Shown: in pieces, positions 1-64,000 of the stretch
Layout of the letters: every line of letters starts with the position of its first letter
Position numbering within the stretch: position 1 is the stretch's first letter
Source: Enterococcus phage 9181
DNA: 64,000 nucleotides
Reading direction: 5' to 3' (one strand)
Sequence record: MT939240.1
Position numbers and translations under genes: made by a program
The notes under the pieces: generated by a model
Databases searched by the model: none
Seen by the model: the letters and a program-made list of their open reading frames with translations, nothing else
What the model was told of the DNA's origin: nothing

Positions 1-135
1 CCCTCAAAAGTAAAAGTAAAGAAGTTAAGTAGTGTGGGTAGCCTTCGCAAAAAGATATGGTTCAAGGCTGTTTAAGCTTGACAAAAACCCTTTCTTATGA
101 TAACATAAAAAGGTAATTAAAAAAGGAGGAAATAT

Positions 136-414
136 ATGATTGGTCACTATGTTAAGGTAATGTTAAAGAACGTCTCCAAGTTATTCTGGGGGTTCGTAGT
201 ACTAGGAGCAGCCGTTGAGCTAACTGTCGAAAAAGGGTATCTACATTTAATGGGAGTTGTATCCATAGCTTGTATTATTGGATTGATTGGGCAATTCATC
301 TATGTGTGCTTCCAGTACAACAAATTAAAGAAGCTTATGGTAAAAGAATTAAACGTTACACCTGAACGTGCTAAAGAGATTCTAAAAGAAGCTTACAAGG
401 AGGAAGAAGATTAA
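136..414 (+). CDS. small membrane protein (hypothetical)
   Basis: ATG at 136 preceded by AAAGGAGGA; two predicted TM helices; stop overlaps the next start (ATGccat). Confidence 0.4.
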   Translation: MIGHYVKVMLKNVSKLFWGFVVLGAAVELTVEKGYLHLMGVVSIACIIGLIGQFIYVCFQYNKLKKLMVKELNVTPERAKEILKEAYKEEED

Positions 415-1397
415 TGCCATTTTTCAAATACCCTTCACTAACAAATGAGTATGCAGTTGCCAAGTCCCGATCAATCCTGTCAAAGATGAATACCATCGCT
501 TACTCAACAGAAAAGATTCATGGATCAAATGTTCAATATGTGTTTGACGACCGTGATGATGTAGTTAACTTTGGAGCCTTCTCACGTAATGGTAAAAAGG
601 TGGGAGGTAAGGACGACAATGGCGAACACATCGTGGACACTCAGTTTAAGTTAGTAATGGATATTGCCTTTCAGATGGACTTACCAAACATTGCAAGTTC
701 CATCTTTACAGAGTTTAATCATGTGGATAGTATCAACATTTATGGAGAGTATTTTGGAAGTGGCGTTCAGAGAACACAGTATTTTATTAATGAACGTAAT
801 GAGCGTGGTTTCCAAGTATTTGACATCTTCTTGCATTACAAAGGAGACCCTCAGGAAGTCTATCGTTCAATGGGGCTATTAGAACTAATTGACTTTGTAG
901 GTCGTGACAAAATGGTTCCAATTGAGGACATTGTCTTCCTTTCAAACCTTATTGAAAAGGATATTGTTGAACGATCCCATTATGGAGGGGAACGTGAAGG
1001 TAACGTCTATAAGGAAATACATGGTTCTTGGATTGACCCTGTTACCAAGTATTGTGGCATTAAGCATAAACGACCTGAGTTCCTAGAAGTTTCCAAAGCA
1101 CCTAAGCAGCCTAAAGCTAAACTATCTGACGAGTTCTTAGAAGTTGTGGAAAGACTTTCTACTTACGTTACAGAGAACCGTGTCCGCAACATCCATTCAC
1201 ATGGTGACATTAAGTTTATCACAAAGAACATCGGAGCTATCATGCTTGAAGTTAAGAAAGACATCCTTAAGGAGTTTGAGGATAATGAAGAATCAATTCC
1301 TAATGTAGACCTAAGCAAAGCTATTAGAGCGTGTGACCGAGACATTGCCTTGGCTGTTAGGAAAGTCATTGCAGAGGTCGGAGACATGGAGGACTAA
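414..1397 (+). CDS. ATP-dependent RNA ligase, Rnl2-like nucleotidyltransferase
   Basis: Motif I EKIHGSN (T4 Rnl2 K-I-H-G-T-N), GEYFG, FDIF and EGNVYK motifs; 327 aa, similar in size to Rnl2. Confidence 0.6.
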   Translation: MPFFKYPSLTNEYAVAKSRSILSKMNTIAYSTEKIHGSNVQYVFDDRDDVVNFGAFSRNGKKVGGKDDNGEHIVDTQFKLVMDIAFQMDLPNIASSIFTEFNHVDSINIYGEYFGSGVQRTQYFINERNERGFQVFDIFLHYKGDPQEVYRSMGLLELIDFVGRDKMVPIEDIVFLSNLIEKDIVERSHYGGEREGNVYKEIHGSWIDPVTKYCGIKHKRPEFLEVSKAPKQPKAKLSDEFLEVVERLSTYVTENRVRNIHSHGDIKFITKNIGAIMLEVKKDILKEFEDNEESIPNVDLSKAIRACDRDIALAVRKVIAEVGDMED

Positions 1398-1398
1398 T

Positions 1399-1605
1399 AT
1401 GGAAATAAAAGCTTCTGTTAAAGACGTAGCATCGTGGGTTAAGAAAGAGGATGTTGAAGAGCTTGTAAAAGCCTTCGGTCTACTTGACCAACAAGAAGAA
1501 GAGAATATCTGTGAGTATTGTGGGCTTGAACACTTAGATCAATGGGAAGCTATGGACTGCTACAACTTCCATAACGACCCAGAATATGACCCTTGGGATA
1601 TTTAG
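1399..1605 (+). CDS. hypothetical small Cys/His-containing protein
   Basis: In-frame ATG at 1399 preceded by GGAGGA; the 1333 start of the ORF-track call overlaps the ligase and is probably not used. Confidence 0.35.
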   Translation: MEIKASVKDVASWVKKEDVEELVKAFGLLDQQEEENICEYCGLEHLDQWEAMDCYNFHNDPEYDPWDI

Positions 1606-1932
1606 GAGGACTAAATGAAATACGAATGTGAGATATCTCCCAGCTACGAAAGCCTTACAAGGTTTATGAATTTTTACGACATTGCACCAGAACAAATTAT
1701 CACTATTGGGTACGACCATAATAACGACTCGGTTAGCATGATTTATATTAAGGATGGGAGATAAGCTAGTGGAAAACATTTTATTAATTAGTATCGATGT
1801 TAAAACAGGCAAGGCACAGGGAGTGTGGAACGGAGAAGGCGAGACTTACGATTCTGTAGAAGAAACAAAAGAGCTGTTACAGACGCTTATTGAAGAGTTA
1901 CCGTTAAAGGATAAGGAGGAGTTGTTCGAATA

Positions 1933-2469
1933 ATGCAAGAACGTTGGTGCGGAGTTTTAGGGTTGGAAAAATACTATGAAGTTTCCGACCGTGGGAGAAT
2001 ACGAACGGTCACTAGAAGAGACTCTCGTGGTCAGTTACGCCCCTCTAAATTTCTTAAGCCTTCTGGGAGATACTTGGCAACTACTTGTAGTATAGATGGA
2101 GGAAAACATTTCAGACTGTATGTACACAAAGAAGTATTGAGAGCCTTTTGCGGAGAAAGACCTGATGGAATGTTCATCAACCACATCAACGGTAATAAAC
2201 ATGATAACCGATTGGATAACCTTGAATATGTTACTCCTAAAGAGAATAATGAACATGCTATGAGGAATGGTTTGACTAGTAAAAATTCCGTCGTAAAGAT
2301 AACTCAACTAGATACAGGAATAATTTCACACCACCTATCAAAGAGAAAGGCATCCAAGTTTCTCAAAAAATACCCGTCCTATATAGCTGAAATATCCAGA
2401 GGATTGTACAAAAACACTAATCTAATAATAGAGGAGATACCATATGACAATACACTGCGTTATATATAG
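1933..2469 (+). CDS. HNH homing endonuclease (NUMOD4-like N-terminus plus HNH_3 core)
   Basis: YEVSDRGRIRTV N-terminal motif; HKEV...HINGNKHDNRLDNLEYVT HNH motif with His/Asn residues. Confidence 0.7.
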   Translation: MQERWCGVLGLEKYYEVSDRGRIRTVTRRDSRGQLRPSKFLKPSGRYLATTCSIDGGKHFRLYVHKEVLRAFCGERPDGMFINHINGNKHDNRLDNLEYVTPKENNEHAMRNGLTSKNSVVKITQLDTGIISHHLSKRKASKFLKKYPSYIAEISRGLYKNTNLIIEEIPYDNTLRYI

Positions 2470-2905
2470 CCAACCTAATTGCATCAAATGTAAGATGACC
2501 TCAGAGAAGTTACAGAAGGTTATGCGAGTGAAACATGAACACCTTTTTGACAAGGGTAATGATGACTGGTCTCAACGTAAGATTGAGAAGTTCCGTGACC
2601 AAGGTTATGGATCATTTCCAGTGGTTAGAATCTACGAAGACGAAACTGGAAGACGCCTCGATGACTGGTGTGATTTCCGTCCAGACCTTATTCAAAAATA
2701 TTCTGCAATGGCTACAGAAGGTTTACCAGAAACAAAGCAGTTAAAAGAACATCGTGTTACAGTCACTGTCACTAAGGAAGTAAATATTATTGGAGACCCT
2801 GCTGAACCTAAACATGTTGCTGACATGGCGTTGAGTAAGTTAAAAGGTGACGGACTCAGTTGGAAAGTCCAGTCGGTAGAGGTAATTCCAGAACAAGTTA
2901 ATTAA
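2444..2905 (+). CDS. NrdH-like glutaredoxin/thioredoxin-fold protein with C-terminal extension
   Basis: N-terminal VIYSQPNCIKCK (CxxC redox motif in an NrdH-like context); 153 aa. Confidence 0.5.
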   Translation: MTIHCVIYSQPNCIKCKMTSEKLQKVMRVKHEHLFDKGNDDWSQRKIEKFRDQGYGSFPVVRIYEDETGRRLDDWCDFRPDLIQKYSAMATEGLPETKQLKEHRVTVTVTKEVNIIGDPAEPKHVADMALSKLKGDGLSWKVQSVEVIPEQVN

Positions 2906-2916
2906 TCTTTTAAATG

Positions 2917-2940
2917 GAGGCTTGACAAAGCCTCTTTTTT
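2917..2940 (+). terminator. intrinsic terminator hairpin (gaggct-tgacaa-agcctc followed by TTTTTT) whose loop carries the -35 of the next promoter
   Basis: Inverted repeat gaggct/agcctc followed by a T6 run, read directly from the sequence. Confidence 0.55.
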
Positions 2941-2950
2941 ATGCTATATT
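2922..2950 (+). promoter_or_regulatory. sigma-A-type promoter (TTGACA, 17-nt spacer, TATATT)
   Basis: Consensus -35 at 2922-2927 and -10 at 2945-2950. Confidence 0.6.
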
Positions 2951-2985
2951 ATAACAGTAGATTAACAAGGGACGGGGATGAATTA

Positions 2986-3759
2986 GTGAAGAAATCAGTT
3001 TTAAAAGACAAGCTTATAAAAATGACTGGCAAGTCTGCGGAGGAGATCGAACCTCTGATTACACACATATATGTACAACTCTTCGGAGTCTCTGGAAACG
3101 GAGGTAAATTCGGGGAGGCACACATTCCACGAGAGTTCTCGGACTACTTTTTAGAAAACTCTCCTGTAGCACAAAAGCAAGGAGACATTTACAGAACTTT
3201 AACAAGGTATGTCGAGACCTTCAAGAGATACTACAACCCAAAAGATGGTGACCAACCAATCTGTAATATTTATCTATGGAGCAATGAAAAAGGAAATGGT
3301 AAATCAACTACGGCAGCGGCATTACTAAATGAGTTTATGATTATGGGGTGGAAAGCCTCCGTATCACTTTCTCGTAGTTGGGATAAACCACCAGCATTCT
3401 TCTTGGATGTGAATGAATTACAAGCACTTTATAATAAGTTTACAAGAAATGGGATTGCTCAAGAGATTGCAGAAGAAGCTTCCCGTGAGTATTACAGATT
3501 GATTGACAAAGCTACAGTAGCACCACTTGTAGTATTCGATGATATCGGCGTAAGATCAGCAACAGAAGCTTTTCGTGGAGACATACATACCATCATTAAT
3601 AAGCGTATGGTAGACGGATTGACTAGTATTTACACCTCAAACTTTCCATTGAAATACATGGCTGAGCTGTTTGATGAACGTATTTATGACCGTATTCACG
3701 CAAACTGCATAGACATCAATTTCAAAGGACAAAGCATGAGAGGAGTGAATGCTAAGTGA
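2986..3759 (+). CDS. DnaC/IstB-like AAA+ helicase loader
   Basis: Walker A GNGKST, Walker B VVFDDIG; GTG start at 2986 after AAGGGACGGGG; the ORF-track start at 2941 overlaps the promoter -10. Confidence 0.5.
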   Translation: MKKSVLKDKLIKMTGKSAEEIEPLITHIYVQLFGVSGNGGKFGEAHIPREFSDYFLENSPVAQKQGDIYRTLTRYVETFKRYYNPKDGDQPICNIYLWSNEKGNGKSTTAAALLNEFMIMGWKASVSLSRSWDKPPAFFLDVNELQALYNKFTRNGIAQEIAEEASREYYRLIDKATVAPLVVFDDIGVRSATEAFRGDIHTIINKRMVDGLTSIYTSNFPLKYMAELFDERIYDRIHANCIDINFKGQSMRGVNAK

Positions 3760-5129
3760 GTAAAGCTACAATCACAGGAGAACTATTTCTATCAAAGGTT
3801 ATTAATGATAACGATGTAACAGCTCTTAACCGGCACGGCATCACTCGTGAACACTTCCAAACATCAACCGAGCAGAAAGCCTACGACTTCATAATTGACT
3901 ACGCTCGTTCCAACGAAGGGAATTCACCTAGTTATCAAGCACTACTTGAAAGAGTACCAGAGTTTGCATATCAAGCTTCTACAGAAGATTCATTCAAGTG
4001 GTTGGGAGAAAACATCAAGAAAGCAAAACTAAACCTTGCATTTACAAGCTTCTTTAATGGAGACGCATTTAATAAATTGTGGGCAGACTCTATCAAGGAG
4101 AACAATCCCCAAGGGTTTGCAGATGATGTAATCGCCGCTATCACTCATATTAAGAACGATAACCGAATCAGCGGTAAGACAGGGCATTTGTTATCAGACG
4201 CCCCAGAGTGGTATGCTCCAGAATACTACGACCGCAAAGAAGGAAATATTATCAAGTTCTGGAACAGTCATTTCAAAGGATTGGACGAGCTTCTTGGAGG
4301 AGGCTACCAAGGTGGTAACATGTACACTTGGTTTGCACGTTCAGGGCGTGGTAAATCTATTGTAACCATGGTAGAGGCGTTGTCAGCAGCTATTCAGGGA
4401 GCTAACGTTCTTATGTGGGTATTAGAAATGCCTAAGTACGAGTGGGCTTCACGGGCGTTCGCATTCCTATCTGCCCAAGAAGAAGTTAAACGTTCGGTTA
4501 TTGACGGCGTAGATTACCTTGGGGGATATAATGTCCAAGAACTTACAAAAGGTCAGTTGGACTACAACGAAGAAATGGACTTTATGACGTTTATCCAAAC
4601 ACTTAATGACAAGATTTCAGGATCGGTTACTATCAAAGCTGTGGATGACGAAGACTTTATCAAGCGTGACGTACGCCAGTTAGAACGAGACATTGTGGAA
4701 ACTGATGCAAACGTCGTTGTAGTTGACCCATTTTACTATATGAGTTACTCTAAGAATACCTCTCAGACAGCAGGGGGAGACGCTGCCAACACTTCTAAGG
4801 AATTACGTGGTCTTGCAGGGCGTACTAAAGTCGTTCTACATGTAATTACACAGGCTGACGAGGACAGCACAGAGAAACAAGGAGACGAACGGGAGTTGAA
4901 ATTGCCTTCACGTTCAGAGGTTAAGAAGACTAAGCAAGTACTTGAGGATGCTTCTTACTTACTCTCTTTCGATAGTTGTGACGGGCGCTTCGCATTAGGA
5001 GTTAAGAAAGGTCGTTCTGGTGGGGAAGGAGAAGAGATTCAAGGTATCTTCCTCCCTGCTATTGGATATATTAAAGAGTCTAACGACGCCATTGTCAAAG
5101 AATTGTTTGATAATAGCATTGAATTTTAA
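3756..5129 (+). CDS. DnaB-like replicative DNA helicase
   Basis: Walker A ARSGRGKS, typical DnaB C-terminal RecA-like domain layout, 457 aa, directly follows the loader. Confidence 0.75.
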   Translation: MSKATITGELFLSKVINDNDVTALNRHGITREHFQTSTEQKAYDFIIDYARSNEGNSPSYQALLERVPEFAYQASTEDSFKWLGENIKKAKLNLAFTSFFNGDAFNKLWADSIKENNPQGFADDVIAAITHIKNDNRISGKTGHLLSDAPEWYAPEYYDRKEGNIIKFWNSHFKGLDELLGGGYQGGNMYTWFARSGRGKSIVTMVEALSAAIQGANVLMWVLEMPKYEWASRAFAFLSAQEEVKRSVIDGVDYLGGYNVQELTKGQLDYNEEMDFMTFIQTLNDKISGSVTIKAVDDEDFIKRDVRQLERDIVETDANVVVVDPFYYMSYSKNTSQTAGGDAANTSKELRGLAGRTKVVLHVITQADEDSTEKQGDERELKLPSRSEVKKTKQVLEDASYLLSFDSCDGRFALGVKKGRSGGEGEEIQGIFLPAIGYIKESNDAIVKELFDNSIEF

Positions 5130-5139
5130 GGAGGGCACT

Positions 5140-5937
5140 ATGGAAAAGAGCTTAAAGGATTTGAAAGTTGGAGATTACGTTCAGTGCCGTAGAAACATCA
5201 GAAAGTTTGTGAGTGGAGAGCTGTACATGGTTCAAAAGTCTTCCCAAGGGTATCTCAAAGTTACTTCTGGAATGACCCATGAGGCATACGAGAAAATGGA
5301 TCACACTATGTATTTAGTAACCCCATTAGGAGGTCTATGTAGTATTTTCGAAGAACCCATGGAAAAGTACTTCGAATATCATAGCTTCAAACCTAAGTTT
5401 AAGGTTGGAGATGTAGCAGAACTTATAGCTGACGACTGTAATATGACAGCGGAAGGCAATATACTCTATAAGTACGCAGGAGACACAGGAGTAGTTGCCA
5501 AAGTTACTAGAGTTTTTGGTACTCTGGTTTATGTAGAATGGGAAGATGGATTTAAGGTCTACGAAACCAACTTAAAACTCCATGTGTCAACATCCAATAA
5601 AGAGGAGGAAACAGACATGAATAAATTTAAGGTAGGAGACAAGGTAGTATTAGATGGAGAAAGGTGGTCTTGCTTTAAAAACAAACCTTTTTACACGGTA
5701 ACAGAAGCTACATCTGACGGTCGGATTAGACTATTGGATGATGACATGGACGATTATTTCTGGGATGATATTGAGTTTAAATTTTACAAAGTTCCAGTTA
5801 CGGAAGGTGTAGAAATGGCTGAGCACCTTAGAGAAGTTTTGGACGATATGTCTCGACACTATGATGGGAATCACGAAAAGATCATGGTAGGGTTCGCAGG
5901 ATACTTAGCAGGAATCATTAAGGGGGCTGAATTATGA
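5140..5937 (+). CDS. hypothetical protein with three SH3/KOW-like FKVGD repeats
   Basis: ATG at 5140 after AAGGAGGG; repeated LKVGDYV / FKVGDVA / FKVGDKV modules. Confidence 0.5.
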   Translation: MEKSLKDLKVGDYVQCRRNIRKFVSGELYMVQKSSQGYLKVTSGMTHEAYEKMDHTMYLVTPLGGLCSIFEEPMEKYFEYHSFKPKFKVGDVAELIADDCNMTAEGNILYKYAGDTGVVAKVTRVFGTLVYVEWEDGFKVYETNLKLHVSTSNKEEETDMNKFKVGDKVVLDGERWSCFKNKPFYTVTEATSDGRIRLLDDDMDDYFWDDIEFKFYKVPVTEGVEMAEHLREVLDDMSRHYDGNHEKIMVGFAGYLAGIIKGAEL

Positions 5938-6494
5938 GTAAAAAAGAAAGAACTTTAGCAAATTTATCAAACGGTGGAATTATCCGTTGCATCAGTCCTA
6001 TAAGAGGATTTAAAGAAGATTTATTATACAGAGCTAAAGACGAATCAGGCTGGCTTGTAACAAACTATGACAAGATGCAAGACCTTACCTTAGTTACACC
6101 AGATGGAGAGGTAGGTACTGTAGGTGGGGTGCTTCTCTCAAAATATTTTGAACCTTATGAGTTTCAAGCAGATGATTTAGTCATACTAGAGAAACTTTTC
6201 AAAGATATTAAAGTATCGTCAGGACACCTATTGGATCAAGAATGCTACAAAGTATCATGTGTTGATACGTCGGGAGTTGTGATTATTGAGGATACAAATA
6301 ATAACGTCTGTGGTGTAAGCAAGACTTGTCTAGCACACTATGACGGAACCCAGAAAGCATTACGTGATCCTGAATATTATTGTGAACTTGCACGGCTGTA
6401 CAATAACTTAGCTATCAACCTTAAGACAGCCCACGAAGCATCGCTTAAAATTGAGGATATTCGCAAATCCATAGACGAACACCTAACTAAATAA
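5934..6494 (+). CDS. hypothetical protein
   Basis: ATGA overlap with the upstream gene; 186 aa ORF with coding-like composition. Confidence 0.45.
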   Translation: MSKKERTLANLSNGGIIRCISPIRGFKEDLLYRAKDESGWLVTNYDKMQDLTLVTPDGEVGTVGGVLLSKYFEPYEFQADDLVILEKLFKDIKVSSGHLLDQECYKVSCVDTSGVVIIEDTNNNVCGVSKTCLAHYDGTQKALRDPEYYCELARLYNNLAINLKTAHEASLKIEDIRKSIDEHLTK

Positions 6495-6499
6495 ATCCC

Positions 6500-6530
6500 A
6501 AGAAACCCTTGACAATTTCAGGGGTTTTTT
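6500..6530 (+). terminator. intrinsic terminator (ccct...aggg hairpin plus T-run) overlapping the promoter -35
   Basis: aaaCCCTtgacaatttcAGGGGtttttt. Confidence 0.55.
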
Positions 6531-6538
6531 GATATACT
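6509..6538 (+). promoter_or_regulatory. sigma-A-type promoter (TTGACA, 18-nt spacer, TATACT)
   Basis: -35 at 6509-6514 and -10 at 6533-6538. Confidence 0.6.
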
Positions 6539-6575
6539 TATATTATCAAATGAGACACATGAAAGAGGTTAAATA

Positions 6576-7130
6576 ATGGCAAAAGAGAAAGCCCCTAAAT
6601 TTAAAGAAATCGAATATTATTCAAGCATAGATGTATCAGTAAATCCATTCGTTGAGATCGGTGATTTGATAGAAGATCATAACTGGGAGTTTGAATTAAA
6701 CCGTGAGACAGGCGACTTCACAAAGGTTCCTACAAAGGTTCAGTACCTACAATGTAAAGGGTGTGAGTCTTGCAAACGTATTAAAAAATTGGGTAAGGTT
6801 ATCCATGATTGGAAGGTCGCTAAGATCATTACTAAACCTTTCGAAGAGTGGACTAGAAAAGAAGTCTTGTGGCTACTGTCACAGCGTTACTCATTACGTG
6901 ACATGTCGTTGATTACAGAATATGCAAACGTTCCTACCTTTTTGGAGGACGTTAAAGATAAGTTTGACGGCGTTGATGGGCTGAAAGCAATCTTCTTTTA
7001 CAACATTCCTATCAGCATTGCTAAGCATATTAAGCGTATAGATGAGGAGGTTTTTGACAAACTTAAAGAAGAGTACGATGAAGAGTATGTAAGCGAACCA
7101 ATTAAATTCTCTGAAAAGGTGGCTAGATAA
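6576..7130 (+). CDS. hypothetical protein (Cys cluster CKGCESC)
   Basis: GAAAGAGG RBS; 184 aa. Confidence 0.45.
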   Translation: MAKEKAPKFKEIEYYSSIDVSVNPFVEIGDLIEDHNWEFELNRETGDFTKVPTKVQYLQCKGCESCKRIKKLGKVIHDWKVAKIITKPFEEWTRKEVLWLLSQRYSLRDMSLITEYANVPTFLEDVKDKFDGVDGLKAIFFYNIPISIAKHIKRIDEEVFDKLKEEYDEEYVSEPIKFSEKVAR

Positions 7131-9751
7131 TGCTTAAGGTTAACCTATCACTTGGAGACGAGTCTAAAGTAGACCCTCATGAAGCGATTGCAAAGGCGAC
7201 AAAAGCTAAACAAATACCAACTATCGAAGAATCATGGGAAAAGATTCTAGGAATGAAGAACTCTAAGAAAGACTTAGAACGCCTGAATACCGTTAAGGAG
7301 CAGATGGAACTAGGTAATTTAGGGCGTGAGGAAGACAAGTTACATAAGGCTTTCTCGAAAGCCGAAGCACTACGTCTTTATAAACGCTACCAAGAGTCCA
7401 TGCGTGAACAACGCTTAAAGGAAATGTTCACTAAGGACTTAGATAAGTACCCATTACTAACAGACATTGACCTGATTAACGACTATGTATATAAGGCTAC
7501 ACACGCTGATGGTATTCCATTACTTAACGCCGATCATATGGTTTCTCTCGATACCGAGACGGTTGGTAATGACGGTGGTGTTGACAAGTACCGTGAAAAG
7601 ATAGCAGGGTGGTCACTAACCTTTTACAAAAATGGTGTTGAATACAATGGTTACATTCCAATTGAACACTATCAGGAAGTTGAACCAGAGGTGTGGGAAC
7701 TAGACCCACGTTGTGTAGACTATGATAAAGCCATTGGAGCTCTTTCTAGCATCCTTATCTCAGGTGTGGATACAGTCTGGCACAACGCCACATTTGACTT
7801 GGGTTTAATCTATGCTTTAACAGGAGTTGAACCTAAAGGAACCGTTCATGACACGCTTATTATTATGCACTTATTGAAAGAAGACTTGATGTCGTACGCT
7901 TTGAAAACACTGGCAACACAGTACCTGAACATCCCATCAGACACCTTCTCTGAAATGTTTGGTAAGAACGCCAAGTCCGCATACATTCCACTAGATGCCT
8001 TCCGTTGGTACGCTTCTAAAGATACTTGGGTTGGTTACAAGCTATTAGAATGGCAAGTTAAAATACTTTCTAAACCTCAATTCAGCAATATATTGAAGGC
8101 TTATTTACACATTGAAGCACCATGTATTAAGACCACTTTCCACACCGAGCGAACAGGGTTCGTAATGGACATGGAAGAAGTAGAACGACAACACGAGGAA
8201 AGTGTAGAACGTATCGCTGAATTAGAAAAGCGTTTAGCAGATCGTTTTGGAGACGTTAACTTCGGTTCCCCAGCACAGTTACAAAAGATGCTTTACTTTG
8301 ACAACGACTGGAGTCAATATGTTACCAAGGATCACAAGAGTATTTTAGATGGTCATGAAAGCTTTGATGAATGGGGTATTAGTAATAATGGTAAGTTCGC
8401 AATGACTAACTCAGGAAGCATTATACTTGACCCTGTAGTTGTTACTACGAACGAAGCGCTTGACTACCAAGGTAAAATTACTACCAAGACACTTGTCAAG
8501 CCTAAAAATAGCCAGTTAAAACTATCTGCTGACTCAGACGCTTTAAAAGCTATTGCAAAACATGCCCCAGAGCTTAGGGACTTGCTTGAACTTAAGGACT
8601 TGACTAAGCATTTAACATCATTTGTAGAGAAGATTCCAACCATGGTTTCTCCTGATGGACGATTACATGGAGACTTTAAACAAAGTAGCACTGTAACTCT
8701 TCGATACACTGCAAGCAATCCTAATTTACAACAGCAACCATACAAGGCTCGCTTAATGTTTACGGCACCAGAAGGGCAACTTATCCTAAGTGCCGATTTC
8801 TCGCAACAAGAACCTCGTCTAGCCACTCATATGAGTAATTGTAAGGCGTTGGCAGAACTTTACCGAGACGCACGTGACTTGTACTCGGAGACAGCCTCTT
8901 CAATCTTTAACAAGCCTCTCGAAGAGTGTGGGGATGGCTCCATTTACCGTAAGCAAACAAAAGTCGTTGTACTTGCCGTTTTATATGGAATGTCACACTT
9001 CACTCTAGCAGGTATCCTAGGCATTTCTAATGATGAAGGCAAAGAGTTGATAGACAACTTCTATAAGACGTATCCAGAGCTACATAAATGGATTAAGAAC
9101 AACGAGAAGGAAGTAGCTAAGCAGAAGTACGTTGAGACACCTTGGGGTACTCGTAGACGTTTTACTGATGTTAACTTTAACCTTCCTAAGAAGCCTTGGG
9201 GAGCTATGACAGAAGAAGATCGAAGAGCACGTTCAAACATCAACAGAGCCCTTCGCCAAGCTACTAATGCAAAGGTTCAGACCGCCGCTGCTATGCAAAC
9301 TAAACAAGTTATGGTGGCTGCTGATAATCTTTTAGAAGAGCTTAATAAAGCACGTGGCAAAGAGGTATTCCAATTCCTCGCCTTGGTGCATGATGAGATT
9401 CTGTACCTTGTTCCAGAAGATGTCACCAAAGATGAGGTAGAGTCTATTCGTGATGTAATGATAAATACCGTCAAACTGATTGTTCCATCTAAGACTGATA
9501 TGGCTTTGGGTAAATGTTGGGGAACACTTCAAGAGATAGATTACATTGACCAAGACGTTTACTTGGTAGGTAGCACAAAAGCCAACCAGAAGACTGAGTG
9601 GACAGAAGGTATTGGGGAAGTAGTTAGTTGGAAGAAACTTTCTAGCCACCAACAAGGAGCCGTTTACGTTGATGGTAATGACACTGGTCTACGCCTTTCA
9701 GAAAAGGAATGGGCAAACTTCATTTCAAAAGTTTATAGCAAGAAAAAATAA
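7130..9751 (+). CDS. polA: DNA polymerase I-like (family A) with 3'-5' proofreading exonuclease domain
   Basis: Exo I LDTETVG; pol motif A LSADFSQQEPR, motif B RKQTKVVVLAVLYG, motif C LVHDEIL; 873 aa. Confidence 0.9.
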   Translation: MLKVNLSLGDESKVDPHEAIAKATKAKQIPTIEESWEKILGMKNSKKDLERLNTVKEQMELGNLGREEDKLHKAFSKAEALRLYKRYQESMREQRLKEMFTKDLDKYPLLTDIDLINDYVYKATHADGIPLLNADHMVSLDTETVGNDGGVDKYREKIAGWSLTFYKNGVEYNGYIPIEHYQEVEPEVWELDPRCVDYDKAIGALSSILISGVDTVWHNATFDLGLIYALTGVEPKGTVHDTLIIMHLLKEDLMSYALKTLATQYLNIPSDTFSEMFGKNAKSAYIPLDAFRWYASKDTWVGYKLLEWQVKILSKPQFSNILKAYLHIEAPCIKTTFHTERTGFVMDMEEVERQHEESVERIAELEKRLADRFGDVNFGSPAQLQKMLYFDNDWSQYVTKDHKSILDGHESFDEWGISNNGKFAMTNSGSIILDPVVVTTNEALDYQGKITTKTLVKPKNSQLKLSADSDALKAIAKHAPELRDLLELKDLTKHLTSFVEKIPTMVSPDGRLHGDFKQSSTVTLRYTASNPNLQQQPYKARLMFTAPEGQLILSADFSQQEPRLATHMSNCKALAELYRDARDLYSETASSIFNKPLEECGDGSIYRKQTKVVVLAVLYGMSHFTLAGILGISNDEGKELIDNFYKTYPELHKWIKNNEKEVAKQKYVETPWGTRRRFTDVNFNLPKKPWGAMTEEDRRARSNINRALRQATNAKVQTAAAMQTKQVMVAADNLLEELNKARGKEVFQFLALVHDEILYLVPEDVTKDEVESIRDVMINTVKLIVPSKTDMALGKCWGTLQEIDYIDQDVYLVGSTKANQKTEWTEGIGEVVSWKKLSSHQQGAVYVDGNDTGLRLSEKEWANFISKVYSKKK

Positions 9752-9755
9752 GGGG

Positions 9756-9785
9756 TTGACAATATACCCCTTCCCATGCTATATT
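9756..9785 (+). promoter_or_regulatory. sigma-A-type promoter (TTGACA, 18-nt spacer, TATATT) inside a gggg/cccc hairpin
   Basis: -35 at 9756-9761 and -10 at 9780-9785. Confidence 0.55.
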
Positions 9786-9816
9786 AAATTAGTAATCAAA
9801 ACTAAGGAGGTTTCAC

Positions 9817-10065
9817 ATGGATAGAGAAGAATTAGAAGACTTGATTGACAGTTTACAGGCACAGCTTGACGAGGCACAGGACGACCTAAACGACGTAGAG
9901 GACGAGCTTTACGAAGCTGAGGAAGCTTTAGAAGAAGCAGAAGAAGCTGTCCTACAAGCTGAGAATTGGAAGGACAACATCCTTGACACTATCGAAGACC
10001 TTGAACAGCAACTCGAAGATGCCCAAGGAGAACTTGATGACCTTGAGGAAGAGGAGGACGAATAG
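9817..10065 (+). CDS. extremely acidic coiled-coil protein (candidate DNA mimic)
   Basis: AAGGAGG RBS; 82 aa with about 45% Asp/Glu; heptad-like LEE repeats. Confidence 0.5.
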   Translation: MDREELEDLIDSLQAQLDEAQDDLNDVEDELYEAEEALEEAEEAVLQAENWKDNILDTIEDLEQQLEDAQGELDDLEEEEDE

Positions 10066-10394
10066 TGAAGCCTGTATTCGAACCATGGAAAGACAGAATC
10101 ATTATAGGATCAAACATCTATGGAGAGAAGCACCTAGCTTTCATCGGAGGTGTAAATTGGGATGAGGAGTTAGAAGAATTTGTATATACCACAGAAGACG
10201 ATTCTAGTGCATTCACCGAATCATACCTAATAGAAGAAGGAATAGTCTTAGTTGATAGAAATTACGAAACCACTAACGACCTTAAGGAGAGAATTGACGA
10301 GCTTTTGATAGAAAACTCTAACAAGAGTCGTATCATCAGGAACCTAAAGACCCGTCTAATTGAAATTCAAAGTATTGCAAAAGCAGTTTTATAA
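10065..10394 (+). CDS. hypothetical protein
   Basis: GTG start after GAGGAGGA; 109 aa. Confidence 0.4.
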   Translation: MKPVFEPWKDRIIIGSNIYGEKHLAFIGGVNWDEELEEFVYTTEDDSSAFTESYLIEEGIVLVDRNYETTNDLKERIDELLIENSNKSRIIRNLKTRLIEIQSIAKAVL

Positions 10395-10416
10395 ACAAAG
10401 GAAGAGGGATGTAAAT

Positions 10417-10947
10417 ATGGCAGTAAAGAAATCAGAGATTAAGAACTTAGTACAAAACGAGTGGAACAAGAAAGTTAACGCACTTCGCAAAGACCGTAAT
10501 GAGGCAACACACCGTCACGAAAGAGAACAACTAAAGCCATACGAAACCTTATTCAAAGAGGTGTTTGAAGCTGAAAACAAATACACAGAAGCTCTTAATA
10601 AGGTTGCTGAGAAGTTAACCGAAGATGAGATTCGCATTTATGGATTCACTTATTTACGTTCTCCCCAATACGGCACAGACTTCGAACGCAACATGGAGAA
10701 GATAGTTCAAGACCTTTACAATGGAGCAATCAAAGGAACAGAAGCCGTTGCTCAACCGTACGAAGAAGAGATTAGCAAGATCAATGAAGCCTACCGAGGA
10801 GTTATGTCAAACGTGATCCAACTATCTCCTAAGAAAGGTTTAGACTATATCATTAAGATGGGATTTGACGTTACTTCCATCACACCAACCACAGCAGAAG
10901 TTCCAATGGTGGTTGTCGATCCAGAAGCTCTTAAATTAGATAAATAG
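10417..10947 (+). CDS. hypothetical protein
   Basis: ATG at 10417 after AAGGAAGAGGGA; the ORF-track start at 10360 is probably too early. Confidence 0.45.
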   Translation: MAVKKSEIKNLVQNEWNKKVNALRKDRNEATHRHEREQLKPYETLFKEVFEAENKYTEALNKVAEKLTEDEIRIYGFTYLRSPQYGTDFERNMEKIVQDLYNGAIKGTEAVAQPYEEEISKINEAYRGVMSNVIQLSPKKGLDYIIKMGFDVTSITPTTAEVPMVVVDPEALKLDK

Positions 10948-10983
10948 TCAGGGGTATAACTTTGACACAAAGCCTTCTAATGC

Positions 10984-11012
10984 TTGACATTAGGGGCTTT
11001 TTGTGCTATAAT
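10984..11012 (+). promoter_or_regulatory. sigma-A-type promoter (TTGACA, 17-nt spacer, TATAAT)
   Basis: Perfect consensus hexamers, preceded by a hairpin and T-run. Confidence 0.6.
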
Positions 11013-11041
11013 TAGCAAGTAAACTATAGGAGGTAGAGAAC

Positions 11042-11389
11042 TTGATTGAACAGTGGAGATACCTATATTACCAAGGGGTACTTTCAGATACATACGAAGT
11101 AAGTTCCTTTGGCAATATACGAAACGCCAAGAGCAAGAAGCTATTAAAACCACAGTACACCGGCTATGCCCACGTACGCATCAACCACAACGGACGAGTT
11201 CAAAACATACGACTTCATCGAGCAGTTGCTTCAACCTTTCTTCGAAAACTTGACACCGACAGCGTAGTAAACCACATTAACAATGATAAAACAGATAACC
11301 GTGTATGCAACTTAGAATGGATTTCCCAAGCCATGAACGTTCGCAACTCACTAATGACTAGGGGGATTTTAAATGAAGAAGCCATCTAA
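11042..11389 (+). CDS. HNH homing endonuclease
   Basis: TTG start after AGGAGG; N-terminal YEVSSFGNIRN motif; HRAV...NHINNDKTDNRVCNLEW HNH motif. Confidence 0.65.
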   Translation: MIEQWRYLYYQGVLSDTYEVSSFGNIRNAKSKKLLKPQYTGYAHVRINHNGRVQNIRLHRAVASTFLRKLDTDSVVNHINNDKTDNRVCNLEWISQAMNVRNSLMTRGILNEEAI

Positions 11390-12425
11390 GGGGCTAGCAG
11401 CCGTCACAGCACAAACAGGAGAGACTTATGAATACTCTCTCGAAGATAAAATGGCACAAGTATTTACAGAGCAATTTGACAAGTTCTGTGAAAGAGGTAT
11501 GGATACCGACGAAGAACTAACTAAATGGCTTTACATACAATACTTAGATGTACTGGGTATTAACCCACTTAAAGAAGTCCAAGACGAAATGGTATTCTTT
11601 AGAAGTTCCTCGACAGGATCGTGCCTACGTGAACAAACCATGAAAGTAATTGACTTTATGGAAGGTACTAAGAAGTCCGATCCAAGAGGTCACAAACAAC
11701 CGCATCAAACAAGATGGACAGCCCTTGGTACAGCAGGCGGAGACGTGATGCAATTCTTTGTACTTCTTATGGAGAAACATTATGAGCGCCTTGTAGGAGA
11801 ACCATTCGCATTCCGATTTGAACGTGATGAAGTAGGACATCCAATGTTTGAGCAATTCACCACAACTTACAAAGCATTTAAGAGTGGGAATATGCAGTGG
11901 GCTACAGGAGGTTCCGTAGATGGTATTATGGTATTCACTGACCCTGATACAGGTAAAGAACATCGTGTAGGACTTGAGATTAAGTCTAAACAAACATCAG
12001 CAGCTAGAACTTCTTTATACTCAATGAAAGAGCCAGACAAGAAGCACGTATGGCAAGTTAAGAACTACGCCATGTTACATGACTTGGAAAGCTACTTGAT
12101 TGTCTACTTAAACTTCTCTCACAAGACATGGGAATACACCCCAGAAGACTACACTAAAACCCCAGACTTCCGAGTATTTGGTATTCACATTACAGAAGAC
12201 GATAAAAAAGAGGTAACAGAACGTTTCTGGACAGCCGTTGAACACGCCCATGCAGGTACCTTCCCAGAGTTAGACCTTTCATCATGGACATTCAATGATT
12301 ACAAAGTAGCTTGTGCCAAGAGTCTTACCTTAAAAGAGCTTGATCGCTTAGATAAGATTGCTGTTGGCAAGTTCCAAGAACAAGCATTGCAAGAGATTTA
12401 TGACATCAGGGAGGCTTTCAGATAA
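11373..12425 (+). CDS. putative PD-(D/E)XK exonuclease (YqaJ/lambda-exo-like)
   Basis: D...GLEIKSK motif resembling the D-x-n-E-x-K catalytic core; 350 aa; lies in the replication/recombination neighbourhood. Confidence 0.45.
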   Translation: MKKPSKGLAAVTAQTGETYEYSLEDKMAQVFTEQFDKFCERGMDTDEELTKWLYIQYLDVLGINPLKEVQDEMVFFRSSSTGSCLREQTMKVIDFMEGTKKSDPRGHKQPHQTRWTALGTAGGDVMQFFVLLMEKHYERLVGEPFAFRFERDEVGHPMFEQFTTTYKAFKSGNMQWATGGSVDGIMVFTDPDTGKEHRVGLEIKSKQTSAARTSLYSMKEPDKKHVWQVKNYAMLHDLESYLIVYLNFSHKTWEYTPEDYTKTPDFRVFGIHITEDDKKEVTERFWTAVEHAHAGTFPELDLSSWTFNDYKVACAKSLTLKELDRLDKIAVGKFQEQALQEIYDIREAFR

Positions 12426-12754
12426 TGGAGAATAAATACTACAGAACGCTAGTCATTCACGCCATCAAGAACGACTACGCAACCGAGTGGGAACTTTACT
12501 TAGACCTTGACCTAGAGGGTTACGACAGCCTTATGGTATATCTCATGGATGCTGTTAACAACGCCCATGACGATGCTTATGAAAAGATTGTTGAACTGCC
12601 TGACATGACAGGCTGTGTTAAATACATTGATGCATCACTTATTACAGACTTTACACTTTCAGCAAACATTTCTAAAGAGGAAATGGAAGAAATGGTAGCA
12701 GACGCTTTAGGACTTGACGAATTTTATGACGACGAGGAGGAAGATTTATGGTAA
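12425..12754 (+). CDS. acidic hypothetical protein
   Basis: ATGG overlap with the upstream stop; acidic C-terminus DEFYDDEEEDLW. Confidence 0.4.
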   Translation: MENKYYRTLVIHAIKNDYATEWELYLDLDLEGYDSLMVYLMDAVNNAHDDAYEKIVELPDMTGCVKYIDASLITDFTLSANISKEEMEEMVADALGLDEFYDDEEEDLW

Positions 12755-13314
12755 GATATTTAGGACTTGATGTGAGCTCGGTTGCCACGGGTGTTGCGGT
12801 GGTGGACAGAGCCCCTGATGGCTCCCTTACCAAGGTAGTAACAGACGTCATCACAACTTCCTCTAAGCAAGAGATTGGCAAGCGCCTAGTGCTCTTTGCA
12901 GAAACACTTCAAGGATTCTTCGATGAATATCAACCAGATTATGTGATCCGTGAGGAAACCATTAACAACCGTGCTTCTAACGCCATCTTATTTAAGTTCT
13001 TAGGAGTGGCTCAATTCCTAGCATGCAACAATGGTCATCAAAAGACTTACGAGTATTATCCTACAACTATCAAGAAGGAAGTCACAGGCGCTGGCAGAGC
13101 TTCTAAGGAGACTGTTGCCAAGTGTGCACAACAATACTTTAGAGAAGACTTATCGGAGCTCACAGACGACGAGACGGACGCTATTGCATCTATCTTAACA
13201 CACCTTTCCAAAACATCCATCATAACAACTGTAGAAGATTATGACAACCTACAGGAACACGACTCAGAACAACAACAACTTGTAGAGGGGTACGAGAATG
13301 GGACTATCCAATAG
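12748..13314 (+). CDS. ruvC: RuvC-like Holliday junction resolvase
   Basis: N-terminal YLGLDVSSVATGVAVVD, comparable to RuvC ILGIDPGSRVTGYGV; 188 aa. Confidence 0.75.
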   Translation: MVRYLGLDVSSVATGVAVVDRAPDGSLTKVVTDVITTSSKQEIGKRLVLFAETLQGFFDEYQPDYVIREETINNRASNAILFKFLGVAQFLACNNGHQKTYEYYPTTIKKEVTGAGRASKETVAKCAQQYFREDLSELTDDETDAIASILTHLSKTSIITTVEDYDNLQEHDSEQQQLVEGYENGTIQ

Positions 13315-13888
13315 CAAACAGATACGAATTGCAATTTCTGGAAAAAGCCGTTCAGGGAAAGATACTTTGGCTGATGCTATCAAGGCAGAATTTAAGCGTC
13401 AGGGAAAGACAGTTATCCCATTAGCTTTTGCAGATGGCATTAAAGAAATATATAAACAGAACTTCCGATATGTTAAAACCGACTGCAAACCTCGTGAAGC
13501 CTATATTACCATTGGAGAAGCCTTCCGTGCAGTAGATGAAAACGTGTGGGTTGAACGCCTTAAAGGACGTGTCGAAGAGAGCTACCAATGGGATGTAGTC
13601 ATCGTGACAGACCTTCGCAGAAAGAACGAAGAGGAATACCTAAAGGATGCTGGATTCACAACCATCTTAGTAGATTCCTCAGATGAGATTAGAATCGCCC
13701 GTGCCAAGGCTTTAGGAGAGCATTTAGAGGCTTCTAATGCAGGCGATGATGAAGTAGATTTATTAACACCTGATATAACTATCCATAATGACAACGACGT
13801 TCGAGACTGGTCAGCACCTGCTCAAAGAATCGTAGAACAAATCAGAGAGGTGGCTACCATTAATGGATACCAACGAACAAAGAATTAA
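13298..13888 (+). CDS. deoxynucleoside monophosphate kinase (P-loop)
   Basis: IAISGKSRSGKDT P-loop; 196 aa; next to other nucleotide-metabolism genes. Confidence 0.5.
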   Translation: MGLSNSKQIRIAISGKSRSGKDTLADAIKAEFKRQGKTVIPLAFADGIKEIYKQNFRYVKTDCKPREAYITIGEAFRAVDENVWVERLKGRVEESYQWDVVIVTDLRRKNEEEYLKDAGFTTILVDSSDEIRIARAKALGEHLEASNAGDDEVDLLTPDITIHNDNDVRDWSAPAQRIVEQIREVATINGYQRTKN

Positions 13889-14594
13889 ACCAAGCAAGAT
13901 TAAAGGAAATAGCCAGAACCGTGTATTAAAGGATGGAAGCGAGATTCGATATGACCTCCCCCTTTACCGCCAGATCACAGAGGCAGCTAATACACGACTT
14001 TTCTCAAAGGCTGTACAATACTTAATCGAAAGCAAACTTTATAAAGTCTTCCTACCACGGGAAGTACGAGAAGAGTTTGTAAATGACATAACCGAAATCT
14101 ATTACCGCAAGTTTGGATACTTGTCAGTGATGGATGACGCCTTGACCAATTCCTTAGCCGAATACTTCTTACATAACGACGTTAAAGTAATGCCTGACTA
14201 CACCGTTAAACGACCTGATTGTAACTTCTTTGAATATCCTTTCGAGGGACATCGAATGAGACTTCGTAATCACATGTCTCCATACCGCTTCGAAGTTCCT
14301 GTGGATACAGACTTCAACGAAATGCTCTTCAACGAAAACCTATTTTCAGATTCAACCCCAGAAGACGACTTAACACGAGTCGATGAGACCCTTGACATTA
14401 CACAAGCATTTGAATTAGCTGACTTAACAAAGTTAGAGCAAGACATCGTATGGCTTAACTCAGTGGTTGGAATGAGCCTCAGAGATATTGCTGACCTAAG
14501 CGATGAGTTTCCTAGTAAATCAGCCCTTTCATATAAGCTTAAGGAAGCTAAAGACAAGCTCAGAAAAGCTGTTGAAAAACACCAACTAAAATAA
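13863..14594 (+). CDS. sigma-70 region-4-like transcription regulator (putative phage sigma factor)
   Basis: C-terminal LEQDIVWLNSVVGMSLRDIADL...KLKEAKDKLRKA matches the sigma region 4 helix-turn-helix pattern. Confidence 0.45.
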   Translation: MDTNEQRIKPSKIKGNSQNRVLKDGSEIRYDLPLYRQITEAANTRLFSKAVQYLIESKLYKVFLPREVREEFVNDITEIYYRKFGYLSVMDDALTNSLAEYFLHNDVKVMPDYTVKRPDCNFFEYPFEGHRMRLRNHMSPYRFEVPVDTDFNEMLFNENLFSDSTPEDDLTRVDETLDITQAFELADLTKLEQDIVWLNSVVGMSLRDIADLSDEFPSKSALSYKLKEAKDKLRKAVEKHQLK

Positions 14595-14599
14595 TCTAA

Positions 14600-14628
14600 A
14601 AATCCCTTGACAAGTTCAGGGGGTTTTT
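14600..14628 (+). terminator. intrinsic terminator (ccct...aggg hairpin plus T-run) overlapping the promoter
   Basis: aatCCCTtgacaagttcAGGGggttttt. Confidence 0.55.
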
Positions 14629-14636
14629 GCTATACT
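14607..14636 (+). promoter_or_regulatory. sigma-A-type promoter (TTGACA, 18-nt spacer, TATACT)
   Basis: Near-identical copy of the 6509 promoter module. Confidence 0.6.
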
Positions 14637-14664
14637 TGTTTAAGTAGTCGAGAGGAGGAAAGAA

Positions 14665-14880
14665 ATGTACCTTGTATTTTATAAATACGGAGAAGATTTG
14701 AAACCCCACTTTTTAGGAGCTTACAACTCCTACACAGAAGCACGTAATAGTGCAATAGTTTCCGCTTCTTTTAAAACAGATACTGCCACGTTTAAAATTA
14801 TTTCAGTAGTGATTGACTTAGACTCTGAGGACAGTCCATGGAAAGACAAGAAAGAACTTGTGTGGGAGGGGCGTGATTAA
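14665..14880 (+). CDS. hypothetical protein
   Basis: GAGAGGAGGA RBS; 71 aa. Confidence 0.4.
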   Translation: MYLVFYKYGEDLKPHFLGAYNSYTEARNSAIVSASFKTDTATFKIISVVIDLDSEDSPWKDKKELVWEGRD

Positions 14881-15107
14881 TGGGTATTCTTAAAGAGTTC
14901 ATAGCTGCGTTCGTAGAAACATTCCTAGAAGCATTAATTGGTTGTGTATTCGCCATAGCAATAACCGCACTACTCATTGGATACTTCTGGCTTATGTTAT
15001 CAGTAGCTAAAAGCTTTTCATGGTTCACTACAGTAATTGTGTGTTCATTTTTAACAAGTGTTTTAGTAGCCATCCTCGGAGCACTAGTAGAAATATTTGG
15101 ATATTAA
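14880..15107 (+). CDS. small membrane protein
   Basis: ATGG overlap; two TM helices. Confidence 0.4.
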   Translation: MGILKEFIAAFVETFLEALIGCVFAIAITALLIGYFWLMLSVAKSFSWFTTVIVCSFLTSVLVAILGALVEIFGY

Positions 15108-15119
15108 AGCGGAAAGGAT

Positions 15120-15926
15120 TTGATTATGATTTTAACATTGGCAGGCGTAATCGGAGTTGGTAAATCTTCGATGACACAATTATTAGCGGACTTATTAGAC
15201 ACCGAGGCGGTGTATGAGCCCGTTGATAACAATCCATTTTTAAAGAAATTCTATGAGGACAAAAGTAAATACGGGTTCTTATTCCAGATAGACATGCTAT
15301 CTAAAAGGTTTGAAATGATTCAGACAGCCATGAGCGTTAACAATGGCATCTTGGATCGTTCCGTGTACGAGGATAGCATCTTCTTAGATCAACTCTATCA
15401 AGAAGGTCAAGTAACAGACCTTGAACAAGAGGTTTACCACAACCTATTAAACCGCATGCTGAAAGAATTGGAGCCACTTCCTAAGAAGTCTCCAGACTTA
15501 ATGATTGTTCTTAACTGCACGTTTGATGAAGAAATTAGACGTATCAATTCACGAGCTAGAGAGTTTGAAAAGGTGGAAGAAGGCACTGAGCTATATGAGT
15601 ACTTCAAACTCCATCACGAGAACTATCAGAAGTGGATTGAGAAAGACTTGAACTTCCCCAAAATAGTCTTGGACGTCACTAATAAAGATTTTGTAAATAA
15701 CCCCAAACACCAACTAGAATTGTTGACAACTATCTTGGTAAAGCTTAACGAAGTAGGTGCATTGACAACTTTAGACACGGTACGTAAACTATGTGAGATC
15801 AATTCAGTACCTTGGGACAAAGACAATGCCCAAGCTTATGCCATGTACTTGTACAACAAACACGAAGGCAAGATGCCTTTCCACGAGCTTAGCCAATTCA
15901 CTGACAACACTTCATTATATGAATAA
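15120..15926 (+). CDS. deoxynucleoside kinase (dNK family)
   Basis: P-loop LAGVIGVGKSS; LDRSVYED (the DRS motif); 268 aa. Confidence 0.75.
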   Translation: MIMILTLAGVIGVGKSSMTQLLADLLDTEAVYEPVDNNPFLKKFYEDKSKYGFLFQIDMLSKRFEMIQTAMSVNNGILDRSVYEDSIFLDQLYQEGQVTDLEQEVYHNLLNRMLKELEPLPKKSPDLMIVLNCTFDEEIRRINSRAREFEKVEEGTELYEYFKLHHENYQKWIEKDLNFPKIVLDVTNKDFVNNPKHQLELLTTILVKLNEVGALTTLDTVRKLCEINSVPWDKDNAQAYAMYLYNKHEGKMPFHELSQFTDNTSLYE

Positions 15927-15982
15927 GCGCCATTTAACAGCGCATATGCAACATTAAAATTATTGGAAGAAGGTATTTAATT

Positions 15983-16714
15983 TTGGAAAACATTACTAAA
16001 CTGTTCACTATCAACTACTACAAAAAAGGTCTATCAGGGTGGTCGAAATCCTCCTACACATTATTAACGATTGGCTTAATTATCCAAGCATTTATCGGAT
16101 TCGCTTTACCACTTGTTCAAGGTCAGCCAATCACTCTCACAGGAGTTACCGCCACTATTGCAGGGATGATAGGGTTCACTTGTACACTTGCTATTACTAA
16201 CGAGCGCTCCATTAATGGTATCCTAGGGTTTATCTCAGCACTTCTTTTAATTGGTGTTGCCACAACTACAGGAAACTATTCAGACATTATTATGCAAGGT
16301 GCATACATTATTCTATTAGACATTCCAATTATCTTCTCCAAGCGTTGGAACAATGGATTAGAACCACGTAAGATGAATGTTAAGAACATGTTCGGAACAG
16401 TCGCTTTAATGATCTTATTCTTCATCGGACTTTATCTACTTGATACAGTTATCCTACACTCCCCACAAGCTTTACTAGATGCTTCAAGCGCTATGATCGG
16501 TTTAGTCGGAGCCGTCTTATGTGTTCGAGGATTCCGTGCTCAATACTACTTCTGGACTTTTCAAGGTCTTATGTCAGTAGCGTTATGGATTCAAACAGCA
16601 ATGAATGGTCACGCCGTTTGGGTTCTTATGGTAACTTACATGTTGTACCTAGGAAACGACTTGGTTGCATTCTTAGACTCAGGTTGGTTCAAAAAGAATA
16701 AAGCAAAAGCTTAA
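15983..16714 (+). CDS. PnuC-like nucleoside/nicotinamide-riboside transporter (multi-pass membrane)
   Basis: About 7 TM segments; Trp-rich C-terminal signature (WNNG, YYFWTFQG...ALWIQ, GWF) as in PnuC. Confidence 0.45.
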   Translation: MENITKLFTINYYKKGLSGWSKSSYTLLTIGLIIQAFIGFALPLVQGQPITLTGVTATIAGMIGFTCTLAITNERSINGILGFISALLLIGVATTTGNYSDIIMQGAYIILLDIPIIFSKRWNNGLEPRKMNVKNMFGTVALMILFFIGLYLLDTVILHSPQALLDASSAMIGLVGAVLCVRGFRAQYYFWTFQGLMSVALWIQTAMNGHAVWVLMVTYMLYLGNDLVAFLDSGWFKKNKAKA

Positions 16715-16720
16715 TAACAG

Positions 16721-16750
16721 AGGCTTGGGAATTATCCCAAGTCTTTTTAA
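16721..16750 (+). terminator. intrinsic terminator (cttggga-at-tcccaag plus T-run)
   Basis: Hairpin read directly from the sequence. Confidence 0.55.
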
Positions 16751-16758
16751 ATTTGTGC

Positions 16759-16788
16759 TTGACAGTTTTACTGTGGGCGTGGTATATT
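16759..16788 (+). promoter_or_regulatory. sigma-A-type promoter (TTGACA, 18-nt spacer, TGgTATATT)
   Basis: -35 at 16759-16764 and -10 at 16783-16788. Confidence 0.55.
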
Positions 16789-16815
16789 ATATACATCGAA
16801 AGGGGAAATGACCGA

Positions 16816-17205
16816 TTGAAAAAAGAACAAAAGAAATACTTTGTAGAGATTCCTGAATACTATGGAGAGGCTTCCTACGTTGACCAAGAAAAAGCGTTGC
16901 AAGACACACCAGAAAACCGTTTAGAGTTTCTTGCTAGCTCTTGGTTAGGTGGATATATTCAAGAAATGTTTGAAGAGTATGAATCCCTTGAAGAAATTTT
17001 AGAAGAATTGGATAGTGAGGTAGAAGACTTTGTGAGAGGCAAAACGGACATCCTTTCTGGCAGAGTTTATGGAGACCATGATGATCCTAATTATTGTACC
17101 ATCAAAGTTATCTCTTATGAAGAGCAGCTAGACAATATCTGGAGAGACTTCCACCATAAGCGTGAACAATTCTTTAAACTATTCCTTGAGGAGGACGCTT
17201 CATGA
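16816..17205 (+). CDS. acidic hypothetical protein
   Basis: Probable TTG start at 16816 after AAAGGGGA; the ORF-track start at 16753 overlaps the promoter. Confidence 0.35.
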   Translation: MKKEQKKYFVEIPEYYGEASYVDQEKALQDTPENRLEFLASSWLGGYIQEMFEEYESLEEILEELDSEVEDFVRGKTDILSGRVYGDHDDPNYCTIKVISYEEQLDNIWRDFHHKREQFFKLFLEEDAS

Positions 17206-17423
17206 TTAAAATTACTACAACAATCGCAGACGAACTTAGCAGCCTTATGAACGACTTGGATGAGATTAGAATCGACCGTAAAGAAATTACTTCAACTAAT
17301 GACAAATTGCGGAGACAGATTGAGGACAATGAGGAAGAATTGTTGACCTTACGTTGTGAGGAGCAATACAAGATTGAGCGAGTAATTGAAATAGAGAAGG
17401 GGTTGGGTATTAAACATGGATAA
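17202..17423 (+). CDS. hypothetical coiled-coil protein
   Basis: ATGA overlap; 73 aa. Confidence 0.35.
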   Translation: MIKITTTIADELSSLMNDLDEIRIDRKEITSTNDKLRRQIEDNEEELLTLRCEEQYKIERVIEIEKGLGIKHG

Positions 17424-17603
17424 AGAATACTTTTTAGAAGAGTTGGTAGACGGCGTGTTTAAGCTTGTTGAAAGTAGCGATGACTTTGGATACATTCAAG
17501 ATACTTTATCCACCTTAGTTAAAACTAGTGAAGACATTCCTCGCTACCGTGTCGTAGAGGCATGGGTAGACAAGTCTAGTATTTGGTGGTAGGAGGTAAA
17601 TAA

Positions 17604-17807
17604 ATGAGCTTATTTCAAGAAGGCGATAATATTACTAGTCGTAACCACAATGACAAAAGCTTCTCATATAAGATCATCGAAGTAGAGGTATCTAACAAGC
17701 CCCAACAAAGTATGTATTGGGTTGTCAACAATCGTTCGGGCGTTAAACTAAGATGTGCCCAACACGTCATAGATGGTAACTATAAACTTGTCGAGGAGGA
17801 CAATTAA
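17604..17807 (+). CDS. hypothetical protein
   Basis: GGAGG RBS; 67 aa. Confidence 0.4.
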   Translation: MSLFQEGDNITSRNHNDKSFSYKIIEVEVSNKPQQSMYWVVNNRSGVKLRCAQHVIDGNYKLVEEDN

Positions 17808-18226
17808 TGAAGTGCAAAGAATATGTTGTAAGGGGTACTGCCGATGGCAAGGACTTCGAATTAGGCTTTACGGGCACCAGTGATGAAGCCCTAGACAAAC
17901 GTATGATGGAAGAATATATCAACAACCGTTTCGCAGGGAAAGAACGGGAGTACAAAATGTTTGTTAAAGTAAGTAAGGTAGAGCCTCTTATCAAGCTTGG
18001 AGAGATTACACGCTTTTTAGATGAATATGACGATTTCCAAGTAACTTTAAACGGACAAGAAGTAGACCGCATTATGGACATTGAGGAATTGATAGAGGGT
18101 TATTCAAATTACTACTTAGGATATATTTCCTACGGCGCAGAAGACTATGGGGATATCATTTTTATGTACATTGATCTATTTGATAAAGAACACAAGGAGG
18201 ACTACATTCATGAAGTACAAATATAA
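17807..18226 (+). CDS. hypothetical protein
   Basis: ATGA overlap; 139 aa. Confidence 0.4.
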   Translation: MKCKEYVVRGTADGKDFELGFTGTSDEALDKRMMEEYINNRFAGKEREYKMFVKVSKVEPLIKLGEITRFLDEYDDFQVTLNGQEVDRIMDIEELIEGYSNYYLGYISYGAEDYGDIIFMYIDLFDKEHKEDYIHEVQI

Positions 18227-18695
18227 CTTTAAAAAAGGTGATGTTGTAAAGTGCGTAGATGTTGGAGCTAATGACCTCATCGCAGGCGGTTTGTATAAGG
18301 TGTTGAGTGATAGGATAACTAGTCATCCAGAAGAGCTACTTCATGTTGAGTGTATTAAAACGGGATCGACAGAAGCAGCCTTTGTAAGACGCTTTGAACA
18401 TATTAAAACAATGGACAATCATACAGAAACATTCCGTTTAGCTGAGCTAGAGTCTGTTGAAAGAGCTATTTTAATTGAGATTAGCCGATATGAAAAAGAA
18501 ATAAAGGAAGGTTTATTGTATCAACATGACCTATTCTTGAAGTATGGTAGGGATGCAGGAGTTGACTGGATCAGTGTTGATGACGTTGTGAACGCCCAAA
18601 GCAATAAGATGATGCTTGACAAAAAGCTTAAAGAGGTGCAGGGAGAGATCCAATCATTACGCCACAATATACTATTGGATGTGATATCATGCTGA
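18210..18695 (+). CDS. hypothetical protein with N-terminal SH3/KOW-like FKKGDVV module
   Basis: ATG at 18210 after AAGGAGGA. Confidence 0.45.
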   Translation: MKYKYNFKKGDVVKCVDVGANDLIAGGLYKVLSDRITSHPEELLHVECIKTGSTEAAFVRRFEHIKTMDNHTETFRLAELESVERAILIEISRYEKEIKEGLLYQHDLFLKYGRDAGVDWISVDDVVNAQSNKMMLDKKLKEVQGEIQSLRHNILLDVISC

Positions 18696-18943
18696 TGCTA
18701 GCAACAGGTATTTTCATGGGCTTCTTCCCCTCAGCTATCTTCATCATGTGGATGGTGGGGTCAGAAGATGCACGTTGGGATAAATATACAAAGGAATTGA
18801 AAGAAGAGAATCAGAATTTTAAGCAGAACTCTATTAATGTAGCTTCCAAGTACCACGAGTATAAGGAAAGATGCTCAAAATTAGAGATAGAATATGACGT
18901 TTTAAAAGTTAAATACGAAAGGCTTTTGAAGGAGGGCATTTAG
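18689..18943 (+). CDS. hypothetical protein (N-terminal TM helix)
   Basis: 84 aa; overlaps neighbouring genes. Confidence 0.35.
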   Translation: MLMLATGIFMGFFPSAIFIMWMVGSEDARWDKYTKELKEENQNFKQNSINVASKYHEYKERCSKLEIEYDVLKVKYERLLKEGI

Positions 18944-19146
18944 TGAAAGATTTGATGTTATCACTTGTGTTTGGGTTATGGGCGCTGGTAATCGGGGCTG
19001 TCATTGCTTTAGTAGTTGTAGTATTTCAAGTCCTAGCTAATGCCTTTGGTGCTTGGCTATACGCTTTCCCAATCTTTTCCTTGGTGGTAGTAGTGATAGT
19101 GTTTTTCAAACTAAGACGTGAAGTAAAGGAGTTTCGAGGTAAATGA
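18943..19146 (+). CDS. small membrane protein
   Basis: Two TM helices; 67 aa. Confidence 0.4.
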   Translation: MKDLMLSLVFGLWALVIGAVIALVVVVFQVLANAFGAWLYAFPIFSLVVVVIVFFKLRREVKEFRGK

Positions 19147-19658
19147 TGACAAGATATGCTTTTCATATAGGTGACAAGGTTATGCACAGGGTTCATACAG
19201 GAAAGCCTTACTTATTAATGGAGATAGCAGAAGAGATTGACACTAATGATCCACACGAGAGAGTTAGTATAAAGTATTTGACAATGCCCGATAAGATTGT
19301 TTACCTAGAAGTAGCAGATTTAGTGCTTGCTACTGAAAAAGAAGACGGTAGTTACGAAGCTGTTAAAGTAGAACCAGTTGACGAAAGTATTTTTGAGTCT
19401 ATGCCAACAGAAGACTGTTACAAGGTGCCAGTACCTCGTGAAATGGCTCGTTTCTTAGATCAATACAAAGCTCTGGATATTGACTCATTAGACACCATCA
19501 TTGACGCTTGGTTAGAAAGTCCTTATTGGGATGAGTATATGGAAAGCAAGGCTAGTGACCACTTGCGTTGGGACTACTTGTTGGTAGATGCCGTTCGCAA
19601 AGGATATACGATCTCAAAAGTATTTGATAAAGATTATATGGAGGAGTATTATCTATGA
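19143..19658 (+). CDS. hypothetical protein
   Basis: ATGA overlap; 171 aa. Confidence 0.4.
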   Translation: MMTRYAFHIGDKVMHRVHTGKPYLLMEIAEEIDTNDPHERVSIKYLTMPDKIVYLEVADLVLATEKEDGSYEAVKVEPVDESIFESMPTEDCYKVPVPREMARFLDQYKALDIDSLDTIIDAWLESPYWDEYMESKASDHLRWDYLLVDAVRKGYTISKVFDKDYMEEYYL

Positions 19659-20104
19659 GAGAACCTATTTTCAGAGTGTATGTGAACAAGGTGGGGTATT
19701 TAGCCCCTCCCCAATTCCTCATTACACCACGTGGGGACGTTTTGCTCAACAATGGGGACGACACTTGGTCATACCCTCCGCAAGACCTTGCCTACGTACT
19801 TGAACGAAGACTTAGTACAACCAGTGTAAACGGCTCCGAGGTTATCTTTGAAGGAGACCTCGTTAAACTTATTCCTGAGACTTTTGATAGTGTTGAACCA
19901 ACCTTTGGATATGCTGCCATACGAGACGGTAAGGAAGGTATTGTACTTGAGGGAGACATAGACTTTATCGGACTCCATGACAACGGCGCTGATCGCAAGC
20001 TAGAGAAGCTTGGTAAGAATACTACGTGGGGCGAGCCTTACGATATTGAAAAGATTATTAAAGACTTTTATGAAAGAGAGGGTATAGATACCGTTGGGAA
20101 TTAA
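19655..20104 (+). CDS. hypothetical protein
   Basis: ATGA overlap; 149 aa. Confidence 0.4.
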   Translation: MREPIFRVYVNKVGYLAPPQFLITPRGDVLLNNGDDTWSYPPQDLAYVLERRLSTTSVNGSEVIFEGDLVKLIPETFDSVEPTFGYAAIRDGKEGIVLEGDIDFIGLHDNGADRKLEKLGKNTTWGEPYDIEKIIKDFYEREGIDTVGN

Positions 20105-20235
20105 CTTGAAGGACTTTATCAAAGCGGACAACATTAAGCTTAGTCGAGAAGAAGTCAAAGAGTTTTTGCAAAGCTTTCTTGACATTAAGGAAGGCGAAGA
20201 ATGGGCACAGGTAGAGGACTTTCCCTAAATACTTT

Positions 20236-20697
20236 GTGAGCACCTTTGGCAGAGTGCTTTCCTTGAAGACTAGCAATGTTAAATTTATTGGCACGAAGCC
20301 TAATCATACGTTTGGGTATACGGGTATTACACTAATTAGTGCTAATAGTAAAAGGAGAACCACCTTGCACAGAATCGTGGCAGAAACTTTTATCCCAAAG
20401 CCACCAGAGTGGAGAGAAGATTGGCATGTAAATCACATCTCAGGAGACCCTACTAATAATTCAGTTACCAACTTAGAGTGGTGCACTGCAAGTGAAAATT
20501 ATTTACATCCTAACTGTAACCGTAAACGCTCTAAAAAAGTTCGTCGGATAAGCATTGAAGACGGATCGACAGAAATTTTTCTCAATGCCTCTGTAGCGGC
20601 TAGATCAGTTGGTGGTAGGGCTTCAGAGGTTTGGCGAAAGTGTAATAAAGCCTCTAAAAAATTAGATTATATGAATTATTTTTGGGAGTGGGCTTAG
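20236..20697 (+). CDS. HNH homing endonuclease
   Basis: HRIVAETF...WHVNHISGDPTNNSVTNLEWCT HNH motif. Confidence 0.65.
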   Translation: MSTFGRVLSLKTSNVKFIGTKPNHTFGYTGITLISANSKRRTTLHRIVAETFIPKPPEWREDWHVNHISGDPTNNSVTNLEWCTASENYLHPNCNRKRSKKVRRISIEDGSTEIFLNASVAARSVGGRASEVWRKCNKASKKLDYMNYFWEWA

Positions 20698-20754
20698 CGC
20701 CTGCTCCTATTAGCGTTTGCGAAAGATTTTTCTATCTCTTAAATTTCTCGATTA

Positions 20755-20832
20755 TTTTCCTAACCTTCAAGTTTTTAAAAAATTTTCCTAACCTTCAAGT
20801 TTTTAAAAAATTTTCCTAACCTTCAAATTTTC
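20755..20832. repeat. tandem direct repeat, 2.7 copies of the 28 bp unit TTTTCCTAACCTTCAAGTTTTTAAAAAA (iteron-like)
   Basis: Exact 28-bp units at 20755-20782 and 20783-20810, then a degenerate third copy. Confidence 0.85.
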
Positions 20833-21182
20833 GTTTTATTTTTTTTTGACTTTCAAAAATCAAGAAATTTTTTCCTCTTAAGCTAAATTTTATACTTTTT
20901 TTCAATATACTATTTGAAATTCGTGTCATATACGAGCATTCTGGCGCCTTTTCAAAAGTCTTCCCGACCAATTACCCACTTAAAAACCTCAGGCAACGCC
21001 TCTGCCACACCTCGATCCACCACCTTGACCAAAAATGTTACGAATACACGCATCAAAAAGCGTTTAGTTAGTTTGAACGTAACAACTTTATGATCCTTTC
21101 AATAAAAGATATTTAATAAGCATACAGCAAAGCATATTCAGGAGCATATGAAATGCTGATTATGAGCATATGGAAACATGTT

Positions 21183-21317
21183 CCCCAGATTTTTGAAGAA
21201 CTTCACTTAAAATATAACAAAAACATCCCCAGAATTTTGCATACACTCCCCCAGATTTTAAAAGAAAATCACATAAAACATAGTAGTGGTGTGTGCGTGT
21301 GTGCCCCCAGATTTTTT
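21183..21317. repeat. four dispersed copies of a CCCC(C)AGA(A/T)TTTT motif, with a (GT)n tract at 21286-21303
   Basis: Copies at 21183, 21227, 21248 and 21304; the last two extend to about 30 bp of similarity (ccccagatttt..aaaa..cacataaaac). Confidence 0.8.
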
Positions 21318-21697
21318 AAAAAACACACATAAAACGTAATGAAAAACACTTACTTGAAAAGCTATCAAAATAACACTTTTTAAGTCAAAATTAAAGGAAA
21401 AAAATGCCCCTTTCCAGATCAATAAAATAACGAACTTCCTACCGAAAACATTAAAACCTTTAAAAGCGCCCTATTTTGCACACGTAAAAAAGCCTTGAAA
21501 GCCTTGATGTTATTGGGTTTGTGGCTGTTTTTAGTGTCCAATTTGTAAAAGTTTCTACTATTAAAAGCCACAAAAAAGAACGCCAAAAAACTTTTTAGGG
21601 AAAATAAGAGAAAACTCTTGTATTTATTTTCGATATGTATATAATAAAGAGTGTAGAGAACAACAAAACAAAAATAACAGCAAAAAGGGGGTTTTGG

Positions 21698-21784
21698 TAT
21701 GTTTGGCTTTTGGGTATCTATGTTAGTGATGTCTTTGCTAGTTTGTGGCTTTGTCGAGTGGTTAGGCAACGGCGAAAAGAAATA
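21698..21784 (+). CDS. tiny hydrophobic peptide (about 28 aa, MFGFWVSMLVMSLLVCGFVEWLGNGEKK)
   Basis: ATG at 21698 after AAAAGGGGG; a single TM helix. Confidence 0.3.
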
Positions 21785-21928
21785 ACAGAAAGTTGAAAAA
21801 AGTGTTTGACAACCTCGAAAATGTTTGATACACTTAATGAGTATTAAAAAGTAACATCTATTCGGACGAGCTTCAAAATGTTTCACTTATTCTAACTGTT
21901 TCAAAAATACACTTAAGGAGGTTTGCAC

Positions 21929-22036
21929 GTGTTTAATTATCGGAATGAAAAGCAACAAAAAGAGCGTGACTTTTTTACACGTTGGTTCATCATTCTAGGG
22001 GCTTTCATAGGAATTGCGTTGGCTTGGTTCATGTAA
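21929..22036 (+). CDS. tiny hydrophobic peptide (about 35 aa)
   Basis: GTG at 21929 after AAGGAGGT; C-terminal TM helix FIILGAFIGIALAWF. Confidence 0.35.
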   Translation: MFNYRNEKQQKERDFFTRWFIILGAFIGIALAWFM

Positions 22037-22091
22037 AAAGATTTTAAAAAGGACTTGCGAAGCAAGCGCCAAAATGCTATCATGAAAAAGT

Positions 22092-22141
22092 AGTCAAAAG
22101 GTTATAAAAAACTAACTTATAAAAAGGGGTTTTCAAAAATG
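22092..22141 (+). repeat. conserved leader repeat copy A (AGTCAAAAGGTTATAAAAAACTAACTTATAAAAAGGGGTTTTCAAAAATG)
   Basis: About 45 bp, nearly identical to 24774-24821 and, for the 3' 30 bp, to 22532-22564. Confidence 0.85.
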
Positions 22142-22546
22142 AAAATTATTAAAACAGTAGAAAAACTTATTGAACGTGCAGAAAGAAAAGGCGTCGCAAC
22201 TTTAAATAGAAAAGTAAATCAAGGTTACGGCGTTTATTACACTAGTGAAGTTTATCGAGTGGAAAAAGAGGGCAATATTTTCACGCTTTACCACTACGAA
22301 ACAAAAACATGCCAGATTGACACAGCAACAGAGGAAATTTTGTATGTTTATGGTGAAAGCGTAAGCGATGCGGATAGCATTTTTACTTTTTTACATTATT
22401 TCGATATCGTGCTATCGTTTGGCTATAAACCAGTAAACGGTGGGTTTTATGCCAGCGTTAACGGTAAACAAATATTTATAGATGACTTTGACCGATTGGA
22501 AAACTTCACCAAAGCAATTAAAAAAGAAATTAAAACTAACTTATAA
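22139..22546 (+). CDS. hypothetical protein
   Basis: Follows leader repeat A; 135 aa. Confidence 0.5.
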   Translation: MKIIKTVEKLIERAERKGVATLNRKVNQGYGVYYTSEVYRVEKEGNIFTLYHYETKTCQIDTATEEILYVYGESVSDADSIFTFLHYFDIVLSFGYKPVNGGFYASVNGKQIFIDDFDRLENFTKAIKKEIKTNL

Positions 22547-22564
22547 AAAGGAGTTTTCAAAATG
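22532..22564 (+). repeat. conserved leader repeat copy B
   Basis: AAAACTAACTTATAAAAAGGAGTTTTCAAAATG, overlapping the stop of the upstream gene. Confidence 0.85.
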
Positions 22565-23029
22565 AAAAAACTAACAAAAAACGAACAACATCAAAATGCA
22601 ATCGAAGAGGCAACTCAAAGACTTATCAAAAAAGTGAATGATGTTATTAATAGTCTTTCACAAGATGAAAAATTCTATACACTTTTAAATCTATCTCAGC
22701 AAGTTAACTCTTATGATTGTTCACTTGACACCTGTATCGAACCGATTTCATTTATTGATGACTATCTTGCAGAAATGCCTTTTCTGGAAGCATTACAAAA
22801 AATAGACATGGATAATTTTGACCCATTAGATGATTATCTAATCATGACTATCTATGGTATTGAATCGGCGGACGAGGCAAAAGCCTTAGAAGCTCTCGAA
22901 TTAATACAAGATGAAATAGTAGAGGGAACTATTTTAAATTGGGAACATATTTATTATTATGATATCAATGAAAATATAGTTAACCTCATCAACAAATTTT
23001 ATGAACTACTTGAAAGCAAAGAGGGGTAA
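22562..23029 (+). CDS. acidic hypothetical protein
   Basis: 155 aa; N-terminus MKKLT shared with 24819 at the nucleotide level. Confidence 0.5.
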   Translation: MKKLTKNEQHQNAIEEATQRLIKKVNDVINSLSQDEKFYTLLNLSQQVNSYDCSLDTCIEPISFIDDYLAEMPFLEALQKIDMDNFDPLDDYLIMTIYGIESADEAKALEALELIQDEIVEGTILNWEHIYYYDINENIVNLINKFYELLESKEG

Positions 23030-23032
23030 AAT

Positions 23033-23314
23033 TTGGCAACTAACTTCGAATTCATTCATAAGCAACTAGAGAGAAGCTTCCATCCCATCAATGACTTAAA
23101 ACGCTCGCAAGTTTTAATGCGACAAGAAACAAAAAACCTACTAACACAGATCAAGAAAGGGGCTTCCGTCAAAGATTTGGCGGAACCTTTGGAAAAAATG
23201 GTAAAAGACTTTGACCAACTAGCCTCGGACGTTCTTTCCGTGGAATGTTATGTTAGGTCAATAAAAAACCCCATTCAGGAATCACTAGGAAGGAGGGTCA
23301 ACAGTCATGACTAG
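23033..23314 (+). CDS. hypothetical protein
   Basis: 93 aa. Confidence 0.4.
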   Translation: MATNFEFIHKQLERSFHPINDLKRSQVLMRQETKNLLTQIKKGASVKDLAEPLEKMVKDFDQLASDVLSVECYVRSIKNPIQESLGRRVNSHD

Positions 23315-23612
23315 CCTATTAATTGGGGCGCTTGCTTTGGTTGGTTCGTTTACAGTCTATTATTACGCTTTCAAGGTTATATCAAACTTTTTAGACTGGA
23401 TGAATGATTTTAAGTATAAAATAGAAAGGCAATCACAAAAGACAAGGGATAAAATAGCCGTAAAAAAATTCCTTAAGGAAGAAAAAGAAAGAGAGTTACA
23501 AGAGGCAATCTTACGAATGAAAGCCGAAAAACTTAAAAAAGAGAAAATGTTAAGCGACCTAGCTAACGACTTAGAAAACGACGACACAAAAGAAGAGTAC
23601 AAAACTTTTTAA
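23307..23612 (+). CDS. hypothetical protein (N-terminal TM helix plus charged coiled coil)
   Basis: 101 aa. Confidence 0.4.
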   Translation: MTSLLIGALALVGSFTVYYYAFKVISNFLDWMNDFKYKIERQSQKTRDKIAVKKFLKEEKERELQEAILRMKAEKLKKEKMLSDLANDLENDDTKEEYKTF

Positions 23613-23633
23613 TTAAAAAGGAGACTGGAAAAC

Positions 23634-23972
23634 ATGGAAAACAAAAAAGAGTTATTCATAAATAAAGGAGAAAAAAGGACTCAAGTAACTGACGGAAAAA
23701 ATGCCGTATCATTCGAGCGTGTAAATAACGACATTTATGGAAATCCCCTCTACAGGGTGTATCCCGTAACTTATTCATTCAGAAGATTGAAAAGCGTATA
23801 CAGAAATTATGAGAGTAAAGGTTACTACCTTGTTCAATCCTATAACATTCTGGCAGATTGTGCCCGTATTATTGACGAGGTTAACAACCTTGTAACGCTT
23901 CCCGAAAATTGGCGAACTGATTTCGATTACTATAAGGCGCTCGGATACACAAAAACAACGGCATTTATATAA
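23634..23972 (+). CDS. hypothetical protein
   Basis: AAGGAGA RBS; 112 aa. Confidence 0.45.
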   Translation: MENKKELFINKGEKRTQVTDGKNAVSFERVNNDIYGNPLYRVYPVTYSFRRLKSVYRNYESKGYYLVQSYNILADCARIIDEVNNLVTLPENWRTDFDYYKALGYTKTTAFI

Positions 23973-24013
23973 AACGGATAAGAAAAGTTGAAAAATAAAT
24001 TAAAAGGTGGAAA

Positions 24014-24295
24014 ATGAAAATGAAAATGAAAAATAGAGAGTATGAAAAAATTAAAGAATCGTTGGCTGCTTTTGGTGTAGAAAAGATAATAGCATATAAG
24101 ATGCAACTCGAGGAGCTATTTGCTTCAGGTGAAAGCAACATAAAAAACGTAGAGACCCGCTTGATTTTTGAAGTGTATTATGCTTGTGTACCTAAGGAAT
24201 TGCGTAAGGATATTATGGACAATAACGATTATAACGACGCGCATATTAAAACAGCAGTAAAAAAAGCTTTGAAAGAGTTGGGGATTTTAAAATGA
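24014..24295 (+). CDS. hypothetical protein
   Basis: AAAGGTGGA RBS; 93 aa. Confidence 0.4.
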   Translation: MKMKMKNREYEKIKESLAAFGVEKIIAYKMQLEELFASGESNIKNVETRLIFEVYYACVPKELRKDIMDNNDYNDAHIKTAVKKALKELGILK

Positions 24296-24382
24296 ACGTG
24301 AAAGAGTAGGCTACACGAGAACAGGCAAAGGAAAACGGGCACGACCGCCGAAAACAAAACAATCAAAAAGGGGATAATTATC

Positions 24383-24538
24383 ATGCTAAACTTATTCATA
24401 TTTTTATCACTTGTCAAAGGTGCATTCATTCTATTCGCAATCATTTCTGTAATTGCCGTTATTGGAATTTTTGCAATGTCTCAAAAAGCACTAGAAACAA
24501 AAATCAAAGAATTAAAACAATCAGGAGGCAAGTGGTAA
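24383..24538 (+). CDS. tiny membrane peptide (51 aa)
   Basis: ATG after AAAGGGGA; TM helix FILFAIISVIAVIGIFA; ends 24538 and is followed immediately by another small ORF starting at 24540. Confidence 0.35.
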   Translation: MLNLFIFLSLVKGAFILFAIISVIAVIGIFAMSQKALETKIKELKQSGGKW

Positions 24539-24773
24539 AATGAAAAAAGCAAACATTCAAACAAAACTCGAAAAACTTTGGTTAACTTATGTAATACAGC
24601 CCGAAAAGGTTCGTAACGAGCTATCTTTTACGGATTGGGTTTGTGTCGATAAGGATTGGCTAGTGGAAGAAAGAGAAAGACAAGCGAGCGTCAAGGCAAC
24701 CAACTAAAAAAAACTAGAGAGGTTGGCAAGTTATACTTGTAAGCCTCTTTTTAATATGCTAATATAAAGGAGT

Positions 24774-24821
24774 AGTCAAAGAGCTATAAAAACTAACTTA
24801 TAAAAAGGGGTTTTCAAAATG
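24774..24821 (+). repeat. conserved leader repeat copy C
   Basis: AGTCAAAGAGCTATAAAAACTAACTTATAAAAAGGGGTTTTCAAAATG. Confidence 0.85.
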
Positions 24822-25268
24822 AAAAAACTAACAACGCTAATCATTATTACACTGGGAACGGTTCTGGCAACCTTTGCCACACCTCAAGAAACAAAGGCGG
24901 ACACACTAAACGAATACACGGGAACGGCGTTCGCAAAAACTTTTAAAGTTGAAATGAATAAAAAAGAATACTTGCTAGCGATTGGGCAATCTGATTTTTA
25001 TAGCTTCATACCTATGGAAAAAGCGAAGGAATTGGATATAAAAGAAGGACATATCTATAATATGTATTTTATGCGTGATAGTTATGAAGTATTTGCGATA
25101 GTTGACTATTCGGCGCCTCAATTTAAAGAGGGTAAAGACATCAAAGCACTACTTAACAACAATAAGAATTTCACGAAAGAGAATATCAAAGCAACAATCA
25201 AGGCGGAAGAAGATAACGCTATTCAGTGGGACTTAGGTATTACAATGGACAAGATAGCAAGCTTATAA
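24819..25268 (+). CDS. secreted protein with Sec signal peptide
   Basis: MKKLTTLIIITLGTVLATFATPQETKA|DT signal peptide; 149 aa; follows leader repeat C. Confidence 0.5.
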   Translation: MKKLTTLIIITLGTVLATFATPQETKADTLNEYTGTAFAKTFKVEMNKKEYLLAIGQSDFYSFIPMEKAKELDIKEGHIYNMYFMRDSYEVFAIVDYSAPQFKEGKDIKALLNNNKNFTKENIKATIKAEEDNAIQWDLGITMDKIASL

Positions 25269-25289
25269 AAGAGCTAACAAAGATTTAAC

Positions 25290-25318
25290 GAGGGGCGTTT
25301 GATACGCCTCTTTTTTAT
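25290..25318 (+). terminator. intrinsic terminator (gaggcg-tttgatac-gcctc plus T6)
   Basis: Read directly from the sequence. Confidence 0.6.
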
Positions 25319-26539
25319 GCCCTTAAATACTACTAACTAACGAAGCATATGAGAACATTAAGCGACCAACGGACAAGCGACGGAATAAACAGGCGCTTAT
25401 AATGCTCGTGTGTGCAATGATCTAATAAGGATACGGGAAGGCGTGTGTACTCCTTTAATAAGAGGCGTTTAAAATCCTTATAATATAGTTATGGGATAAG
25501 CTTGTGGGTTATGTAATGGATACACCTTTGACACACCCCCCCACTGATTGGCTGCCAGCAAGAAGCCCCTCACGGTAACCCTATATAATACTATATTAAA
25601 AGCCTCGCAGAACGTACGAGAAGCCTCTCTAATGTAATAGGTAAGTATATCATAATACTATTAAAAAGGTGGCAAAGTGTCTCTTTTGTAATAGTTAAAG
25701 GTAGCCCCATTTATTAGGCGTTAAGATAATCATCTGGCAATCATTTTCGGGAGGGGGCTATTTTATGCACGGGGCTTTTTGTGGTGGGCATTAGATTGGT
25801 GGGGCATAGCTTTGTCGGGGGCTTCTTATTGTGGTGGTTAAATAGTTTGCAAAGGTTTGGCTTTCCTTTGACGATACTGTTGTGATCCTTTTGAAATGGT
25901 AGTGGACTACGGACTCACACACCTAAAACACAATAGGGGTCGGGAGGTGTGGCAAAGGATCGGACACCCTACTAATCTCCCTACCATATTAATGGGATAA
26001 TCGAGGCATGACCACGCCACACACAACGCCCCATTCATGCCCTCTATAGTAAGGTGTATATGATGGGCTTCTCTTAGTTTACATAATGTACATTATACAA
26101 AGTAGTTTAATATATTAAGATAGCCTTGCCACGGCATGCATAGGGTAGCACCACACCACCACACACACGACCACGACAAGGCATGACCATCACTTCATAA
26201 TAACAACAGCACACACACCGCCCGTCACACCACCACACACCACGAGCCACGCACACAGGTGAATGACCATAGCATAACAGAACGGCAGGCACCCCGAAGG
26301 GAGGGGGTAACTTAAAATTTTTGACGCGAGCCCGTGGACACTCAGTCTCTTGGAAATTTCGGATTTTCCCAAAAGGGGTCGTCAATTTTATTTTTTCTGG
26401 ATTTCCTAAAGGGGCTCCGAAGCCTTTGCAATACCCTTACACACGAGGCGTTCACACAAGCTTTACACCTGATCCCACACTAGGCTTCACACACAAGTAA
26501 TACACACACGGAGTGAAGAAAAGGTTACACATGAGCAAT

Positions 26540-26653
26540 GCTAAACGCCGCTCTTATTATCATTCTGATGATACTTTCTAAGTGATCTTGTTGCCAACCA
26601 TCTTCCGATAAACGCCCCAATAGTTACCCACACCACTATCGTAAATACTCTCA
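26540..26653 (-). CDS. tiny hydrophobic peptide (37 aa)
   Basis: GTG start after ATAGGAGGAG on the minus strand; sequence RVFTIVVWVTIGAFIGRWL. Confidence 0.3.
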
Positions 26654-26843
26654 CAGCAAACTCCTCCTATATAAATCTAATAGCTTCTTTTACAGGCTCT
26701 GCGAACGGCAAGAACCTTGGGTCAATGTCTTCAATTTCCTTCTTAGTTAACTGGTAACCAGACTTACACCAGTAGCGTAGCTCTTCACTAGGAACCATCT
26801 TATAGTCATTTCGATCAGTGTTTACTTTAACGAGATACTGTCC

Positions 26844-27206
26844 TCAGATAATGACTTCGAAACGCTTCTCTCGATCCACTTCATAACCAACCTCCAAGGC
26901 TTTGAAAAAGGTCTTGACATTATGGTTTGATCCAAGCCATTCAGCTAGGTCTTCATCACAATCCTTGTTGTTGATAGCCTGCTCTATGCTAAAGGTGAAT
27001 CTACTAATAGATTTTTCCATCCGCTTGATAAACTCACCCACATATGGTGGCACTACTGGTTTCTCGAATGGGGCACCATCAATCTGTTCTACAACACACA
27101 AAGCATCCTCATAGGCAGCTTTCCTAGAAACGCTCTCTATATCATCCCATTCCTGTAAGTATCCAATAACGTTTTTTAACTGTCTGACTGCTTCTTGTTT
27201 GTCCAT
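26844..27206 (-). CDS. hypothetical protein, PVVP-EW family paralog
   Basis: Promoter and RBS upstream; shares the KPVVPPYVGEF motif with 31399..31830 and 32848..33402. Confidence 0.5.
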   Translation of the reverse strand: MDKQEAVRQLKNVIGYLQEWDDIESVSRKAAYEDALCVVEQIDGAPFEKPVVPPYVGEFIKRMEKSISRFTFSIEQAINNKDCDEDLAEWLGSNHNVKTFFKALEVGYEVDREKRFEVII

Positions 27207-27235
27207 CTAATTCCCCCTAATACTTTATACTCCTT

Positions 27236-27265
27236 ATTATACAGTATCAAAAGGGTTTCTGTCAA
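27236..27265 (-). promoter_or_regulatory. sigma-A-type promoter (minus strand: TTGACA, 18-nt spacer, TATAAT)
   Basis: Reverse complement: cttgacagaaacccttttgatactgtataat. Confidence 0.55.
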
Positions 27266-27298
27266 GCACAAAAAAGACACCCTTAAGGTGCCTCTTGG

Positions 27299-27544
27299 TT
27301 AGTCTAGTCCATGGTAATACTGTATTTCCTGTTGCTTGCCAATGATCACATAAAGGATATTACTGTTTGTAGTCGGCGTGATAACAGTCCCTCGATTGGA
27401 GAATTGTACAATACGGCTTTTAAACTGATTTGATACTTGGTCTGATGCCGTAGCTCCGTACAAGCTTTCCTTAACATAATAAGATAGCTTTTCCCCATCC
27501 TTGAAGACAATGGTTACCTCTCTGCACTTGTCACTTCTGCTCAT
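27299..27544 (-). CDS. hypothetical protein
   Basis: 81 aa; ATGA overlap with the upstream gene. Confidence 0.4.
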   Translation of the reverse strand: MSRSDKCREVTIVFKDGEKLSYYVKESLYGATASDQVSNQFKSRIVQFSNRGTVITPTTNSNILYVIIGKQQEIQYYHGLD

Positions 27545-27936
27545 TTAGGTTCCTCCAATTCAGTGATGTACAAGCCTGAGTCAACGGCTTTCCAAAGGTC
27601 GCTAACATCAGTGATGTAATCATCTTCCATAATCTCTTTTAGCTCATCTTCCGTCCAGTATGGCTCAATGTAGTTTTCGTAAGTCCATTGACCAGCTTCT
27701 TCTTCACTTCCAAAGGTTCCCACCACTCGGTTAGTATCCAGTATGACCACATACTTCCGAGGGCTTTCCTCATTAATCATTGGAGCGATTTTATCAGCCT
27801 TGATTACAAGTCTGTTGTGGTTAGATACAGTCGTTACTTCCACCGTTTCCCCATCCATTGAAATAAGATAGACCACAGTTCCTTTTGGATAAACGTTACC
27901 ACTATGAGTTTTAACATCCTTTACTAATACATACAT
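27541..27936 (-). CDS. hypothetical protein
   Basis: 131 aa; RBS rc GGGGGAATAT. Confidence 0.45.
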   Translation of the reverse strand: MYVLVKDVKTHSGNVYPKGTVVYLISMDGETVEVTTVSNHNRLVIKADKIAPMINEESPRKYVVILDTNRVVGTFGSEEEAGQWTYENYIEPYWTEDELKEIMEDDYITDVSDLWKAVDSGLYITELEEPK

Positions 27937-28302
27937 AAATATTCCCCCTTAAACCTCTTCGTAGTCCCACCAAATGACATCCTCATCATCTTCTAGTTGT
28001 TCACAAAGAGTTACTAATTCTTCTCGGCTAGCAACAAGTCTTTTTAGAACAACTCCATCATGTAGCTCAATAGTAAACTCAAAAAATTCTTCTTCCATAT
28101 GTCCTCCTTAGCGGCGTTGACCACACCTTATTAATCTCTCTTCGAAATAATCAGTAGCAAAATGACAAGACCTACTAACAACACTCCCAGAAATAGATCA
28201 ACAATAATTTCAAAAGTCATGTGTCGTCACCTCCGAGAGAAGCCCAGAACAAGCTTGCTGTCATCAGTAATAACACTGTGCCCATTGCTTCCGCAGCGAA
28301 TA

Positions 28303-28530
28303 TTACCATAGTCGTACCTCATGTAGTTCAATGTAGGCGATGTTAGATGGGCTCACAAAGTGGAAAGTAATGTCTCCCTCAGATAAGTCTGAAATAAGGG
28401 CTTTAACCCCAAGTTCCGCTAGGCTTTTTAAAAGGCTTTCCTTAACATCCCCAATACTCTCATCATGGGTTTCATAGGCTTCCACACCACTTGTGTATAC
28501 TACTGTTACTCCAGTGTAAGTTGCAAACAT
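28303..28530 (-). CDS. hypothetical protein
   Basis: 75 aa; RBS rc AAGGAGGACG. Confidence 0.45.
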   Translation of the reverse strand: MFATYTGVTVVYTSGVEAYETHDESIGDVKESLLKSLAELGVKALISDLSEGDITFHFVSPSNIAYIELHEVRLW

Positions 28531-28652
28531 GTAACGTCCTCCTTAAGGGTGGCGTTGACCACCGCTTTGTATAATACTAGTTTACCACCCATTATGGGAA
28601 TCTGTCAATACCTTATATAAAAAAGACGTTCTTTCGAACGCCTCTGTAAATC

Positions 28653-29423
28653 TTATTTGAATAGCTCTTTCATTTCCTTACGGATATCTTCTAAATCATT
28701 GTCGGCAAAGGTAACCTTAAGTTTGGCTTTAGTACGTTGATCCTCAATATCTTCTTCTTCCTTACGGAGCTCTAGGTATTCCTCGATAACATCTGTTGGG
28801 ATATCTTCAAGGATGTCTAAAATTTCCTGTGCTTCGTCATACTTTGATAAGTCCCTAAACCTCTCTTGACTTGATTCATTCTTAATAATAGTTTCATTAC
28901 GTCTGTGCACAAGTTTAATATACTGCTCTTTTATATAAGATGCTCCAAAATATCCATTAAGCGACTCTAATAAAACATCACACGGATTGACCTTTTTAAT
29001 GTAGGCATGGTCTCCTGCGTGGTAAAGTTCCCCTTGAGACTTGCTAGCCATAGACCCGTTGTGTATAATTTCCACTAGGTCGCCTTCTTTGAATTTTCCA
29101 CTCCAGACAACTGGTTCTACTTGCCAGTCTAAAAAGGCAGCACTATAGGTTGTGTAAAGTACATCACCAATTGATGTGGGAGTGGCACTCGTGCAAAGGT
29201 GGATGTTACCGTCCTTCTTATCACGGAAGTAATCACCAGCCTCTATCTGACTTAGTTCAAAGCACTCTGGCTCATAGGGGTACCCATTCCATAAATCATC
29301 ATCAGTAACGAACAAGTAGTCATCATCAGTGCTTGTTACAATGTATTTCTTACCTTCTGTAATTCCTCTGTGACCCTTGGTGTTTACACACCTAACAAGA
29401 TCGCCCTTTTTAAAAGTTGTCAT
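28653..29423 (-). CDS. hypothetical protein with two SH3/KOW-like FK(K/E)GDLV modules
   Basis: 256 aa; RBS rc AGAGGAGGAC. Confidence 0.5.
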   Translation of the reverse strand: MTTFKKGDLVRCVNTKGHRGITEGKKYIVTSTDDDYLFVTDDDLWNGYPYEPECFELSQIEAGDYFRDKKDGNIHLCTSATPTSIGDVLYTTYSAAFLDWQVEPVVWSGKFKEGDLVEIIHNGSMASKSQGELYHAGDHAYIKKVNPCDVLLESLNGYFGASYIKEQYIKLVHRRNETIIKNESSQERFRDLSKYDEAQEILDILEDIPTDVIEEYLELRKEEEDIEDQRTKAKLKVTFADNDLEDIRKEMKELFK

Positions 29424-29703
29424 AAAAGTCCTCCTCTAACCATTCGTAACCCCAGTCTAAGACCTCGGCAACCAACCATGTTTGAAGTCGCCAGTTCTCA
29501 ATTTCGAGGTACTCTAATTCATCTTCTATATACTTGCGTGCATGATACTTGTTCACACGCCTTTGGTAACGCTTCTCACGTTTGTAGTCCTCACGGCTTG
29601 GTTCACAGCCTTCGTACCAAAACTTAAACTTCCTCTTTGCTCTGATATAGTCTTTGTAACCCATCATCAACAAACCCTTCTGAAAGTTCTTTGCGAACAT
29701 CAT
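29410..29703 (-). CDS. hypothetical basic protein (start uncertain, may be internal Met near 29667)
   Basis: Overlaps 29624..29935 by about 80 nt in another frame. Confidence 0.3.
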   Translation of the reverse strand: MMFAKNFQKGLLMMGYKDYIRAKRKFKFWYEGCEPSREDYKREKRYQRRVNKYHARKYIEDELEYLEIENWRLQTWLVAEVLDWGYEWLEEDFYDNF

Positions 29704-29935
29704 CCCAAGAAGTTAGCACACCGTCACTGACTATACCTCCGCCACCTTCCACACCAAACTCAACGGTGCAACCAGCGGCGTTGACCACGGCTTCTAACCG
29801 ATCCTTGTCAAGAGGCTTACGCTGAGTGGGTTCCATAATCGTTCCCTGCGGTAAGCTCTCGAACGGCTTCCTCATGCTTGGTGGCAATGAAGTCAGAAGC
29901 TTCTCGGTAAGCTCTTTCGGCACGGTTCTTGGCAT
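29624..29935 (-). CDS. hypothetical protein
   Basis: 103 aa. Confidence 0.35.
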   Translation of the reverse strand: MPRTVPKELTEKLLTSLPPSMRKPFESLPQGTIMEPTQRKPLDKDRLEAVVNAAGCTVEFGVEGGGGIVSDGVLTSWDDVRKELSEGFVDDGLQRLYQSKEEV

Positions 29936-30323
29936 AGGTTAGTTGACGCTCTAGTAAGGCTGTGTATTCAGACAATGTCATGACCTCTATGGAACGCACA
30001 TCAAAGTAGCTTAACTCCTCACACTCTTTATTGATCTTGTGGACGTATCCCATACAGAAATCATATTCAGCTTGGGTAATGGCTGATGAAGGCTTTTTGA
30101 AGCTTTCGATAAGTGTTACCTCATCTGTTACTTCATTAGGGAGGTTGTTCCCGTCCAACTTCTTAAGGAATGCAATACGGCTTGCAGGGTCTCCTGCACC
30201 AACTGTAACATCTTCAATAAGGACTTCCCCATCACGGGTTTTTCCTAGGAAGTCTGCCACCCGTTCACAATAAATTACATATACAAATTGTCGATTACTC
30301 ATATAAAAACTCTCCTTCTTCAC
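29817..30323 (-). CDS. hypothetical protein
   Basis: 168 aa; RBS rc AGAAGGAGAG. Confidence 0.45.
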   Translation of the reverse strand: MKKESFYMSNRQFVYVIYCERVADFLGKTRDGEVLIEDVTVGAGDPASRIAFLKKLDGNNLPNEVTDEVTLIESFKKPSSAITQAEYDFCMGYVHKINKECEELSYFDVRSIEVMTLSEYTALLERQLTYAKNRAERAYREASDFIATKHEEAVRELTAGNDYGTHSA

Positions 30324-30567
30324 GTTTTACAAAAAAGCTCAGTACATCATCTTTGTGGATCATATCCTCAGCAAGTAAATCTAAATCCCGCTCAACAACC
30401 TCTTTTGACTCTGGGTCATAAATGCGTTCCGTAGTCCGTGTCTTTTCACGCTGAATGTGCAAGAAGGTTTTACCATTCCTGACATCCTCTAGGAATGCTC
30501 TGGCAGCGGAACCATATATCTCAAAACTCTCTCCAGAACTCTTAGTATAAATAACTATTCTGTACAT
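30295..30567 (-). CDS. hypothetical protein
   Basis: 90 aa; preceded by promoter 30598-30627 and RBS rc AAGGGGGAT. Confidence 0.45.
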   Translation of the reverse strand: MYRIVIYTKSSGESFEIYGSAARAFLEDVRNGKTFLHIQREKTRTTERIYDPESKEVVERDLDLLAEDMIHKDDVLSFFVKREEGEFLYE

Positions 30568-30597
30568 TCCAAATCCCCCTTTCGTAACTATGAATAT

Positions 30598-30627
30598 ATC
30601 TTACCATAGCTGCAGGGAAACTGTCAA
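30598..30627 (-). promoter_or_regulatory. sigma-A-type promoter (minus strand: TTGACA, 18-nt spacer, TAAGAT)
   Basis: Reverse complement: ttgacagtttccctgcagctatggtaagat. Confidence 0.5.
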
Positions 30628-30923
30628 TAACCAAAATAAAAAAACTCCATGCACAAATTGCACAGAGCTTTCCTTTAGACTTTATATGTTCTTTGTATAA
30701 GCTTTGGTAAAGGATTGTTACAAGCGCTTGGTATAGGTGTAGTTAATGGGATAGGTATTAAGCACTTATCAGTAAATGGAAAAGTGTAAGGAGCGAAGCT
30801 CCTAGCGATCTTTGATCGCTTAGAGAAGCATCTTAAAACCTCTAAAACCATTATACATCACATGGGTATCCCTTGTCAAGCATTAGAGGCTGTTTTTAAG
30901 TAATCTTAAGAAATTCTTAATAA

Positions 30924-31532
30924 TTACCTAAACGGGTTCTGAATCTTATTACCACTCTTCACTTTCCCATCATTAAACAACCCTGTTCCAACTGATTTAC
31001 CATCAATGAGTATGTCATTGGGATCGCATCCTACATTCACGTCCTCAACGCTTACCGAAACCTTCTTGCCATCCTTTACATAAGCAATTTCAAAGTCTTT
31101 ATGTGTGTGGAGTTCTAGTTCATCTAAAAGAAGCTCCATTAGCTTAGTCTGGATGCTCGGTGTCTTGGCTGGCATAGGCTCTCCAGTTACTTTTGGATTT
31201 CCAGGTAATTTTGGCAACCTAGTGAAGTTATTGTCCAGACTTTCCTTTGAAAACCATTCTTTAGCTCCTAATGGAGGTTGGAGAAGGTAAGGTAAACCTG
31301 TATTTTGTAAGTCCACCCCAACAATGGTATGCAGACCGCTGTCAAACGAACTTGTAAAATCATTATAATACAGTAAATCACCGACTTCATACTTCATACT
31401 AATTATCCTCCCGTAATTCTTTAAGAGGTAGCACCTCTGCCTCTCTTGGTAACTTGTTTGCCACAAATTTTGCCATGTCTTCATCAGTAAATAGATCAGC
31501 CTCTTGTGGGTCTCGTGTATAGGTGTAGTCAA
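30924..31532 (-). CDS. hypothetical protein
   Basis: 202 aa; overlaps the 3' end of 31399..31830 out of frame, so its true start may be an internal Met. Confidence 0.4.
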   Translation of the reverse strand: MTTPIHETHKRLIYLLMKTWQNLWQTSYQERQRCYLLKNYGRIISMKYEVGDLLYYNDFTSSFDSGLHTIVGVDLQNTGLPYLLQPPLGAKEWFSKESLDNNFTRLPKLPGNPKVTGEPMPAKTPSIQTKLMELLLDELELHTHKDFEIAYVKDGKKVSVSVEDVNVGCDPNDILIDGKSVGTGLFNDGKVKSGNKIQNPFR

Positions 31533-31830
31533 ACTTAGTGGTCATTCCTTCTGTTATAATCAATTTAGACAAGTTTACGTAGCGCCCTGCAGAATCCTTA
31601 ACAGCGTATCCCCCTTCTTCACACTCATATCCCACAATTCCCATTTTGACTAGTGTTGGGATGGCTCCGTCAGTCTCCTCTATCCATTTACCTACGGGAC
31701 TGTCTTCGTAATCTCGGCAGGCTTCCCAGATGGCAAAGTCAATGTCGTCCTTGTTCTCCTCGTACCAACTAGCAATATAAACGGGTACTACGGGTACTTG
31801 TACCATTGCTGATTTAGTCTTTAATGACAT
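31399..31830 (-). CDS. hypothetical protein, PVVP-EW family paralog
   Basis: VPVVPVYIASWYEENKDDIDFAIWEAC, similar to 32848..33402. Confidence 0.5.
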   Translation of the reverse strand: MSLKTKSAMVQVPVVPVYIASWYEENKDDIDFAIWEACRDYEDSPVGKWIEETDGAIPTLVKMGIVGYECEEGGYAVKDSAGRYVNLSKLIITEGMTTKFDYTYTRDPQEADLFTDEDMAKFVANKLPREAEVLPLKELREDN

Positions 31831-32120
31831 TATAAAGTCTCTCCTTCGTTTTCAAAATTCCCTGCTTCAATACGATCTGCTAAAATCTGCGTGAACACTA
31901 CTTCCTGACGGAGATCGAATGAGCAGAACTCTACTGCCAAGTCTCCTAATGTCTCTTCTAATTCTTCTGAGGCATATTCCATGTCGTTACTAAAGGCAAG
32001 GTCAGTCAGTAAATAAATTACTCCCGATATGTGGGTAGGTATAGTACCAACCTTCTTAAGACCTTCCTCTAAACGGTTAACGAAATCTTCCATATCATAA
32101 ATCTTTTGCACAGTGTTCAT
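31830..32120 (-). CDS. acidic hypothetical protein
   Basis: 96 aa; RBS rc GGGGGAAGATG. Confidence 0.4.
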   Translation of the reverse strand: MNTVQKIYDMEDFVNRLEEGLKKVGTIPTHISGVIYLLTDLAFSNDMEYASEELEETLGDLAVEFCSFDLRQEVVFTQILADRIEAGNFENEGETL

Positions 32121-32444
32121 ACATCTTCCCCCTACTTTTTAAATAGTTCCTTGTGGGCATTTCTTTCGTTGAGCTCGTTCTCAAGAAGTTCAATCGCCTT
32201 GTTGAGACCTTTTAACTCATCTAGCGTGCAATAGATATTTCTATAGGCTTGAAGGTGATTAATTACTTTCCTTAAAGATACTCTCATTAAACCATCCCCT
32301 CATAACTGACTATTATTGAGTAGTAAGTGTACAACCCAGAAACAGAAGTTGAGAAATGGACTTGTACGCCTTCTTTATTAGCCGTTACCTTGTTTAACCA
32401 TTTTTCTACCTCGTACAAACTAGAACTTTCGTAGGTTAAAAATT

Positions 32445-32648
32445 TCACTCAGCAACATCTCCCATCTTCTCTGTATAAGACTGCTTTCGGATGATATCCT
32501 CAGCTAAGTTCTCTGCAACTGTCTGCAAGCTTTTCTCAAAGTATCCATACCCAAATTCAACAAGTAGATGGGAGTAAATAGCTCCAGTTAGCTGTTCCTT
32601 GTTTATACATATAGTCGATTCCTGTTTATTCATCCGCTTCCTCCTCAA
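32445..32648 (-). CDS. hypothetical protein
   Basis: 67 aa; shares a 26-bp ribosome-binding/start region with 32848..33402. Confidence 0.4.
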   Translation of the reverse strand: MRRKRMNKQESTICINKEQLTGAIYSHLLVEFGYGYFEKSLQTVAENLAEDIIRKQSYTEKMGDVAE

Positions 32649-32851
32649 TCGTATTCAGCATCGCCTAGCTCAATATCATGTCCACAGTTCTGGCACGTAA
32701 TTGCTCCAAAATTTCCGTAGTAAAGTTCACCTTCACCAAAAGCACCAGCGATTTTCTTCCAGTCTATTTCGATATGCTCGTCACATCTTGGGCAATCAAA
32801 GGAAATATAACTTGGTGTAGAGCAAATAGTGTAATCTGCTTTGCCACTCAT
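32645..32851 (-). CDS. zinc-ribbon protein (CPRC...CQNC)
   Basis: Two CxxC pairs; 68 aa. Confidence 0.45.
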   Translation of the reverse strand: MSGKADYTICSTPSYISFDCPRCDEHIEIDWKKIAGAFGEGELYYGNFGAITCQNCGHDIELGDAEYD

Positions 32852-33402
32852 ACTTTCTCTACGCTCCCATCAACCAACGTAGCGACTGCCTCGGCTTTTG
32901 TGCGGTCATCAAAAACAAATACATCATCATAAAATTTATATGCGGCTCCGTCTGCTTCAAGCGAATAAAGTGAAACCCAAGAGCTAAAATAATAATCGTT
33001 AGGTAGCTTAACCACCCACCGCGGCTCTTTCTCGACTTCGTAGCCGTCTTTCATGCGGATGAGGGTTTCGATTGGATTGTTTTCGGATTGTTGAATCCAA
33101 TTCAACATCCCTTGCTCAGCAGAACCATAAGAATCTACACACAATTCCCAAATAAGAAATTCTAACTCATCTTTATTCTCTTCAAACCACTCCGCCACAA
33201 ACTTCGGCACCACTGGCTTCTGTGGTTCGTCCAACTGTTTTGCTAGCTTAAGAGCGTGGTTATATGATTCGAATTTTGATCTCCAGAATCCCTCGCTTAC
33301 ACCTTCTTTAATGGCTCTCCACGCATTTTCCTCAAGCTCTTCTAATTTCTTAATAAATTCCTGTTTATTCATCCGCTTCCTCCCATGATTCAATGATTTC
33401 AA
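32848..33402 (-). CDS. hypothetical protein, PVVP-EW family paralog
   Basis: KPVVPKFVAEWFEENKDELEFLIWELC; 184 aa. Confidence 0.5.
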   Translation of the reverse strand: MKSLNHGRKRMNKQEFIKKLEELEENAWRAIKEGVSEGFWRSKFESYNHALKLAKQLDEPQKPVVPKFVAEWFEENKDELEFLIWELCVDSYGSAEQGMLNWIQQSENNPIETLIRMKDGYEVEKEPRWVVKLPNDYYFSSWVSLYSLEADGAAYKFYDDVFVFDDRTKAEAVATLVDGSVEKV

Positions 33403-33574
33403 TAAATAATTGGTTATCTAACGCCATTACAAGCGTGACATCGTAAAACCAGTATTTCAAAGGTAAGTTCTGTGAGATATCCATTACTTTTCCTGTAAAA
33501 ATGTTCTTGTTTTGGTAACGAATAATCACCGTTTCAACGTCGTTCAATACGGCTAACAGTGCTCCTAAGGTCAT
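33365..33574 (-). CDS. hypothetical protein
   Basis: 69 aa. Confidence 0.35.
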   Translation of the reverse strand: MTLGALLAVLNDVETVIIRYQNKNIFTGKVMDISQNLPLKYWFYDVTLVMALDNQLFIEIIESWEEADE

Positions 33575-33629
33575 GACTCGTCCTCCTATACTTTTAGTAA
33601 TTCAATAATTACTGGTTTCTTTCTATATT

Positions 33630-33911
33630 TCATCCTTCTGCCACCTCTTTCTGATTAACATCTTTCAAGGCTTCTACCTTCTTGGCTACTAAGTAGTACT
33701 GTCGTAGACTTACAATACAACTTCTTATAAATATGCCTACTAAGCATAGTGAGGCTATTCCTATTATGGCTATCACAAGTATAGCTATTGCTACTGCTAA
33801 GAAGTGAACTTTAATAATCAGTGAGAATACTGCTAAAACAACAACGGTCATTAATAAGTACTGAGCAACTACTCTAATAGACCACCAGACAGTTTTAATT
33901 AATGGCTTCAT
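33630..33911 (-). CDS. membrane protein (2-3 TM helices)
   Basis: 93 aa, hydrophobic. Confidence 0.4.
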   Translation of the reverse strand: MKPLIKTVWWSIRVVAQYLLMTVVVLAVFSLIIKVHFLAVAIAILVIAIIGIASLCLVGIFIRSCIVSLRQYYLVAKKVEALKDVNQKEVAEG

Positions 33912-34096
33912 ATGGGCTCCTTAATTAGTCTAATTTCTTTTGGTTGATAACCCCTATTAGTAAAGCATTTTTGAATAATAACTAAAGACTTGTAGTCAAA
34001 CGGCACATCATACATAACACGTTCCCACTCTCCGTTTGGCTTACGTACTTCAATACTGTAAACGAACTCATGTCTCATCTGCTTCCTCCACATCAA
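33908..34096 (-). CDS. hypothetical protein
   Basis: 62 aa; ATGA overlap. Confidence 0.35.
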   Translation of the reverse strand: MMWRKQMRHEFVYSIEVRKPNGEWERVMYDVPFDYKSLVIIQKCFTNRGYQPKEIRLIKEPI

Positions 34097-34307
34097 ATTC
34101 TGCTCCCTCTACCTCGGTAAGGTCTAACAATATCTCGGTAAACTCTTTCATAGGAACTCCCATGCGGTGTGCAATTACTTCTGCAATAAACGATAGGTAA
34201 ACGATTGAGTCGACGTCTTCTAAGTCTTTGCTACGTTTAACATGATGAACACCTTGATCATCCTTTACAATAATAAACTCAGCAACAACCTCTTCTTTCT
34301 TAACCAT
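34068..34307 (-). CDS. acidic hypothetical protein
   Basis: RBS rc AAGGAGGTAG; 79 aa. Confidence 0.4.
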   Translation of the reverse strand: MVKKEEVVAEFIIVKDDQGVHHVKRSKDLEDVDSIVYLSFIAEVIAHRMGVPMKEFTEILLDLTEVEGAEFDVEEADET

Positions 34308-34327
34308 TGGCTACCTCCTTTATATAG

Positions 34328-34543
34328 TTATTTGTCAAGCATGTACCACTCCATCCACTCGATAGCTGAGGTAGCTTCTGCCGATTCCTCTTCGATCTCT
34401 CTATCAAGACGTGCCATCAATCCAGCCCTTACCTTTGTGTGAAGATGGTTGTCGATGGAGACATCAGCCAACTGTTTTCTCAGTTGACCAATGTTTGCCA
34501 CGGCTTTCAAGTAGGCTGTTTGAGCCTCGTATAATTCTTCCAC
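34328..34543 (-). CDS. hypothetical coiled-coil protein
   Basis: RBS rc AAGGAGGACA; 71 aa. Confidence 0.4.
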   Translation of the reverse strand: MEELYEAQTAYLKAVANIGQLRKQLADVSIDNHLHTKVRAGLMARLDREIEEESAEATSAIEWMEWYMLDK

Positions 34544-34632
34544 AGAGTGTCCTCCTTAAATAGTTACTAAGCCATTGTTACTTAGAAATTGGTTACGAAT
34601 CTTCTTAATAAGTTCTTTCATATGCTTCCTCC

Positions 34633-35097
34633 TTAATCAACCATGTAGTAAGGCAAAAAGTTACCTTTGCTATCCTTTTTGACAATCTCTCCACCGATTT
34701 CCTTAGCTACCCATTTTGCATCATCAAGGCTCATGCCTGTAAGTCGAGGGTCTTCCTCCCACCCAAGTAAGGTAGTAGGTAGAACTATGGCTAAAGTATC
34801 TTCAAAGTTTAGGAAGAAGCTATTGCCAATGCGCACAAAGTAGTCTGTGGTGTATTCCACAATTCTGAAAGTAGTGTGCATTTCGTATTCAACGTATTTG
34901 TCATTCTCACTTACTTTACGATAATCATACTGAGGAATAACTTTATGAGTCTTCATGAACTCTTTAAGCTCATATGAAAGAATTTTAGTTCCTTCTACAT
35001 AAGGCTCAATTCCAAAATCCTCTCGTAAGGTTGTTTCCAAGACTTCCTCAACATTACTCCGTACGTTCTCTAAAGCTTCATTAAAATCATCGAACAA
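34633..35097 (-). CDS. hypothetical protein
   Basis: RBS rc AGGAGTGATT; 154 aa; downstream of promoter 35133-35161. Confidence 0.45.
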   Translation of the reverse strand: MFDDFNEALENVRSNVEEVLETTLREDFGIEPYVEGTKILSYELKEFMKTHKVIPQYDYRKVSENDKYVEYEMHTTFRIVEYTTDYFVRIGNSFFLNFEDTLAIVLPTTLLGWEEDPRLTGMSLDDAKWVAKEIGGEIVKKDSKGNFLPYYMVD

Positions 35098-35132
35098 TTA
35101 AATCACTCCTTAATTGGTTTATAACATAGTTC

Positions 35133-35161
35133 ATTATACCATATACACAGGTATTTGTAAA
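35133..35161 (-). promoter_or_regulatory. sigma-A-type promoter (minus strand: TTTACA, 17-nt spacer, TATAAT, conserved GTGTATATGG spacer end)
   Basis: Reverse complement: tttacaaatacctgtgtatatggtataat. Confidence 0.55.
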
Positions 35162-35176
35162 GGTCTTTTTGAAACT

Positions 35177-35668
35177 TTAGAAGTATCCCCACGAGTCTTC
35201 TAATGCTTGAGCCATCTTAGCTTCGTCAAGCGCTTGGTATGCCTTCTTCAAAAGCTCGGCTTCTGGAGTGTCTTCATTAAGCTTGATGTCCTTGCCAAGT
35301 GCCAAAGCGTCTTTAAGATATTCCTTAGCATCTTTAAGTTGTTCTATCTCCTCTTGAGCCTCTTGGTACATTTCTTGCAGCCTAGCAATAGTCTGTAAAT
35401 ACTCTTCTTCTGTCTTTGTTGACATCCCTTGTTTTGGAGTAGTTAGGGACTTACCTCTTTCTAACCCCATTTTGTAAGTGTTGGAGATTATTCCCTGCAA
35501 TGCAAAGGTCATATATTTAGGGTCTTCCTTCATTCCCATAAAAGCTTCAATGCCGAAAGCTTGACCTGTTCCTCTAGGTTCGTCTACGTTTCTTTCACTA
35601 ACTCCTATGGTAACTATACTTGACATTATTTCTCGACTTACTTCTAGTTCTACTGTTGGCTCGTTCAT
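35177..35668 (-). CDS. hypothetical protein (C-terminal coiled coil)
   Basis: 163 aa; ATGA overlap with the HNH gene. Confidence 0.4.
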   Translation of the reverse strand: MNEPTVELEVSREIMSSIVTIGVSERNVDEPRGTGQAFGIEAFMGMKEDPKYMTFALQGIISNTYKMGLERGKSLTTPKQGMSTKTEEEYLQTIARLQEMYQEAQEEIEQLKDAKEYLKDALALGKDIKLNEDTPEAELLKKAYQALDEAKMAQALEDSWGYF

Positions 35669-36048
35669 AATCTTTCCTCCTCACGATAGCTCCACTTGAA
35701 ACCTTTGTGTTTACCACCTGTTTTAAGGGAGCGCATTATACCCCCTCCGTTGAAGCCATTCTTATTAGCTTGATAAATGGAGTCAAATGATATTGTTTGT
35801 CCTTCATCATCAATGCCTATAATAGCTTTGCTTCCACGATCAACTTCTCTTTCCACACCATAGTAGCGTTCTAATAGTTTGGAGACAGCAATTGAGCGCT
35901 TTTTCCACGTTCCTTTGACATTCATTGTAATTGCATAAGCATTACCACTACCCTTTAAAAGTTGTTTAGTAACGTTATTACGTACTCTTCCGTCGTTTGA
36001 TACGGAATATCTACCGTTAGTTTTATCAATCACTTTCCATTCAGTCAT
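35665..36048 (-). CDS. HNH-family homing endonuclease-like protein (NUMOD4-like N-terminus)
   Basis: WKVIDKTNGRYSVSNDGRVRN N-terminus; C-terminal GFKWSY; RBS rc GAGGAGGTAAC. Confidence 0.5.
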   Translation of the reverse strand: MTEWKVIDKTNGRYSVSNDGRVRNNVTKQLLKGSGNAYAITMNVKGTWKKRSIAVSKLLERYYGVEREVDRGSKAIIGIDDEGQTISFDSIYQANKNGFNGGGIMRSLKTGGKHKGFKWSYREEERL

Positions 36049-36077
36049 GATTGTTACCTCCTCAATAATCTACCGTA

Positions 36078-36107
36078 ATCATACCATATACACTAAATAT
36101 CTGTCAA
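36078..36107 (-). promoter_or_regulatory. sigma-A-type promoter (minus strand: TTGACA, 18-nt spacer, TATGAT)
   Basis: Reverse complement: ttgacagatatttagtgtatatggtatgat. Confidence 0.55.
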
Positions 36108-36148
36108 CAACTTTTCAATAAAAAAGACACCCTTTCGGATGTCCTTTG

Positions 36149-36538
36149 TTAAACGTGTCGCATGGCGTCTCTAAATCTTTTGATAGCAGACCATGAATAA
36201 AACATTCGCTCAGGTCTGTCTTCCCGACGCACTACAGAAGTGCTAGGTTCATAAGTCCAACCAACACCATTGCCGTACCAACTCTCTAAATTTAGTAGGA
36301 TGTTAGCAAATCCTTCGCTAAAATCCTCTTCTAGTTCCTTATCAACTGGTTTAATTGGATCGGTGTCTGCCCACGTCCACATATTAGGCAAGGCAATGCT
36401 GTAGGCAAACTCCTCGAAGTCAGAATACTCGTTAAATATAATTGTGATGGCGGTATCAGTGTAGTTTACTATCTCTTTCAGTATCTGTCTGTCCCCGTAT
36501 GCAATGGCTAATAGTACGGCGTCCTTAGGAAATTTCAA
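36149..36538 (-). CDS. hypothetical protein
   Basis: 129 aa. Confidence 0.4.
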   Translation of the reverse strand: MKFPKDAVLLAIAYGDRQILKEIVNYTDTAITIIFNEYSDFEEFAYSIALPNMWTWADTDPIKPVDKELEEDFSEGFANILLNLESWYGNGVGWTYEPSTSVVRREDRPERMFYSWSAIKRFRDAMRHV

Positions 36539-36668
36539 TTGCTCAACCCTCTCTACGGATAATATTAAGATAAAGTACTCTCAGAGCCTGTGAGAGCATT
36601 CCTAAGAGCTTTTAATAGCTCTCAGGTCTATTTATATTACTATGTGCTAAAAGCTCTCATAAAGCCTC

Positions 36669-37103
36669 TTACGAGGTATAGTCATACCTAGACTTTTTGA
36701 TTGTATACCAGTAACCTGTTAAAGGGTTTAGAAACTTGTTAGGGTATTTATCGAAGGTCTGCACTGCCCCTAGTGAGTTAACCTTTCTCCAAGCTTCGTT
36801 CTCATTATCAAATACTCTATATGTTTCTGTAGCTCCCGTTGGAATAGTTTTGGTAACCACAAAGCACTCACGGTTTCCGATAGGTTTACTTGATGTTGGT
36901 GCCTCGTCTTCTGAAAAGAACTCTCCTAAGGGATATCCCAATATATTTGAAATCTTAAACAGAGTTGTCATTGAGATATTGGTTCCTCTTCGTTGCAAGA
37001 AGTTGTGTATTCCCATTTCTCTGCCCATGTAACTTCCTGTAATACCATTTATTTCCATAAGGTATTCAATTCTATCCCAAAGCTTCTTTAAATCCTCTTT
37101 CAA
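36669..37103 (-). CDS. XRE-family helix-turn-helix transcriptional regulator with C-terminal domain
   Basis: N-terminal LKKLWDRIEYLMEINGITGSYMGREMGIH...TLFKISNILGYPLGEFF helix-turn-helix. Confidence 0.6.
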   Translation of the reverse strand: MKEDLKKLWDRIEYLMEINGITGSYMGREMGIHNFLQRRGTNISMTTLFKISNILGYPLGEFFSEDEAPTSSKPIGNRECFVVTKTIPTGATETYRVFDNENEAWRKVNSLGAVQTFDKYPNKFLNPLTGYWYTIKKSRYDYTS

Positions 37104-37105
37104 TT

Positions 37106-37927
37106 CTATTGTTCCTCCTTAATAGCAGTGATAACCTTTGAAATGATGTGTGGATCAGTCTCTAATTCTAATTCATCAATAAACTGTTCAGGAGACATTA
37201 ACCACTTGTCATGGTTTAAGTCATAATAAAACGAGGTGTAACTCGTGTACTTGACTTTTTCTGCAGTAACTACAACTGTCTCGATATATTGGGGGTCATT
37301 TAGTAAGCCGGTCACCAAATAATACCCTCTTACCTTCCCGTTTGTTTCCTTGTGTTTCCATACCTGACCAACCTCTGGGAAAAGTGTTACTTCTACTCCA
37401 CTAACTTCTTCTCCTTCGGGAGTGACAAAAGTCTTTTGTATAGGCTCTTCAATAGTTACTTTACCGTTGCCTGATGAACCAAAGCCTTTTTCTCCACGGT
37501 CTTTGTGCTCAATCTCAGCAACTTCTTTCATTTGAGCGTAGGGTCTTTGAGTAAACACGATTTGAGCAATCTTGAATCCACGGCTGATGAACTGAGGTTT
37601 ATTGGTAAGGTTGGTAACAATCACTTTGACTTCCCCTGTATACTCTTGGTCAACTGTCCCATACCATATGAGAAGCTCGCCTTGTAAAGAAAGTCCTGAA
37701 CGAGGTCTTACACAACCTTCTACTTGATTAGGGATGTCAAATGCAATTCCTGTTGGTAAAGCTTTTGTAGAACCTTCTTGTTGGAAAGGTGCTAATGTGA
37801 TTGGTTCGCTTGTGAATAAGTCGAATCCTGAATCTGTTACACGTTTCTGGAAGGGAGTAGTAGCATGTTCTGAAAGTTTAGTGAAGTTGATTGATAGCAT
37901 ATGATGATTTCCTCCTATAATAAGCAT
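37106..37927 (-). CDS. dut: dUTPase (trimeric type) with about 120-aa C-terminal extension
   Basis: RPRSGLSLQ (motif III-like) and GTVDQEYTGEVKVIV (motif IV-like); 273 aa, longer than the typical 150-170 aa. Confidence 0.7.
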   Translation of the reverse strand: MLIIGGNHHMLSINFTKLSEHATTPFQKRVTDSGFDLFTSEPITLAPFQQEGSTKALPTGIAFDIPNQVEGCVRPRSGLSLQGELLIWYGTVDQEYTGEVKVIVTNLTNKPQFISRGFKIAQIVFTQRPYAQMKEVAEIEHKDRGEKGFGSSGNGKVTIEEPIQKTFVTPEGEEVSGVEVTLFPEVGQVWKHKETNGKVRGYYLVTGLLNDPQYIETVVVTAEKVKYTSYTSFYYDLNHDKWLMSPEQFIDELELETDPHIISKVITAIKEEQ

Positions 37928-38448
37928 TTAGCTTCTGAAACTAAAGTATTTCGTTCTCTTTTAATCTTGTCGATCTCTTCTTCAATTACTTCTAACTCGA
38001 GCATCTTAACTCGAAGCACATCACCACGTTTTAAAGTGGCTGTCAATGTGTAAAGTTCTAATGCACGCTCTGTTAAAGCGATTAACTCTTGGGAAGAGTC
38101 TCTTATAGCTGTGTTAACTAACCGCTTAGCAGTGTTCTCAATAGCTTTCTGTAACTGCGGAGAACTCTTGGCAACTGCCTGTCGTAACTCGCTTGCTTCA
38201 CGGTCAGTACTTCGATAAACAGTAATGACTTTCTTAGCACCTACGCTAATGATGTATGTGATTTCTTCTAACTCGTCTAACCATACTTGGCTACCGTCTG
38301 GTTTAACCTCAATTCGGTTAGCTCGTGAAAGACCTCCCCTAACAAACTTAAGTATTTCCATGTTTGTTTTAGAGCTGTCAATACGTTCATTAAAACGCTG
38401 TGTAGCATGTGCTGATAAAGTATACTGTACGAAGTTAGGTACTCCCAT
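37915..38448 (-). CDS. hypothetical protein with DUF4258-like N-terminus (SAHATQRFNERI) and C-terminal coiled coil
   Basis: First gene after promoter 38480-38509; RBS rc AAGAGGAGG. Confidence 0.4.
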   Translation of the reverse strand: MGVPNFVQYTLSAHATQRFNERIDSSKTNMEILKFVRGGLSRANRIEVKPDGSQVWLDELEEITYIISVGAKKVITVYRSTDREASELRQAVAKSSPQLQKAIENTAKRLVNTAIRDSSQELIALTERALELYTLTATLKRGDVLRVKMLELEVIEEEIDKIKRERNTLVSEAKCLL

Positions 38449-38479
38449 TTAAATGTTCCTCCTCTTAACTGATGAATTA

Positions 38480-38509
38480 ATCATACCATATACATCGGAA
38501 AAGTGTCAA
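38480..38509 (-). promoter_or_regulatory. sigma-A-type promoter (minus strand: TTGACA, 18-nt spacer, TATGAT)
   Basis: Reverse complement: ttgacacttttccgatgtatatggtatgat. Confidence 0.55.
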
Positions 38510-38549
38510 TACCATTTTGGACGTTTTTTAAATTTATCGGAATTGTCTG

Positions 38550-38578
38550 TTGTAGAGGCATTTATGTAAAAGTAATAT
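38550..38578 (+). promoter_or_regulatory. possible weak promoter for the morphogenesis operon (TTGTAG, 17-nt spacer, TAATAT)
   Basis: Hexamers read from the sequence; poor -35. Confidence 0.25.
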
Positions 38579-38603
38579 ACCTAATATAGTAAGGAGGACT
38601 AGA

Positions 38604-39248
38604 ATGGGTAAAATACAAATAGGCTCACGATCCATTGATGACAGTCGCCAACGGAAGTATATGACAACTTCCCAAGAACCAACTACATTTGACGGAGTTG
38701 ATCTAACTACTCTAAAGCCTAAAATGAAACGTTTTGCAAGGCATTATATGTCTACCGTCAACGTAACTCAGTCAGCAGAAGCTTCTGGGTACACCCCTGC
38801 AAGTGGTTTCCGACTTCTAAAACGAGCGGATGTTCAAGCTTACCTACAGTGGTTAGTCACTGATGAAGCCAATGCGGACATCGCTTCCCCCACCGAAGTC
38901 CTAGAAGGATTGACACGGGCAGCTAACGGAGAAATGTATGACCAAGTTGTTTTGCAGAACGGTAAGATAGTTGAGAAAAGGATTGATGCAAAGGATCGTA
39001 TCTCAGCTTATAACACATTAGCTAAATTCCATGGCTTGCTTCAACCAGAAGTACAAGTCAATCAACAATTCAATATCAACGTGGATATCGTTGACGCTGT
39101 GGAAGATGATGCAGAAGTTATTGAACCTGATGAAGAAGAAATTGTCGATGGAGACTTCACGGAACTTGAATCAGATGAAGATGAAGAGGTTGTCTTTAAC
39201 TCTGCTGACTTTGATGCAGGATTCTTGGGAGGTATCGGTAAACAATGA
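38604..39248 (+). CDS. terS: terminase small subunit
   Basis: LKPKMKRFARHYMSTVNVTQSAEASGYTPASG matches the Terminase_2 family signature; acidic C-terminus; sits upstream of TerL. Confidence 0.85.
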   Translation: MGKIQIGSRSIDDSRQRKYMTTSQEPTTFDGVDLTTLKPKMKRFARHYMSTVNVTQSAEASGYTPASGFRLLKRADVQAYLQWLVTDEANADIASPTEVLEGLTRAANGEMYDQVVLQNGKIVEKRIDAKDRISAYNTLAKFHGLLQPEVQVNQQFNINVDIVDAVEDDAEVIEPDEEEIVDGDFTELESDEDEEVVFNSADFDAGFLGGIGKQ

Positions 39249-40522
39249 CAATGGAGCCAGCTAACATAAACCTAAAGATTACTAAACGCTTCTTTAATGA
39301 AGTTTACATGAAGTATATGTACAATCAACCACTGGGACAGAAACGTATCATGGTGTTCTATGGAGGAGCTGGTTCTGGTAAGTCTAAATTTGTAGTACAG
39401 AATGCCCTCCTCAAAGGTCTTAGTGAGAAGCGTAAGTTCCTAGTCTGTCGTAAAGTTGATAACACAATCCGTGACTCCATCTTTGCTGAGTTTGTACAAG
39501 GCTTACGAGAATTGAACATTTATGAGATATGTGATATTAAGAATAGTTATTTGACCATCACTCTTCCAAATGGGACTGAGTACATCTTCAAAGGGTTGGA
39601 AGACCCAGAACGGATCAAGTCCATCCAAGGTATCTCCGATATCATCATGGAGGAAGCAACTGAGTTTACCATAGATGACTATTCCCAGCTTAACTTGCGT
39701 CTTCGTAACAAAGCTATCAAGAATAACCAAATTACTCTTATGTACAACCCAGCTTCAAAGGCTAACTGGGTGTATGGAATGTTCCATGATCCTAAGAAGC
39801 CTAGACCAAAGAACTGTCAAGTTGTTCATACAACCTACAAAGACAATCGCTTCTTATCAGCCGATTACCTAGAGAACTTGAAAGACATGATGAATACTAA
39901 CCCAGTTTATTATGAAATCTATGCTTTAGGTAAGTTCGCAAGCCTTGGTAAGATGGTTTACACAAACTGGACTAGAGGTTCTCTTGACATCATGGAAGAG
40001 CTCAAGACTGGTAAGTGGAAACCTAAGTTCGGAATTGACTTTGGATTTAGTAATGACCCCACAGTAATCATTTCCATCCTCGTTAACGTAGAGGAAAAGA
40101 AGATTTACGTGTTTGATGAGTTCTATAAGACGGGTATGTTCAACAGACAAATATTTGAAGTCCTTAAGAAGAAGAACTTGTTGGGATATCATATGTTTGC
40201 TGACTCAGCAGCCCCAAAAGACATTGCAGAAATAAAACGACTTGGTGCTCGGTACTTGAAGCCTGCCAAGAAAGGTAAGGATTCCATTAACCACGGTATC
40301 CAATTCTTACAAGGTTACAAGATTATTGTAGACCCTCGTTGTAAGCATACTATTGAAGAGTTTGAAAACTATGGTTGGAAGAAAATCAAAGGAACTAACG
40401 AGTATGAGAACAAGCCAATGGATAACTTCAACCACTGTATGGATGCTCTTAGATATGCTGTTTCAGATATGATACCACGAAACACTGTAAGAACTATTAA
40501 TAAGTCACTACTTGGCTTATAA
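39245..40522 (+). CDS. terL: terminase large subunit (PBSX-like)
   Basis: Walker A FYGGAGSGKS; C-terminal nuclease acidic residues; 425 aa. Confidence 0.85.
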   Translation: MTMEPANINLKITKRFFNEVYMKYMYNQPLGQKRIMVFYGGAGSGKSKFVVQNALLKGLSEKRKFLVCRKVDNTIRDSIFAEFVQGLRELNIYEICDIKNSYLTITLPNGTEYIFKGLEDPERIKSIQGISDIIMEEATEFTIDDYSQLNLRLRNKAIKNNQITLMYNPASKANWVYGMFHDPKKPRPKNCQVVHTTYKDNRFLSADYLENLKDMMNTNPVYYEIYALGKFASLGKMVYTNWTRGSLDIMEELKTGKWKPKFGIDFGFSNDPTVIISILVNVEEKKIYVFDEFYKTGMFNRQIFEVLKKKNLLGYHMFADSAAPKDIAEIKRLGARYLKPAKKGKDSINHGIQFLQGYKIIVDPRCKHTIEEFENYGWKKIKGTNEYENKPMDNFNHCMDALRYAVSDMIPRNTVRTINKSLLGL

Positions 40523-40534
40523 GGAGGAAACTAA

Positions 40535-42109
40535 ATGGCAATACCAGATTACCAAATTAACCCAGGCGATTTAATCACTACTAGAGAGAATCGAAAGTAT
40601 CACCTTAAACGTGATTTTGACCTAGAAGAGATAATATCTCTTGCTGACAATCATTACAACACGTCAAGTAACTACGACCTCTTGTACGACTATTACAAAG
40701 GAAATCACTACGCTATCCAGAACCGTACCTTTGATGATAAGAACAAACCTAACAGCAAGGTGGTGCACAACTTCCCTAAACTGGTGGTCGACACTTCTGT
40801 GGCTTACCTTGTAGGAGAGCCTATCACATATGCTGGCGACGAAGCTACTATCAAGGCTATGGAACCTATTATGCGAGATAACTTCATTGATGATCTTAAC
40901 ACAGAGGAAGCTAAGTTCTCTGCCATATTTGGTCATTGCTTCGAACTAGCGTGGATTGACCGTGAGGGTAAACTCCGCTTTAAAGTGGTTTCACCTAAAA
41001 ACTGTTTCATCGCTTACTCAATGGACTTAGATGAAGAACCCCTATGTGCGGTGTACTACAACCAATATAACACAATGAACAACCTTGAAACAGTCCGTGT
41101 TTATGAAGTGTTCTTAAAAGATAAGAAACTATCCTTTACTACCGAGACTAAATTCAGTCCTAAGTCACAACACAAAGAGACAGCTATTAAGAACTTCCGA
41201 GAAGACCCAAGCGTCCTTAGGGTATTCCCTGCCTATGAACTAGTGGCTAATGAAGAACGTCTTGGGGACTTTGAAGCTCAACTAGGTTTGATTGATGCTT
41301 ATAACTTGTCTGTTTCAGATAGTGTCAATGATATTGCCTACTGGAATGATGCTTACCTATGGTTGCAAGGTTTTGACCTTTCCGAAGATGGCGAGTCAGT
41401 AGCTAACATGAAGAACGATAGAGTCATTGTAACTGATGAAGCTGGGAATGTCAAGTTCATTACAAAAGACATCAATGACAAGCATGTAGAGAATATTAAG
41501 AACCGTGCTCGTGAGGACATTTTTAGTCTTTCACAAACTCCTGATTTAGCATCTGAACAGTTTGCAGCTGCTTCTGGTGTGGCTATGAGAGCTAAGTCTC
41601 AACCGCTAGAGAACAAAACAGCTATGAAAGAAAGTAAGTTCAAGAAGATGTTGCAACACCGTTTCCAAGTGATCGCTGCATACTTATCTGTAAAACAGTC
41701 TACAGGAGCTAAGAACTTGAAACCTCTTGAAGTGGAACCTGTATTTGTACGTAACTTACCACAATCATATGCAGAACTTGCTGACATGGCTGTTAAGTTG
41801 AAAGACACGATGTCTGATGAAACAATTCTGGCTCAATTCCCATTCATCACAAACCCTTCTGATGAAGCTTCCAAAGCATCTAAACAACGGGTTAGCCGTA
41901 TGAAAGAGTCTAGTGATTCTTTTGGAGTTCCCACCTTGAACCAAACAGCTAAGACAGCACAGGCTAACGCTCAATCAGCACAAGCTACCCCAAAGCTTAA
42001 TAATGACCCATCTAAGAACAAAGGTATTGAAACGGGTGATCCAATGGCTGCTAAGGAACAGGAGAAAGCTCGTAACAAGAAGCCTATCCAACAACCTAAA
42101 GCAAAGTAA
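40535..42109 (+). CDS. portal protein (SPP1 gp6-like)
   Basis: 524 aa directly after TerL; basic C-terminal tail. Confidence 0.7.
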   Translation: MAIPDYQINPGDLITTRENRKYHLKRDFDLEEIISLADNHYNTSSNYDLLYDYYKGNHYAIQNRTFDDKNKPNSKVVHNFPKLVVDTSVAYLVGEPITYAGDEATIKAMEPIMRDNFIDDLNTEEAKFSAIFGHCFELAWIDREGKLRFKVVSPKNCFIAYSMDLDEEPLCAVYYNQYNTMNNLETVRVYEVFLKDKKLSFTTETKFSPKSQHKETAIKNFREDPSVLRVFPAYELVANEERLGDFEAQLGLIDAYNLSVSDSVNDIAYWNDAYLWLQGFDLSEDGESVANMKNDRVIVTDEAGNVKFITKDINDKHVENIKNRAREDIFSLSQTPDLASEQFAAASGVAMRAKSQPLENKTAMKESKFKKMLQHRFQVIAAYLSVKQSTGAKNLKPLEVEPVFVRNLPQSYAELADMAVKLKDTMSDETILAQFPFITNPSDEASKASKQRVSRMKESSDSFGVPTLNQTAKTAQANAQSAQATPKLNNDPSKNKGIETGDPMAAKEQEKARNKKPIQQPKAK

Positions 42110-42121
42110 GGAGAATGATCC

Positions 42122-42868
42122 ATGGTTATGAAGTTTGATACAGACATTGAAAGAGAACTTGTAAGCCTGATGATAGACTATCATGACGACCTTGGCGGAC
42201 TTATCCTCCGCCTTAAGGTTGAATTGAATAACTTACTGTCAGACTACATCCTTGAAGTAGCGGCTCTAAAGCCTAACGACGTTGCTCAACTCAATTTCCT
42301 TACTCAGCAACTACAGGACGATATTTCGGTTGTGTTAGCACCCCTCATGACAGAGTACCTTGGGTTGACACAAGAAGCTCACGATAGGGCTGTAGAAGCC
42401 GTCATTGGACAAAATGACAAGCTAGAGGAGTTGCTAAGTGTAGGGATGACAGACTCAGCAGGAAGCGTCGAGCAAGCTAAGCAAACTACCTACAACATTA
42501 TTGCAGCTCTAGCTTCTGAGATTTCTTCAATAGCGCTTAGAGGACTTACAGATAAAAATGGAATTACTGCTTCTACCATCAGGGAACTAACTGATAAGAA
42601 GGACAGTCTCCTTTATCAAGTACGTAGGCACTTTGAAGCTTTCCTAAGCTTAATGATTAATGAAGGCGTAATTCAGTCTTCTCCAATTATGGGATACACA
42701 CAATGGTATTGGCAAACCCATCCTGAACTTACAAGGAGCGGAACGTGCCCGACCTGTAAGGAGCACGCTCAGGGTGGAGTAAACAACGATGGGATATACA
42801 GTTCCCATGACTTACCAATGATCCCAGTTCATCCACACTGTGTATGTGTACTCATACCAGTACCTTAA
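42122..42868 (+). CDS. head morphogenesis protein (Mu F / SPP1 gp7-like)
   Basis: C-terminal CPTCKEHAQGG...HPHCVCV zinc-ribbon-like signature typical of the family; position after the portal. Confidence 0.6.
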   Translation: MVMKFDTDIERELVSLMIDYHDDLGGLILRLKVELNNLLSDYILEVAALKPNDVAQLNFLTQQLQDDISVVLAPLMTEYLGLTQEAHDRAVEAVIGQNDKLEELLSVGMTDSAGSVEQAKQTTYNIIAALASEISSIALRGLTDKNGITASTIRELTDKKDSLLYQVRRHFEAFLSLMINEGVIQSSPIMGYTQWYWQTHPELTRSGTCPTCKEHAQGGVNNDGIYSSHDLPMIPVHPHCVCVLIPVP

Positions 42869-42942
42869 CAAGAGTTTTGAGGCAAGGGCACTCTGAGAAC
42901 TTCCAAAAATAAACCAAAGCACGCACAGGGCTTAACTGAACT

Positions 42943-43614
42943 GTGGAGGGCGAAGGAGAGAAATTAAACATGACAGATCAATTAGACAACTTAGGTATTG
43001 AGGATATTTTAGGTATTGTAGAAAGCAATGAGGAAATTGCTAATCAATTGCAAGCCAAATTCGTGAATACTAAAACGGTAGAATCATTCTTACATACCCC
43101 AGAGGGCGAGAAAGTCGTGGCTCCGATTAAAGACGCTTACGCTTCTAAAGCTATCGAAGGATGGAAGAACAAAAACTTAGACCGTATCATTCAAGAAAAA
43201 GTTAACGAAATGAACCCACCTGAAACTAAAGAGCAGAAAGAACTTCAAGCTATGCAACAACGACTTGCAGCTATTGAAAAAGACAAACAGGCTCTGGAAC
43301 AACAAGCGGTGGCAGCAGAGGAGTTAGCTAAACTAGGCTTACCTTCTAACTTTGCTTCTTATATCGTTGGGGACTCTACGGAGGTTACTAAGCATAAAGC
43401 TAAAAGTCTGGAAGTTGAAATTTCTAACTTCGTCAAACAAACTACAGATTCAGCTTTACAACAATATGGCTCACAAACGGCACCATCAAACTTAGACGGA
43501 GCAACTACTCAAGCTCAAAAAACATATGATGACCCATATGATATGACTATTGAGGAAGCTACTGCGTTGAAGAATGACAATCCTGTACTTTACGCTAAAT
43601 TATTCGGAGAGTAA
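42943..43614 (+). CDS. scaffolding protein
   Basis: Coiled-coil Gln/Glu/Ala-rich 223 aa protein immediately upstream of the major capsid gene. Confidence 0.55.
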   Translation: MEGEGEKLNMTDQLDNLGIEDILGIVESNEEIANQLQAKFVNTKTVESFLHTPEGEKVVAPIKDAYASKAIEGWKNKNLDRIIQEKVNEMNPPETKEQKELQAMQQRLAAIEKDKQALEQQAVAAEELAKLGLPSNFASYIVGDSTEVTKHKAKSLEVEISNFVKQTTDSALQQYGSQTAPSNLDGATTQAQKTYDDPYDMTIEEATALKNDNPVLYAKLFGE

Positions 43615-43651
43615 GGATAATTAAATTACTTATTAAAGGAGTTCAATCATT

Positions 43652-44500
43652 ATGGCAAACGGATTCGCACCTAAAACAGGTCTTAAAGGTTCTAGCTCAA
43701 CAGCTACAATCGACCAATTAATTAACCCTCAGGTTATCGGTAATTTCCTGAACAAAAAACTAGTAAACAAAATTGTCTTAGCTCCATTCGCAACTATTGA
43801 CAATACTTTAATGAACAGCGCTGGGGATACTTTGAGCATTCCTCAATGGAACTATATTGGCGAAGCAGAAGACGTAGCTGAATATGGAGAAATCCCAGTT
43901 AAAGAATTGAAAGCTACAATGACTTCTGTAACTGTTAAAAAAGTTGTTCAAGCTGTAACTCTTTCTGACGAAGCTATCTTATCAGCTCACATTCGTCCAG
44001 TTGATGAAGCTACTAACCAGATCGCTACATCTATCGCACAAAAAGTTGACAACGACTTCTTGACAGCTGTTAAAGCATTAGAACCAACTCCAGTTGAAGG
44101 TCTTGGAACTAAAGGTCAATACGCTTGGGTATTGGAAGGTCAAGCAGCATTCGGAGAAGATTTAGATGAACGTACTGCTTTGATTATCTCTCCTAAAATG
44201 CGTGCAAACATCTTGCTAGCACCTGACTTCGTTTATGTTAACCAAGGTGACAAGATTGTTTCTGGACAAATCGGTACTATCTTCGGGGTAGCTGTAGTCG
44301 TATCATCTAAACTAGCTGACAATGAAGCTATCTTAATCCGTGAAGGTGCGTTGAGCTTGTTGCTTAAACGTGGATTCAACGTTGAACCTATCCGTGAAGG
44401 TAAGATTCGTGCAACAACTATCTCTGCTGACCAACACTATGCTGCGTACGTACGTGACGCTACGAAAGTGGTTTACTTAACTGCAAAAGTGGGGGAGTAA
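43652..44500 (+). CDS. major capsid protein
   Basis: 282 aa; strong RBS AAAGGAG; position after the scaffold. Confidence 0.7.
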   Translation: MANGFAPKTGLKGSSSTATIDQLINPQVIGNFLNKKLVNKIVLAPFATIDNTLMNSAGDTLSIPQWNYIGEAEDVAEYGEIPVKELKATMTSVTVKKVVQAVTLSDEAILSAHIRPVDEATNQIATSIAQKVDNDFLTAVKALEPTPVEGLGTKGQYAWVLEGQAAFGEDLDERTALIISPKMRANILLAPDFVYVNQGDKIVSGQIGTIFGVAVVVSSKLADNEAILIREGALSLLLKRGFNVEPIREGKIRATTISADQHYAAYVRDATKVVYLTAKVGE

Positions 44501-44502
44501 AG

Positions 44503-45021
44503 GTGGAGACAGTAACTCCGTCACAACAAACTATGTCTATTAAGGTTGGGGATGCAGACAGAGCACTATCTTTCATGGTAGCTCCTGACGATGCTTCCAA
44601 CAAAGCTTTAGACATCACTTCTAGCGACCCGACTGTAGCAACTTATGTCAGTGGTAAAGTACATGCTTTAAAAGCAGGTAAAACTGACATTGTAGCTACT
44701 GCCCAAGATGGCTCAGGAGTATCTGGTAAGTGCGCTGTTACTGTATCTGCTGCTGATGTTGCTGTTACAGGTGTGACTATTGCTCCTAAAACAGCCTCCA
44801 TTGCAGTTGGTGCTACTCAACAGCTAACACCTACTGTAGCTCCTGCTGATGCTACTGACAAATCTGTTACTTACAAATCTAGTGCTGAGGCAATTGCCAC
44901 AGTTAGTGCTAGTGGATTGGTAACAGCCGTTGCAGAGGGCGAGGCAACTATTACTGTAACTACTAAGAGCGGTGCAAAAACCGACACTAGCGTAATTACT
45001 GTTACTGCTGCCGGAGCTTAA
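44503..45021 (+). CDS. Ig-like (Big_2-type) domain head decoration protein
   Basis: VTGVTIAPKTASIAVGATQQLTPTVAPADATDKSVTYKSS...ATITVTTKSG bacterial Ig-like fold pattern. Confidence 0.55.
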   Translation: METVTPSQQTMSIKVGDADRALSFMVAPDDASNKALDITSSDPTVATYVSGKVHALKAGKTDIVATAQDGSGVSGKCAVTVSAADVAVTGVTIAPKTASIAVGATQQLTPTVAPADATDKSVTYKSSAEAIATVSASGLVTAVAEGEATITVTTKSGAKTDTSVITVTAAGA

Positions 45022-45035
45022 TTAAATCAAACTCT

Positions 45036-45071
45036 TAAGGAGCCTGCCCTAACAGTGGGTGGGCTCTTTTT
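45036..45071 (+). terminator. intrinsic terminator (gagcctgccc...gggtgggctc plus T-run)
   Basis: Read directly from the sequence. Confidence 0.5.
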
Positions 45072-45475
45072 ATAGAGTAAGGAGGACTACTATGGATTTT
45101 CCAGTAAGTAACACACCCCTCCCAGAAAAATACAAAGATGTTAACATAGATGAACTAAAGATCATTCAAGGATATGGTTCAATCAGCCTACGAGACGACT
45201 TACTTAAACTTCTCAAAGGAAGAGCTATGCAACACATTTGTATTTACATCAAGAAACCGTTTAGTGTCGCCTCCTTCCCACAAGCTCTGGAATATATCGC
45301 AGATGAGTTAGCAGCTAGCCGCTTAAGTTTGGTTAACTCAGAAGGTATTAAAACAGAGGTTACGGATATCTCAAGGTTTGACTACTCAGAAGACATATAT
45401 GCCAACTGGTATAAAGTATTGGATGATTGGGTAGCTCAAGAGAACGGTTCAACAAAAAGATTCTTCATGATGTAG
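45059..45475 (+). CDS. head-tail connector/adaptor protein
   Basis: Position and size (138 aa) between the capsid and tail genes. Confidence 0.45.
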   Translation: MGSFYRVRRTTMDFPVSNTPLPEKYKDVNIDELKIIQGYGSISLRDDLLKLLKGRAMQHICIYIKKPFSVASFPQALEYIADELAASRLSLVNSEGIKTEVTDISRFDYSEDIYANWYKVLDDWVAQENGSTKRFFMM

Positions 45476-45852
45476 GAGGTGTAATAATGAGAGCTAATGA
45501 GTTAGTATCTCTAGTACAGTTTAACGACCCTGAGTACACTGATACTGGGGGTATCTATAACGGCGAAGCTACAGTTATTGCACAGGCTATCCCTGCTACG
45601 GTAACCTCCATGCCTACAGAAGTTAAATTGCTTATGAACCAAGATGTTCAACTAGAGGACAGATACCTTATCCAACACAAGTTCTTTGAATTGAAGGATG
45701 CTCGTGTTGATGCGGTGTACAGACACTCAAACAACACGTGGTATTACATGTATAAGAACCATGAGACTGGCGCAGGACAGACTTGCTCATATCTGGTAGA
45801 GTACCGAGATACGAGACGGACAGAATGGACTGATGACGCATGGCAGGGGTAA
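45427..45852 (+). CDS. head closure protein
   Basis: Position; 141 aa. Confidence 0.4.
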   Translation: MGSSRERFNKKILHDVGGVIMRANELVSLVQFNDPEYTDTGGIYNGEATVIAQAIPATVTSMPTEVKLLMNQDVQLEDRYLIQHKFFELKDARVDAVYRHSNNTWYYMYKNHETGAGQTCSYLVEYRDTRRTEWTDDAWQG

Positions 45853-46217
45853 ATATACAAATAATATCACAACCCGACTGGGATGCTAAGGCTAGGAAGA
45901 TGACTTCTCGTCTTTCTAACATAGCAACTTTCAGGGGGGATCAAATGGTAGATGAGGTTAAACGAAATATCACTGCCAATGATAACATAGATACAGCCAC
46001 TTTGATTGATAATCTGAGAGGGACTAAGAAAGTCTCTGGAGAACAGATTGAAATGCAAGTTGAATCGGATGTATCAAGTCACCCAGAGGGTCACTCAGGT
46101 TATGCACCGATTCTTGAGTATGGTTCAAGTAGGACAAGAGCCTATAAGAACTTTGAACCAGCCTTGGAAACAGTAACCAAGATGGTTATGGAAGACCTCT
46201 CGGAAATGAAGTTATAG
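45840..46217 (+). CDS. tail completion / neck protein
   Basis: Position; 125 aa. Confidence 0.4.
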   Translation: MAGVNIQIISQPDWDAKARKMTSRLSNIATFRGDQMVDEVKRNITANDNIDTATLIDNLRGTKKVSGEQIEMQVESDVSSHPEGHSGYAPILEYGSSRTRAYKNFEPALETVTKMVMEDLSEMKL

Positions 46218-46227
46218 GAGGTATAAG

Positions 46228-46713
46228 ATGGTTACAAAAGTTTCGAGTCTTACTCCTGATGCCTTAAATCCCATCGAGAGACCTGACAGAAAACCTTTAA
46301 GGTTTAGGTCAGCTTCCGTGGCTTTACAATCAGCTATCTACAAAGCATGTACAGCTCAAGGAATAAACACATGGGATGGCACTAGCAGAAAGCCAAGCTA
46401 TCCATTCGTAAAGTTAGGAGAGGAGTTAACAAGTGGTGGGGAACTCTCGAAAGATCATACCATCAGAAATATTAACTTGACTCTCCATATATGGTCTGAC
46501 TTCCCTGACACGGCTGAGGTAAAAGCCTTGGGGGATTTCCTGATAGACCTGATAATCTATTCGCCACTCCACTTGGAAGAGGGTTACTGCATTGGTAGTA
46601 AAAGTCTTGACCATGTGCGATACACAGAAGCCTCTAATGGTGTTAACAAAGGCTCCCGTGGATACCTGTTCCTAGACATACAGGTTATAGATTCTTTAAA
46701 CACACCAACTTAA
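46228..46713 (+). CDS. tail terminator protein
   Basis: Position; 161 aa. Confidence 0.4.
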   Translation: MVTKVSSLTPDALNPIERPDRKPLRFRSASVALQSAIYKACTAQGINTWDGTSRKPSYPFVKLGEELTSGGELSKDHTIRNINLTLHIWSDFPDTAEVKALGDFLIDLIIYSPLHLEEGYCIGSKSLDHVRYTEASNGVNKGSRGYLFLDIQVIDSLNTPT

Positions 46714-46735
46714 CTATCAAAGGAGATTACAAATT

Positions 46736-47437
46736 ATGGCACAACAAGATTTATGTCAAAGCAATTACGTCCGTGGGGTCGCGGTACTTATCGAAGTTCA
46801 GAACCCAGACACTGGTGAGTTCTCAAAAGTAGCTGCCCAACGTGGTGGTACATTAAACCGTGCAGCCGACACTTTGGATGCTTCTTCTAAAGAAGATTAT
46901 GGATGGGCTAATAACGAAGCCGGTATCAAGTCTTGGTCAATCGACTGTGACGGGTTGTTCGTAGAGAATGTACAAGGTTTCGAAGACCTTAACGTAGCTT
47001 GGGTTAACGGAGATTGCGTACGTGTTCGGGTTCGCTTCCCTTCTGGGTTGACATTCGTTGGTAACGCAATTATCACAGACTTCCCAATCGAGTTCCCTTA
47101 CGATGACGCTGTAACATACTCGTTGACATTTGAAGGTAAAGGCGCTTTGGTACAAGCGCAAACAACTCCAACAGTATTGCCTAAGTCTATCACACTAACT
47201 TCTGATAAACCTTCTATTGCGGTTGGAGCAAAAGCTCAATTAAGTGTTGCGTTCACTCCATCGAATACAACTGACCAAACAGTTATCTACACTTCTCTAA
47301 ACCCTGCTGTTGCTACGGTTTCTGAAACTGGTGAGGTAACTGGTGTCAAAGCTGGTACTGCCACTATGAATGCTCGTTCTAACGCCAACTCTGCGGTAAC
47401 GGCTATTGTCGACATTGCAGTAACGGCTGCACCCTAA
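46736..47437 (+). CDS. major tail protein with C-terminal Ig-like (Big_2) domain
   Basis: 233 aa; C-terminal ITLTSDKPSIAVGAKAQLSVAFTPSNTTDQTVIYTS...VKAGTATMNA Ig-like pattern. Confidence 0.6.
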   Translation: MAQQDLCQSNYVRGVAVLIEVQNPDTGEFSKVAAQRGGTLNRAADTLDASSKEDYGWANNEAGIKSWSIDCDGLFVENVQGFEDLNVAWVNGDCVRVRVRFPSGLTFVGNAIITDFPIEFPYDDAVTYSLTFEGKGALVQAQTTPTVLPKSITLTSDKPSIAVGAKAQLSVAFTPSNTTDQTVIYTSLNPAVATVSETGEVTGVKAGTATMNARSNANSAVTAIVDIAVTAAP

Positions 47438-47562
47438 TCCGCCCCAAAATGTTGAAGTAGCATCAATTACCTCAACGGGGGCTACTATCATCGCAGAATA
47501 GTTTATAAAGAGGCAGATGGGAAAGCCTGTCCGCCTCTTTATTTATAAGGAGGGTACGATTA

Positions 47563-48006
47563 ATGGCTCGTACATTTAGAATTTACAACGGCTCTGACAT
47601 GCTTAAGGAAGGTGCGTCACTAAATGTTCTGGATGATCTTAAACCAGCAACTAAGTATAACCTTTTTATCAGCGTTGTAGAGGATGGTAAAGAGTCAGCT
47701 AAGGTAGCTGTTCCAGAGTTTACCACAAAAGCTGCCACCGTAGCTGTTACAGGCGTAACCATTACTCCTGAGACAGCGGAAGTAGTAGTCGGAGCAACAA
47801 CAAGGCTTACTGCGATTGTAGCGCCAGTTAAAGCTTCTAACAAGAAAGTAACTTTTAGCTCTTCTGATAAGGATGTTGCTACAGTAGGTTCTGACGGAAC
47901 TGTATCAGGAGTTGCTACTGGAGAAGCTACAATTACAGTAACTACCGAAGATGGGGATAAAACTGACACAGCAGTAATTATAGTGGCAGAAGCATCTGCC
48001 GAATAA
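47563..48006 (+). CDS. Ig-like (Big_2) domain protein, paralog of 44503..45021
   Basis: VTGVTITPETAEVVVGATTRLTAIVAPVKASNKKVTFSS...ATITVTTEDGDKTDTAVIIV, about 60% identical to the 44503 gene domain. Confidence 0.55.
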   Translation: MARTFRIYNGSDMLKEGASLNVLDDLKPATKYNLFISVVEDGKESAKVAVPEFTTKAATVAVTGVTITPETAEVVVGATTRLTAIVAPVKASNKKVTFSSSDKDVATVGSDGTVSGVATGEATITVTTEDGDKTDTAVIIVAEASAE

Positions 48007-48016
48007 TAACATAATG

Positions 48017-48046
48017 AGCCTTGCCCACAGGGGTGGGGCTTTTATT
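48017..48046 (+). terminator. intrinsic terminator (gccttgccc-acag-gggtggggc plus T-run)
   Basis: Read directly from the sequence. Confidence 0.5.
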
Positions 48047-48053
48047 TTTAAGC

Positions 48054-48082
48054 TTGACAGTTAGCCTTTTGTGTGCTATAAT
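48054..48082 (+). promoter_or_regulatory. sigma-A-type promoter inside the morphogenesis block (TTGACA, 17-nt spacer, TATAAT)
   Basis: Perfect consensus hexamers. Confidence 0.55.
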
Positions 48083-48126
48083 GGACTACGGATATGTCTA
48101 ACCTGCATACATAAAGGAGACTAAAA

Positions 48127-48561
48127 ATGATTATTCAATTTCAAGGAAAAAACAGAAACTTAAAGATGACTTACTTTTCCATTCACTTACTGGAACTAGC
48201 ATTTTCACAGCCATATGCAAACTTCATCATGGAACAAACTCCATTTAACCAATCTCTCTATTGCTTCTGGGCAATGATCCAAAATGACAAAGAATTTGAA
48301 GGTCTTTCAGTACCACAGATTGCCGACCTTTTGGACGAATCCTTAGAAAAGGAAGAGTTCACTCTCCAAGAATACTTTGATAAGGTAAACAAGAGCTACT
48401 CTGATAGCTTGATCGTACAACAGCTATTCAAGAAGTCGGGCTCTGAGAATCCCAGTGGACGGGGAGAGGGAAACTCCCCTACTAGAAGTAAGGTACTTCA
48501 TGCAATTATGCGGAGACTTCGGAATTTCGCCAAGCGATTTTTGGAGAAGCACCCCGAATGA
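48127..48561 (+). CDS. tail assembly chaperone (gpG-like)
   Basis: 144 aa immediately upstream of the tape measure gene; an overlapping second ORF is present. Confidence 0.6.
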   Translation: MIIQFQGKNRNLKMTYFSIHLLELAFSQPYANFIMEQTPFNQSLYCFWAMIQNDKEFEGLSVPQIADLLDESLEKEEFTLQEYFDKVNKSYSDSLIVQQLFKKSGSENPSGRGEGNSPTRSKVLHAIMRRLRNFAKRFLEKHPE

Positions 48562-48817
48562 GTTTAATGGATTAATTCGTGGTAGCCTAGTCAGACAACA
48601 ACGGGAAGCTCGATTGATGCTTCCGCTATACCACTCTAAGAAAGCTCTTAAAACTAAGGACATCTTGGGATGGGAATTGACTGACGAGAATGAAGGCTTT
48701 GGAACAGAGAAAGCTAAACCTGCTAATGTGTTGGATAATTTCGATTCGTTAGAGGAAAAGATAGAGTACAAGAAAGCAGAGATCAAAGACTTATTCGATT
48801 CCTTTGACGATTTCTAA
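48455..48817 (+). CDS. tail assembly chaperone frameshift extension (gpGT-like, +1 frame relative to 48127..48561)
   Basis: Overlaps the 3' end of the gpG ORF by 107 nt, runs to just before the tape measure start, and has no RBS of its own. Confidence 0.5.
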   Translation: MDGERETPLLEVRYFMQLCGDFGISPSDFWRSTPNEFNGLIRGSLVRQQREARLMLPLYHSKKALKTKDILGWELTDENEGFGTEKAKPANVLDNFDSLEEKIEYKKAEIKDLFDSFDDF

Positions 48818-48833
48818 GGAGGATATATCCTAA

Positions 48834-51800
48834 ATGGCAGATAATGAAATGAGAATAAAAATCGTTGTTGACCAATCTCAGTACCAAAGCGCCATGAAGA
48901 ATTTGGGAAAACAACAAGGAAGCCTTATCGACGGGTTCGGCAAAGCTGGTAAAGCTGGTGGACTCTTCGGAAGGCAAGTATCACAAGGTATGGAGCAAGC
49001 CTCTAGCTCAGCATCCAAAGGTGTGAAGGCGTGGTCAAGTTTTAACACTGGCTTTGGTACAGTGACTGCTGCCTTAACCCCATTCACACTAGCTATGCAA
49101 GCTGGGGGTAAAGCCATTGGTGCTGCTGGTGGGTTCATTAAGAGCTCTCTATCAGACTATGCAACCTTTGAATCAACCTTGAAACAGGTTCAGATTATCG
49201 CAGGTGGTACAGATGCCGACATGAAACTCTTGGGAGACACCGCTAAAAAACTTGGTGCCAACACCTCCATCGGTGCTCAAGAAGTAGCTAACGCCGAGGT
49301 AGAGTTTGCTAAGTTAGGTTTCACGGCTTCTGAAACGGCAGATGCCATGACTGGTATTGTTTACGCTTCTGAGGCTTCTGGATCATCCATGGAAACAACT
49401 TCAACCATCGTAGCTTCCGCCCTAAACACATGGAACCTTAAGGCTTCTGACGCTACCCATGTAGCTGATGTGCTTGCTCAAACAGCTAACCAAACTGCTG
49501 CAGACATGACAGACTTGGGATATACTTTCCAGTATGCTGGGGCAACGGCTCAGTTAGGTGGAGCTTCCATGGAACAGCTTGCTGCCTATACTGGTATCAT
49601 GGCTGACCAAGGTATCAAAGGTTCTAAAGCTGGTACAACATTGCGTACAGCATTTATTAATTTGACTAAACCTACAGAGGGTGCAGCGGCTAAGTTACAA
49701 GAGTTAGGAGTCAACCTTAAGGATACCGAGGGTAATGCTCGTCCTATCCCATCGGTAATTGCTGACTTGCAAGACAAGATGCAAGGTATGTCTAAGTCTG
49801 ACATCATGGATATTTCCACAATCCTGTTTGGTAAAACTGGTGCTGCTGGCATGTCAATGGTCTTGCAAAAGACTTCAAAAGAGACTGCTGACCTTACTAA
49901 ATCATTAGTAGACTCTACAGGAACAGCCGAAGCTCAAGCTAAAAAGATGCGTGAGACTTTAGCTGGTCAGTTAGACCAAATACAGGATGGCTTTGCAACC
50001 TTAAAACTTAAGATCGGTGAAGCCTTCGCTCCCCTAGCCACAGAAGGTGCTAAGGCTATCAACGGAGTCTTGGATGATCTATCTGGAAAGGTAGACCAAG
50101 CAGCAGTATCATTCAAAGGATTTACTGAATCGGCTAACTTCGGAGCAATGAAACAATCATTCGGAGAGCTCGCAGGAGCTGCTGGTGACATGTTCGACAA
50201 GATGTTGGGTAGTGGTGGTTTCAAAGCCATTGCTGACGATGTTGTACAGTTCAGCACACAGATTGCTAACGCTGGGACAGACTTAATGGACTTTGCAAGT
50301 AAATCAGGTGGGGCGATAGACTTCTTCGATGATCTTAACCAGAAATTAAAAGATGCTTCTAAGGCTGTGGAAGAAGCCAACCCAATTGCTCAAGGATTGA
50401 ACAAGCTTTTTGGTAAAGACAAATCCAAAGAAGCTGAGAATCACGCTACGGCTGTTGGTAAGTTTGCTTTAGCGGTTCGTAACATGAATGTCAACGCCCG
50501 TGAAATTCAAGCTGACCCATTCTCTTCAATGAACATTCCTAAAGCTGAGGCTGAAATGAGACTTATCGGGACGACCATGGCTGACCTTACTGAAAAGGGT
50601 AAAAACTTTACTCTTATTGACGAGACGCAAGTGACAGCTTTCCAAGGTGCTACACAGACTATTCAAACAGACTTGAACCAACTTACAGCTAAGGTTACTG
50701 CTGAGAATGCTAAGTATGCTCAAGACCCAAGTTACAATCCTGCTGGAGCATTAGCAAAAGCTACTCAAGCGAGCCTACCTGCCGTACAAGAGGCTTTGAA
50801 TACTCAAGTAGCAACCACTCAAGCAGCTAACACTAAACAATTGGATATACTTACTCAGTTTATGGGAGAACAAACCTTGCTTACCACTGAGCAACAAGCT
50901 AATTTATTAGCAGCTGTTCAGACGGGTAATGACCAACAGGTTGCTGAGCAACAAACCCGTAACCAAGAGATATTAACTATCTACCAAAACTTGTCTAACA
51001 TGACTGTTGACGAGCGTAACAGAGGTCTTGCAAGAATCGCTGACCTTGAGAGACAAAACACTGCTCAAGTAGTTCAAGAGGCTAACATCCGCTCTGAATC
51101 AATTATACAAACCCTAGCTGCCCAAGTAGCTGCCACAGGTAGTTTGTCAGAGGAACAAAAACAAACGGCTATCACTGCTGCTAACACCCAACGTGACGAA
51201 ACTGTTAAAGCTGCCCAAGACCAGTATGTACAACGTGTAGCCGCCATTAAGAACATGACAACAGAAGAGGTTACTGCCTCTGGACACTCCCGTGATGAAC
51301 TTATCCGAGCTGCTGCCGATACCATGATTGGTACAGTTGGTCACGCTGAGACAATGCGTACTGAAACGGTTGGTAAGATTGAGGACATAGCTGCTAAAGC
51401 TGCTGAAACAGACGGTACTAAGATTAACATCGACGCCCTTACACATGGTTTCGACGACGCTGTTCAACAGATGGAACGTGTACTTTCTTATAATGGTAGG
51501 ACAGTTACAATTCCTGTAATGACAACTACTGTAGCTGGTTCGGTAGATGCTGCCAAGGCTGCTGGCGGACCTGTTCCTACAAAGGCTCGTGGGGGTTTGA
51601 CAAGCGGAGTTGCTGCCACTATGGGTACAGGTCAAACCACCTTCAATGTAGGCGCCTCTGCTGCTGGTCAAGGTACTCAACTAGGTCAAGGAGGGTTCTC
51701 AATGTCCGGTGGTGGAGTTATTACCAATGAACGTGGAAGAGAAGTTACTATGCCTGTTGGGAACACCACCTACATGAGACCTTTCGCAAGAGCCATTGCT

Positions 51801-51959
51801 GATGAGCTTCGTGCAATGACAGGTGGAGGTGGGGCTCAAGAGATTGTAGTTCCAGTATACCTCGACTCAAGAGAGTTTGCAATAGCAACTAATAAAGACA
51901 TGTCAACAGAACAAGCCAAGTACAAGGCTTTGAAGAACAGAGCCCGTGGAAAGAAATAG
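48834..51959 (+). CDS. tail tape measure protein
   Basis: 1041 aa, Ala/Gln/Thr-rich with coiled-coil segments, follows the G/GT chaperones. Confidence 0.85.
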   Translation: MADNEMRIKIVVDQSQYQSAMKNLGKQQGSLIDGFGKAGKAGGLFGRQVSQGMEQASSSASKGVKAWSSFNTGFGTVTAALTPFTLAMQAGGKAIGAAGGFIKSSLSDYATFESTLKQVQIIAGGTDADMKLLGDTAKKLGANTSIGAQEVANAEVEFAKLGFTASETADAMTGIVYASEASGSSMETTSTIVASALNTWNLKASDATHVADVLAQTANQTAADMTDLGYTFQYAGATAQLGGASMEQLAAYTGIMADQGIKGSKAGTTLRTAFINLTKPTEGAAAKLQELGVNLKDTEGNARPIPSVIADLQDKMQGMSKSDIMDISTILFGKTGAAGMSMVLQKTSKETADLTKSLVDSTGTAEAQAKKMRETLAGQLDQIQDGFATLKLKIGEAFAPLATEGAKAINGVLDDLSGKVDQAAVSFKGFTESANFGAMKQSFGELAGAAGDMFDKMLGSGGFKAIADDVVQFSTQIANAGTDLMDFASKSGGAIDFFDDLNQKLKDASKAVEEANPIAQGLNKLFGKDKSKEAENHATAVGKFALAVRNMNVNAREIQADPFSSMNIPKAEAEMRLIGTTMADLTEKGKNFTLIDETQVTAFQGATQTIQTDLNQLTAKVTAENAKYAQDPSYNPAGALAKATQASLPAVQEALNTQVATTQAANTKQLDILTQFMGEQTLLTTEQQANLLAAVQTGNDQQVAEQQTRNQEILTIYQNLSNMTVDERNRGLARIADLERQNTAQVVQEANIRSESIIQTLAAQVAATGSLSEEQKQTAITAANTQRDETVKAAQDQYVQRVAAIKNMTTEEVTASGHSRDELIRAAADTMIGTVGHAETMRTETVGKIEDIAAKAAETDGTKINIDALTHGFDDAVQQMERVLSYNGRTVTIPVMTTTVAGSVDAAKAAGGPVPTKARGGLTSGVAATMGTGQTTFNVGASAAGQGTQLGQGGFSMSGGGVITNERGREVTMPVGNTTYMRPFARAIADELRAMTGGGGAQEIVVPVYLDSREFAIATNKDMSTEQAKYKALKNRARGKK

Positions 51960-51973
51960 GAGGAAATTAAATT

Positions 51974-54900
51974 ATGCCTTGTGTATATAAACCTAACTAC
52001 GTGCCCTATGACTTCATGAACCTCTCCCCTGCATATCAGTGGGGGATTGGTCGTGTGGCTGGGTACACTCACTTTGACCAAGCAGAGTTCCAAACTATTG
52101 AAGGGGAGTCTCATGTCACTTGGGATATCAACTTTAAGAATAAGATTGCCAGAGACCTCACTTCTAACCCTCATCGCTTAATTGCTGAGAACAAGAACCA
52201 CGTCTTCCATAATAACATCTTACGAGGCTCTCGATTCCTTTCCAATCCAGTATTACTTTTCAACGGTGCTAAGTATGTTGAAACAGCCCAAGATAATAAC
52301 TCTGCGGTCGCTATGTCTGAACAGACTGACCAAGGTCTGATGTTTTACTGGGATGACTTTATAGGAGACTATGGTGTCATGAAAAAAGGAGACACCGTGA
52401 CTATCTCAGTAGATATTCGTACCAACAACAAAGATGTTGACTTGGTGGAAGCAGTTCGCTTGAAAGCTACTCCTAACTTCGAGCCATATTCTAAAATCAC
52501 TACACAGGAAGTTAACGACGGGTTTACTAGAATTGTCTTCCAAACTAAGGTACTGAATACTGAATGGCTTCCTGAGGATGGTTGGGAAACAATCTGGGGT
52601 GTACAGAACCCTGAGACCTCTTCCAAGTACACTGGTCGTGAGTGGAACAAAGATCGTTTGATTGGGATTGTACAAAACATTCCTAACGTTCAATTGGAAT
52701 ACACTCGACCAATGGTTAGTTTGGAAGGTTCTACAACATATCAAGAAGCTGCTATGGATCAGATTACAAAGAATGTGTTTAGTTGGAATGGAATGCAAAA
52801 AAAACATATCCTTCAAGATAATGGATTGTTCGCCACTTCTAAATATGATTATGAATATGCCAATCCAAACTTCTTATCAGTACCCCAAGGATCACAGTGG
52901 CAAGGTGTTGCATCACTTGTATTCATGAAGTTCACTAAGAAAGCTTATCAAGTAAAACCGGAAGATGAGACTCTTAATGTATATGGTAAGTTAGTGTGGT
53001 ACTCAGATAAAACTGAGACCTCTAAAATAGCTACTAACGTATTTACGAAAGAAGATGGTAAGTACGGAGGGGAACTATCTATCCTACCTATACCAGAAGG
53101 TGCTAAATACTATAGGCTTCACGTAACGGCGCACTCACAGCAATCGGTAGAGTTCCGAATGGGATTTACTGATATCTCTTATGTAAACAACTCATCCCAA
53201 TCAGCAGAGCTTACTCAAGCTATGTATGATGGCGTAGCTGAAATGTTGGATGGTAAAGTCGCTAGAGTATATGCTGACAACTACATTGAGCGTGTTAAGA
53301 TAGATTATAAAATTGACTTGTTAGCAGAAATGAGACGAGCATTTCCTAAGATTTTCGAAGGTCTATCTATTGAAGAGTCTGTAGAAAGAATTAGAACTAT
53401 TGCTTACTTGATGGACTTAACGGCTACTGCTCGTGGTGGTGATGATGACAATATTATCCACTGGCACATGAAGAGTAGGGAGGGCATTGCTGGAGAAATC
53501 CATGGTTTCGGCAAAGAGGAACTTACAACATATACACATCGAAGTACTTGGCAAGATTGGATTCAGGATGATGGTACTCTTTGGGGTTACTTCTATACTG
53601 ACTCGCCAAGACCTAACAATGGTACTCAAGCTTGGATTGAGTTAGATTACTTTAACATCCGCATGACAATCGTGGCTAAGAATACTGAGATTGATGCTTG
53701 GGGATTCCGCTCTGACGACTCCCGTTACGACAAGACTTCGGTAGACATTCCGATGATGCGTACTGAGGAGAATATGCAAAACTCTTCTGTACAGGTTACC
53801 CATGGTTATGACATCTACGGTATCGTAAATGCTAAGTACCCAGAGTTCTTTGGAGATTGCTACACCTATGAAGACTGTATCAACAAGCTTAACGAACGGA
53901 TTGAATCATTCACATTCGAAGTGTCTTCTACAATCCCTGACCCAGACGTAGGTGGAGCAGGCTATGTAAACTTCGTGGTAGAAGCTACGGAGCACATCAG
54001 AGACACTACTACTAAGCTAGATAAGAACACCTCTGACTTCATAATCGTACACAACGGATTGAACAAGTTTGTCCAAGAGAATGGTTATGTGTACTTAGGT
54101 GGGGAACGCCCTCCAGAAGACCGTAACACTGAGTTGGGTATTACTTCTAATGTAACCTTCCAATTGAAGTTTGATAAGAACTATGACAACAACAAGCGAA
54201 TATTCCGTTACAACAAGAAAAAACAACCGTGGTTCCTTTTTGTAAGGGATATCCAACGCTCAGTACTTCCTCCCAAAGTTAACAACCTAGTTGACATGAA
54301 CAGAGGTCGTAACCGATACTCATATGGTCAGACAGAGGAAGCTCGTTCAATAACACTTCAATGTTTTATTAAAGCTCCTTCTGAGCAAGACTTGGCTCCA
54401 TTATTAGAGGAGTTAGCCGACTATTTAGACGTTGGAGAAACTACCCTACAACTGTATGACAACCCAGAACGTGTTTATAAAGTAGTCCTTGATGGATCGA
54501 CGGACATTTCACAGACACTCCATATGGGAGAGTTGTCATTAAACTTTATTTTATTGGACAATTATGCGGTTGGTAAGGAAGTTGTAGTTAGAGAGAGCTT
54601 TGGCTCAAGCACTTCTGTGCCATTCTTACAGTTACAAAATGAAGGTACTGCACCGACTTACCCAACATACCTACTAGATTTCAAAGAGGACGCCCAATTT
54701 GTCGACTTGATTGGTCAGAACGAGTCAGCTAACATTTCCGTTGGTAGACGTAGTAAGGCTAGTTCGGGAAGCACTAACAAGAATATGCGACCACAGGTAT
54801 TCTACTCCAAGTTTACCGATAATGATGGGTCTGGGTGGATTGCTCTTAACGATACCTTGATATCTCAAAAGATAGAAGGTAAGAAACCCACTCTACAAGG

Positions 54901-55744
54901 TTCTGTGCAACGTTCTAATGGAATGATTAACATGAACCGATGGGATTACGGCGACGCTAAAGATGGTTGGCACGGACATGGTGTTATTGGAACTCTTAAG
55001 AAGAATGTCAATAACTTTGTATGTGAGGCTTCGGCAACAATCCTTGGAAAACCTCTTAAGGAATCACTAAACGGATTCTTCCTTATCTTCTATGATGCAG
55101 TTAACAAACCTATTGCACGAGTTAAGTTAAGTACTCGTACAGCTGATGGTCACTTAGACTCATATATTGTAGATGACGAAGAGGCAGATTCATGGGGTAA
55201 CCATAACTTGGTTATCAGCCAAGGTGCCACGACTAAATGGGATAATTTTCAAGGTAAGGTTATTGTAGAGCGTAAGAATAACCAATGGAGACTTACAGTA
55301 GGTCAGATGAAAGACCGTCGCTGGTCACCAGCTCCAGAGTCCAGTTTCAATATGGGAACAGCCATGTTGAAAGATGTTAAGACTACCGGTTGGAGAACTC
55401 TTGACTCAGCTACTTGGGACAGAGAAGTTGCTAGGGTTGGGATATTCCTAGCACAACGTCAACAACGTCCTAAGATAGGTCACGTATCACTACGACGCCT
55501 AATCGTGTGGGAAGATTTGACAGAAGATGCTACAACACCTGATGAAGACCCTATTATGATTAACGCTGGCGACCAAGTGGCTATTGACTCTGAGAAAGGT
55601 CAAGTGTATTTGAACGGCGTGGTAACTCCTAAGTTAGTAGACCCTATGACAGACTGGTTCTCAATTGAGAAAGGCGAGAACTTAGTAGGTGTCAACAACT
55701 TCATTGGAGATTTGACAGTAGTATATAATGAACGATTTAAATAG
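51974..55744 (+). CDS. distal tail protein (Dit-like) with large insertions
   Basis: Gene order TMP-Dit-Tal; 1256 aa, much larger than the minimal Dit. Confidence 0.5.
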   Translation: MPCVYKPNYVPYDFMNLSPAYQWGIGRVAGYTHFDQAEFQTIEGESHVTWDINFKNKIARDLTSNPHRLIAENKNHVFHNNILRGSRFLSNPVLLFNGAKYVETAQDNNSAVAMSEQTDQGLMFYWDDFIGDYGVMKKGDTVTISVDIRTNNKDVDLVEAVRLKATPNFEPYSKITTQEVNDGFTRIVFQTKVLNTEWLPEDGWETIWGVQNPETSSKYTGREWNKDRLIGIVQNIPNVQLEYTRPMVSLEGSTTYQEAAMDQITKNVFSWNGMQKKHILQDNGLFATSKYDYEYANPNFLSVPQGSQWQGVASLVFMKFTKKAYQVKPEDETLNVYGKLVWYSDKTETSKIATNVFTKEDGKYGGELSILPIPEGAKYYRLHVTAHSQQSVEFRMGFTDISYVNNSSQSAELTQAMYDGVAEMLDGKVARVYADNYIERVKIDYKIDLLAEMRRAFPKIFEGLSIEESVERIRTIAYLMDLTATARGGDDDNIIHWHMKSREGIAGEIHGFGKEELTTYTHRSTWQDWIQDDGTLWGYFYTDSPRPNNGTQAWIELDYFNIRMTIVAKNTEIDAWGFRSDDSRYDKTSVDIPMMRTEENMQNSSVQVTHGYDIYGIVNAKYPEFFGDCYTYEDCINKLNERIESFTFEVSSTIPDPDVGGAGYVNFVVEATEHIRDTTTKLDKNTSDFIIVHNGLNKFVQENGYVYLGGERPPEDRNTELGITSNVTFQLKFDKNYDNNKRIFRYNKKKQPWFLFVRDIQRSVLPPKVNNLVDMNRGRNRYSYGQTEEARSITLQCFIKAPSEQDLAPLLEELADYLDVGETTLQLYDNPERVYKVVLDGSTDISQTLHMGELSLNFILLDNYAVGKEVVVRESFGSSTSVPFLQLQNEGTAPTYPTYLLDFKEDAQFVDLIGQNESANISVGRRSKASSGSTNKNMRPQVFYSKFTDNDGSGWIALNDTLISQKIEGKKPTLQGSVQRSNGMINMNRWDYGDAKDGWHGHGVIGTLKKNVNNFVCEASATILGKPLKESLNGFFLIFYDAVNKPIARVKLSTRTADGHLDSYIVDDEEADSWGNHNLVISQGATTKWDNFQGKVIVERKNNQWRLTVGQMKDRRWSPAPESSFNMGTAMLKDVKTTGWRTLDSATWDREVARVGIFLAQRQQRPKIGHVSLRRLIVWEDLTEDATTPDEDPIMINAGDQVAIDSEKGQVYLNGVVTPKLVDPMTDWFSIEKGENLVGVNNFIGDLTVVYNERFK

Positions 55745-55755
55745 GAGGAAGATAC

Positions 55756-58700
55756 ATGATTACAATTAGAGGCATTAACGGAGACATCTTAACACACTTC
55801 GATAACAATGTCCCTGAGGGTAACCCGTACTTCGAACCAGTGATGACAGATGACATGGAGAGCTTGGTTTCAAGCTTCTCCTTCTCTGTTCCTCTGGAAT
55901 TAGCGGATACGGAGCACCTAGTAGGGCTTAACCAAGTTTTAGTCAAAGACCGCCAAGAAGACTTGAGACTGTTTGTTATTACAGATGTACACGAAGTATG
56001 GACAACTGTTGGGGGGACTTTGCAAGTAACTTGTGAAGATATCTCTATTAATGAAATGAACAACATTATTGTGAGTCCTTTTGAAAGTCTTAACTTCCAA
56101 GATACTCTTACTAAAACTTTTAAGAATTCTGGATGGGCTCTTAAATATGGAGCTAACTGGAAAGATGTTGACAACACCACTTTCAAAGTGGAAAACTATG
56201 ACAACATGAGAAGTGTTATTGCCTCTATTGTAGATACATATGGTTGCCAATTTAAATTTATGGCACAAGAGAATCAATTTGGGGAAATAACTCGTGTCGC
56301 TGAGGTTTACAAAAGCCGTGGTAACAACACTGGCAAGTACTTCTATTATGACCGTGACCTATTAGGTATTGAACGTGACATCAATCACGCTGATATAAAA
56401 ACAGCAATCCACCCCTACTACACAGGTTACAATGGTAAGACATACTCGCTTAAAGGGTTTGCTCCAGTTAACCCAGACCCAGACTTTAAGAAGGATAAAG
56501 ACTCTCCACTAATTATCAACCGTGAAGCTTCTAAGCTTTTTGATGATGGTAATTCCTACCGTATTATGCCTTACAAAACAGAGGTTGAAGGTGACCCTGA
56601 ACTAGTTTACCGTGAAGCTATTAAAGAACTTAAGAAGCATGCTGAACCTGTTTATACCTACTCTGTCAACGTACTGTTGCTACAGAACATGATTGGTTGG
56701 GAAGGCGAGGACATCGACCTCGGAGATACCGTTTGGATGAAGGAACGTGTTGGTAACCGAGAGCTTGGGCTAGAAGCTCGTGTAACGGCGTATGAATACC
56801 ATGAAGATGACCCTAGTAAAGATGTTGTGACTTTCAGTAACTTCAAAGAGATTGACACTACGGACGTGCCAGAGCTTGCTGAACGTATCTTCATAGCTTA
56901 TGCCAACTCTGAGGATGGCATTATTGACTTCTCAATTACTGACAGTGTGGGAAAAGCGTATATGGGTGTGTACACAGCTGCAGTAAGTACTCAATCCGCA
57001 GACCCTTCAACATACTCATGGACAAGAATTAAGGGGGAGGATGGTATCAGCGCTCCAACGCTTAACTTGACATCTTCTCAACAGGTTATGAAGTTCAAGT
57101 CTAATGGAACTCCAGACGGAAATCAAACAATTATCTTCACAGCTCTTAAACAAAACAGCACTGAAACTGTTACATGGGAAGCTATCCCTTATAAAGGAGA
57201 TACTGCACAACCTGCAATCACACTTGGCGGAACAGGTGATGTACGCTCTTTAACAAGTGCTGACTGGAATAATGAATGGACTCGTGTTAAAGTAACTGTT
57301 TCCATGGGATCATTGAAAGATATCCAAACGGTCGTAATGGTTTCAGATGGGGCTACTGGAGCTTCTGGTAAAGCCATTGTCGGATATGTGACAAATGAGT
57401 CAACAACTTTTGCTGCTTCATCTGACGGGACTGTAACAGACTATAGCAACGGTGATGGTAAGTTCGTATTATATGAAGGAACCAACGAAGTAACTTCTGG
57501 AGTTGCCTTTGCACGAGTTTCCCAAGTAGGTATTAACTTGCTTATCAATGATACCACAGGGGAATACAAAGTGTCAAACATGACAACAGACATGGCACAA
57601 GCTAGTGTTAGCGCCACTTACAAAGGCATCACTATCACTAAATTCCTAAGCTTCTCTAAATCTAAACAAGGTGCTAAGGGAGATAAAGGAGATACTGGTA
57701 ATGATGGTATTGCAGGTAAAGATGGAATTGGTCTTAAATCAACTACTGTAACCTATGCTGCTTCTGCAAGTGGTACAACTGCCCCTTCAACAGGTTGGCA
57801 AGAACAGGTTCCTACAGTTGCTCCCGACAACTTCCTTTGGACTCGCACAGTATGGACTTATACCGACGATACATCAGAGACTGGATACTCCGTCGCTAAG
57901 ATGGGTAGGGATGGTGCTAAAGGTAACGATGGTATAGCTGGTAAAGATGGAGTAGGGATTGCTGACACGCTGATTGAATATGCGGTTAGCACAAGTGGTA
58001 CTACAAAACCTACTTCCGGTTGGTCTGCTACCATTCCAACTACTCCTCAGGGGCAATACTTGTGGACTAGAACTACTTGGACTTACACTGATGAAACAAC
58101 TGAACAAGGTTTCACCGTTGCTAGAATGGGTCAAGATGGTGCTAAAGGTAACGATGGTATAGCAGGTAAAGATGGTGTAGGTTTAAAATCAACAGCTATC
58201 ACTTATGCTGGATCAGCAAACGGTACTACACCTCCTACTACAGGGTGGAACACACAAGTACCCACCGTTCCGGCAGGTCAATACCTATGGACTAAAACTG
58301 TTTGGACTTATTCAGACGATTCAAACGAGACTGGTTACTCAGTAGCTAGAATGGGGCAAAACGGGAATGATGGTAAGGATGGTATTGCAGGTAAAGATGG
58401 CGTGGGCATTAAAGACACTATCATCGAGTATGCAGTTAGCACAAGTGGTATGACTAAGCCTACGTCAGGCTGGTCAACATCTATTCCAACGGTTCCACAA
58501 GGACAATATCTATGGACTAGAACTACTTGGGCGTATACTGACAATACTACTGAACAAGGTTTCACAGTGGCACGCCAAGGAGAAAAAGGAGATAAAGGAG
58601 ACCAAGGTATCGCTGGTCCAAAAGGTGCCGATGGTAAGACTCAATATACCCACATCGCCTATGCTGACGATGCCAATGGTGGACGCTTCTCCCAAGACCC

Positions 58701-61700
58701 TGCCAACAAGAACTATATTGGTATGTATGTAGACTTTGAAGAGCTAGACTCTAGCGATCCTAAGAAATACGCATGGAGCCTTATCAAAGGTGCTGACGGA
58801 GAACAAGGTGTTGCTGGTCCAAAAGGGGGAGACGGACGTACCCCATACTTCCACACGGCTTATATCAACAGCACTGACTTCGGGGGCTATGATTACTCAG
58901 GAAGACCTAACTTAGCGCCTAATGTAGGTTTTAATGATTTCTACAACAATGGCTCTCAAACTGGTTACACTGCTAAAGATGAAGTAGACCACATTGCGGT
59001 TACAAGAACTGCAGATGCGCCTCCGGCTGGAAAACTATTAAACCTCCACACATTGTTACCAAACAAAACTTATACTATCAGCGTTGATATATGGGCGGAT
59101 ATGGAAGTGCCATCTGGCGCGATATCTTGTAGTATTCGATTAAGAGAGGGAACAGAAGTAAGGACTGTTTGGGCGCTTATAAACAAACCTGTGGGTACCA
59201 ATAGAACGACCTATAGCGTTACGTTTACTACAGCTGCTAATTTTGTGACTACAGAAGAGTCTAGAATATCTTTGTGGTTTAATGATTCAGCTGGTGCATG
59301 TACAGGCTATTTAGGCTATAACATCAAAATCGAAGAAGGCTCAACAGCCACCCCATACCAGCCCAACTTACTGGATGCCCCATGGTACTTTAGTACAGTT
59401 CCGCTTGGGGAGAATATTGCTGACCCTACAAAAACATTTCCCATTAAGTCTAGCGGTTCAGTATTATATCAAGGTAATATGACAGAACCTTTTGTTGTAG
59501 GAGAAACTTATACAATTACCATAAAAGGAACAAAACCAGCAACTCAACTATTTAGAGTTTTTAACCCTGGCATTGCTGGGTATGGTAACTTGTCACCCGT
59601 GGAAGGTCTAACAGATGTGTGGTCATTAACTTTTACCGCAGATAAAGTAGCTTCTGACCCTAAAATACTTCAAATAATTCAAACGCCAAATGCAAGTGTT
59701 GGCGCATGCCAAATTGACTGGCTCAAGATTGAAAAGGGCGACACCAGAACGCCGAACATTGATTCCTACAAATACCTAGGAAACTATACTGACTTTGAGC
59801 AATCAGACTCTCTGAACCCAACTAAGTACTCTTGGAGCCTTATCAAAGGTGCCGATGGGGAAACTTCTCACGTGCATACAGCTTACGCTTGGTCTGCTGA
59901 TGGTACTGACAAGTTTACTAAAGTTTACCCTAACGAAAACTTGTTCGTCAATTCTAGGGCAGAACGTACAGGTAGTCGAGAGTTTGTTAACAGCCCTTAT
60001 TGGGATATGGCTCCGATTATTGATAAGTATGGAGTAGATAGGGAATACTCGGTATCGTTTGATTTGAAGTCAAAAGTGGCTGGTGGAATTAACGTTTACT
60101 CTCAAAACGGTTCAGGTACTAGATATGATATAGGATCAAAAACTATTCAAGCTACTACTGAGTATAAAAGGTATTCACACACATTCAAACCGAAAGCCTC
60201 AAATATGGAAATGAACCAAGCTATGTTAGCTTTTTATGGTACTTATGATACTGGGCGGATACCCTTTGTTAAAAATGTTAAATTCGAGTTGGGTAACGAA
60301 GTAACTATTGACACCCCATCCCCAAAAGAAGACTATAAGAATGCTTATCCGACATACACTGGAACATACTCTGACTTCAATGTGGAAGGTAGTGACAACC
60401 CTAAAGACTATACTTGGGCACGTTCTATGGGAAATGAAGGACAAGATGGGGCGCCTGCAAAAGCCTTGACACTCCAAGCTGACTCGCCTGTCATGAAGTT
60501 TGATGCCAACGATGTGGTAGTGGCTGGTCAAGTCATTACATTCACGGCGGTTAAACAGAACTTTGAAAGTAGCGTTGCATGGGTTGCTACACCTTACAAA
60601 GGAAACACAGCACAGCCTGCCATCGCCCTTAAAGGGACTGGGGACGTGCGTACGTTAGAAGCTTCCATGTGGGCTTCTGGGGTAACTACAGTCAGAGTTG
60701 ACGTCTCTGCTGACACTTTCAGAGACTCTGTTACTATCACTAAGGTAAAAGATGGTGCAAAAGGAGATAAAGGGTCAGATGGTATCGCTGGTAAGGACGG
60801 CGTGGGTATTCGCACTACAGCTATAACTTACGCAGGGTCAGCCTCTGGTACAACTCCTCCAACAACAGGTTGGCAAACGCAAGTTCCGACGGTTCCAGCA
60901 GGTCAATTCCTGTGGACTAAAACGGTGTGGACATACACTGATAACTCCACTGAAACAGGATACTCAGCAGCTATGATGGGTAAAGATGGTGCCAAAGGTA
61001 ATGACGGTATAGCAGGTAAAGATGGAGTAGGAATTAAAACCACCCTTATTGAATATGCTGCTAATGCTAGTGGTACAGTTAGACCTACCAGTGGCTGGTC
61101 TACAACCATCCCTAACACTCCTGCTGGTCAATATCTGTGGACTAGAACAACTTGGACTTACACAGATAACACTACGGAACAAGGCTATACAGTAGCTAGA
61201 CAAGGAGCGAATGGTACTAACGGAACAAATGGTACAAACGGTATTGATGCCTACAGTGCAATTTTATCTAATGAGGCTAACACGTTCGCTGCCAACCCTG
61301 CAGGTGCGGTAACGGATTGGAGCACTGGTAATGGTACATTCATGGTGTACAAAGGTACTACACGTCTTACATCCGGAGTTGCTTACACCGTTGCATCTTC
61401 TGTGGATGCTACTGGTACTATTAATGCAACTACTGGTGATTACACTGTTACAGCACTTGCTAAGGATAATGGTTCACTAACATTCAAGGCTACCATCGGA
61501 TCGACTGTATTAACCAAAACAATGACCTTAAGCAAGGCTCGGCAAGGTGTTCAAGGGGTTCAAGGTACTATGGGGATTGCTTTCTATAGCCCTACTGAAC
61601 CTACTGGAGATAACGTTAAAGAAGGTTCTACATGGTTCAAAACGGTATCTACAGCAGACAATACTATAGCTGGTATCTACACCTACAAAGGTGGTAAGTG

Positions 61701-62706
61701 GATTAAAACGGAAGTTGCATCAGGTGCTTTGTCTGTTGAGAAATTGTCTGCTCTATCTGCTAACTTGGGGGATGTAACCGCAGGTAATATCACAGGTGTA
61801 AACATCACTGGAGCATCCTTTATCAACCCGTTCGACTTTACTGATGTGTCTATGAACCACTTAAAGGGTACTACTGAAATAGCTGATTCTGAAATTGGTA
61901 TTGAAGGTGTTGTTAATGAAGGTACTACCGGTGCTCGTAAGTTTGTTAACTCTATTACACCATCTTATTTCCAATCAGTTCACAAGGATGCTAATGGCAG
62001 CATATTAAGAAGTGTGAATACGAGTTCATCTGGAATCATTCTTAACGACTCTAACGTAACTACGTCTTTTGACAAGGATGGTCTAAGAGTTGTCGACATG
62101 CCAAGAAATGCCTCTTCATGGAGTATGTCTACAAGGATTGGGCTAAGTAGGGGTAGTGACGGTTCTACTATGGAAATCCTTCCTAGCGGACCTGTGTTGA
62201 ACAACCGTAAGAACATACAAATATGGACTGGTACTGGAGACCAAGTAGGCGAAATAGGTGACAGGGGGGCGGCTAATAATGCTCGGTTGAGGTTTGGTAA
62301 GTATTACAATGTTGGATGGGGTATGGTTCCTGAGGATATTCCATTCAAACAGGTTTATCCTTACTTGTGGCAAGTCACTAGAGATATCAGGTTTGCTGTA
62401 CTTATACAAGTTAAGATTCAAGACTCTACTGCTCCGTGGGTGTACTACGATTTACATTACGGACCAACCACTTCTACAGATACTGAACCAAGAGGAACTA
62501 TACCAGTGGCTCAAATGGGACCAACCGTGGATTCTGGGACAGTTCGTATAAGTTTGAAAAACTCTGTGGAGTGTATGGGATATGTAGGATTGAAAGCTAA
62601 CGAATATTTCTCTCTTAATGTCAAGTGTTCTAATGATAAACGAGCTGGTGCGCAGCAAATAATGTCTGCTTGGTTTACTGAAATATGGGAAGAAGGTGCT
62701 TTTTAA
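55756..62706 (+). CDS. tail-associated protein / tail fibre (Tal-like N-terminus, collagen-like and 75-aa repeats, C-terminal receptor-binding region)
   Basis: 2316 aa; the N-terminus resembles the siphophage tail endopeptidase family fold; contains G-X-Y runs. Confidence 0.65.
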   Translation: MITIRGINGDILTHFDNNVPEGNPYFEPVMTDDMESLVSSFSFSVPLELADTEHLVGLNQVLVKDRQEDLRLFVITDVHEVWTTVGGTLQVTCEDISINEMNNIIVSPFESLNFQDTLTKTFKNSGWALKYGANWKDVDNTTFKVENYDNMRSVIASIVDTYGCQFKFMAQENQFGEITRVAEVYKSRGNNTGKYFYYDRDLLGIERDINHADIKTAIHPYYTGYNGKTYSLKGFAPVNPDPDFKKDKDSPLIINREASKLFDDGNSYRIMPYKTEVEGDPELVYREAIKELKKHAEPVYTYSVNVLLLQNMIGWEGEDIDLGDTVWMKERVGNRELGLEARVTAYEYHEDDPSKDVVTFSNFKEIDTTDVPELAERIFIAYANSEDGIIDFSITDSVGKAYMGVYTAAVSTQSADPSTYSWTRIKGEDGISAPTLNLTSSQQVMKFKSNGTPDGNQTIIFTALKQNSTETVTWEAIPYKGDTAQPAITLGGTGDVRSLTSADWNNEWTRVKVTVSMGSLKDIQTVVMVSDGATGASGKAIVGYVTNESTTFAASSDGTVTDYSNGDGKFVLYEGTNEVTSGVAFARVSQVGINLLINDTTGEYKVSNMTTDMAQASVSATYKGITITKFLSFSKSKQGAKGDKGDTGNDGIAGKDGIGLKSTTVTYAASASGTTAPSTGWQEQVPTVAPDNFLWTRTVWTYTDDTSETGYSVAKMGRDGAKGNDGIAGKDGVGIADTLIEYAVSTSGTTKPTSGWSATIPTTPQGQYLWTRTTWTYTDETTEQGFTVARMGQDGAKGNDGIAGKDGVGLKSTAITYAGSANGTTPPTTGWNTQVPTVPAGQYLWTKTVWTYSDDSNETGYSVARMGQNGNDGKDGIAGKDGVGIKDTIIEYAVSTSGMTKPTSGWSTSIPTVPQGQYLWTRTTWAYTDNTTEQGFTVARQGEKGDKGDQGIAGPKGADGKTQYTHIAYADDANGGRFSQDPANKNYIGMYVDFEELDSSDPKKYAWSLIKGADGEQGVAGPKGGDGRTPYFHTAYINSTDFGGYDYSGRPNLAPNVGFNDFYNNGSQTGYTAKDEVDHIAVTRTADAPPAGKLLNLHTLLPNKTYTISVDIWADMEVPSGAISCSIRLREGTEVRTVWALINKPVGTNRTTYSVTFTTAANFVTTEESRISLWFNDSAGACTGYLGYNIKIEEGSTATPYQPNLLDAPWYFSTVPLGENIADPTKTFPIKSSGSVLYQGNMTEPFVVGETYTITIKGTKPATQLFRVFNPGIAGYGNLSPVEGLTDVWSLTFTADKVASDPKILQIIQTPNASVGACQIDWLKIEKGDTRTPNIDSYKYLGNYTDFEQSDSLNPTKYSWSLIKGADGETSHVHTAYAWSADGTDKFTKVYPNENLFVNSRAERTGSREFVNSPYWDMAPIIDKYGVDREYSVSFDLKSKVAGGINVYSQNGSGTRYDIGSKTIQATTEYKRYSHTFKPKASNMEMNQAMLAFYGTYDTGRIPFVKNVKFELGNEVTIDTPSPKEDYKNAYPTYTGTYSDFNVEGSDNPKDYTWARSMGNEGQDGAPAKALTLQADSPVMKFDANDVVVAGQVITFTAVKQNFESSVAWVATPYKGNTAQPAIALKGTGDVRTLEASMWASGVTTVRVDVSADTFRDSVTITKVKDGAKGDKGSDGIAGKDGVGIRTTAITYAGSASGTTPPTTGWQTQVPTVPAGQFLWTKTVWTYTDNSTETGYSAAMMGKDGAKGNDGIAGKDGVGIKTTLIEYAANASGTVRPTSGWSTTIPNTPAGQYLWTRTTWTYTDNTTEQGYTVARQGANGTNGTNGTNGIDAYSAILSNEANTFAANPAGAVTDWSTGNGTFMVYKGTTRLTSGVAYTVASSVDATGTINATTGDYTVTALAKDNGSLTFKATIGSTVLTKTMTLSKARQGVQGVQGTMGIAFYSPTEPTGDNVKEGSTWFKTVSTADNTIAGIYTYKGGKWIKTEVASGALSVEKLSALSANLGDVTAGNITGVNITGASFINPFDFTDVSMNHLKGTTEIADSEIGIEGVVNEGTTGARKFVNSITPSYFQSVHKDANGSILRSVNTSSSGIILNDSNVTTSFDKDGLRVVDMPRNASSWSMSTRIGLSRGSDGSTMEILPSGPVLNNRKNIQIWTGTGDQVGEIGDRGAANNARLRFGKYYNVGWGMVPEDIPFKQVYPYLWQVTRDIRFAVLIQVKIQDSTAPWVYYDLHYGPTTSTDTEPRGTIPVAQMGPTVDSGTVRISLKNSVECMGYVGLKANEYFSLNVKCSNDKRAGAQQIMSAWFTEIWEEGAF
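57671..58640 (+). repeat. in-frame tandem repeat block 1 within Tal: about four 225-bp units (collagen-like GAKGNDGIAGKDGVG plus 60-aa Thr/Trp-rich module)
   Basis: Unit starts at 57671, 57914, 58139 and about 58355. Confidence 0.85.
60757..61250 (+). repeat. in-frame tandem repeat block 2 within Tal: two 225-bp units plus a G-X-N triplet run
   Basis: Unit starts at 60757 and 60982; GANGTNGTNGTNG at about 61204. Confidence 0.85.
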
Positions 62707-63248
62707 TGAGAAAGTTTAGTGATGGAGAAGTTGAAATAATTGCGCTTGAGTGGTTGCTAAAAACATATAGGGAAAGAGGTGTGCCAGAGGATATATTAGT
62801 AGGCAACTTGGAGGAGGTCTCAAACCTCTTCCTTGCTGATCCTGAACCAGTAGTTCCTAATGCTAGTGAGAGGCTTGGATTAATTGAAGATATGATACTG
62901 GCAGAGGGAACGGCGATGCAAAAGGACGTTTTAAAACAGATGCAAGAGCTGAATGCAAAGACTAAGGAAATGGAGGCTCTCCACAATGAGTGGAAGAGTA
63001 CTATTGATGAACAACTATCCTTACAAAATGAATATCAAAATCTTGCTAACGTTATAGTCAGAGGTGTTGTCAGAAACATTGTGGAAGGGAACATAGCCGT
63101 GTGGGTAGAAGACGTTGGCTACAATGACCAGAACGGTTTTTTCACAGTGAGAGAGGCGAACTTAAATGATATTGACGCCGAGGAGTTCTGGTGTGGGTAT
63201 ATCCAATCTCTGATTGCAGACGTTGAAACAGGTATTTCCCACCAATAG
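62685..63248 (+). CDS. hypothetical protein (tail accessory or lysis-associated)
   Basis: Overlaps the Tal stop by 22 nt; 187 aa. Confidence 0.4.
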   Translation: MGRRCFLMRKFSDGEVEIIALEWLLKTYRERGVPEDILVGNLEEVSNLFLADPEPVVPNASERLGLIEDMILAEGTAMQKDVLKQMQELNAKTKEMEALHNEWKSTIDEQLSLQNEYQNLANVIVRGVVRNIVEGNIAVWVEDVGYNDQNGFFTVREANLNDIDAEEFWCGYIQSLIADVETGISHQ

Positions 63249-63367
63249 ACAGGACATTTCGAAAGTCTATCGGAGGTTCTAGTTAGAGCGGCTAGGAAGG
63301 AGGCGAGGATGGGTAGCAGCATCTTCTCCTCAATTCATAGCAAAGGAAGTGGACGACTTTACAACTT

Positions 63368-63700
63368 ATGGAAGAAGAACGACCAAAAGATGTTGAAGGA
63401 GCCTACACAATGAACGAAAAAAGTGGATACTCTGATGAGGTGTTCATTGAGCTTCGTATCCAGTTGGCAAGAATCGAGGCGAAGCTTGATGACATCCCTG
63501 AGATTAAAGAGTCTCTCAAGGAAACGGCTCTCAAGTTAGAGAGGCAGTCTGAGAAGACCGATAAATCCTACTCTATGAGTTTAGGAAACAGGGAACAAAT
63601 AAAGGAACTAAAGTCCAAACAAGAATGGCTCAGTAGGGCGGTTATTGGCGCAGTCATAACTTCTATCGGAACCGTTCTGATAAGATTATTTATGGGATAA
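63368..63700 (+). CDS. XhlA-like protein (coiled coil plus C-terminal TM helix)
   Basis: IELRIQLARIEAKLDD coiled coil and a C-terminal AVIGAVITSIGTVLIRLF TM helix, immediately upstream of the holin. Confidence 0.45.
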   Translation: MEEERPKDVEGAYTMNEKSGYSDEVFIELRIQLARIEAKLDDIPEIKESLKETALKLERQSEKTDKSYSMSLGNREQIKELKSKQEWLSRAVIGAVITSIGTVLIRLFMG

Positions 63701-63713
63701 GGAGGTTGATGTT

Positions 63714-63989
63714 GTGAACATTAACTGGAAAGTAAGAATGAAAAGCAAGGCATTTTGGATCTCTGCTATACCGGCGTTTCTACTATTGATTCAAGTAATT
63801 GCCGTGCCTTTTGGATATGACTTTGAGATTGATAAGATTAATGGACAATTATTAGACATTGTCAATGCGGCTTTCGGTTTCTTAACAATCCTTGGTATTG
63901 TTGTTGACCCAACTACACATGGGGTTACTGACAGTGACAAGGTAATGACGTATGAAGAACCTAGAAAGGATGAAACAAATGGGTTATAA
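63714..63989 (+). CDS. holin (phi-LC3 family-like)
   Basis: MNINWKVRMKSKAFWISAIPAFLLLIQVIAV... matches the signature N-terminus and two-TM topology of that family. Confidence 0.6.
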   Translation: MNINWKVRMKSKAFWISAIPAFLLLIQVIAVPFGYDFEIDKINGQLLDIVNAAFGFLTILGIVVDPTTHGVTDSDKVMTYEEPRKDETNGL

Positions 63990-64000
63990 TGTAATTAGAA

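Follow-up and report, generated by a model that had tools for sequence, protein, structure and literature searches.

Candidate composite terminator–promoter cassettes with the −35 element at the hairpin apex in the replication gene cluster of an Enterococcus phage

Can one short piece of intergenic phage DNA both end the transcript of one gene and start that of the next and, if so, is the overlap of the two signals a matter of compactness or of regulation? The question is raised by the window, i.e. the whole 64,000-nt stretch of Enterococcus phage 9181 DNA analysed here (MT939240.1), whose first ~25 kb hold a plus-strand cluster of genes for an RNA ligase, a DnaC-like loader, a DnaB helicase, a DNA polymerase and HNH endonucleases. 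At five places in this cluster an inverted repeat carries the −35 hexamer of a predicted promoter at its apex (Table 1). Four Enterococcus hirae phages of 68–72 kb, EH93P1 and EH802P2 among them (OP172804–OP172807), are ~92% identical to the window, and the replication genes of Saphexavirus, e.g. SAP6, resemble those of the window distantly (patchy ~65–68% DNA identity). A search against the Rfam families gave zero matches across the whole window.

Promoters and hairpins in the replication gene cluster

The five sites are predicted to be near-consensus promoters for the host sigma-A with an extended −10 element. Their hexamers match 11–12 of 12 positions and all five have TG at −15/−14, and the spacer is 17 or 18 nt throughout, which bears out the earlier note in its description of TTGACA with a consensus −10 17–18 nt further on. 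Promoters with at least 11 of 12 hexamer matches plus TG number 11 in the window, against 0.2 expected from first-order Markov simulations. That these promoters are early we infer only from the genes they adjoin (DnaC-like loader, DnaB helicase, DNA polymerase). Hairpin promoters of the kind used by N4-type virion polymerases were considered and dropped, the sites being plain double-stranded sigma-A consensus promoters with 17–18 nt spacing. All five modules occupy intergenic spacers of 65–94 nt, with the stop codon of an ORF on the same strand on one side and the ribosome-binding site of the following gene on the other; the hairpin follows the stop codon of the upstream same-strand gene by 0–21 nt in all five, and the downstream genes, each with a ribosome-binding site, start about 27–36 nt past the −10.

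Table 1. Predicted overlapping modules, tandem variants and a degenerate module in the window
Feature	Extent	Strand	Hairpin or terminator	T-run	−35	−10	Promoter	Neighbours and remarks
Module 1	2916–2950	+	hairpin 2916–2935: 5′ arm GGAGGCTT, loop GACA, 3′ arm AAGCCTCT	2935–2940	2922–2927	TATATT 2945–2950	TTGACA-17-TATATT (2922–2950)	TG 2942–2943; predicted transcription start ~2957; upstream ORF stop 2905; DnaC-like gene start 2986
Module 2	6499–6538	+	GC core CCCTTGA (6506–6512) / TCAGGGG (6518–6524), loop CAATT; A/T extension to 6499 and 6531	6525–6530	6509–6514	TATACT 6533–6538	TTGACA-18-TATACT (6509–6538)	upstream ORF stop 6494; next gene start 6576
Module 3, incomplete	9750–9785	+	AAGGGGT (9750–9756) / ACCCCTT (9766–9772), 9-nt loop, then CCCATGC	none	9756–9761	TATATT 9780–9785	TTGACA-18-TATATT (9756–9785)	DNA polymerase stop codon (9749–9751) overlaps stem
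Module 4	10969–11012	+	bulged hairpin 10969–11000: GCCT-T-CTAATG, loop CTTGA, CATTAG-GGGC	10998–11002	10984–10989	TATAAT 11007–11012	TTGACA-17-TATAAT (10984–11012)	upstream ORF stop 10947; HNH endonuclease gene 11042–11389 downstream
Module 5	14597–14636	+	GC core TCCCTTGA (14603–14610) / TCAGGGGG (14616–14623), loop CAAGT; A/T extension to 14597 and 14629	14624–14628	14607–14612	TATACT 14631–14636	TTGACA-18-TATACT (14607–14636)	upstream ORF stop 14594; next gene start 14665
Tandem variant	16719–16788	+	terminator 16719–16746		16759–16764	16783–16788		−35 is 12 nt past stem
Tandem variant	48016–48082	+	terminator 48016–48041		48054–48059	48077–48082		
Tandem variant	27236–27296	−	terminator 27296–27272		27265–27260	27241–27236		−35 is 6 nt past stem
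Tandem variant	28579–28645	−	terminator 28645–28622		28608–28603	28584–28579		
Tandem variant	30598–30674	−	terminator 30674–30638		30627–30622	30603–30598		
Tandem variant	36078–36147	−	hairpin ~36147–36122: GGACATCC, loop GAAA, GGGTGTCT	present	36107–36102	36083–36078		
Degenerate overlapping module	24718–24765	+	branched hairpin AGAGG...CCTCT	TTTTT	TTGTAA (weak) 24737–24742	TAATAT 24760–24765	17-nt spacer with TG	read by eye only

Folded as RNA, sites 1 to 5 give −12.6, −18.7, −9.6, −16.4 and −16.0 kcal/mol, respectively (z = −3.7, −5.1, −1.8, −4.3 and −4.0 against dinucleotide shuffles), site 3 being the weakest of the five. The stems have about 7–14 pairs, and the loops 4–5 nt at sites 1, 2, 4 and 5 as against 9 nt at site 3. 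The stem sequences differ from module to module (GGAGGCTT, CCCTTGA, AAGGGGT, CTAATG) with pairing maintained, and A-rich runs lie 5′ of the upstream arms, e.g. AAGAAA at 6500–6505 and AAAAAT at 14598–14603. A simple terminator scan flagged only 2916–2935 and 10974–10996 (sites 1 and 4); at sites 2 and 5 the longest stem hides the tail because the upstream A-tract pairs with the T-run.

Two parts of the earlier description have to be narrowed. It had an inverted repeat followed by a T-run at all five sites; a T-run directly 3′ of the stem is present at sites 1, 2, 4 and 5 (T6, T6, T5 and T5) but absent at site 3, which is probably a promoter with a hairpin and not a terminator. It had also placed TTGACA in the hairpin loop; the apex does hold the −35 in five of five sites, but the hexamer straddles it and is partly paired, the paired part being TT at site 1, where GACA makes up the loop, TTGA at sites 2 and 5, and the last CA at site 4.

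At six more strong promoters of the window the canonical terminator is a separate element, its stem ending 6–17 nt upstream of the −35. With the five overlapping modules, 11 of the 19 strongest promoters thus abut or overlap a terminator. The tandem variants would likewise close one transcription unit and open the next inside a single short intergenic spacer, with the signals side by side and the T-tract at the position of an UP element, whereas the signals of the five modules are interleaved; by its predicted signals, the overlapping arrangement is one end of a continuum with the tandem variants. The degenerate overlapping module lies upstream of a gene at 24819–25268 and belongs to a repeat family (D7) common to the 3′ half of module 1. 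The plus-strand cluster closes with a plain terminator (25290–25312) that has no −10 after it; terminators in the window thus do not bring a promoter with them as a matter of course.

Pairing, conservation and distribution of the modules

Could the GC-rich flanks of strong promoters be complementary by accident? Among the 19 strongest promoter-like sites in the window we looked for hairpins of 5 bp or more, 3 or more of them G-C pairs, with the loop over the −35, and found them at six, i.e. the five sites and a dubious intragenic match at 13247 on the minus strand. Such hairpins do occur at 3.7% of random window positions. In flank-swap controls, which exchange the upstream flanks among promoters, preserve per-position composition and are thus an unbiased test of pairing, 1.34 ± 0.99 were obtained against the six observed, and 0.05% of 2000 swaps reached six. 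Controls of this kind were exceeded by 4–13 sd in the window and in the two database samples described below (IMG/VR and GTDB). The location after stop codons recurs, and changes between orthologues are compensated. The swaps and the compensated changes together refute the accidental reading, to which we assign a vanishingly small probability: the hairpins are not due to chance and the complementarity of their arms is non-random.

Comparison between relatives gives stronger evidence than the swaps. A 72-kb IMG/VR contig (L008), the DNA polymerase of which is 70% identical to that of the window, retains five of five modules at the same places. At site 1 it has the arms GGAGAGC/GCTCTCT where the window has GGAGGC/GCCTCT, both arms altered and pairing preserved. 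Module 1 is also kept in EH93P1 and EH802P2 (L001 and L002), and module 4 in these two and in L008. The hairpin of module 3 is lost in EH93P1 and EH802P2, with the promoter retained, and is kept without a U-tract in L008. The indels that set the window apart from these two close phages lie away from the modules. EC99P1 has two modules, the stems of which differ, and the Saphexavirus-type loci (SAP6 and its IMG/VR relatives) have 4–7 modules per locus with different stems, among them GAGGC/GCCTC, GGGGC/GCCC, GAGAGGCC/GGTCTCTC and GAAGCC/GGCTTC. In several cases the SAP6 modules are syntenic, lying after the primase gene, before HNH, and on both sides of the DNA polymerase gene; the one just past the DNA polymerase gene (L004 24214) has a T-run, unlike module 3 of the window.

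Going along the window, homology with L008 sets in at module 2 and breaks off at the −10 hexamer of module 5, beyond which the genes differ; the genes after module 3 are variable. A promoter half-module at 30879 on the minus strand has 17 nt through the −35 in common with site 4 of L008 and diverges after it. Breaks at intergenic sites are expected anyway, because insertions are tolerated there, and the indels relative to EH93P1 and EH802P2 spare the modules; thus these breaks and the half-module are weak hints of gene shuffling around the modules. Within the window, modules 2 and 5 are 88% identical over 40 nt, and the only other repeat pair found is P78 with module 1 (71% over 51 nt). Only modules 2 and 5 would be similar enough for easy homologous recombination.

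The design extends well beyond this group of phages. We scanned IMG/VR with the pattern TTGACA-N8-TTTTT-RTGY-TAT, which has no hairpin requirement and is conditioned on a T5 spacer, and GTDB (one genome per bacterial species) with the same pattern; both samples are the first 120 matches listed, not random draws, and yield sample estimates only. Among the viral matches listed, 35 of 115 usable had a hairpin over the −35 (flank-swap 6.0 ± 2.2), as against 11 of 121 among the bacterial matches listed (flank-swap 2.1 ± 1.5), so that the viral fraction is ~3-fold higher among the matches listed (Fisher p = 3e-5). Again among the matches listed, 31 of the 35 hairpin-bearing viral loci have no detectable protein in common with the window. 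Of these unrelated contigs, L033 is related to Melnitz, a T4-like phage of Methylophilales, L052 has weak matches only, to Lactococcus, Streptococcus and Staphylococcus phages, and L071 had no match among known phages. In 98 distinct modules the loops are mostly of 3–5 nt, the commonest being GACA with the TT of the −35 paired. A same-strand ORF lies upstream of 72% of hairpin-bearing promoters among the IMG/VR matches listed, against 58% in comparison, a weak difference obtained with a crude ORF rule and given no weight here. The samples suggest that a −35 at the hairpin apex is common across phage contigs.

Comparison with known terminator–promoter cassettes

As judged from these signals, the feature is real and conserved, and its kind has already been described in phages and in bacteria. 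In phages the counterparts are the promoter-early stem-loops (PeSLs), composite terminator/promoter cassettes of T4-type myoviruses in which a strong sigma-70-like promoter is preceded by an AT-rich stretch and accompanied by a G/C stem-loop; the stem-loop may lie between the boxes, over the −35 or −10, or on either side of the promoter (Arbiol et al. 2010, PMC2839356; Comeau et al. 2014, PMC4122927). Promoter and terminator activity of PeSLs, including those with stem-loops over the −35, have been demonstrated with lacZ fusions (Arbiol et al. 2010, PMC2839356), and recombination between PeSL copies shuffles genes (Arbiol et al. 2010, PMC2839356; Comeau et al. 2014, PMC4122927).

The window modules share with PeSLs the form of an intergenic cassette that fills the interval between a stop codon and the ribosome-binding site after it, a near-consensus host promoter of the sigma-70 type (TTGACA-N17-TATAAT in RB49/phi1), an AT-rich stretch upstream of it, and a G/C stem-loop overlapping the −35, which is one of five PeSL subclasses; stems of the PeSL nt-1 type (A3-4G3-loop-C3T3-4) are much like those of the window. 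PeSLs occur in many copies per genome; the window has five overlapping and six tandem ones. PeSLs adjoin gene insertions and replacements between related phages, to which the breaks in homology with L008 may correspond, with the reservation given above for intergenic sites. The differences are as follows. PeSLs are carried by T4-type myoviruses and lie in hyperplastic regions full of ORFans, whereas the present modules belong to a ~72-kb Saphexavirus-related Enterococcus phage with a Gram-positive sigma-A and lie between core replication genes. PeSL copies are alike over ~100 bp; those of the window are much less alike, modules 2 and 5 alone reaching the similarity given above. PeSLs form mini-circles and recombine; for the window modules the one hint of recombination is the half-module at 30879. 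The window promoters carry a Gram-positive TRTG extended −10 merged with the U-tract. The modules would thus work like PeSLs without having all the features of the PeSL family.

In bacteria, terminator–promoter overlaps have been documented in Salmonella operons (Brandis 2019, PMC6735719). There, as in the phage modules, the promoter of a unit is overlapped by the terminator of the same-strand unit before it, and the arrangement shows long evolutionary conservation; it differs in concerning chromosomal ribosomal and translation operons, with regulation by Rho and NusG in the tufB case. A 2026 preprint, 'Widespread coupling of promoters and terminators of transcription in bacteria' (bioRxiv 10.64898/2026.08.19.745784), reports such coupling; a term count of it returned the word 'bacteriophage' zero times. 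We found nothing in the literature on promoters or terminators of Saphexavirus or SAP6 and no paper on these Enterococcus phage modules, and a search for terminators with a promoter embedded in them turned up papers on riboswitches for the most part.

Proposed working, alternative readings and implications

We consider it likely that the sites are composite cassettes of an intrinsic terminator and a sigma-A promoter, site 3 being the exception noted above. Termination and initiation at the cassettes, with their efficiency, are what we infer, and the mechanism is drawn from the geometry of the signals and from what is established about intrinsic terminators and promoters of the sigma-70 type. 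The cassettes would split the plus-strand replication gene cluster into transcription units of about 1.2–3.6 kb. Read as RNA, the GC-rich hairpin with its U5–U6 would be an intrinsic terminator for the upstream transcript, which would be released ~7–9 nt past the stem, near −15 of the next promoter, and would keep a protective 3′ hairpin. Read as DNA, the same ~40 bp would be a host sigma-A promoter, with the start ~7 nt past the −10; since the new mRNA would begin downstream of the hairpin, it would lack the hairpin and could not be stopped by it. The earlier note had proposed this double use of the same ~40 bp, and its proposal agrees with the geometry at four of five sites, the conserved position despite changing stems, the non-random pairing and the two activities demonstrated by lacZ fusions for the near-identical cassettes of T4-type phages (Arbiol et al. 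2010, PMC2839356), and falls short at site 3.

With a 17-nt spacer, the 5′ arm would occupy ~−43 to −34, the loop ~−33 to −30, the 3′ arm −29 to −22 and the U-tract −21 to −16. The two signals would fit because each occupies positions left free by the other: the terminator loop, free in sequence, would carry (TT)GACA, and the promoter spacer, nearly free, would carry the 3′ arm. The U-tract would merge into the T-rich TRTG motif (−17 to −14) of Gram-positive extended −10 promoters, and the A-tract before the 5′ arm would lie at the position of an UP element. Most likely the cassettes would be plain punctuation, by which one transcript is ended, in part or in full, and a strong new start is made in as little space as possible. 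Termination may be partial because the hairpins are of moderate strength (−9.6 to −18.7 kcal/mol), and the two functions may interfere because a polymerase bound at the promoter would block an incoming one ahead of the hairpin. More tentatively, because the breaks in homology with a relative fall at the edges of modules, the cassettes may, like PeSLs, allow genes to be exchanged together with the signals that control them.

An inverted repeat centred on the −35 is also the classic layout of an operator, here for a dimeric phage or host repressor, and in SAP6 an annotated transcriptional regulator adjoins one module. We nevertheless rejected this hypothesis and regard it as very improbable: within one genome the arms of the modules have no common sequence, with complementarity alone kept; there are 51 different 6-nt arm tops among the 98 modules; a T-run after the repeat serves no operator role; and the same design appears in contigs without proteins in common with this phage. 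Conserved pairing combined with variable sequence therefore argues for a structure and not a protein-binding operator. The structure need not terminate transcription, of course; the promoters might be real and the hairpins serve as stabilisers of 3′ ends after processing, as recombination hotspots, or as leftovers of a cassette origin. The site 3 hairpin, which has no U-tract in either the window or L008, is consistent with such a role, as is the half-module at 30879, which diverges from site 4 of L008 as if by a crossover in the loop, where PeSL crossovers have been mapped in RB49 (Arbiol et al. 2010, PMC2839356). We hold this reading improbable, given that four sites have the full canonical set (GC stem of 7–13 bp, loop of 4–5 nt, U5–U6), that the T-run directly 3′ of the stem recurs at modules of unrelated phages, and that one PeSL stem-loop matched rrnB T1 in termination (Arbiol et al. 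2010, PMC2839356).

If the hairpins do terminate, the overlap might have been selected for coupling, beyond compactness. In a positive form of coupling, the polymerase left on a consensus promoter after termination would retain or rebind sigma and the same enzyme would restart; in a negative form, upstream traffic would occlude the promoter, so that downstream initiation would depend on upstream load. Release near −15 would put the terminating enzyme over roughly −32 to +3, and in single-molecule experiments polymerase usually remained bound to the DNA once it had terminated at an intrinsic terminator, and was able to start again from a same-sense promoter further downstream, more often with added sigma (PMC6978380). 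For the negative form, a higher load on the overlapped tufB–secE terminator lowered initiation in Salmonella (Brandis 2019, PMC6735719), which makes promoter access that depends on read-through, an idea of the earlier note beside that of a possible reset of transcription between genes, plausible here as well, with a sign and size that neither that case nor the sequence fixes for the phage. The ~3-fold viral excess among the matches listed would also fit selection for coupling, but both samples are the first matches listed and not random draws. Against coupling, the overlap is explicable by compaction alone, and the six window promoters with a separate terminator upstream indicate that exact overlap is not required. 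We think coupling unlikely. Its specific form in which the −35 at the terminator apex is a hand-over device, with sigma-A retained or rebound and the next unit restarted by a polymerase that never leaves the phage DNA, is a doubtful proposal read from the layout of the signals.

Should the hand-over proposal hold, the phage would keep hold of host polymerase along its early and middle genes, and the viral excess (~3-fold among the matches listed) would reflect selection for polymerase capture. The plain-punctuation reading has consequences of its own. As predicted boundaries of transcription units, the 40-bp cassettes would assist the annotation of poorly annotated Enterococcus phages, which are candidates for therapy. 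The four full modules would be compact natural templates for the question posed by single-molecule studies of polymerase recycling, namely whether terminating inside a promoter helps or hinders re-initiation, and may serve as small bifunctional parts for Gram-positive synthetic biology. For phage biology, the modules would extend the PeSL idea from the T4-type phages of Gram-negative hosts to an unrelated lineage of Gram-positive phages.

Candidate small RNA and possible half-module on the minus strand

A consensus promoter and a strong terminator on the minus strand delimit a short interval (30632-30879) in which neither a credible ORF nor a credible ribosome-binding site was found between the two signals. 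The RNA fold of this interval has a z of -3.5, and the region is conserved at 92% across the four Enterococcus hirae (EH) phages; we regard it as a candidate small RNA.

The promoter itself partly resembles the modules, the ~40-bp cassettes in which a predicted terminator hairpin carries the -35 TTGACA of a promoter at its apex. A 17-nt stretch of it within 30862-30879, GCCTCTAATGCTTGACA, is also present in site 4 (within 14610-14631) of L008, a related 72-kb IMG/VR contig, and 16 of the 17 match site 4 of the window (10973-10989). This likeness to site 4 ends directly after the -35. The 30879 promoter looks like half a module, possibly one that originated by a crossover in the loop.

Positions of transcription signals, leaders and repeats in the window
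Feature	Position	Strand	Description
Consensus promoter	-35 at 30879	minus	TTGACA-18-TATAAT
Strong terminator	30674-30638	minus	~210 nt downstream of the 30879 promoter
Degenerate overlapping module	24718-24765		branched hairpin and T5, then weak -35
57-nt leaders	22097-22153, 22521-22577, 24778-24834		leader, ribosome-binding site and start
ORF-poor stretch	around 20715-20826 and 21183-21345		~1.4 kb, with repeats

Promoter variants and repeated leaders

The degenerate module has TTGTAA as its weak -35 and TAATAT as its -10, separated by 17 nt that include a TG; its 3' half and the 3' half of module 1 share 78% identity. Three minus-strand promoters (38509, 36107 and 35161) have in common an extended stretch, GTATATGGTAT(G/A)AT, which covers the -10 and the bases ahead of it, and may form a separate class; other minus-strand promoters have TGGTA, and the plus-strand modules TGCTA or TGATA. 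The three leader copies (AAAACTAACTTATAAAAAGGxGTTTTCAAAATGAAAAAACT), mutually 70-91% identical, precede small plus-strand genes.

Gene-content differences and an ORF-poor stretch

Relative to the window, the DNA polymerase gene of L008 carries ~1.1 kb of additional sequence (11565-12652, at window 8724), conceivably an intron, an intein or the insertion of a homing endonuclease. EH93P1 has a gene for an I-HmuI-like HNH endonuclease (L001 19427-19964) that the window lacks (15910-15971), and ~710 nt at 1643-2353 occur only in the window (versus L001 6001-6006, EH93P1). Within the ORF-poor stretch a 28-nt unit, TTTTCCTAACCTTCAAGTTTTTAAAAAA, occurs three times in tandem, and CCCCAGATTTT is present in four copies at conserved spacing; the stretch could represent an iteron-containing origin or a packaging site.

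Follow-up and report, generated by a model that had tools for sequence, protein, structure and literature searches.

A conserved hyper-acidic coiled-coil protein encoded behind the DNA polymerase of Enterococcus phage 9181 is a candidate DNA decoy

What does a small, hyper-acidic protein do for a phage when its gene lies directly behind the DNA polymerase? We addressed this question in Enterococcus phage 9181 (sequence record MT939240.1), of which one strand of 64,000 nucleotides was analyzed (hereafter the window). Enterococcus faecium and E. hirae are hosts of phage 9181 and its relatives, which have been studied for therapy (bioRxiv 10.1101/2020.09.22.309401); a host function disabled by the protein would bear on host range and resistance. 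The original prediction put the gene product forward as a candidate DNA-mimic anti-restriction protein made from a strong early promoter. The gene and the features around its start are as follows.

7130..9751, plus strand: family-A DNA polymerase with a 3'-5' exonuclease domain (Pfam DNA_pol_A 3.4e-72, DNA_pol_A_exo1 4.5e-10), immediately upstream, given as context only
9756..9785, plus strand: sigma-70/SigA-type promoter matching the consensus, TTGACA-18 nt-(TG)cTATATT, with TG extension
9804..9810, plus strand: ribosome-binding site AAGGAGG, 6 nt 5' of the ATG, read from the sequence
9817..10065, plus strand: gene for the hyper-acidic coiled-coil protein, 82 aa (open reading frame translation, helix model, orthologues and pN/pS)
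9855..9934, plus strand: weak 21-nt (7-codon) tandem periodicity (Tandem Repeats Finder: period 21, 2.9-3.6 copies, 72% matches)

Our translation of 9817..10065 was identical to the predicted one. The 82-aa protein contains 23 Glu and 15 Asp, so that 38 of its 82 residues (46.3%) are acidic, and its only basic residues are R3 and K52, with no His; this agrees with the predicted ~45% Asp/Glu and lack of a basic patch. The net charge is ~-36 and the pI ~4.05. Among all open reading frames of at least 60 aa in the window, it is the most acidic by a wide margin, the runner-up reaching 29%.

The predicted heptad periodicity was also evident. Hydrophobic residues occupy 20 of the 21 a and d positions (a: I10, L17, L24, L31, L38, V45, K52, I59, L66, L73; d: L6, L13, A20, V27, A34, A41, A48, I55, L62, A69, L76) in an unbroken register, with a hypergeometric P of 2.9e-11 for the best of the seven registers tried. 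Consistently, AlphaFold2 run on the single sequence predicted one helix spanning residues 3-81 (mean pLDDT 96). Acidic residues fall at the remaining positions (9/12 b, 9/12 c, 7/11 e and 7/12 f) and are almost absent from the seam (0/11 d, 1/12 a). A Foldseek search of viral structures with this model returned zero matches, as expected for a lone helix. The 21-nt periodicity in the DNA is the trace of this heptad repeat and is consistent with growth of the gene by duplication of heptad units. A non-coding repeat or an origin was considered and rejected, because the periodicity is that of the heptads and substitutions follow a coding pattern.

We infer DNA-like dimensions from an idealized parallel two-stranded coiled coil, which would be ~115 Å long, equivalent to 34 bp, and would carry 72 carboxylates at a radius of ~8.4 Å. 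Its linear net charge would be 0.589 e/Å (negative), against 0.588 e/Å for B-DNA, and both length and charge density hold only if the protein is a dimer. On that assumption, it shows the features of the DNA-mimic class, namely small size, strong negative charge and duplex-like dimensions and charge spacing. The charge distribution, proposed earlier as a check against B-DNA, thus gave a divided answer: linear density is equal in the dimer model, but we found no discrete DNA-like helical charge pattern, the outward heptad positions being acidic almost uniformly. Such near-uniform charge without a groove-like helical pattern points to a generic polyanion rather than a shape-specific mimic.

Five consecutive d positions are Ala. 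Such a run, combined with so much charge, would make a simple parallel homodimer less stable, and the protein may instead assemble in antiparallel or higher-order form or as a hetero-complex. One form of hetero-complex would be an acid zipper, in which the helix is unfolded alone and folds on a basic amphipathic helix of a partner, thereby neutralizing or regulating it. The extreme like-charge fits this idea, as does the position of the protein on the disordered side of a charge-hydropathy plot, although that criterion is uninformative here since T7 gp5.9 likewise scores as disordered. Large residues of a partner would also fill the Ala run at d. We nevertheless consider an acid zipper improbable for reasons that concern its candidate partners, given below.

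Is the gene real? It was present in 12 of 12 related loci fetched, its homologues being reached via neighboring genes. The resulting 13 copies share 80-93% identity, and 12 of the 13 have the same counts of 38 acidic and 2 basic residues; Asp/Glu exchanges account for about half of the columns that vary. Presence at every locus and a pooled pN/pS of 0.18 exclude a chance, non-functional open reading frame and demonstrate a genuine gene under purifying selection. Homologues in the sister lineage are 46-49% identical, 49-50% acidic and built on the same heptad register and core, showing that charge, register and the Ala run at d are conserved across two lineages. Conservation is strong in the N-terminal 16 and C-terminal 24 residues, including the C-terminal ...DDLEEEEDE, while the middle is variable yet always acidic.

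Direct homology searches gave a very different impression. A word-indexed search of 5.8 billion proteins with the 82-aa query yielded zero matches, exhaustive phmmer against 1.84 billion representatives a single 42-aa fragment, and tblastn against GenBank phages only four E. hirae phages; scans for related loci with the protein in IMG/VR, GTDB genomes and JGI metagenomes found none. However, JGI/IMG contig 3300011908 bears a true homologue that the IMG/VR and JGI scans had missed, and the negative searches with this protein are therefore unreliable, likely owing to its composition and to low-complexity filtering. Degenerate DNA patterns for the conserved gene ends, searched in IMG/VR, retrieved that contig alone. 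Standard homology searches thus failed to see true homologues of a protein of such low complexity, and surveys of anti-defence genes probably under-count proteins of this kind.

Family searches were similarly uninformative. Pfam, PHROGs, PADLOC, NCBIfam and PDB sequences returned only sub-threshold coiled-coil noise, and matches to SMC, Rad50, ZorA, LmuB, JetC, myosin and prefoldin were rejected as kinship on this ground. No solved structure matched in sequence. No Ocr entry appeared among the matches listed from Pfam, PHROGs, NCBIfam and PDB sequences, where the best bit scores were 17-24 against curated cut-offs of 23-70 and above. ArdA, whose three alpha-beta domains differ from the single predicted helix, had no match in Pfam, NCBIfam or PDB. 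BLASTP against T7 gp5.9 (NC_001604) gave E = 1.5 over 8 residues, and no sequence kinship to Gam was found. The protein does display a heptad seam, outward acidic residues and a single long helix; a gp5.9-type parallel homodimer is one possible assembly, with antiparallel or hetero-assembly as alternatives given the Ala run at d.

Capsid scaffolding or assembly-chaperone activity had been named as a fallback for the gene, and sub-threshold Pfam hits to Phage_scaffold (E = 0.033) and Prefoldin_2 (E = 0.0049) seem at first to point that way. Both are generic coiled-coil signal; Phage_scaffold scored 14.6 bits against a cut-off of 35, and every family match fell far under its curated cut-off. Additionally, the gene lies within the replication module, ~29 kb from the morphogenesis block (38.6-64 kb). 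Together with the non-functional frame dismissed above, we regard this reading as very unlikely.

We then considered the expression signals. As predicted, 9817..10065 is the first gene behind the consensus promoter at 9756-9785, which is conserved in EH802P1, EH93P1 and the sister lineage L021; the AGGAGG core of the ribosome-binding site is conserved in the aligned relatives. A weak hairpin lacking a T-run, AAGGGGT...ACCCCTT (9750-9772), has the -35 box in its loop. The label "early" was not confirmed. The window holds nine perfect TTGACA-N17/18-TATAHT sites, against 0.08 expected by chance, and the promoter of the acidic gene is one of this spread-out set. Six of the nine are scattered over the replication block (2922-16759), and another, at 48054, falls within the structural block. 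It is of host type and would allow expression without phage factors.

These signals bear on the proposed anti-restriction role, in which an Ocr- or ArdA-like rod would fill the DNA groove of type I restriction-modification (R-M) enzymes or of the BREX methyltransferase and so shield unmodified phage DNA. A host-type promoter suits such a role, and a ~34 bp rod of DNA-like charge density would fall between Ocr (24 bp, PMC2806950) and ArdA (42 bp, PMC2731889), the latter from Tn916 providing a precedent in mobile elements. Nonetheless, the protein has no similarity to Ocr, ArdA or another anti-restriction family, and its gene is not in a leading, first-entry position like T7 gene 0.3, being one of many with identical promoters. 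Phage 9181 also carries nucleotide-kinase genes and a weakly glycosyltransferase-like gene, which offer another possible route past classical restriction; relatives with such genes have been discussed as DNA-modifying phages (PMC11322646). The choice of type I R-M or BREX as the target is thus unsupported, and we consider this role improbable.

The genes downstream were examined for possible partners.

10065..10394, plus strand: 109-aa gene; its GTG start codon overlaps the TAG stop codon that ends the acidic gene
10417..10947, plus strand: 176-aa gene (PHROG 1618, function not known), which lies downstream of the acidic gene as a conserved partner in both lineages
10974..11012, plus strand: terminator-like hairpin with T-run, overlapping the next consensus promoter at 10984-11012

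The hairpin closes a three-gene unit (9817-10947). The overlap between the first two genes, conserved as ATAGTG or ATAATG, implies that they are translationally coupled. The product of 10065..10394 ends in a 25-residue basic heptad helix, and coupling to such a gene would suit an acid zipper; its AlphaFold2 model was poor (pLDDT 57) and unfit for a fold search. Besides this C-terminal helix, possible partners are a host regulator and the N-terminal helix of the 176-aa protein, whose family has a basic, helical N-terminus in both phage types, as read from the sequences and alignment. Against the zipper, however, the candidate helices carry only ~+4 to +6 over 25-40 residues, well under -36, and the 10065..10394 gene, the fastest-evolving of the cluster (pN/pS 0.45), is absent from the sister lineage.

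The same neighborhood raises a serious rival to a decoy role, namely that the acidic rod is a replisome accessory that binds to basic patches on the phage polymerase, on the 176-aa protein or on an SSB-like protein and organizes or regulates the replisome. The gene directly follows the DNA polymerase in every copy, and the surrounding module encodes a helicase loader, helicase, thioredoxin-domain protein, exonuclease and RuvC, placing the gene in a replication/recombination context rather than a first-entry early region. The 176-aa gene is retained downstream in both lineages, while the 109-aa gene is dispensable, and in the unrelated Enterococcus phage phiFL4A a 176-aa homologue has a Gp2.5-like SSB on one side and a family-A polymerase on the other. 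This conserved pairing fits a replisome role at least as well as a decoy. Further supporting it, purifying selection on the acidic gene resembles that on neighboring replication genes, and the highly conserved termini, acidic tail included, suggest a fixed partner.

Other observations argue against a replisome role. The gene is missing from Saphexavirus relatives and from Listeria, Bacillus and Carnobacterium phages with the same polymerase-exonuclease-RuvC core, so it is not a core replisome part. The slot between polymerase and exonuclease varies in content among related phages: membrane proteins occupy it in EG103P2, SAP6 and phi47 have unrelated genes there, Listeria LP-110 has an HNH gene alone, and Bacillus 268TH007 has an epsilon-like exonuclease. 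A second hyper-acidic coil was found in none of these five. Moreover, phiFL4A has no hyper-acidic coil beside its 176-aa homologue, and no strongly basic phage protein stands out in the window as a partner. We therefore rate a replisome role as possible but on the unlikely side.

We tentatively favor a polyanionic coiled-coil rod acting as a DNA decoy for a DNA-processing protein, a reading that we hold at somewhat less than an even chance. A small, hyper-acidic amphipathic helix would be made abundantly, and the helices would associate along their hydrophobic a/d seam to form a rod, in the simplest case a homodimer, with an outer surface all of carboxylate. Serving as a polyanionic substitute for double-stranded DNA, the rod would fill the basic DNA-binding groove of its target and keep that protein off DNA during phage replication. 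Target specificity would come from the conserved N-terminal 16 and C-terminal 24 residues, and the variable acidic middle would supply length and charge. The proposal of a DNA mimic accordingly stands in part: size, conserved charge, the helical heptad and, if dimeric, the density of the rod make a DNA-mimic-type decoy role plausible, but the protein has neither sequence kinship to characterized DNA mimics nor a discrete DNA-like helical charge pattern.

By analogy with known systems, the target may be a host end-processing or SMC-type complex (cf. T7 gp5.9), a type I R-M or BREX system (cf. Ocr, ArdA) or a nucleoid protein (cf. SPO1 Gp46), and we favor none of these. In a bolder and rather improbable version, the protein would surpass in length and charge any natural coiled-coil DNA mimic seen so far (~34 bp, ~-72 per dimer), would be unrelated in sequence to gp5.9, and would act with the 176-aa protein at the replication factory. 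As a decoy there, it would divert the host machinery that surveys DNA ends or loops (AddAB/RexAB, SMC-ScpAB, or SMC-like defence such as Lamassu or Wadjet) from replicating phage DNA. If the decoy reading is true, a second, unrelated and far more extreme coiled-coil DNA mimic, from a phage of Gram-positive bacteria, would mean that this solution evolved more than once, and the protein would offer a minimal scaffold for decoy engineering.

How does the protein compare with known acidic proteins? Basic patches of replisome proteins serve as docking sites for the acidic C-terminal tails found on T7 gp2.5, T7 gp4 and bacterial SSBs, and the tails of gp2.5 and gp4 engage T7 DNA polymerase. The 82-aa protein resembles them as an acidic element; its gene neighbors that of a family-A polymerase, and its ...DDLEEEEDE end is conserved. 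In contrast to these short tails on folded DNA-binding proteins, usually with an aromatic last residue, it is an acidic element over its whole length and ends in Glu. A better fit to the tail pattern is the 109-aa product of the neighboring 12425..12754 gene, for which an acidic tail had been correctly predicted; its C-terminus, ...LDEFYDDEEEDLW (...EEEDLW), is conserved in relatives.

TifA (Orf65) comes from Enterococcus phage phi47, a phage with a DNA polymerase 51% identical to that of phage 9181. It is a type IV restriction inhibitor and the only anti-restriction protein shown experimentally in this phage neighborhood; the authors who described it did not place it among the DNA mimics (PMC11322646). 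Like the 82-aa protein, it is a small acidic Enterococcus phage protein, but with 21% acidic residues and a predicted SH3-like fold, against 46% in an all-helical protein, it was rejected as a relative. The HU inhibitor Gp46 and the RNA polymerase-binding DNA mimic Gp44 of phage SPO1 (PMC8892312, PMC8208478) are small negative proteins of a Firmicutes phage that block DNA-binding surfaces of abundant host proteins. They are host-takeover genes, whereas the gene studied here lies in a replication module.

Ocr is the first T7 gene to enter and be expressed, whereas the acidic gene lies after the DNA polymerase inside a replication module. The dimeric Ocr imitates 24 bp of B-DNA (PMC2806950) with a compact helical fold that is 29% acidic (PMC3439906; 34 acidic and 6 basic residues in 116 aa), and the dimeric ArdA of Tn916, with three alpha-beta domains per monomer, imitates 42 bp and gives mobile elements with ardA their anti-restriction mimicry (PMC2731889). 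High acidity is common to all three, as are, if a dimer is assumed, extended duplex-like dimensions, the modeled rod measuring ~34 bp with B-DNA-like linear charge density. ArdA has a helical charge pattern, in contrast to the near-uniform coverage on a lone heptad helix. The original statement that Ocr and ArdA share the properties of this protein was therefore loose, as neither is a single heptad helix and neither shows sequence kinship.

To our knowledge, T7 gp5.9 is the only natural coiled-coil DNA mimic described. In the Gram-positive host, AddAB/RexAB and SMC-ScpAB take the place of RecBCD and MukBEF. T7 gp5.9 is a parallel coiled coil that inhibits RecBCD and MukBEF (PMC9836394, PMC7617805), has been reported as specific for RecBCD versus AddAB, and was regarded by its authors as unprecedented in architecture (PMC9836394). 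It has 52 aa, 25% acidic residues, a net charge of ~-8.5 and an N-terminal beta-strand brace, whereas the 82-aa protein is 46% acidic, carries ~-36 and consists of a single helix with no brace. Both proteins are nonetheless small, helical, acidic (pI ~4) and based on a coiled coil, and each is encoded in a DNA-metabolism module, where its gene has a DNA polymerase upstream and an exonuclease downstream. By this analogy, T7 gp5.9 appears to be the closest architectural precedent for the hyper-acidic protein of phage 9181.

The ORF at 9817..10065 (+) translates exactly to the 82-residue acidic protein of the original prediction. That this is a real gene is indicated by its promoter, by an AAGGAGG motif 6 nt upstream of the ATG and by its retention in 12 further loci under a pooled pN/pS of 0.18. 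Phage 9181 is a 71,854-bp siphovirus with E. faecium Com12 as host (bioRxiv 10.1101/2020.09.22.309401), and the DNA of the window is ~93% identical to that of four E. hirae phages (EH802P1, EH802P2, EH93P1 and EH93P2). All 12 further copies of the locus, drawn from GenBank and public assemblies, carry the gene at the same place with 82–84 codons, and protein identity between copies is 80–93%. Of the 25 alignment columns that vary, roughly half interchange Asp and Glu, one interchanges Lys and Arg, and several replace one core hydrophobic residue with another; the totals of 38 acidic and 2 basic residues are unchanged in 12 of the 13 copies.

Pooled pN/pS values
7130..9751, family-A DNA polymerase gene: 0.08
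10417..10947 (+), 176-aa gene: 0.16
9817..10065 (+), acidic gene: 0.18
10065-10394, coupled 109-aa gene: 0.45

The protein is as acidic as had been estimated (~45% Asp/Glu): 23 Glu and 15 Asp make up 46.3% of its residues, by a wide margin the highest share among window ORFs of at least 60 aa (runner-up, 29%). R3 and K52 are the only basic residues, His and Pro are absent, Gly occurs once, and the net charge is about −36 with a pI of ~4.05. Another small acidic candidate is a putative 49-aa ORF at 27949-28098 (− strand; 35% Asp/Glu, MEEEFFEFTIELHDGVVLKRLVASREELVTLCEQLEDDEDVIWWDYEEV) in a leftward-transcribed block of small genes. The predicted heptad periodicity runs without a break from residue 6 to 76.

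Core heptad positions of the acidic protein
a positions: I10, L17, L24, L31, L38, V45, K52, I59, L66, L73
d positions: L6, L13, A20, V27, A34, A41, A48, I55, L62, A69, L76

Hydrophobic residues fill 20 of these 21 positions (hypergeometric P = 2.9e-11, for the best of the seven heptad registers tried), and acidic residues are essentially absent from them; the outward positions carry the acids (b 9/12, c 9/12, e 7/11, f 7/12, g 5/12). AlphaFold2, given the single sequence, predicted one uninterrupted helix spanning residues 3–81 (mean pLDDT 96). A weak 21-nt (7-codon) tandem periodicity in the DNA at 9855-9934 is compatible with lengthening of the gene by duplication of heptad units.

The gene had been placed behind a strong early promoter. 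The promoter at 9756-9785 (TTGACA-18 nt-TATATT with a TG extension) is strong by its consensus match; "early" goes beyond the evidence. The gene lies not in an early host-takeover block but in a replication/recombination module.

Gene order in the module
RNA ligase
Thioredoxin-domain protein (2444-2905)
DnaC-like loader
DnaB-like helicase
Family-A DNA polymerase (7130..9751)
Acidic gene (9817..10065, +)
Coupled 109-aa gene (10065-10394)
176-aa gene (10417..10947, +)
HNH endonuclease
Cas4-like nuclease
109-aa acidic-tail protein (12425-12754)
RuvC
dNMP kinase
Sigma-like protein (13863-14594)

This location disfavours the scaffolding or chaperone role that had been offered as a fallback. Including the one at 9756, the window contains nine perfect TTGACA-N17/18-TATAHT sites where chance would give 0.08; six lie along the replication block (2922-16759) and one in the structural block. 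The three-gene unit 9817-10947 is closed by a terminator-like hairpin (10974-11012) that overlaps the next promoter. At several promoters (2892-2950, 6479-6538, 10954-11012 and 14577-14636) the TTGACA −35 element is embedded in a strong hairpin, in its loop or its stem, and the 3′ arm and T-run of that hairpin occupy the promoter spacer (e.g. caagaaacccTTGACAatttcaggggttttttg at 6509). These overlaps look like compact combined terminator-promoter modules separating transcription units; the copy before the acidic gene (9750-9785) has a weaker stem and no T-run.

Other members of the module deserve mention. The phage-encoded thioredoxin-domain protein (phrog_22, E = 1.5e-10), which shares this module with a T7-like family-A polymerase, is reminiscent of T7, which employs host thioredoxin as a processivity factor. 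The polymerase gene is intact in the window; in several related phages (loci L010, 326-3687; L013, 879-3687; L021, 943-4622) an HNH/NUMOD endonuclease ORF has inserted into it and splits or truncates it, a pattern that looks like mobile introns or homing endonucleases moving through the gene. Between the Cas4-like nuclease and RuvC, the second 109-aa protein (12425-12754) has the acidic tail noted originally; it is conserved, with a terminal aromatic (LGLDEF[YF]DD(D)EE[EG]DLW), and resembles the partner-docking tails of SSBs and T7 gp2.5. No homologues of this protein were detected outside the lineage, and the phi47 and phiFL4A proteins at the equivalent position are unrelated; phiFL4A gp17 likewise ends in an acidic tail (...DDLEEDELFN). 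Next to the dNMP kinase, on its downstream side, is a 243-aa protein whose C-terminal 70 residues weakly match a family of phage sigma factors (phrog_3512, E = 5.5e-4). The Listeria phage LP-110 gene at the same position is annotated as a putative sigma factor, and the 243-aa protein may be the phage's own late-gene sigma factor.

The acidic gene's stop codon shares sequence with the 109-aa gene's start codon (ATAGTG; in some relatives, ATAATG), which indicates translational coupling. The 109-aa gene is the fastest-evolving of the cluster (protein identity 67–78%, with RuvC of the same phages at 99–100%) and is 100% identical to phi9181_ORF029; its product is predicted, in a poor model (pLDDT 57), to have a beta-rich N-terminal part and a basic heptad C-terminal helix. 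Through the 176-aa neighbour we reached a sister lineage, comprising IMG/VR contig 3300011908 (72,375 bp) and two read-archive contigs. There, acidic genes of 85 and 88 aa occupy the same position behind the same hairpin-plus-promoter and are followed directly by the 176-aa gene. The 109-aa gene is missing, so the conserved pair is the acidic gene and the 176-aa gene, beside the polymerase. The sister proteins align to that of 9181 gap-free at 46–49% identity, share its heptad register and a/d core together with the Ala run at d, and are even more acidic (49–50%, net −39 to −43). Conservation between lineages is uneven (69% over residues 1–16, 29% over 17–58 and 71% over 59–82); both ends thus resemble specific contact or assembly motifs, and the middle looks like a spacer that would be selected solely for charge and helicity. 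Positions 51 and 52, which are W and K in 9181 and are invariant or conservatively replaced across its lineage, read E51 and F52 in the sister lineage; neither W51 nor K52 is essential to the family.

Similarity searches with the acidic protein as query, covering GenBank phages, IMG/VR, GTDB genomes, JGI metagenomes and large protein collections, were all empty or nearly so. Since one of these collections contains contig 3300011908, compositional-bias filters probably conceal true homologues; HMMER- and BLAST-based searches overlooked them even in collections that include them, and they were recovered by walking from the neighbouring genes and by matching degenerate DNA patterns of the conserved termini. 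The patterns for the N- and C-terminal motifs matched only contig 3300011908 in IMG/VR. The family seems limited to these ~70-kb phages, although the lack of homologues elsewhere is not to be over-read given what the filters may hide. Pfam, PHROGs, PADLOC, NCBIfam and PDB sequences returned sub-threshold generic coiled-coil matches only.

A protein of the temperate Enterococcus phage phiFL4A is homologous to the 176-aa protein (PHROG 1618) over its full length (27% identity, E = 3e-17) and is encoded there between a Gp2.5-like SSB and a family-A polymerase. Because the acidic gene stays linked to the polymerase and to this polymerase-associated family, a role as replisome accessory, on the model of the acidic tails in T7 gp2.5 and gp4, is a serious alternative. 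The gene is absent from phages with the same replication core, arguing that it is not a core replisome part. In other polymerase-exonuclease-RuvC phages the post-polymerase slot holds membrane proteins (EG103P2), other genes (SAP6 and phi47), an HNH gene only (Listeria LP-110) or an epsilon-like exonuclease (Bacillus 268TH007), indicating that the acidic and 176-aa pair is lineage-specific cargo in a variable slot of the replication module. Saphexaviruses encode a different, unrelated acidic protein just upstream of the polymerase (phi47, L006 5354-5737; SAP6, L003 4303-4656) of 117–127 aa, 28–33% acidic, with a Cys-rich motif and acidic tail (...CGCCMCCGC[ST]CDDYMWEDDGSFDDDDWGDDD).

A lone 79-residue helix carrying −36 is an unstable object, and its hydrophobic seam must pack on another helix. 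In a rival acid-zipper arrangement, it would fold onto a basic helix of the 109-aa, 176-aa or a host protein; the Ala stripe and the translational coupling are compatible with this, but the helices that might serve as partners have only a mild basic character, and the 109-aa gene is itself dispensable. Built instead from Crick parameters as an idealised parallel coiled coil of two strands, the protein would give a rod 115 Å long, equal to 34 bp, with 72 carboxylates at a mean radius of ~8.4 Å. Its net linear charge matches B-DNA (0.589 vs 0.588 e/Å) for a dimer that is itself assumed; on that assumption, the rod would be close to DNA in gross dimensions and charge density. In such a parallel dimer, g-to-e′ pairs are acid-acid in 4 of 11 cases, the others being Gln-Gln, Ala-Glu, Trp-Leu and similar. 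The Ala run at d, common to both lineages (five of the d positions in 9181), better suits antiparallel or hetero-oligomeric packing and counts against a simple parallel dimer.

As the best available mechanism, a polyanionic, DNA-sized rod would occupy basic DNA-binding surfaces. A DNA-mimic-like decoy is a reasonable reading of the composition and context, in a class whose defining functional criterion is competitive binding at the target's DNA site. The original proposal is partly supported: the protein has the descriptive traits of DNA mimics, being small and very acidic, with DNA-like dimensions in the dimer model. The tests run placed it in none of the Ocr, ArdA, Gam, gp5.9, TifA or Gp46 families. 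The proposed target, type I restriction-modification or BREX, is without specific support and is one of several candidates. TifA, the only protein of related Enterococcus phages with proven anti-restriction activity, is unrelated, being 21% acidic with a predicted SH3-like fold (PMC11322646). The acidic protein is a striking, cleanly defined and readily testable object. For its architecture the precedent is T7 gp5.9, which mimics DNA as a parallel coiled coil and blocks RecBCD and MukBEF (PMC9836394, PMC7617805); the gp5.9 gene likewise follows the DNA polymerase and precedes an exonuclease. Gp5.9 has no sequence similarity to the acidic protein and, at 52 aa, 25% acidic and net −8.5, is much milder. 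Should the decoy reading hold, the 9181 protein would be a second coiled-coil mimic, independent of the first and far more extreme.

Follow-up and report, generated by a model that had tools for sequence, protein, structure and literature searches.

Pnu transporters act as facilitators: they depend on a co-localised kinase to trap the substrate and do not carry its phosphorylated forms (PMC5749112). In PnuT of Shewanella woodyi, transport proceeds by facilitated diffusion without ion coupling, phosphorylated forms are excluded, and a co-localised kinase acts as the trap; PnuT retains the aspartate of the ligand motif, and its D166A mutant loses binding (PMC5749112). In phages, NARP3 (Bas30_87 and Bas30_86) is a proven PnuC system that imports nicotinamide riboside (NR) and rebuilds NAD+ (PMC13464706). 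One more class, PnuN, has been predicted to transport deoxynucleosides (Rodionov and Gelfand 2005, as cited in PMC7749635). In the literature, we found no experimental support for PnuN itself, and no transport or kinase assay for any member of the transporter clade described here.

The window, a 64,000-nucleotide stretch of Enterococcus phage 9181 (MT939240.1), is phage DNA with ∼93% identity to the 72-kb Enterococcus hirae phages EH93P2 and EH802P1. The three ORFs singled out in the original prediction (at 13298, 15120, and 15983) are all present on the plus strand, and their assignment to two kinase families and to PnuC-like proteins agrees with the Pfam, PHROG, and fold matches. Their grouping into a three-gene cluster had to be abandoned. 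The dNMP kinase gene remains next to RuvC in genomes where the pair formed by the deoxynucleoside kinase (dNK) and the PnuC-like gene sits elsewhere, and in the window it lies upstream of a promoter-like site that precedes the pair. Because of this linkage and position, we consider the unit to consist of two genes, dNK and the PnuC-like transporter, while gene order would place the dNMP kinase in a separate, RuvC-linked unit. With a probability of roughly 0.6, dNK and the Pnu-family facilitator downstream of it form one functional cassette that serves deoxynucleoside uptake, with the kinase as the trap. This reading is anticipated by the predicted PnuN class and by some GenBank annotations.

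Table 1. Features of the locus and other nucleotide-metabolism genes in the window.
Feature	Coordinates	Strand	Evidence or remark
Thioredoxin-fold protein, CIKC motif	2444..2905	+	Weak N-terminal NrdH likeness
dNMP-kinase-like P-loop kinase, 196 aa	13298..13888	+	PHROG 139, Pfam
Promoter-like site, TTGACA-18-TATACT with TG	14607..14636	+	Consensus match only, 11/12 positions
Small ORF, 71 aa	14665..14880	+	First gene of predicted unit
Small hydrophobic ORF, 75 aa	14880..15107	+	Immediately 5' of dNK
Deoxynucleoside kinase (dNK)	15126..15926	+	Pfam, PDB sequence and fold matches, motifs
dNK C-terminal tail	15735..15923	+	Alignment, pLDDT 92-97
Pnu-family (PnuC-like, 'PnuN'-type) facilitator, 243 aa	15983..16714	+	Pfam, TIGR01528, PHROG, fold
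TM6 ligand-motif position of transporter	16544..16567	+	Profile alignment to 4QTN
Terminator-like hairpin, 12-bp stem, T-rich tail	16719..16746	+	Consensus match only
dUTPase domain protein, 273 aa, C-terminal extension	37106..37924	-	Pfam dUTPase 9.5e-27

The promoter-like site is among the two top-scoring ones in the scanned region (12.7-17.6 kb), and the terminator-like hairpin begins 5 bases past the transporter stop codon. In the predicted operon, dNK and the transporter are probably cotranscribed with the two small upstream ORFs from this promoter to this terminator. The 71-aa product has no family match in Pfam or PHROG, and the 75-aa product is probably a membrane protein.

The dNK ORF as called by the ORF finder (15120-15926, 268 aa) starts with TTG at 15120; the likelier start is the ATG at 15126, preceded by the ribosome-binding site GGAAAGGA. 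The protein matches the Pfam dNK family (1.7e-38) and carries the P-loop, E33, Q56, D79-R80-S81, and the Arg-rich lid. Comparison with PDB sequences yielded dAK/dGK matches (1e-19 to 9e-23), and the top fold matches of the model are dAK, dGK, and dCK structures (probability 1.0). The same kinase fold is found in Lactobacillus dAK/dGK, Mycoplasma mycoides dAK (2JAQ), Giardia dAK (8PUU), and human dCK/dGK. With the bacterial and mitochondrial-type enzymes, the fold agreement reaches a target-normalised TM of 0.88, and the P-loop, the catalytic Glu, the base-binding Gln, the DRS motif, and the Arg-rich lid are common to all.

Solved and cellular dNKs stop at about 190-240 residues, whereas the phage enzyme, whose kinase domain ends at about 15734, adds a conserved helical domain of ∼60 residues (∼206-268), seen in both the alignment and the model. 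This tail is confidently predicted, and its residues Y245, N246, and D262 are invariant. Bacterial dAK structures leave it uncovered, as the fold alignments span ∼205 columns. A search of 1.84 billion representatives returned four matches, mostly short fragments, and neither sequence nor fold searches detected relatives beyond the phage clade itself. The tail of PnuC-linked dNKs appears to be an undescribed feature.

All the dNKs examined that neighbour a PnuC-like gene have the tail, and all the unpaired phage dNKs examined lack it. Among the records listed in both phage tables, tail and adjacency agree in 25 of 25 cases (11 adjacent and tailed, 14 distant and untailed), and three fresh test cases fit the same prediction (3/3). 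The kinase of phage IME-EFm5 is 75% identical and untailed, yet it falls inside the tailed clade (99/100 bootstraps); a search of its genome for a PnuC-like gene found none. However, the instances of adjacency did not arise independently: the cassette appears to be inherited or transferred as a unit, so that roughly one gain and one loss underlie the association. Still, as a comparative pattern it argues that the kinase and the channel may be functionally tied, and the two proteins might conceivably be in contact.

The transporter matches Pfam NMN_transporter (9e-23) and PHROG 1880 (8e-61), and the profile of its clade matches PnuC 4QTN at 2.3e-20. For its AlphaFold model (pLDDT 92), 4QTN is the sole significant match in the PDB (probability 1.0, TM 0.73-0.76). 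The PnuC fold, on which the original prediction had been staked, is therefore present; the seven transmembrane helices proposed earlier are eight in the model, an extra N-terminal helix preceding the seven-helix core. The 3+1+3 core, this extra helix, and both gate tryptophans are common to PnuC and the transporter, although the fold alignment shows a sequence identity of only 21%. The protein is small, polytopic, and membrane-bound, its gene adjoins the lysis cassette in KSY1 and P0052, and in one lineage it lies between the terminase and portal genes, as could be expected of a holin-like lysis protein, a superinfection exclusion factor, or an anchor of replication proteins. Such a non-transport role is extremely improbable, since the model matches PnuC along the entire chain, the complete Pnu core with W122 and W235 at the gate is kept at 42-99% identity in phages and bacterial chromosomes, and the genome of a relative carries a canonical holin, XhlA, and amidase cassette elsewhere.

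Like canonical PnuC and NARP3, the transporter could import NR and so boost the NAD+ pool during infection, for instance to counter NAD+-depleting defences, via host NadR/NMNAT or the activity of the adjoining kinase. Indeed, it passes TIGR01528, a curated model labelled equivalog for the nicotinamide riboside transporter PnuC (63.7 bits, cut-off 42.45), its sole solved relative (4QTN) binds NR, most database names are NMN or NR transporter, and phage use of PnuC-like proteins for NR is proven by NARP3 (PMC13464706). As NARP3 imports NR, we weighed this reading against the gene context and the ligand motif. In TM6, the transporter has Y188-Y-F-W191-T-F-Q194-G195 where PnuC has W-A-L-W-I-V-V-N, and WxxW(x)3[D/N] of PnuC and NARP3 is replaced by YxxWxxQG across the clade (motif table, 35 sequences). 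All 33 clade members have lost the D/N that PnuT and PnuC need to bind their ligand, with Gly in its place or, in a few members, Ser or Ala; Tyr replaces the first Trp in 32/33 (Thr in L029). By contrast, a distant PnuC-like protein of Vibrio phage ICP1, taken as a control, retains WxxW(x)3N, and the neighbouring gene carries NMNAT and AAA_28 (NadR-type) domains. The altered motif would speak against NR, yet it names no ligand. We found no transporter residues separating paired from unpaired copies.

The genomic context, too, speaks against NR. A scan of the remaining window ORFs and of the 8 kb missing from the window found no NMNAT, NadR, NAMPT, or Nudix domains, and among ∼30 clade members with inspected neighbourhoods (about a dozen by Pfam scan, the remainder by annotation or seed tblastn), none has an adjoining NadR/NMNAT-like gene. 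Moreover, tblastn with the transporter returned no phages of Salmonella or Escherichia, the hosts of NARP3, the adjoining kinase has all dNK motifs and the dAK/dGK/dCK fold, and no NAD+ riboswitch was found upstream of cellular homologues. With the motif replaced and the NadR/NMNAT partner absent, the pair is therefore not of the NARP3 type, and NR import is improbable. Both the PnuC/NadR and NARP3 systems resemble the window pair in placing a Pnu-fold facilitator beside a kinase that would trap its substrate, and NARP3 and the window pair are phage-borne two-gene modules that would boost a nucleotide-type pool. They differ in the partner kinase (NadR-type RNK+NMNAT versus a dNK with an extra C-terminal domain), the predicted product (NAD+ versus dNMP for DNA synthesis), and, for NARP3, the hosts (Enterobacteriaceae versus Lactobacillales).

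Coupling of a transporter to a dNK, originally thought uncommon in phages, proved common in those of Lactobacillales. Searches recovered 117 phage records with PnuC-like genes and 131 with related dNKs, chiefly from Enterococcus and Lactobacillus phages, with the two side by side in at least 10 lineages, in either order. They are immediate or near neighbours in the window phage and EH93P2, A2-type phages, Lactococcus phage KSY1, P0052 (glutaredoxin-dNK-PnuC), and P0194 (a Pol III/gyrase phage). NrdH, NrdD, ThyA, or deoxyribosyltransferase often accompany the pair, as in Schiekvirus phage 113 (NrdD...dNK-PnuC-NrdH...ThyA, NrdG), Denvervirus 9183 and nattely/VFW (LOG-like, deoxyribosyltransferase, dNK, PnuC, NrdH), and the P0014 and P0179 lineages (PnuC-[HNH]-dNK-x-ThyA). 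Several phage lineages have the transporter without an adjacent dNK; Lactobacillus phages with a non-adjacent PnuC-like gene nonetheless have a dNK at another place in the genome. The genes of the six nearest bacterial homologues stand alone, next to neither a dNK nor an nrd gene, and a search of their upstream regions gave no NrdR boxes and no known riboswitch.

Adjacency could also reflect general clustering of nucleotide-metabolism genes with no shared substrate. The facilitator might then carry ribonucleosides, nucleobases, nucleosides of a modified or non-canonical kind, or some other vitamin. Within the Pnu family, divergence has produced thiamine and riboflavin transporters, the motif says 'not NR' and leaves the actual ligand unspecified, many clade members, including all bacterial ones, lack an adjacent dNK, and the deoxyribosyltransferase and LOG-like neighbours target glycosidic bonds in a range of nucleosides and nucleotides. 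We nevertheless hold another ligand to be rather unlikely, as the tail association argues for a functional tie between kinase and channel, Pnu genes typically adjoin a kinase for their own substrate, the recurring neighbours (NrdH, NrdD/NrdG, ThyA, deoxyribosyltransferase) are deoxyribonucleotide-specific, and no TPP or FMN riboswitch was found nearby.

The transporter shares with PnuN of Lactobacillus the family, the host order, the predicted substrate class, and a genomic link with deoxyribonucleotide metabolism, as compared by description and name. The SEED name of PnuN, 'NrdR-regulated deoxyribonucleotide transporter, PnuC-like', is carried by several close phage homologues (GenBank, UniRef), some of them beside a 'deoxyadenosine/deoxyguanosine kinase'. 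However, PnuN is defined by NrdR operator sites, which are absent from the window (two weak matches versus 6.2 expected) as well as upstream of the nearest cellular homologues.

Import and phosphorylation of deoxynucleosides, as originally proposed, remains the best-supported reading, given the adjacency, the altered motif, and the lack of an NAD-salvage partner; the substrate and the inward net flux are what we infer. By analogy, PnuT is the best mechanistic model, although the substrates and partner kinases differ and PnuT has an aspartate at the motif position where this clade has glycine. As in PnuT, the facilitator would let unphosphorylated deoxynucleosides diffuse down the gradient into the infected cell, where the phage dNK would convert them to dNMPs; since the channel would not carry dNMPs, uptake would be one-way. 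The phage dNMP-kinase-like enzyme and host nucleoside-diphosphate kinase activity would then supply the family-A polymerase of the phage with dNTPs. Neither a ribonucleotide reductase nor a thymidylate synthase is encoded by the phage, and a salvage route would suit a phage without them.

The dNMP-kinase-like protein is a Walker-A kinase matching PHROG 139 'deoxynucleoside monophosphate kinase' (4e-35), with both Pfam DNMK and P-mevalo_kinase scoring above cut-offs. The ORF at 2444, initially described as an NrdH-like redoxin, does have a CxxC motif and a thioredoxin fold, but its similarity to NrdH and thioredoxin is weak (PHROG 22, 1.5e-10; NrdH structures, E about 0.07-0.1; no Pfam match), and it lies 11 kb from the pair, not adjacent to it in this phage. 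The sole other nucleotide-metabolism enzyme detected in the phage by a bulk Pfam scan is the dUTPase domain protein, located by its motif.

The window shares ~93% identity with two 72-kb phages of Enterococcus hirae, EH93P2 and EH802P1, in which nearly every gene is annotated as 'hypothetical'. All three ORFs that had been predicted to form a deoxynucleoside salvage cluster are present, each on the plus strand (see the table). The surrounding replication module is comprised of an RNA ligase, HNH endonucleases, a thioredoxin-fold protein, DnaC- and DnaB-like proteins, a Toprim primase, a family-A polymerase, a Cas4-like nuclease, RuvC, the dNMP kinase, a sigma-like 243-aa protein and then the pair formed by the deoxynucleoside kinase (dNK) and the PnuC-like transporter. 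In a domain scan of every remaining sizeable ORF of the window and of 8 kb absent from it and taken from EH93P2, we found neither ribonucleotide reductase nor thymidylate synthase, and no NMNAT, NadR, NAMPT, NAPRTase, Nudix, CTP_transf_like or AAA_28 domains.

Features of the window and of the loci compared with it
Record	Feature	Coordinates	Strand	Remarks
Window	HNH/NUMOD homing endonucleases	1933-2469, 11042-11389, 20236-20697		dispersed in the replication module
Window	dNMP-kinase-like ORF	13298-13888	+	Walker A; PHROG 139 (deoxynucleoside monophosphate kinase) 4e-35
Window	243-aa ORF	13863-14594	+	PHROG 14385 match
Window	promoter-like sites	14607, 16759		best of the region, 11/12 matches each (consensus match only)
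Window	75-aa ORF	14880-15107	+	strongly hydrophobic; no family match
Window	deoxynucleoside kinase	15120-15926	+	Pfam dNK PF01712 1.7e-38
Window	Pnu-family transporter	15983-16714	+	243 aa; Pfam NMN_transporter PF04973 9e-23, 81.6 bits (cut-off 27.3)
Window	block of small ORFs	~26000-38500	-	GC skew reversed
Window	dUTPase	37106-37924	-	273 aa; N-terminal dUTPase domain, then ~120 residues without family match
Enterococcus phage 9183 (L002)	SLOG protein and nucleoside 2-deoxyribosyltransferase	2781-3964
Pediococcus (L034)	small-RNA match (rli28-like / RatA-like)	2121-2212		upstream of PnuC-like gene
Pediococcus (L035)	rli28-like and RatA-like small-RNA matches	6826-7144		just downstream of PnuC-like gene
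Vibrio phage ICP1, MW794143.1 (L042)	346-aa protein	2798-4558		NMNAT (CTP_transf_like) and AAA_28 domains
Lactobacillus sp. ESL0677 chromosome (L043)	prophage lysis cassette and PnuC-like homologue	1304-5714		XkdX, holin, GH25 lysin; homologue 41% identical
L045, L047	family-A polymerase, two ORFs	2456-5302		~533-553 aa and 330 aa, ~250-bp gap
L046	family-A polymerase, one ORF	2708-5302		864 aa
L045-L047	HNH/NUMOD homing endonuclease	6701-7174
Phage contig of ~59 kb (L049)	PnuC-like gene between terminase (GpA_ATPase) region and portal	4049-8534
OP172805.1	HNH/NUMOD homing endonuclease	~44.1-44.7 kb

The transporter ORF also matches PHROG 1880 (8e-61). Against solved PnuC, a single-sequence search yielded E = 0.0027, and a profile of 35 members of its clade (homologues in phages and bacteria) yielded 2.3e-20. 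The AlphaFold model (pLDDT 92.2, pTM 0.89) contains the two three-helix repeats and the connecting helix of the PnuC fold, and its sole significant match in the PDB is PnuC 4QTN (Foldseek probability 1.0, TM 0.73-0.76), with the next E near 1. The structure search thus supports the PnuC-like identity, which according to the original prediction would fall if no such fold were found, and by its model the product is a Pnu-fold protein. The '7-TM Trp-rich PnuC-like permease' keeps its fold but not its helix count, as the model has eight helices. A holin identity was ruled out, as Phage_holin_1, XhlA and Amidase_2 are located elsewhere in a 93%-identical relative. A Klebsiella phage match to the transporter (H54, E = 5e-6), lying across a short ORF and an annotated dNMP kinase, was set aside as unreliable.

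Judging by its motifs and model, the kinase ORF encodes a dNK family member. Its likelier start is the ATG at 15126, 3' of a GGAAAGGA site, in agreement with the gene call on a 99%-identical contig. The P-loop (G9-x-x-G-x-G-K15-S), the catalytic Glu (E33, in YEPV), the base-binding Gln (Q56), the D/E-R-S motif (D79-R80-S81) and the Arg-rich lid (R140/R141/R145/R147) are conserved in 20 homologues. The top fold matches of the model (pLDDT 89) are Giardia dAK 8PUU, M. mycoides dAK 2JAQ, and human dGK and dCK, with probability 1.0. By family match and Walker A motif, the third ORF is a putative phage dNMP kinase (PHROG 139 / PF21448): Pfam DNMK scores 38.6 bits (cut-off 27.1) and P-mevalo_kinase 45.5 bits (cut-off 33.8), and a sequence search against solved structures gave no significant relative.

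Like dNTP-depleting defences, NAD+ depletion and the NARP pathways, control of the host nucleotide pool by phages is a central battleground; as sources of dNTPs, phages are known to break down host DNA or to reduce ribonucleotides. Pnu proteins act as facilitators: PnuT lets thiamine follow its gradient, with no ion coupling and no acceptance of phosphorylated forms, and Pnu genes are typically found beside the gene of a kinase that traps the substrate (PMC5749112). By this logic, the transporter would admit deoxynucleosides and the adjacent dNK would trap them as dNMPs, while the dNMP-kinase-like enzyme and host activities would carry these on to dNTPs. We estimate at roughly 60% the probability that a facilitator and a trapping kinase for deoxynucleosides explain the pair, the substrate being a prediction. 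If true, import and trapping of external deoxynucleosides would provide a third dNTP supply line, especially relevant in DNA-rich habitats (gut, food fermentations, sewage) and to phages without ribonucleotide reductase and thymidylate synthase, as here.

A serious rival is import of nicotinamide riboside, as in NARP3 of Enterobacteriaceae phages, where a PnuC-like nicotinamide riboside importer beside a NadR-like kinase/adenylyltransferase rebuilds NAD+ against the Sir2-HerA defence (PMC13464706, a 2026 paper). Indeed, TIGR01528 (63.7 bits, cut-off 42.45) would name the window protein a nicotinamide riboside transporter. However, canonical PnuC and NARP3 have a NadR-type partner (RNK + NMNAT), and no such gene was found in the window phage or beside the clade members whose surroundings were read. 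Moreover, tblastn with the transporter retrieved 117 phage records, with Enterococcus, Lactobacillus, Weissella, Lactococcus and Vibrio as hosts, and none from Salmonella or Escherichia, the NARP3 hosts.

The ligand site also speaks against nicotinamide riboside. The Pnu motifs are used here as defined in the PnuT paper, with gate tryptophans where TM3 and TM7 end on the cytoplasmic side and the ligand motif WxxW(x)3[D/N] in TM6; in PnuC the D/N is a ligand contact, and binding was lost in the PnuT mutant D166A (PMC5749112). Neither gate residue (W122, W235) varies within the clade, and both align with the PnuC tryptophans. In TM6, on the other hand, the window transporter departs from the motif, reading Y188-Y-F-W191-T-F-Q194-G195 in the profile alignment. 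The D/N is replaced by Gly, occasionally Ser or Ala, in 33/33 clade members, and the first Trp is absent from the same 33, with Tyr in 32 and Thr in one. By contrast, 4QTN and a distant PnuC-like protein of Vibrio phage ICP1 keep both residues. The latter serves as an internal control: its motif reads WVCWIIVN, and directly upstream of its gene lies that of the 346-aa protein, whose AAA_28 domain is of the ribosylnicotinamide kinase type. Both ICP1 genes are annotated as 'hypothetical', and from their domains they look like a NARP3-type NAD+ salvage pair. Hence motif state and partner kinase change together. NARP3 membership was therefore rejected, given the missing NadR-like gene, the other TM6 motif and the lack of Salmonella and Escherichia phage matches. 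Under the preferred reading, deoxynucleoside import, the cassette could show how a Pnu binding site is re-tuned (YxxWxxQG vs WxxW(x)3[D/N]).

Deoxynucleoside transport has been predicted for Lactobacillus PnuC homologues, the PnuN class (Rodionov and Gelfand 2005, as cited in PMC7749635). Similarly to PnuN, the transporter has genes of deoxyribonucleotide metabolism as neighbours, and SEED-derived names on several phage records agree with this substrate class. Unlike PnuN, which is defined by NrdR operators, neither the window gene nor its nearest cellular homologues have a clear one upstream: ACACWAWATWTWGTGT at ≤3 mismatches had two matches in the window against 6.2 expected, none near the transporter, and within 500 bp upstream of the bacterial homologues the operator was absent in five of six, the sixth having one weak 3-mismatch match. 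For this gene, the SEED label 'NrdR-regulated' is inapplicable; host regulation need not persist once a gene is on a phage. Likewise, upstream of the transporter gene, neither the window nor six bacterial loci contained a riboswitch or other Rfam family, the NAD+-II 'pnuC motif' included, so that regulation gives no clue to the ligand. A literature search turned up no experiments on PnuN or the phage dNK/PnuC-like pair; the cassette offers a compact two-protein system for a prediction that dates from 2005. The cassette follows the known Pnu-plus-kinase trapping design in variant form, differing in the kinase family, the re-tuned ligand motif and a kinase tail that tracks the pairing. Probably, most of the names that databases give to the pair genes mislead ('nicotinamide mononucleotide transporter', 'thymidylate kinase', 'NADH dehydrogenase subunit 10').

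In at least ten phage lineages, the neighbours of the transporter include dNK, NrdH/glutaredoxin, NrdD/NrdG, ThyA and nucleoside deoxyribosyltransferase. The dNK is beside the transporter in the window and EH93P2, in Schiekvirus phage 113 (NrdD, vsr-like, dNK, PnuC-like, NrdH, with ThyA and NrdG nearby), A2-type Enterococcus myophages (by coordinates), Denvervirus 9183 and nattely/VFW (LOG-like, nucleoside 2-deoxyribosyltransferase, dNK, PnuC-like, NrdH), Lactococcus podophage KSY1, a 41-kb contig (glutaredoxin-dNK-PnuC-like) and a Pol III/gyrase phage. In two lineages of the window's own phage family, it is near the transporter at another location and in reversed order (PolA, x, PnuC-like, [HNH], dNK, x, ThyA), while the dNMP kinase remains beside RuvC; therefore, the conserved unit is the pair and not the trio. 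Given this RuvC linkage and the intervening sigma-like ORF and promoter-like site, a three-gene cluster was ruled out. Thus the gene families and the salvage logic of the original prediction hold, but its grouping is replaced by a two-gene cassette, and what it considered uncommon in a phage is common in phages of Lactobacillales. The ORF at 2444, proposed as an NrdH-like member of the cluster, has a CIKC motif but matches NrdH structures weakly, at E near 0.1, and lies outside the unit here, though NrdH-type genes flank the pair in other phages.

Transporters without an adjacent dNK occur in Lactobacillus plantarum and L. brevis phages, which carry a dNK elsewhere in the genome, and in several metagenomic lineages. 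The nearest bacterial homologues (Companilactobacillus, Pediococcus, Lactobacillus, Fructobacillus) are stand-alone genes, one of them at a prophage end, and the chromosomal Lactobacillus homologues have ~41% identity. In a neighbour-joining tree without bootstrap, the paired transporters form two groups, with the unpaired and bacterial copies between them.

In a tblastn search of phages with the kinase, PnuC-adjacent dNKs aligned through residue 262-267, whereas the others ended near 216. By ORF length, adjacent kinases have 268-287 aa, those of A2-type and related database clusters 264-266 aa, and unpaired phage dNKs 207-246 aa. The extra C-terminal ~60 residues (the tail) are homologous in all adjacent kinases, even where the kinase domains are 43% identical, and follow the pattern KL.EVGAL...C.LN...YN...G..P[FY]H[EN]L[SA]..[FY]DN, with Y245, N246 and D262 invariant. 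The tail, a bundle of three to four short helices, is the most confident region of the kinase AlphaFold model (pLDDT 92-97); bacterial dAK structures cover just ~205 aligned columns of the kinase. When 1.84 billion representative proteins were searched with just the tail, four matches emerged, mostly short fragments, so the tail's function is not inferable from another family. This tail, tracking the pairing, appears to be undescribed.

Of the 25 records present in both phage tables, 11 have adjacent, tailed kinases and 14 distant, untailed ones. The cases are not independent, and the association comes down to about one gain plus one loss, the cassette having moved as a whole. The tailed kinases form one clade. 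Phage IME-EFm5 (42 kb) has an untailed kinase of 231 aa that is 75% identical to the window kinase domain and nests within this clade in 99/100 bootstraps; the whole genome of this phage has no PnuC-like gene. Among three fresh lineages tested, two have tailed kinases, each with a PnuC-like neighbour, and the third has an untailed 233-aa kinase in the window gene order (RuvC, dNMP kinase, 242-aa protein, dNK) with no transporter after it.

An attractive idea, which we infer from this pattern and would still bet against, is that the tail is a docking module that keeps the kinase at the Pnu channel's cytoplasmic mouth. Uptake and phosphorylation would then be one physical machine, a phage-built device for deoxynucleosides that resembles group translocation and would have travelled between unrelated phages of lactic acid bacteria in the form of a two-gene cassette. 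The transporter side lends no support, as just one conservative I/L position separates kinase-adjacent from unpaired copies. If docking is true, the pair would provide the first example of a Pnu facilitator linked physically to the kinase that traps its substrate, and a first way to approach the long-predicted PnuN substrate class by experiment. The tail is, in any case, a natural experiment on whether facilitators contact their trapping kinases.

A terminator-like hairpin with a 12-bp stem (consensus match only) begins 5 bases past the transporter stop codon. Together with the promoter-like sites, it suggests a predicted unit of two small ORFs, dNK and transporter. Contig L038, 99% identical, has the hydrophobic 75-aa ORF of this unit too; lying directly 5' of the kinase, this ORF may encode a small membrane protein that partners the pair, or be unrelated to it. 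The 243-aa ORF keeps its position between the dNMP kinase and the pair in relatives L038 and L062; its C-terminal ~80 residues bear a weak resemblance to sigma-70 region 4 (E ~5e-4 to 3e-3), and it may encode a sigma-like factor of the phage.

Several further observations concern the loci compared. The dNK to PnuC-like spacing is 57 bp in the window vs ~535 bp in EH93P2, where the interval matching window 13298-16714 is ~340 bases longer and includes an annotated 'DNA endonuclease'. A homing endonuclease separates the PnuC-like gene and dNK in P0014, a lineage with the PnuC-[HNH]-dNK-x-ThyA order; the table lists the loci outside the window. In phage 9183, the SLOG protein, of the LOG/'lysine decarboxylase' family, and the deoxyribosyltransferase lie 5' of the tailed dNK, forming with it, the PnuC-like gene and NrdH a five-gene deoxynucleoside-handling run. 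The homologue on the ESL0677 chromosome is just past the prophage lysis cassette, a position typical of prophage cargo genes, while the PnuC-like gene of the ~59-kb contig is far from nucleotide-metabolism genes. Small-RNA matches accompany two Pediococcus PnuC-like genes; RatA is a type I antitoxin RNA. The minus-strand block of the window lies between the replication and structural modules, and three of its ORFs are DUF1642, most others having no family match. Finally, among the near-identical contigs L045-L047, the family-A polymerase called as two ORFs in L045 and L047 may be a split polymerase or contain an intervening element, and in L046 it is a single ORF.
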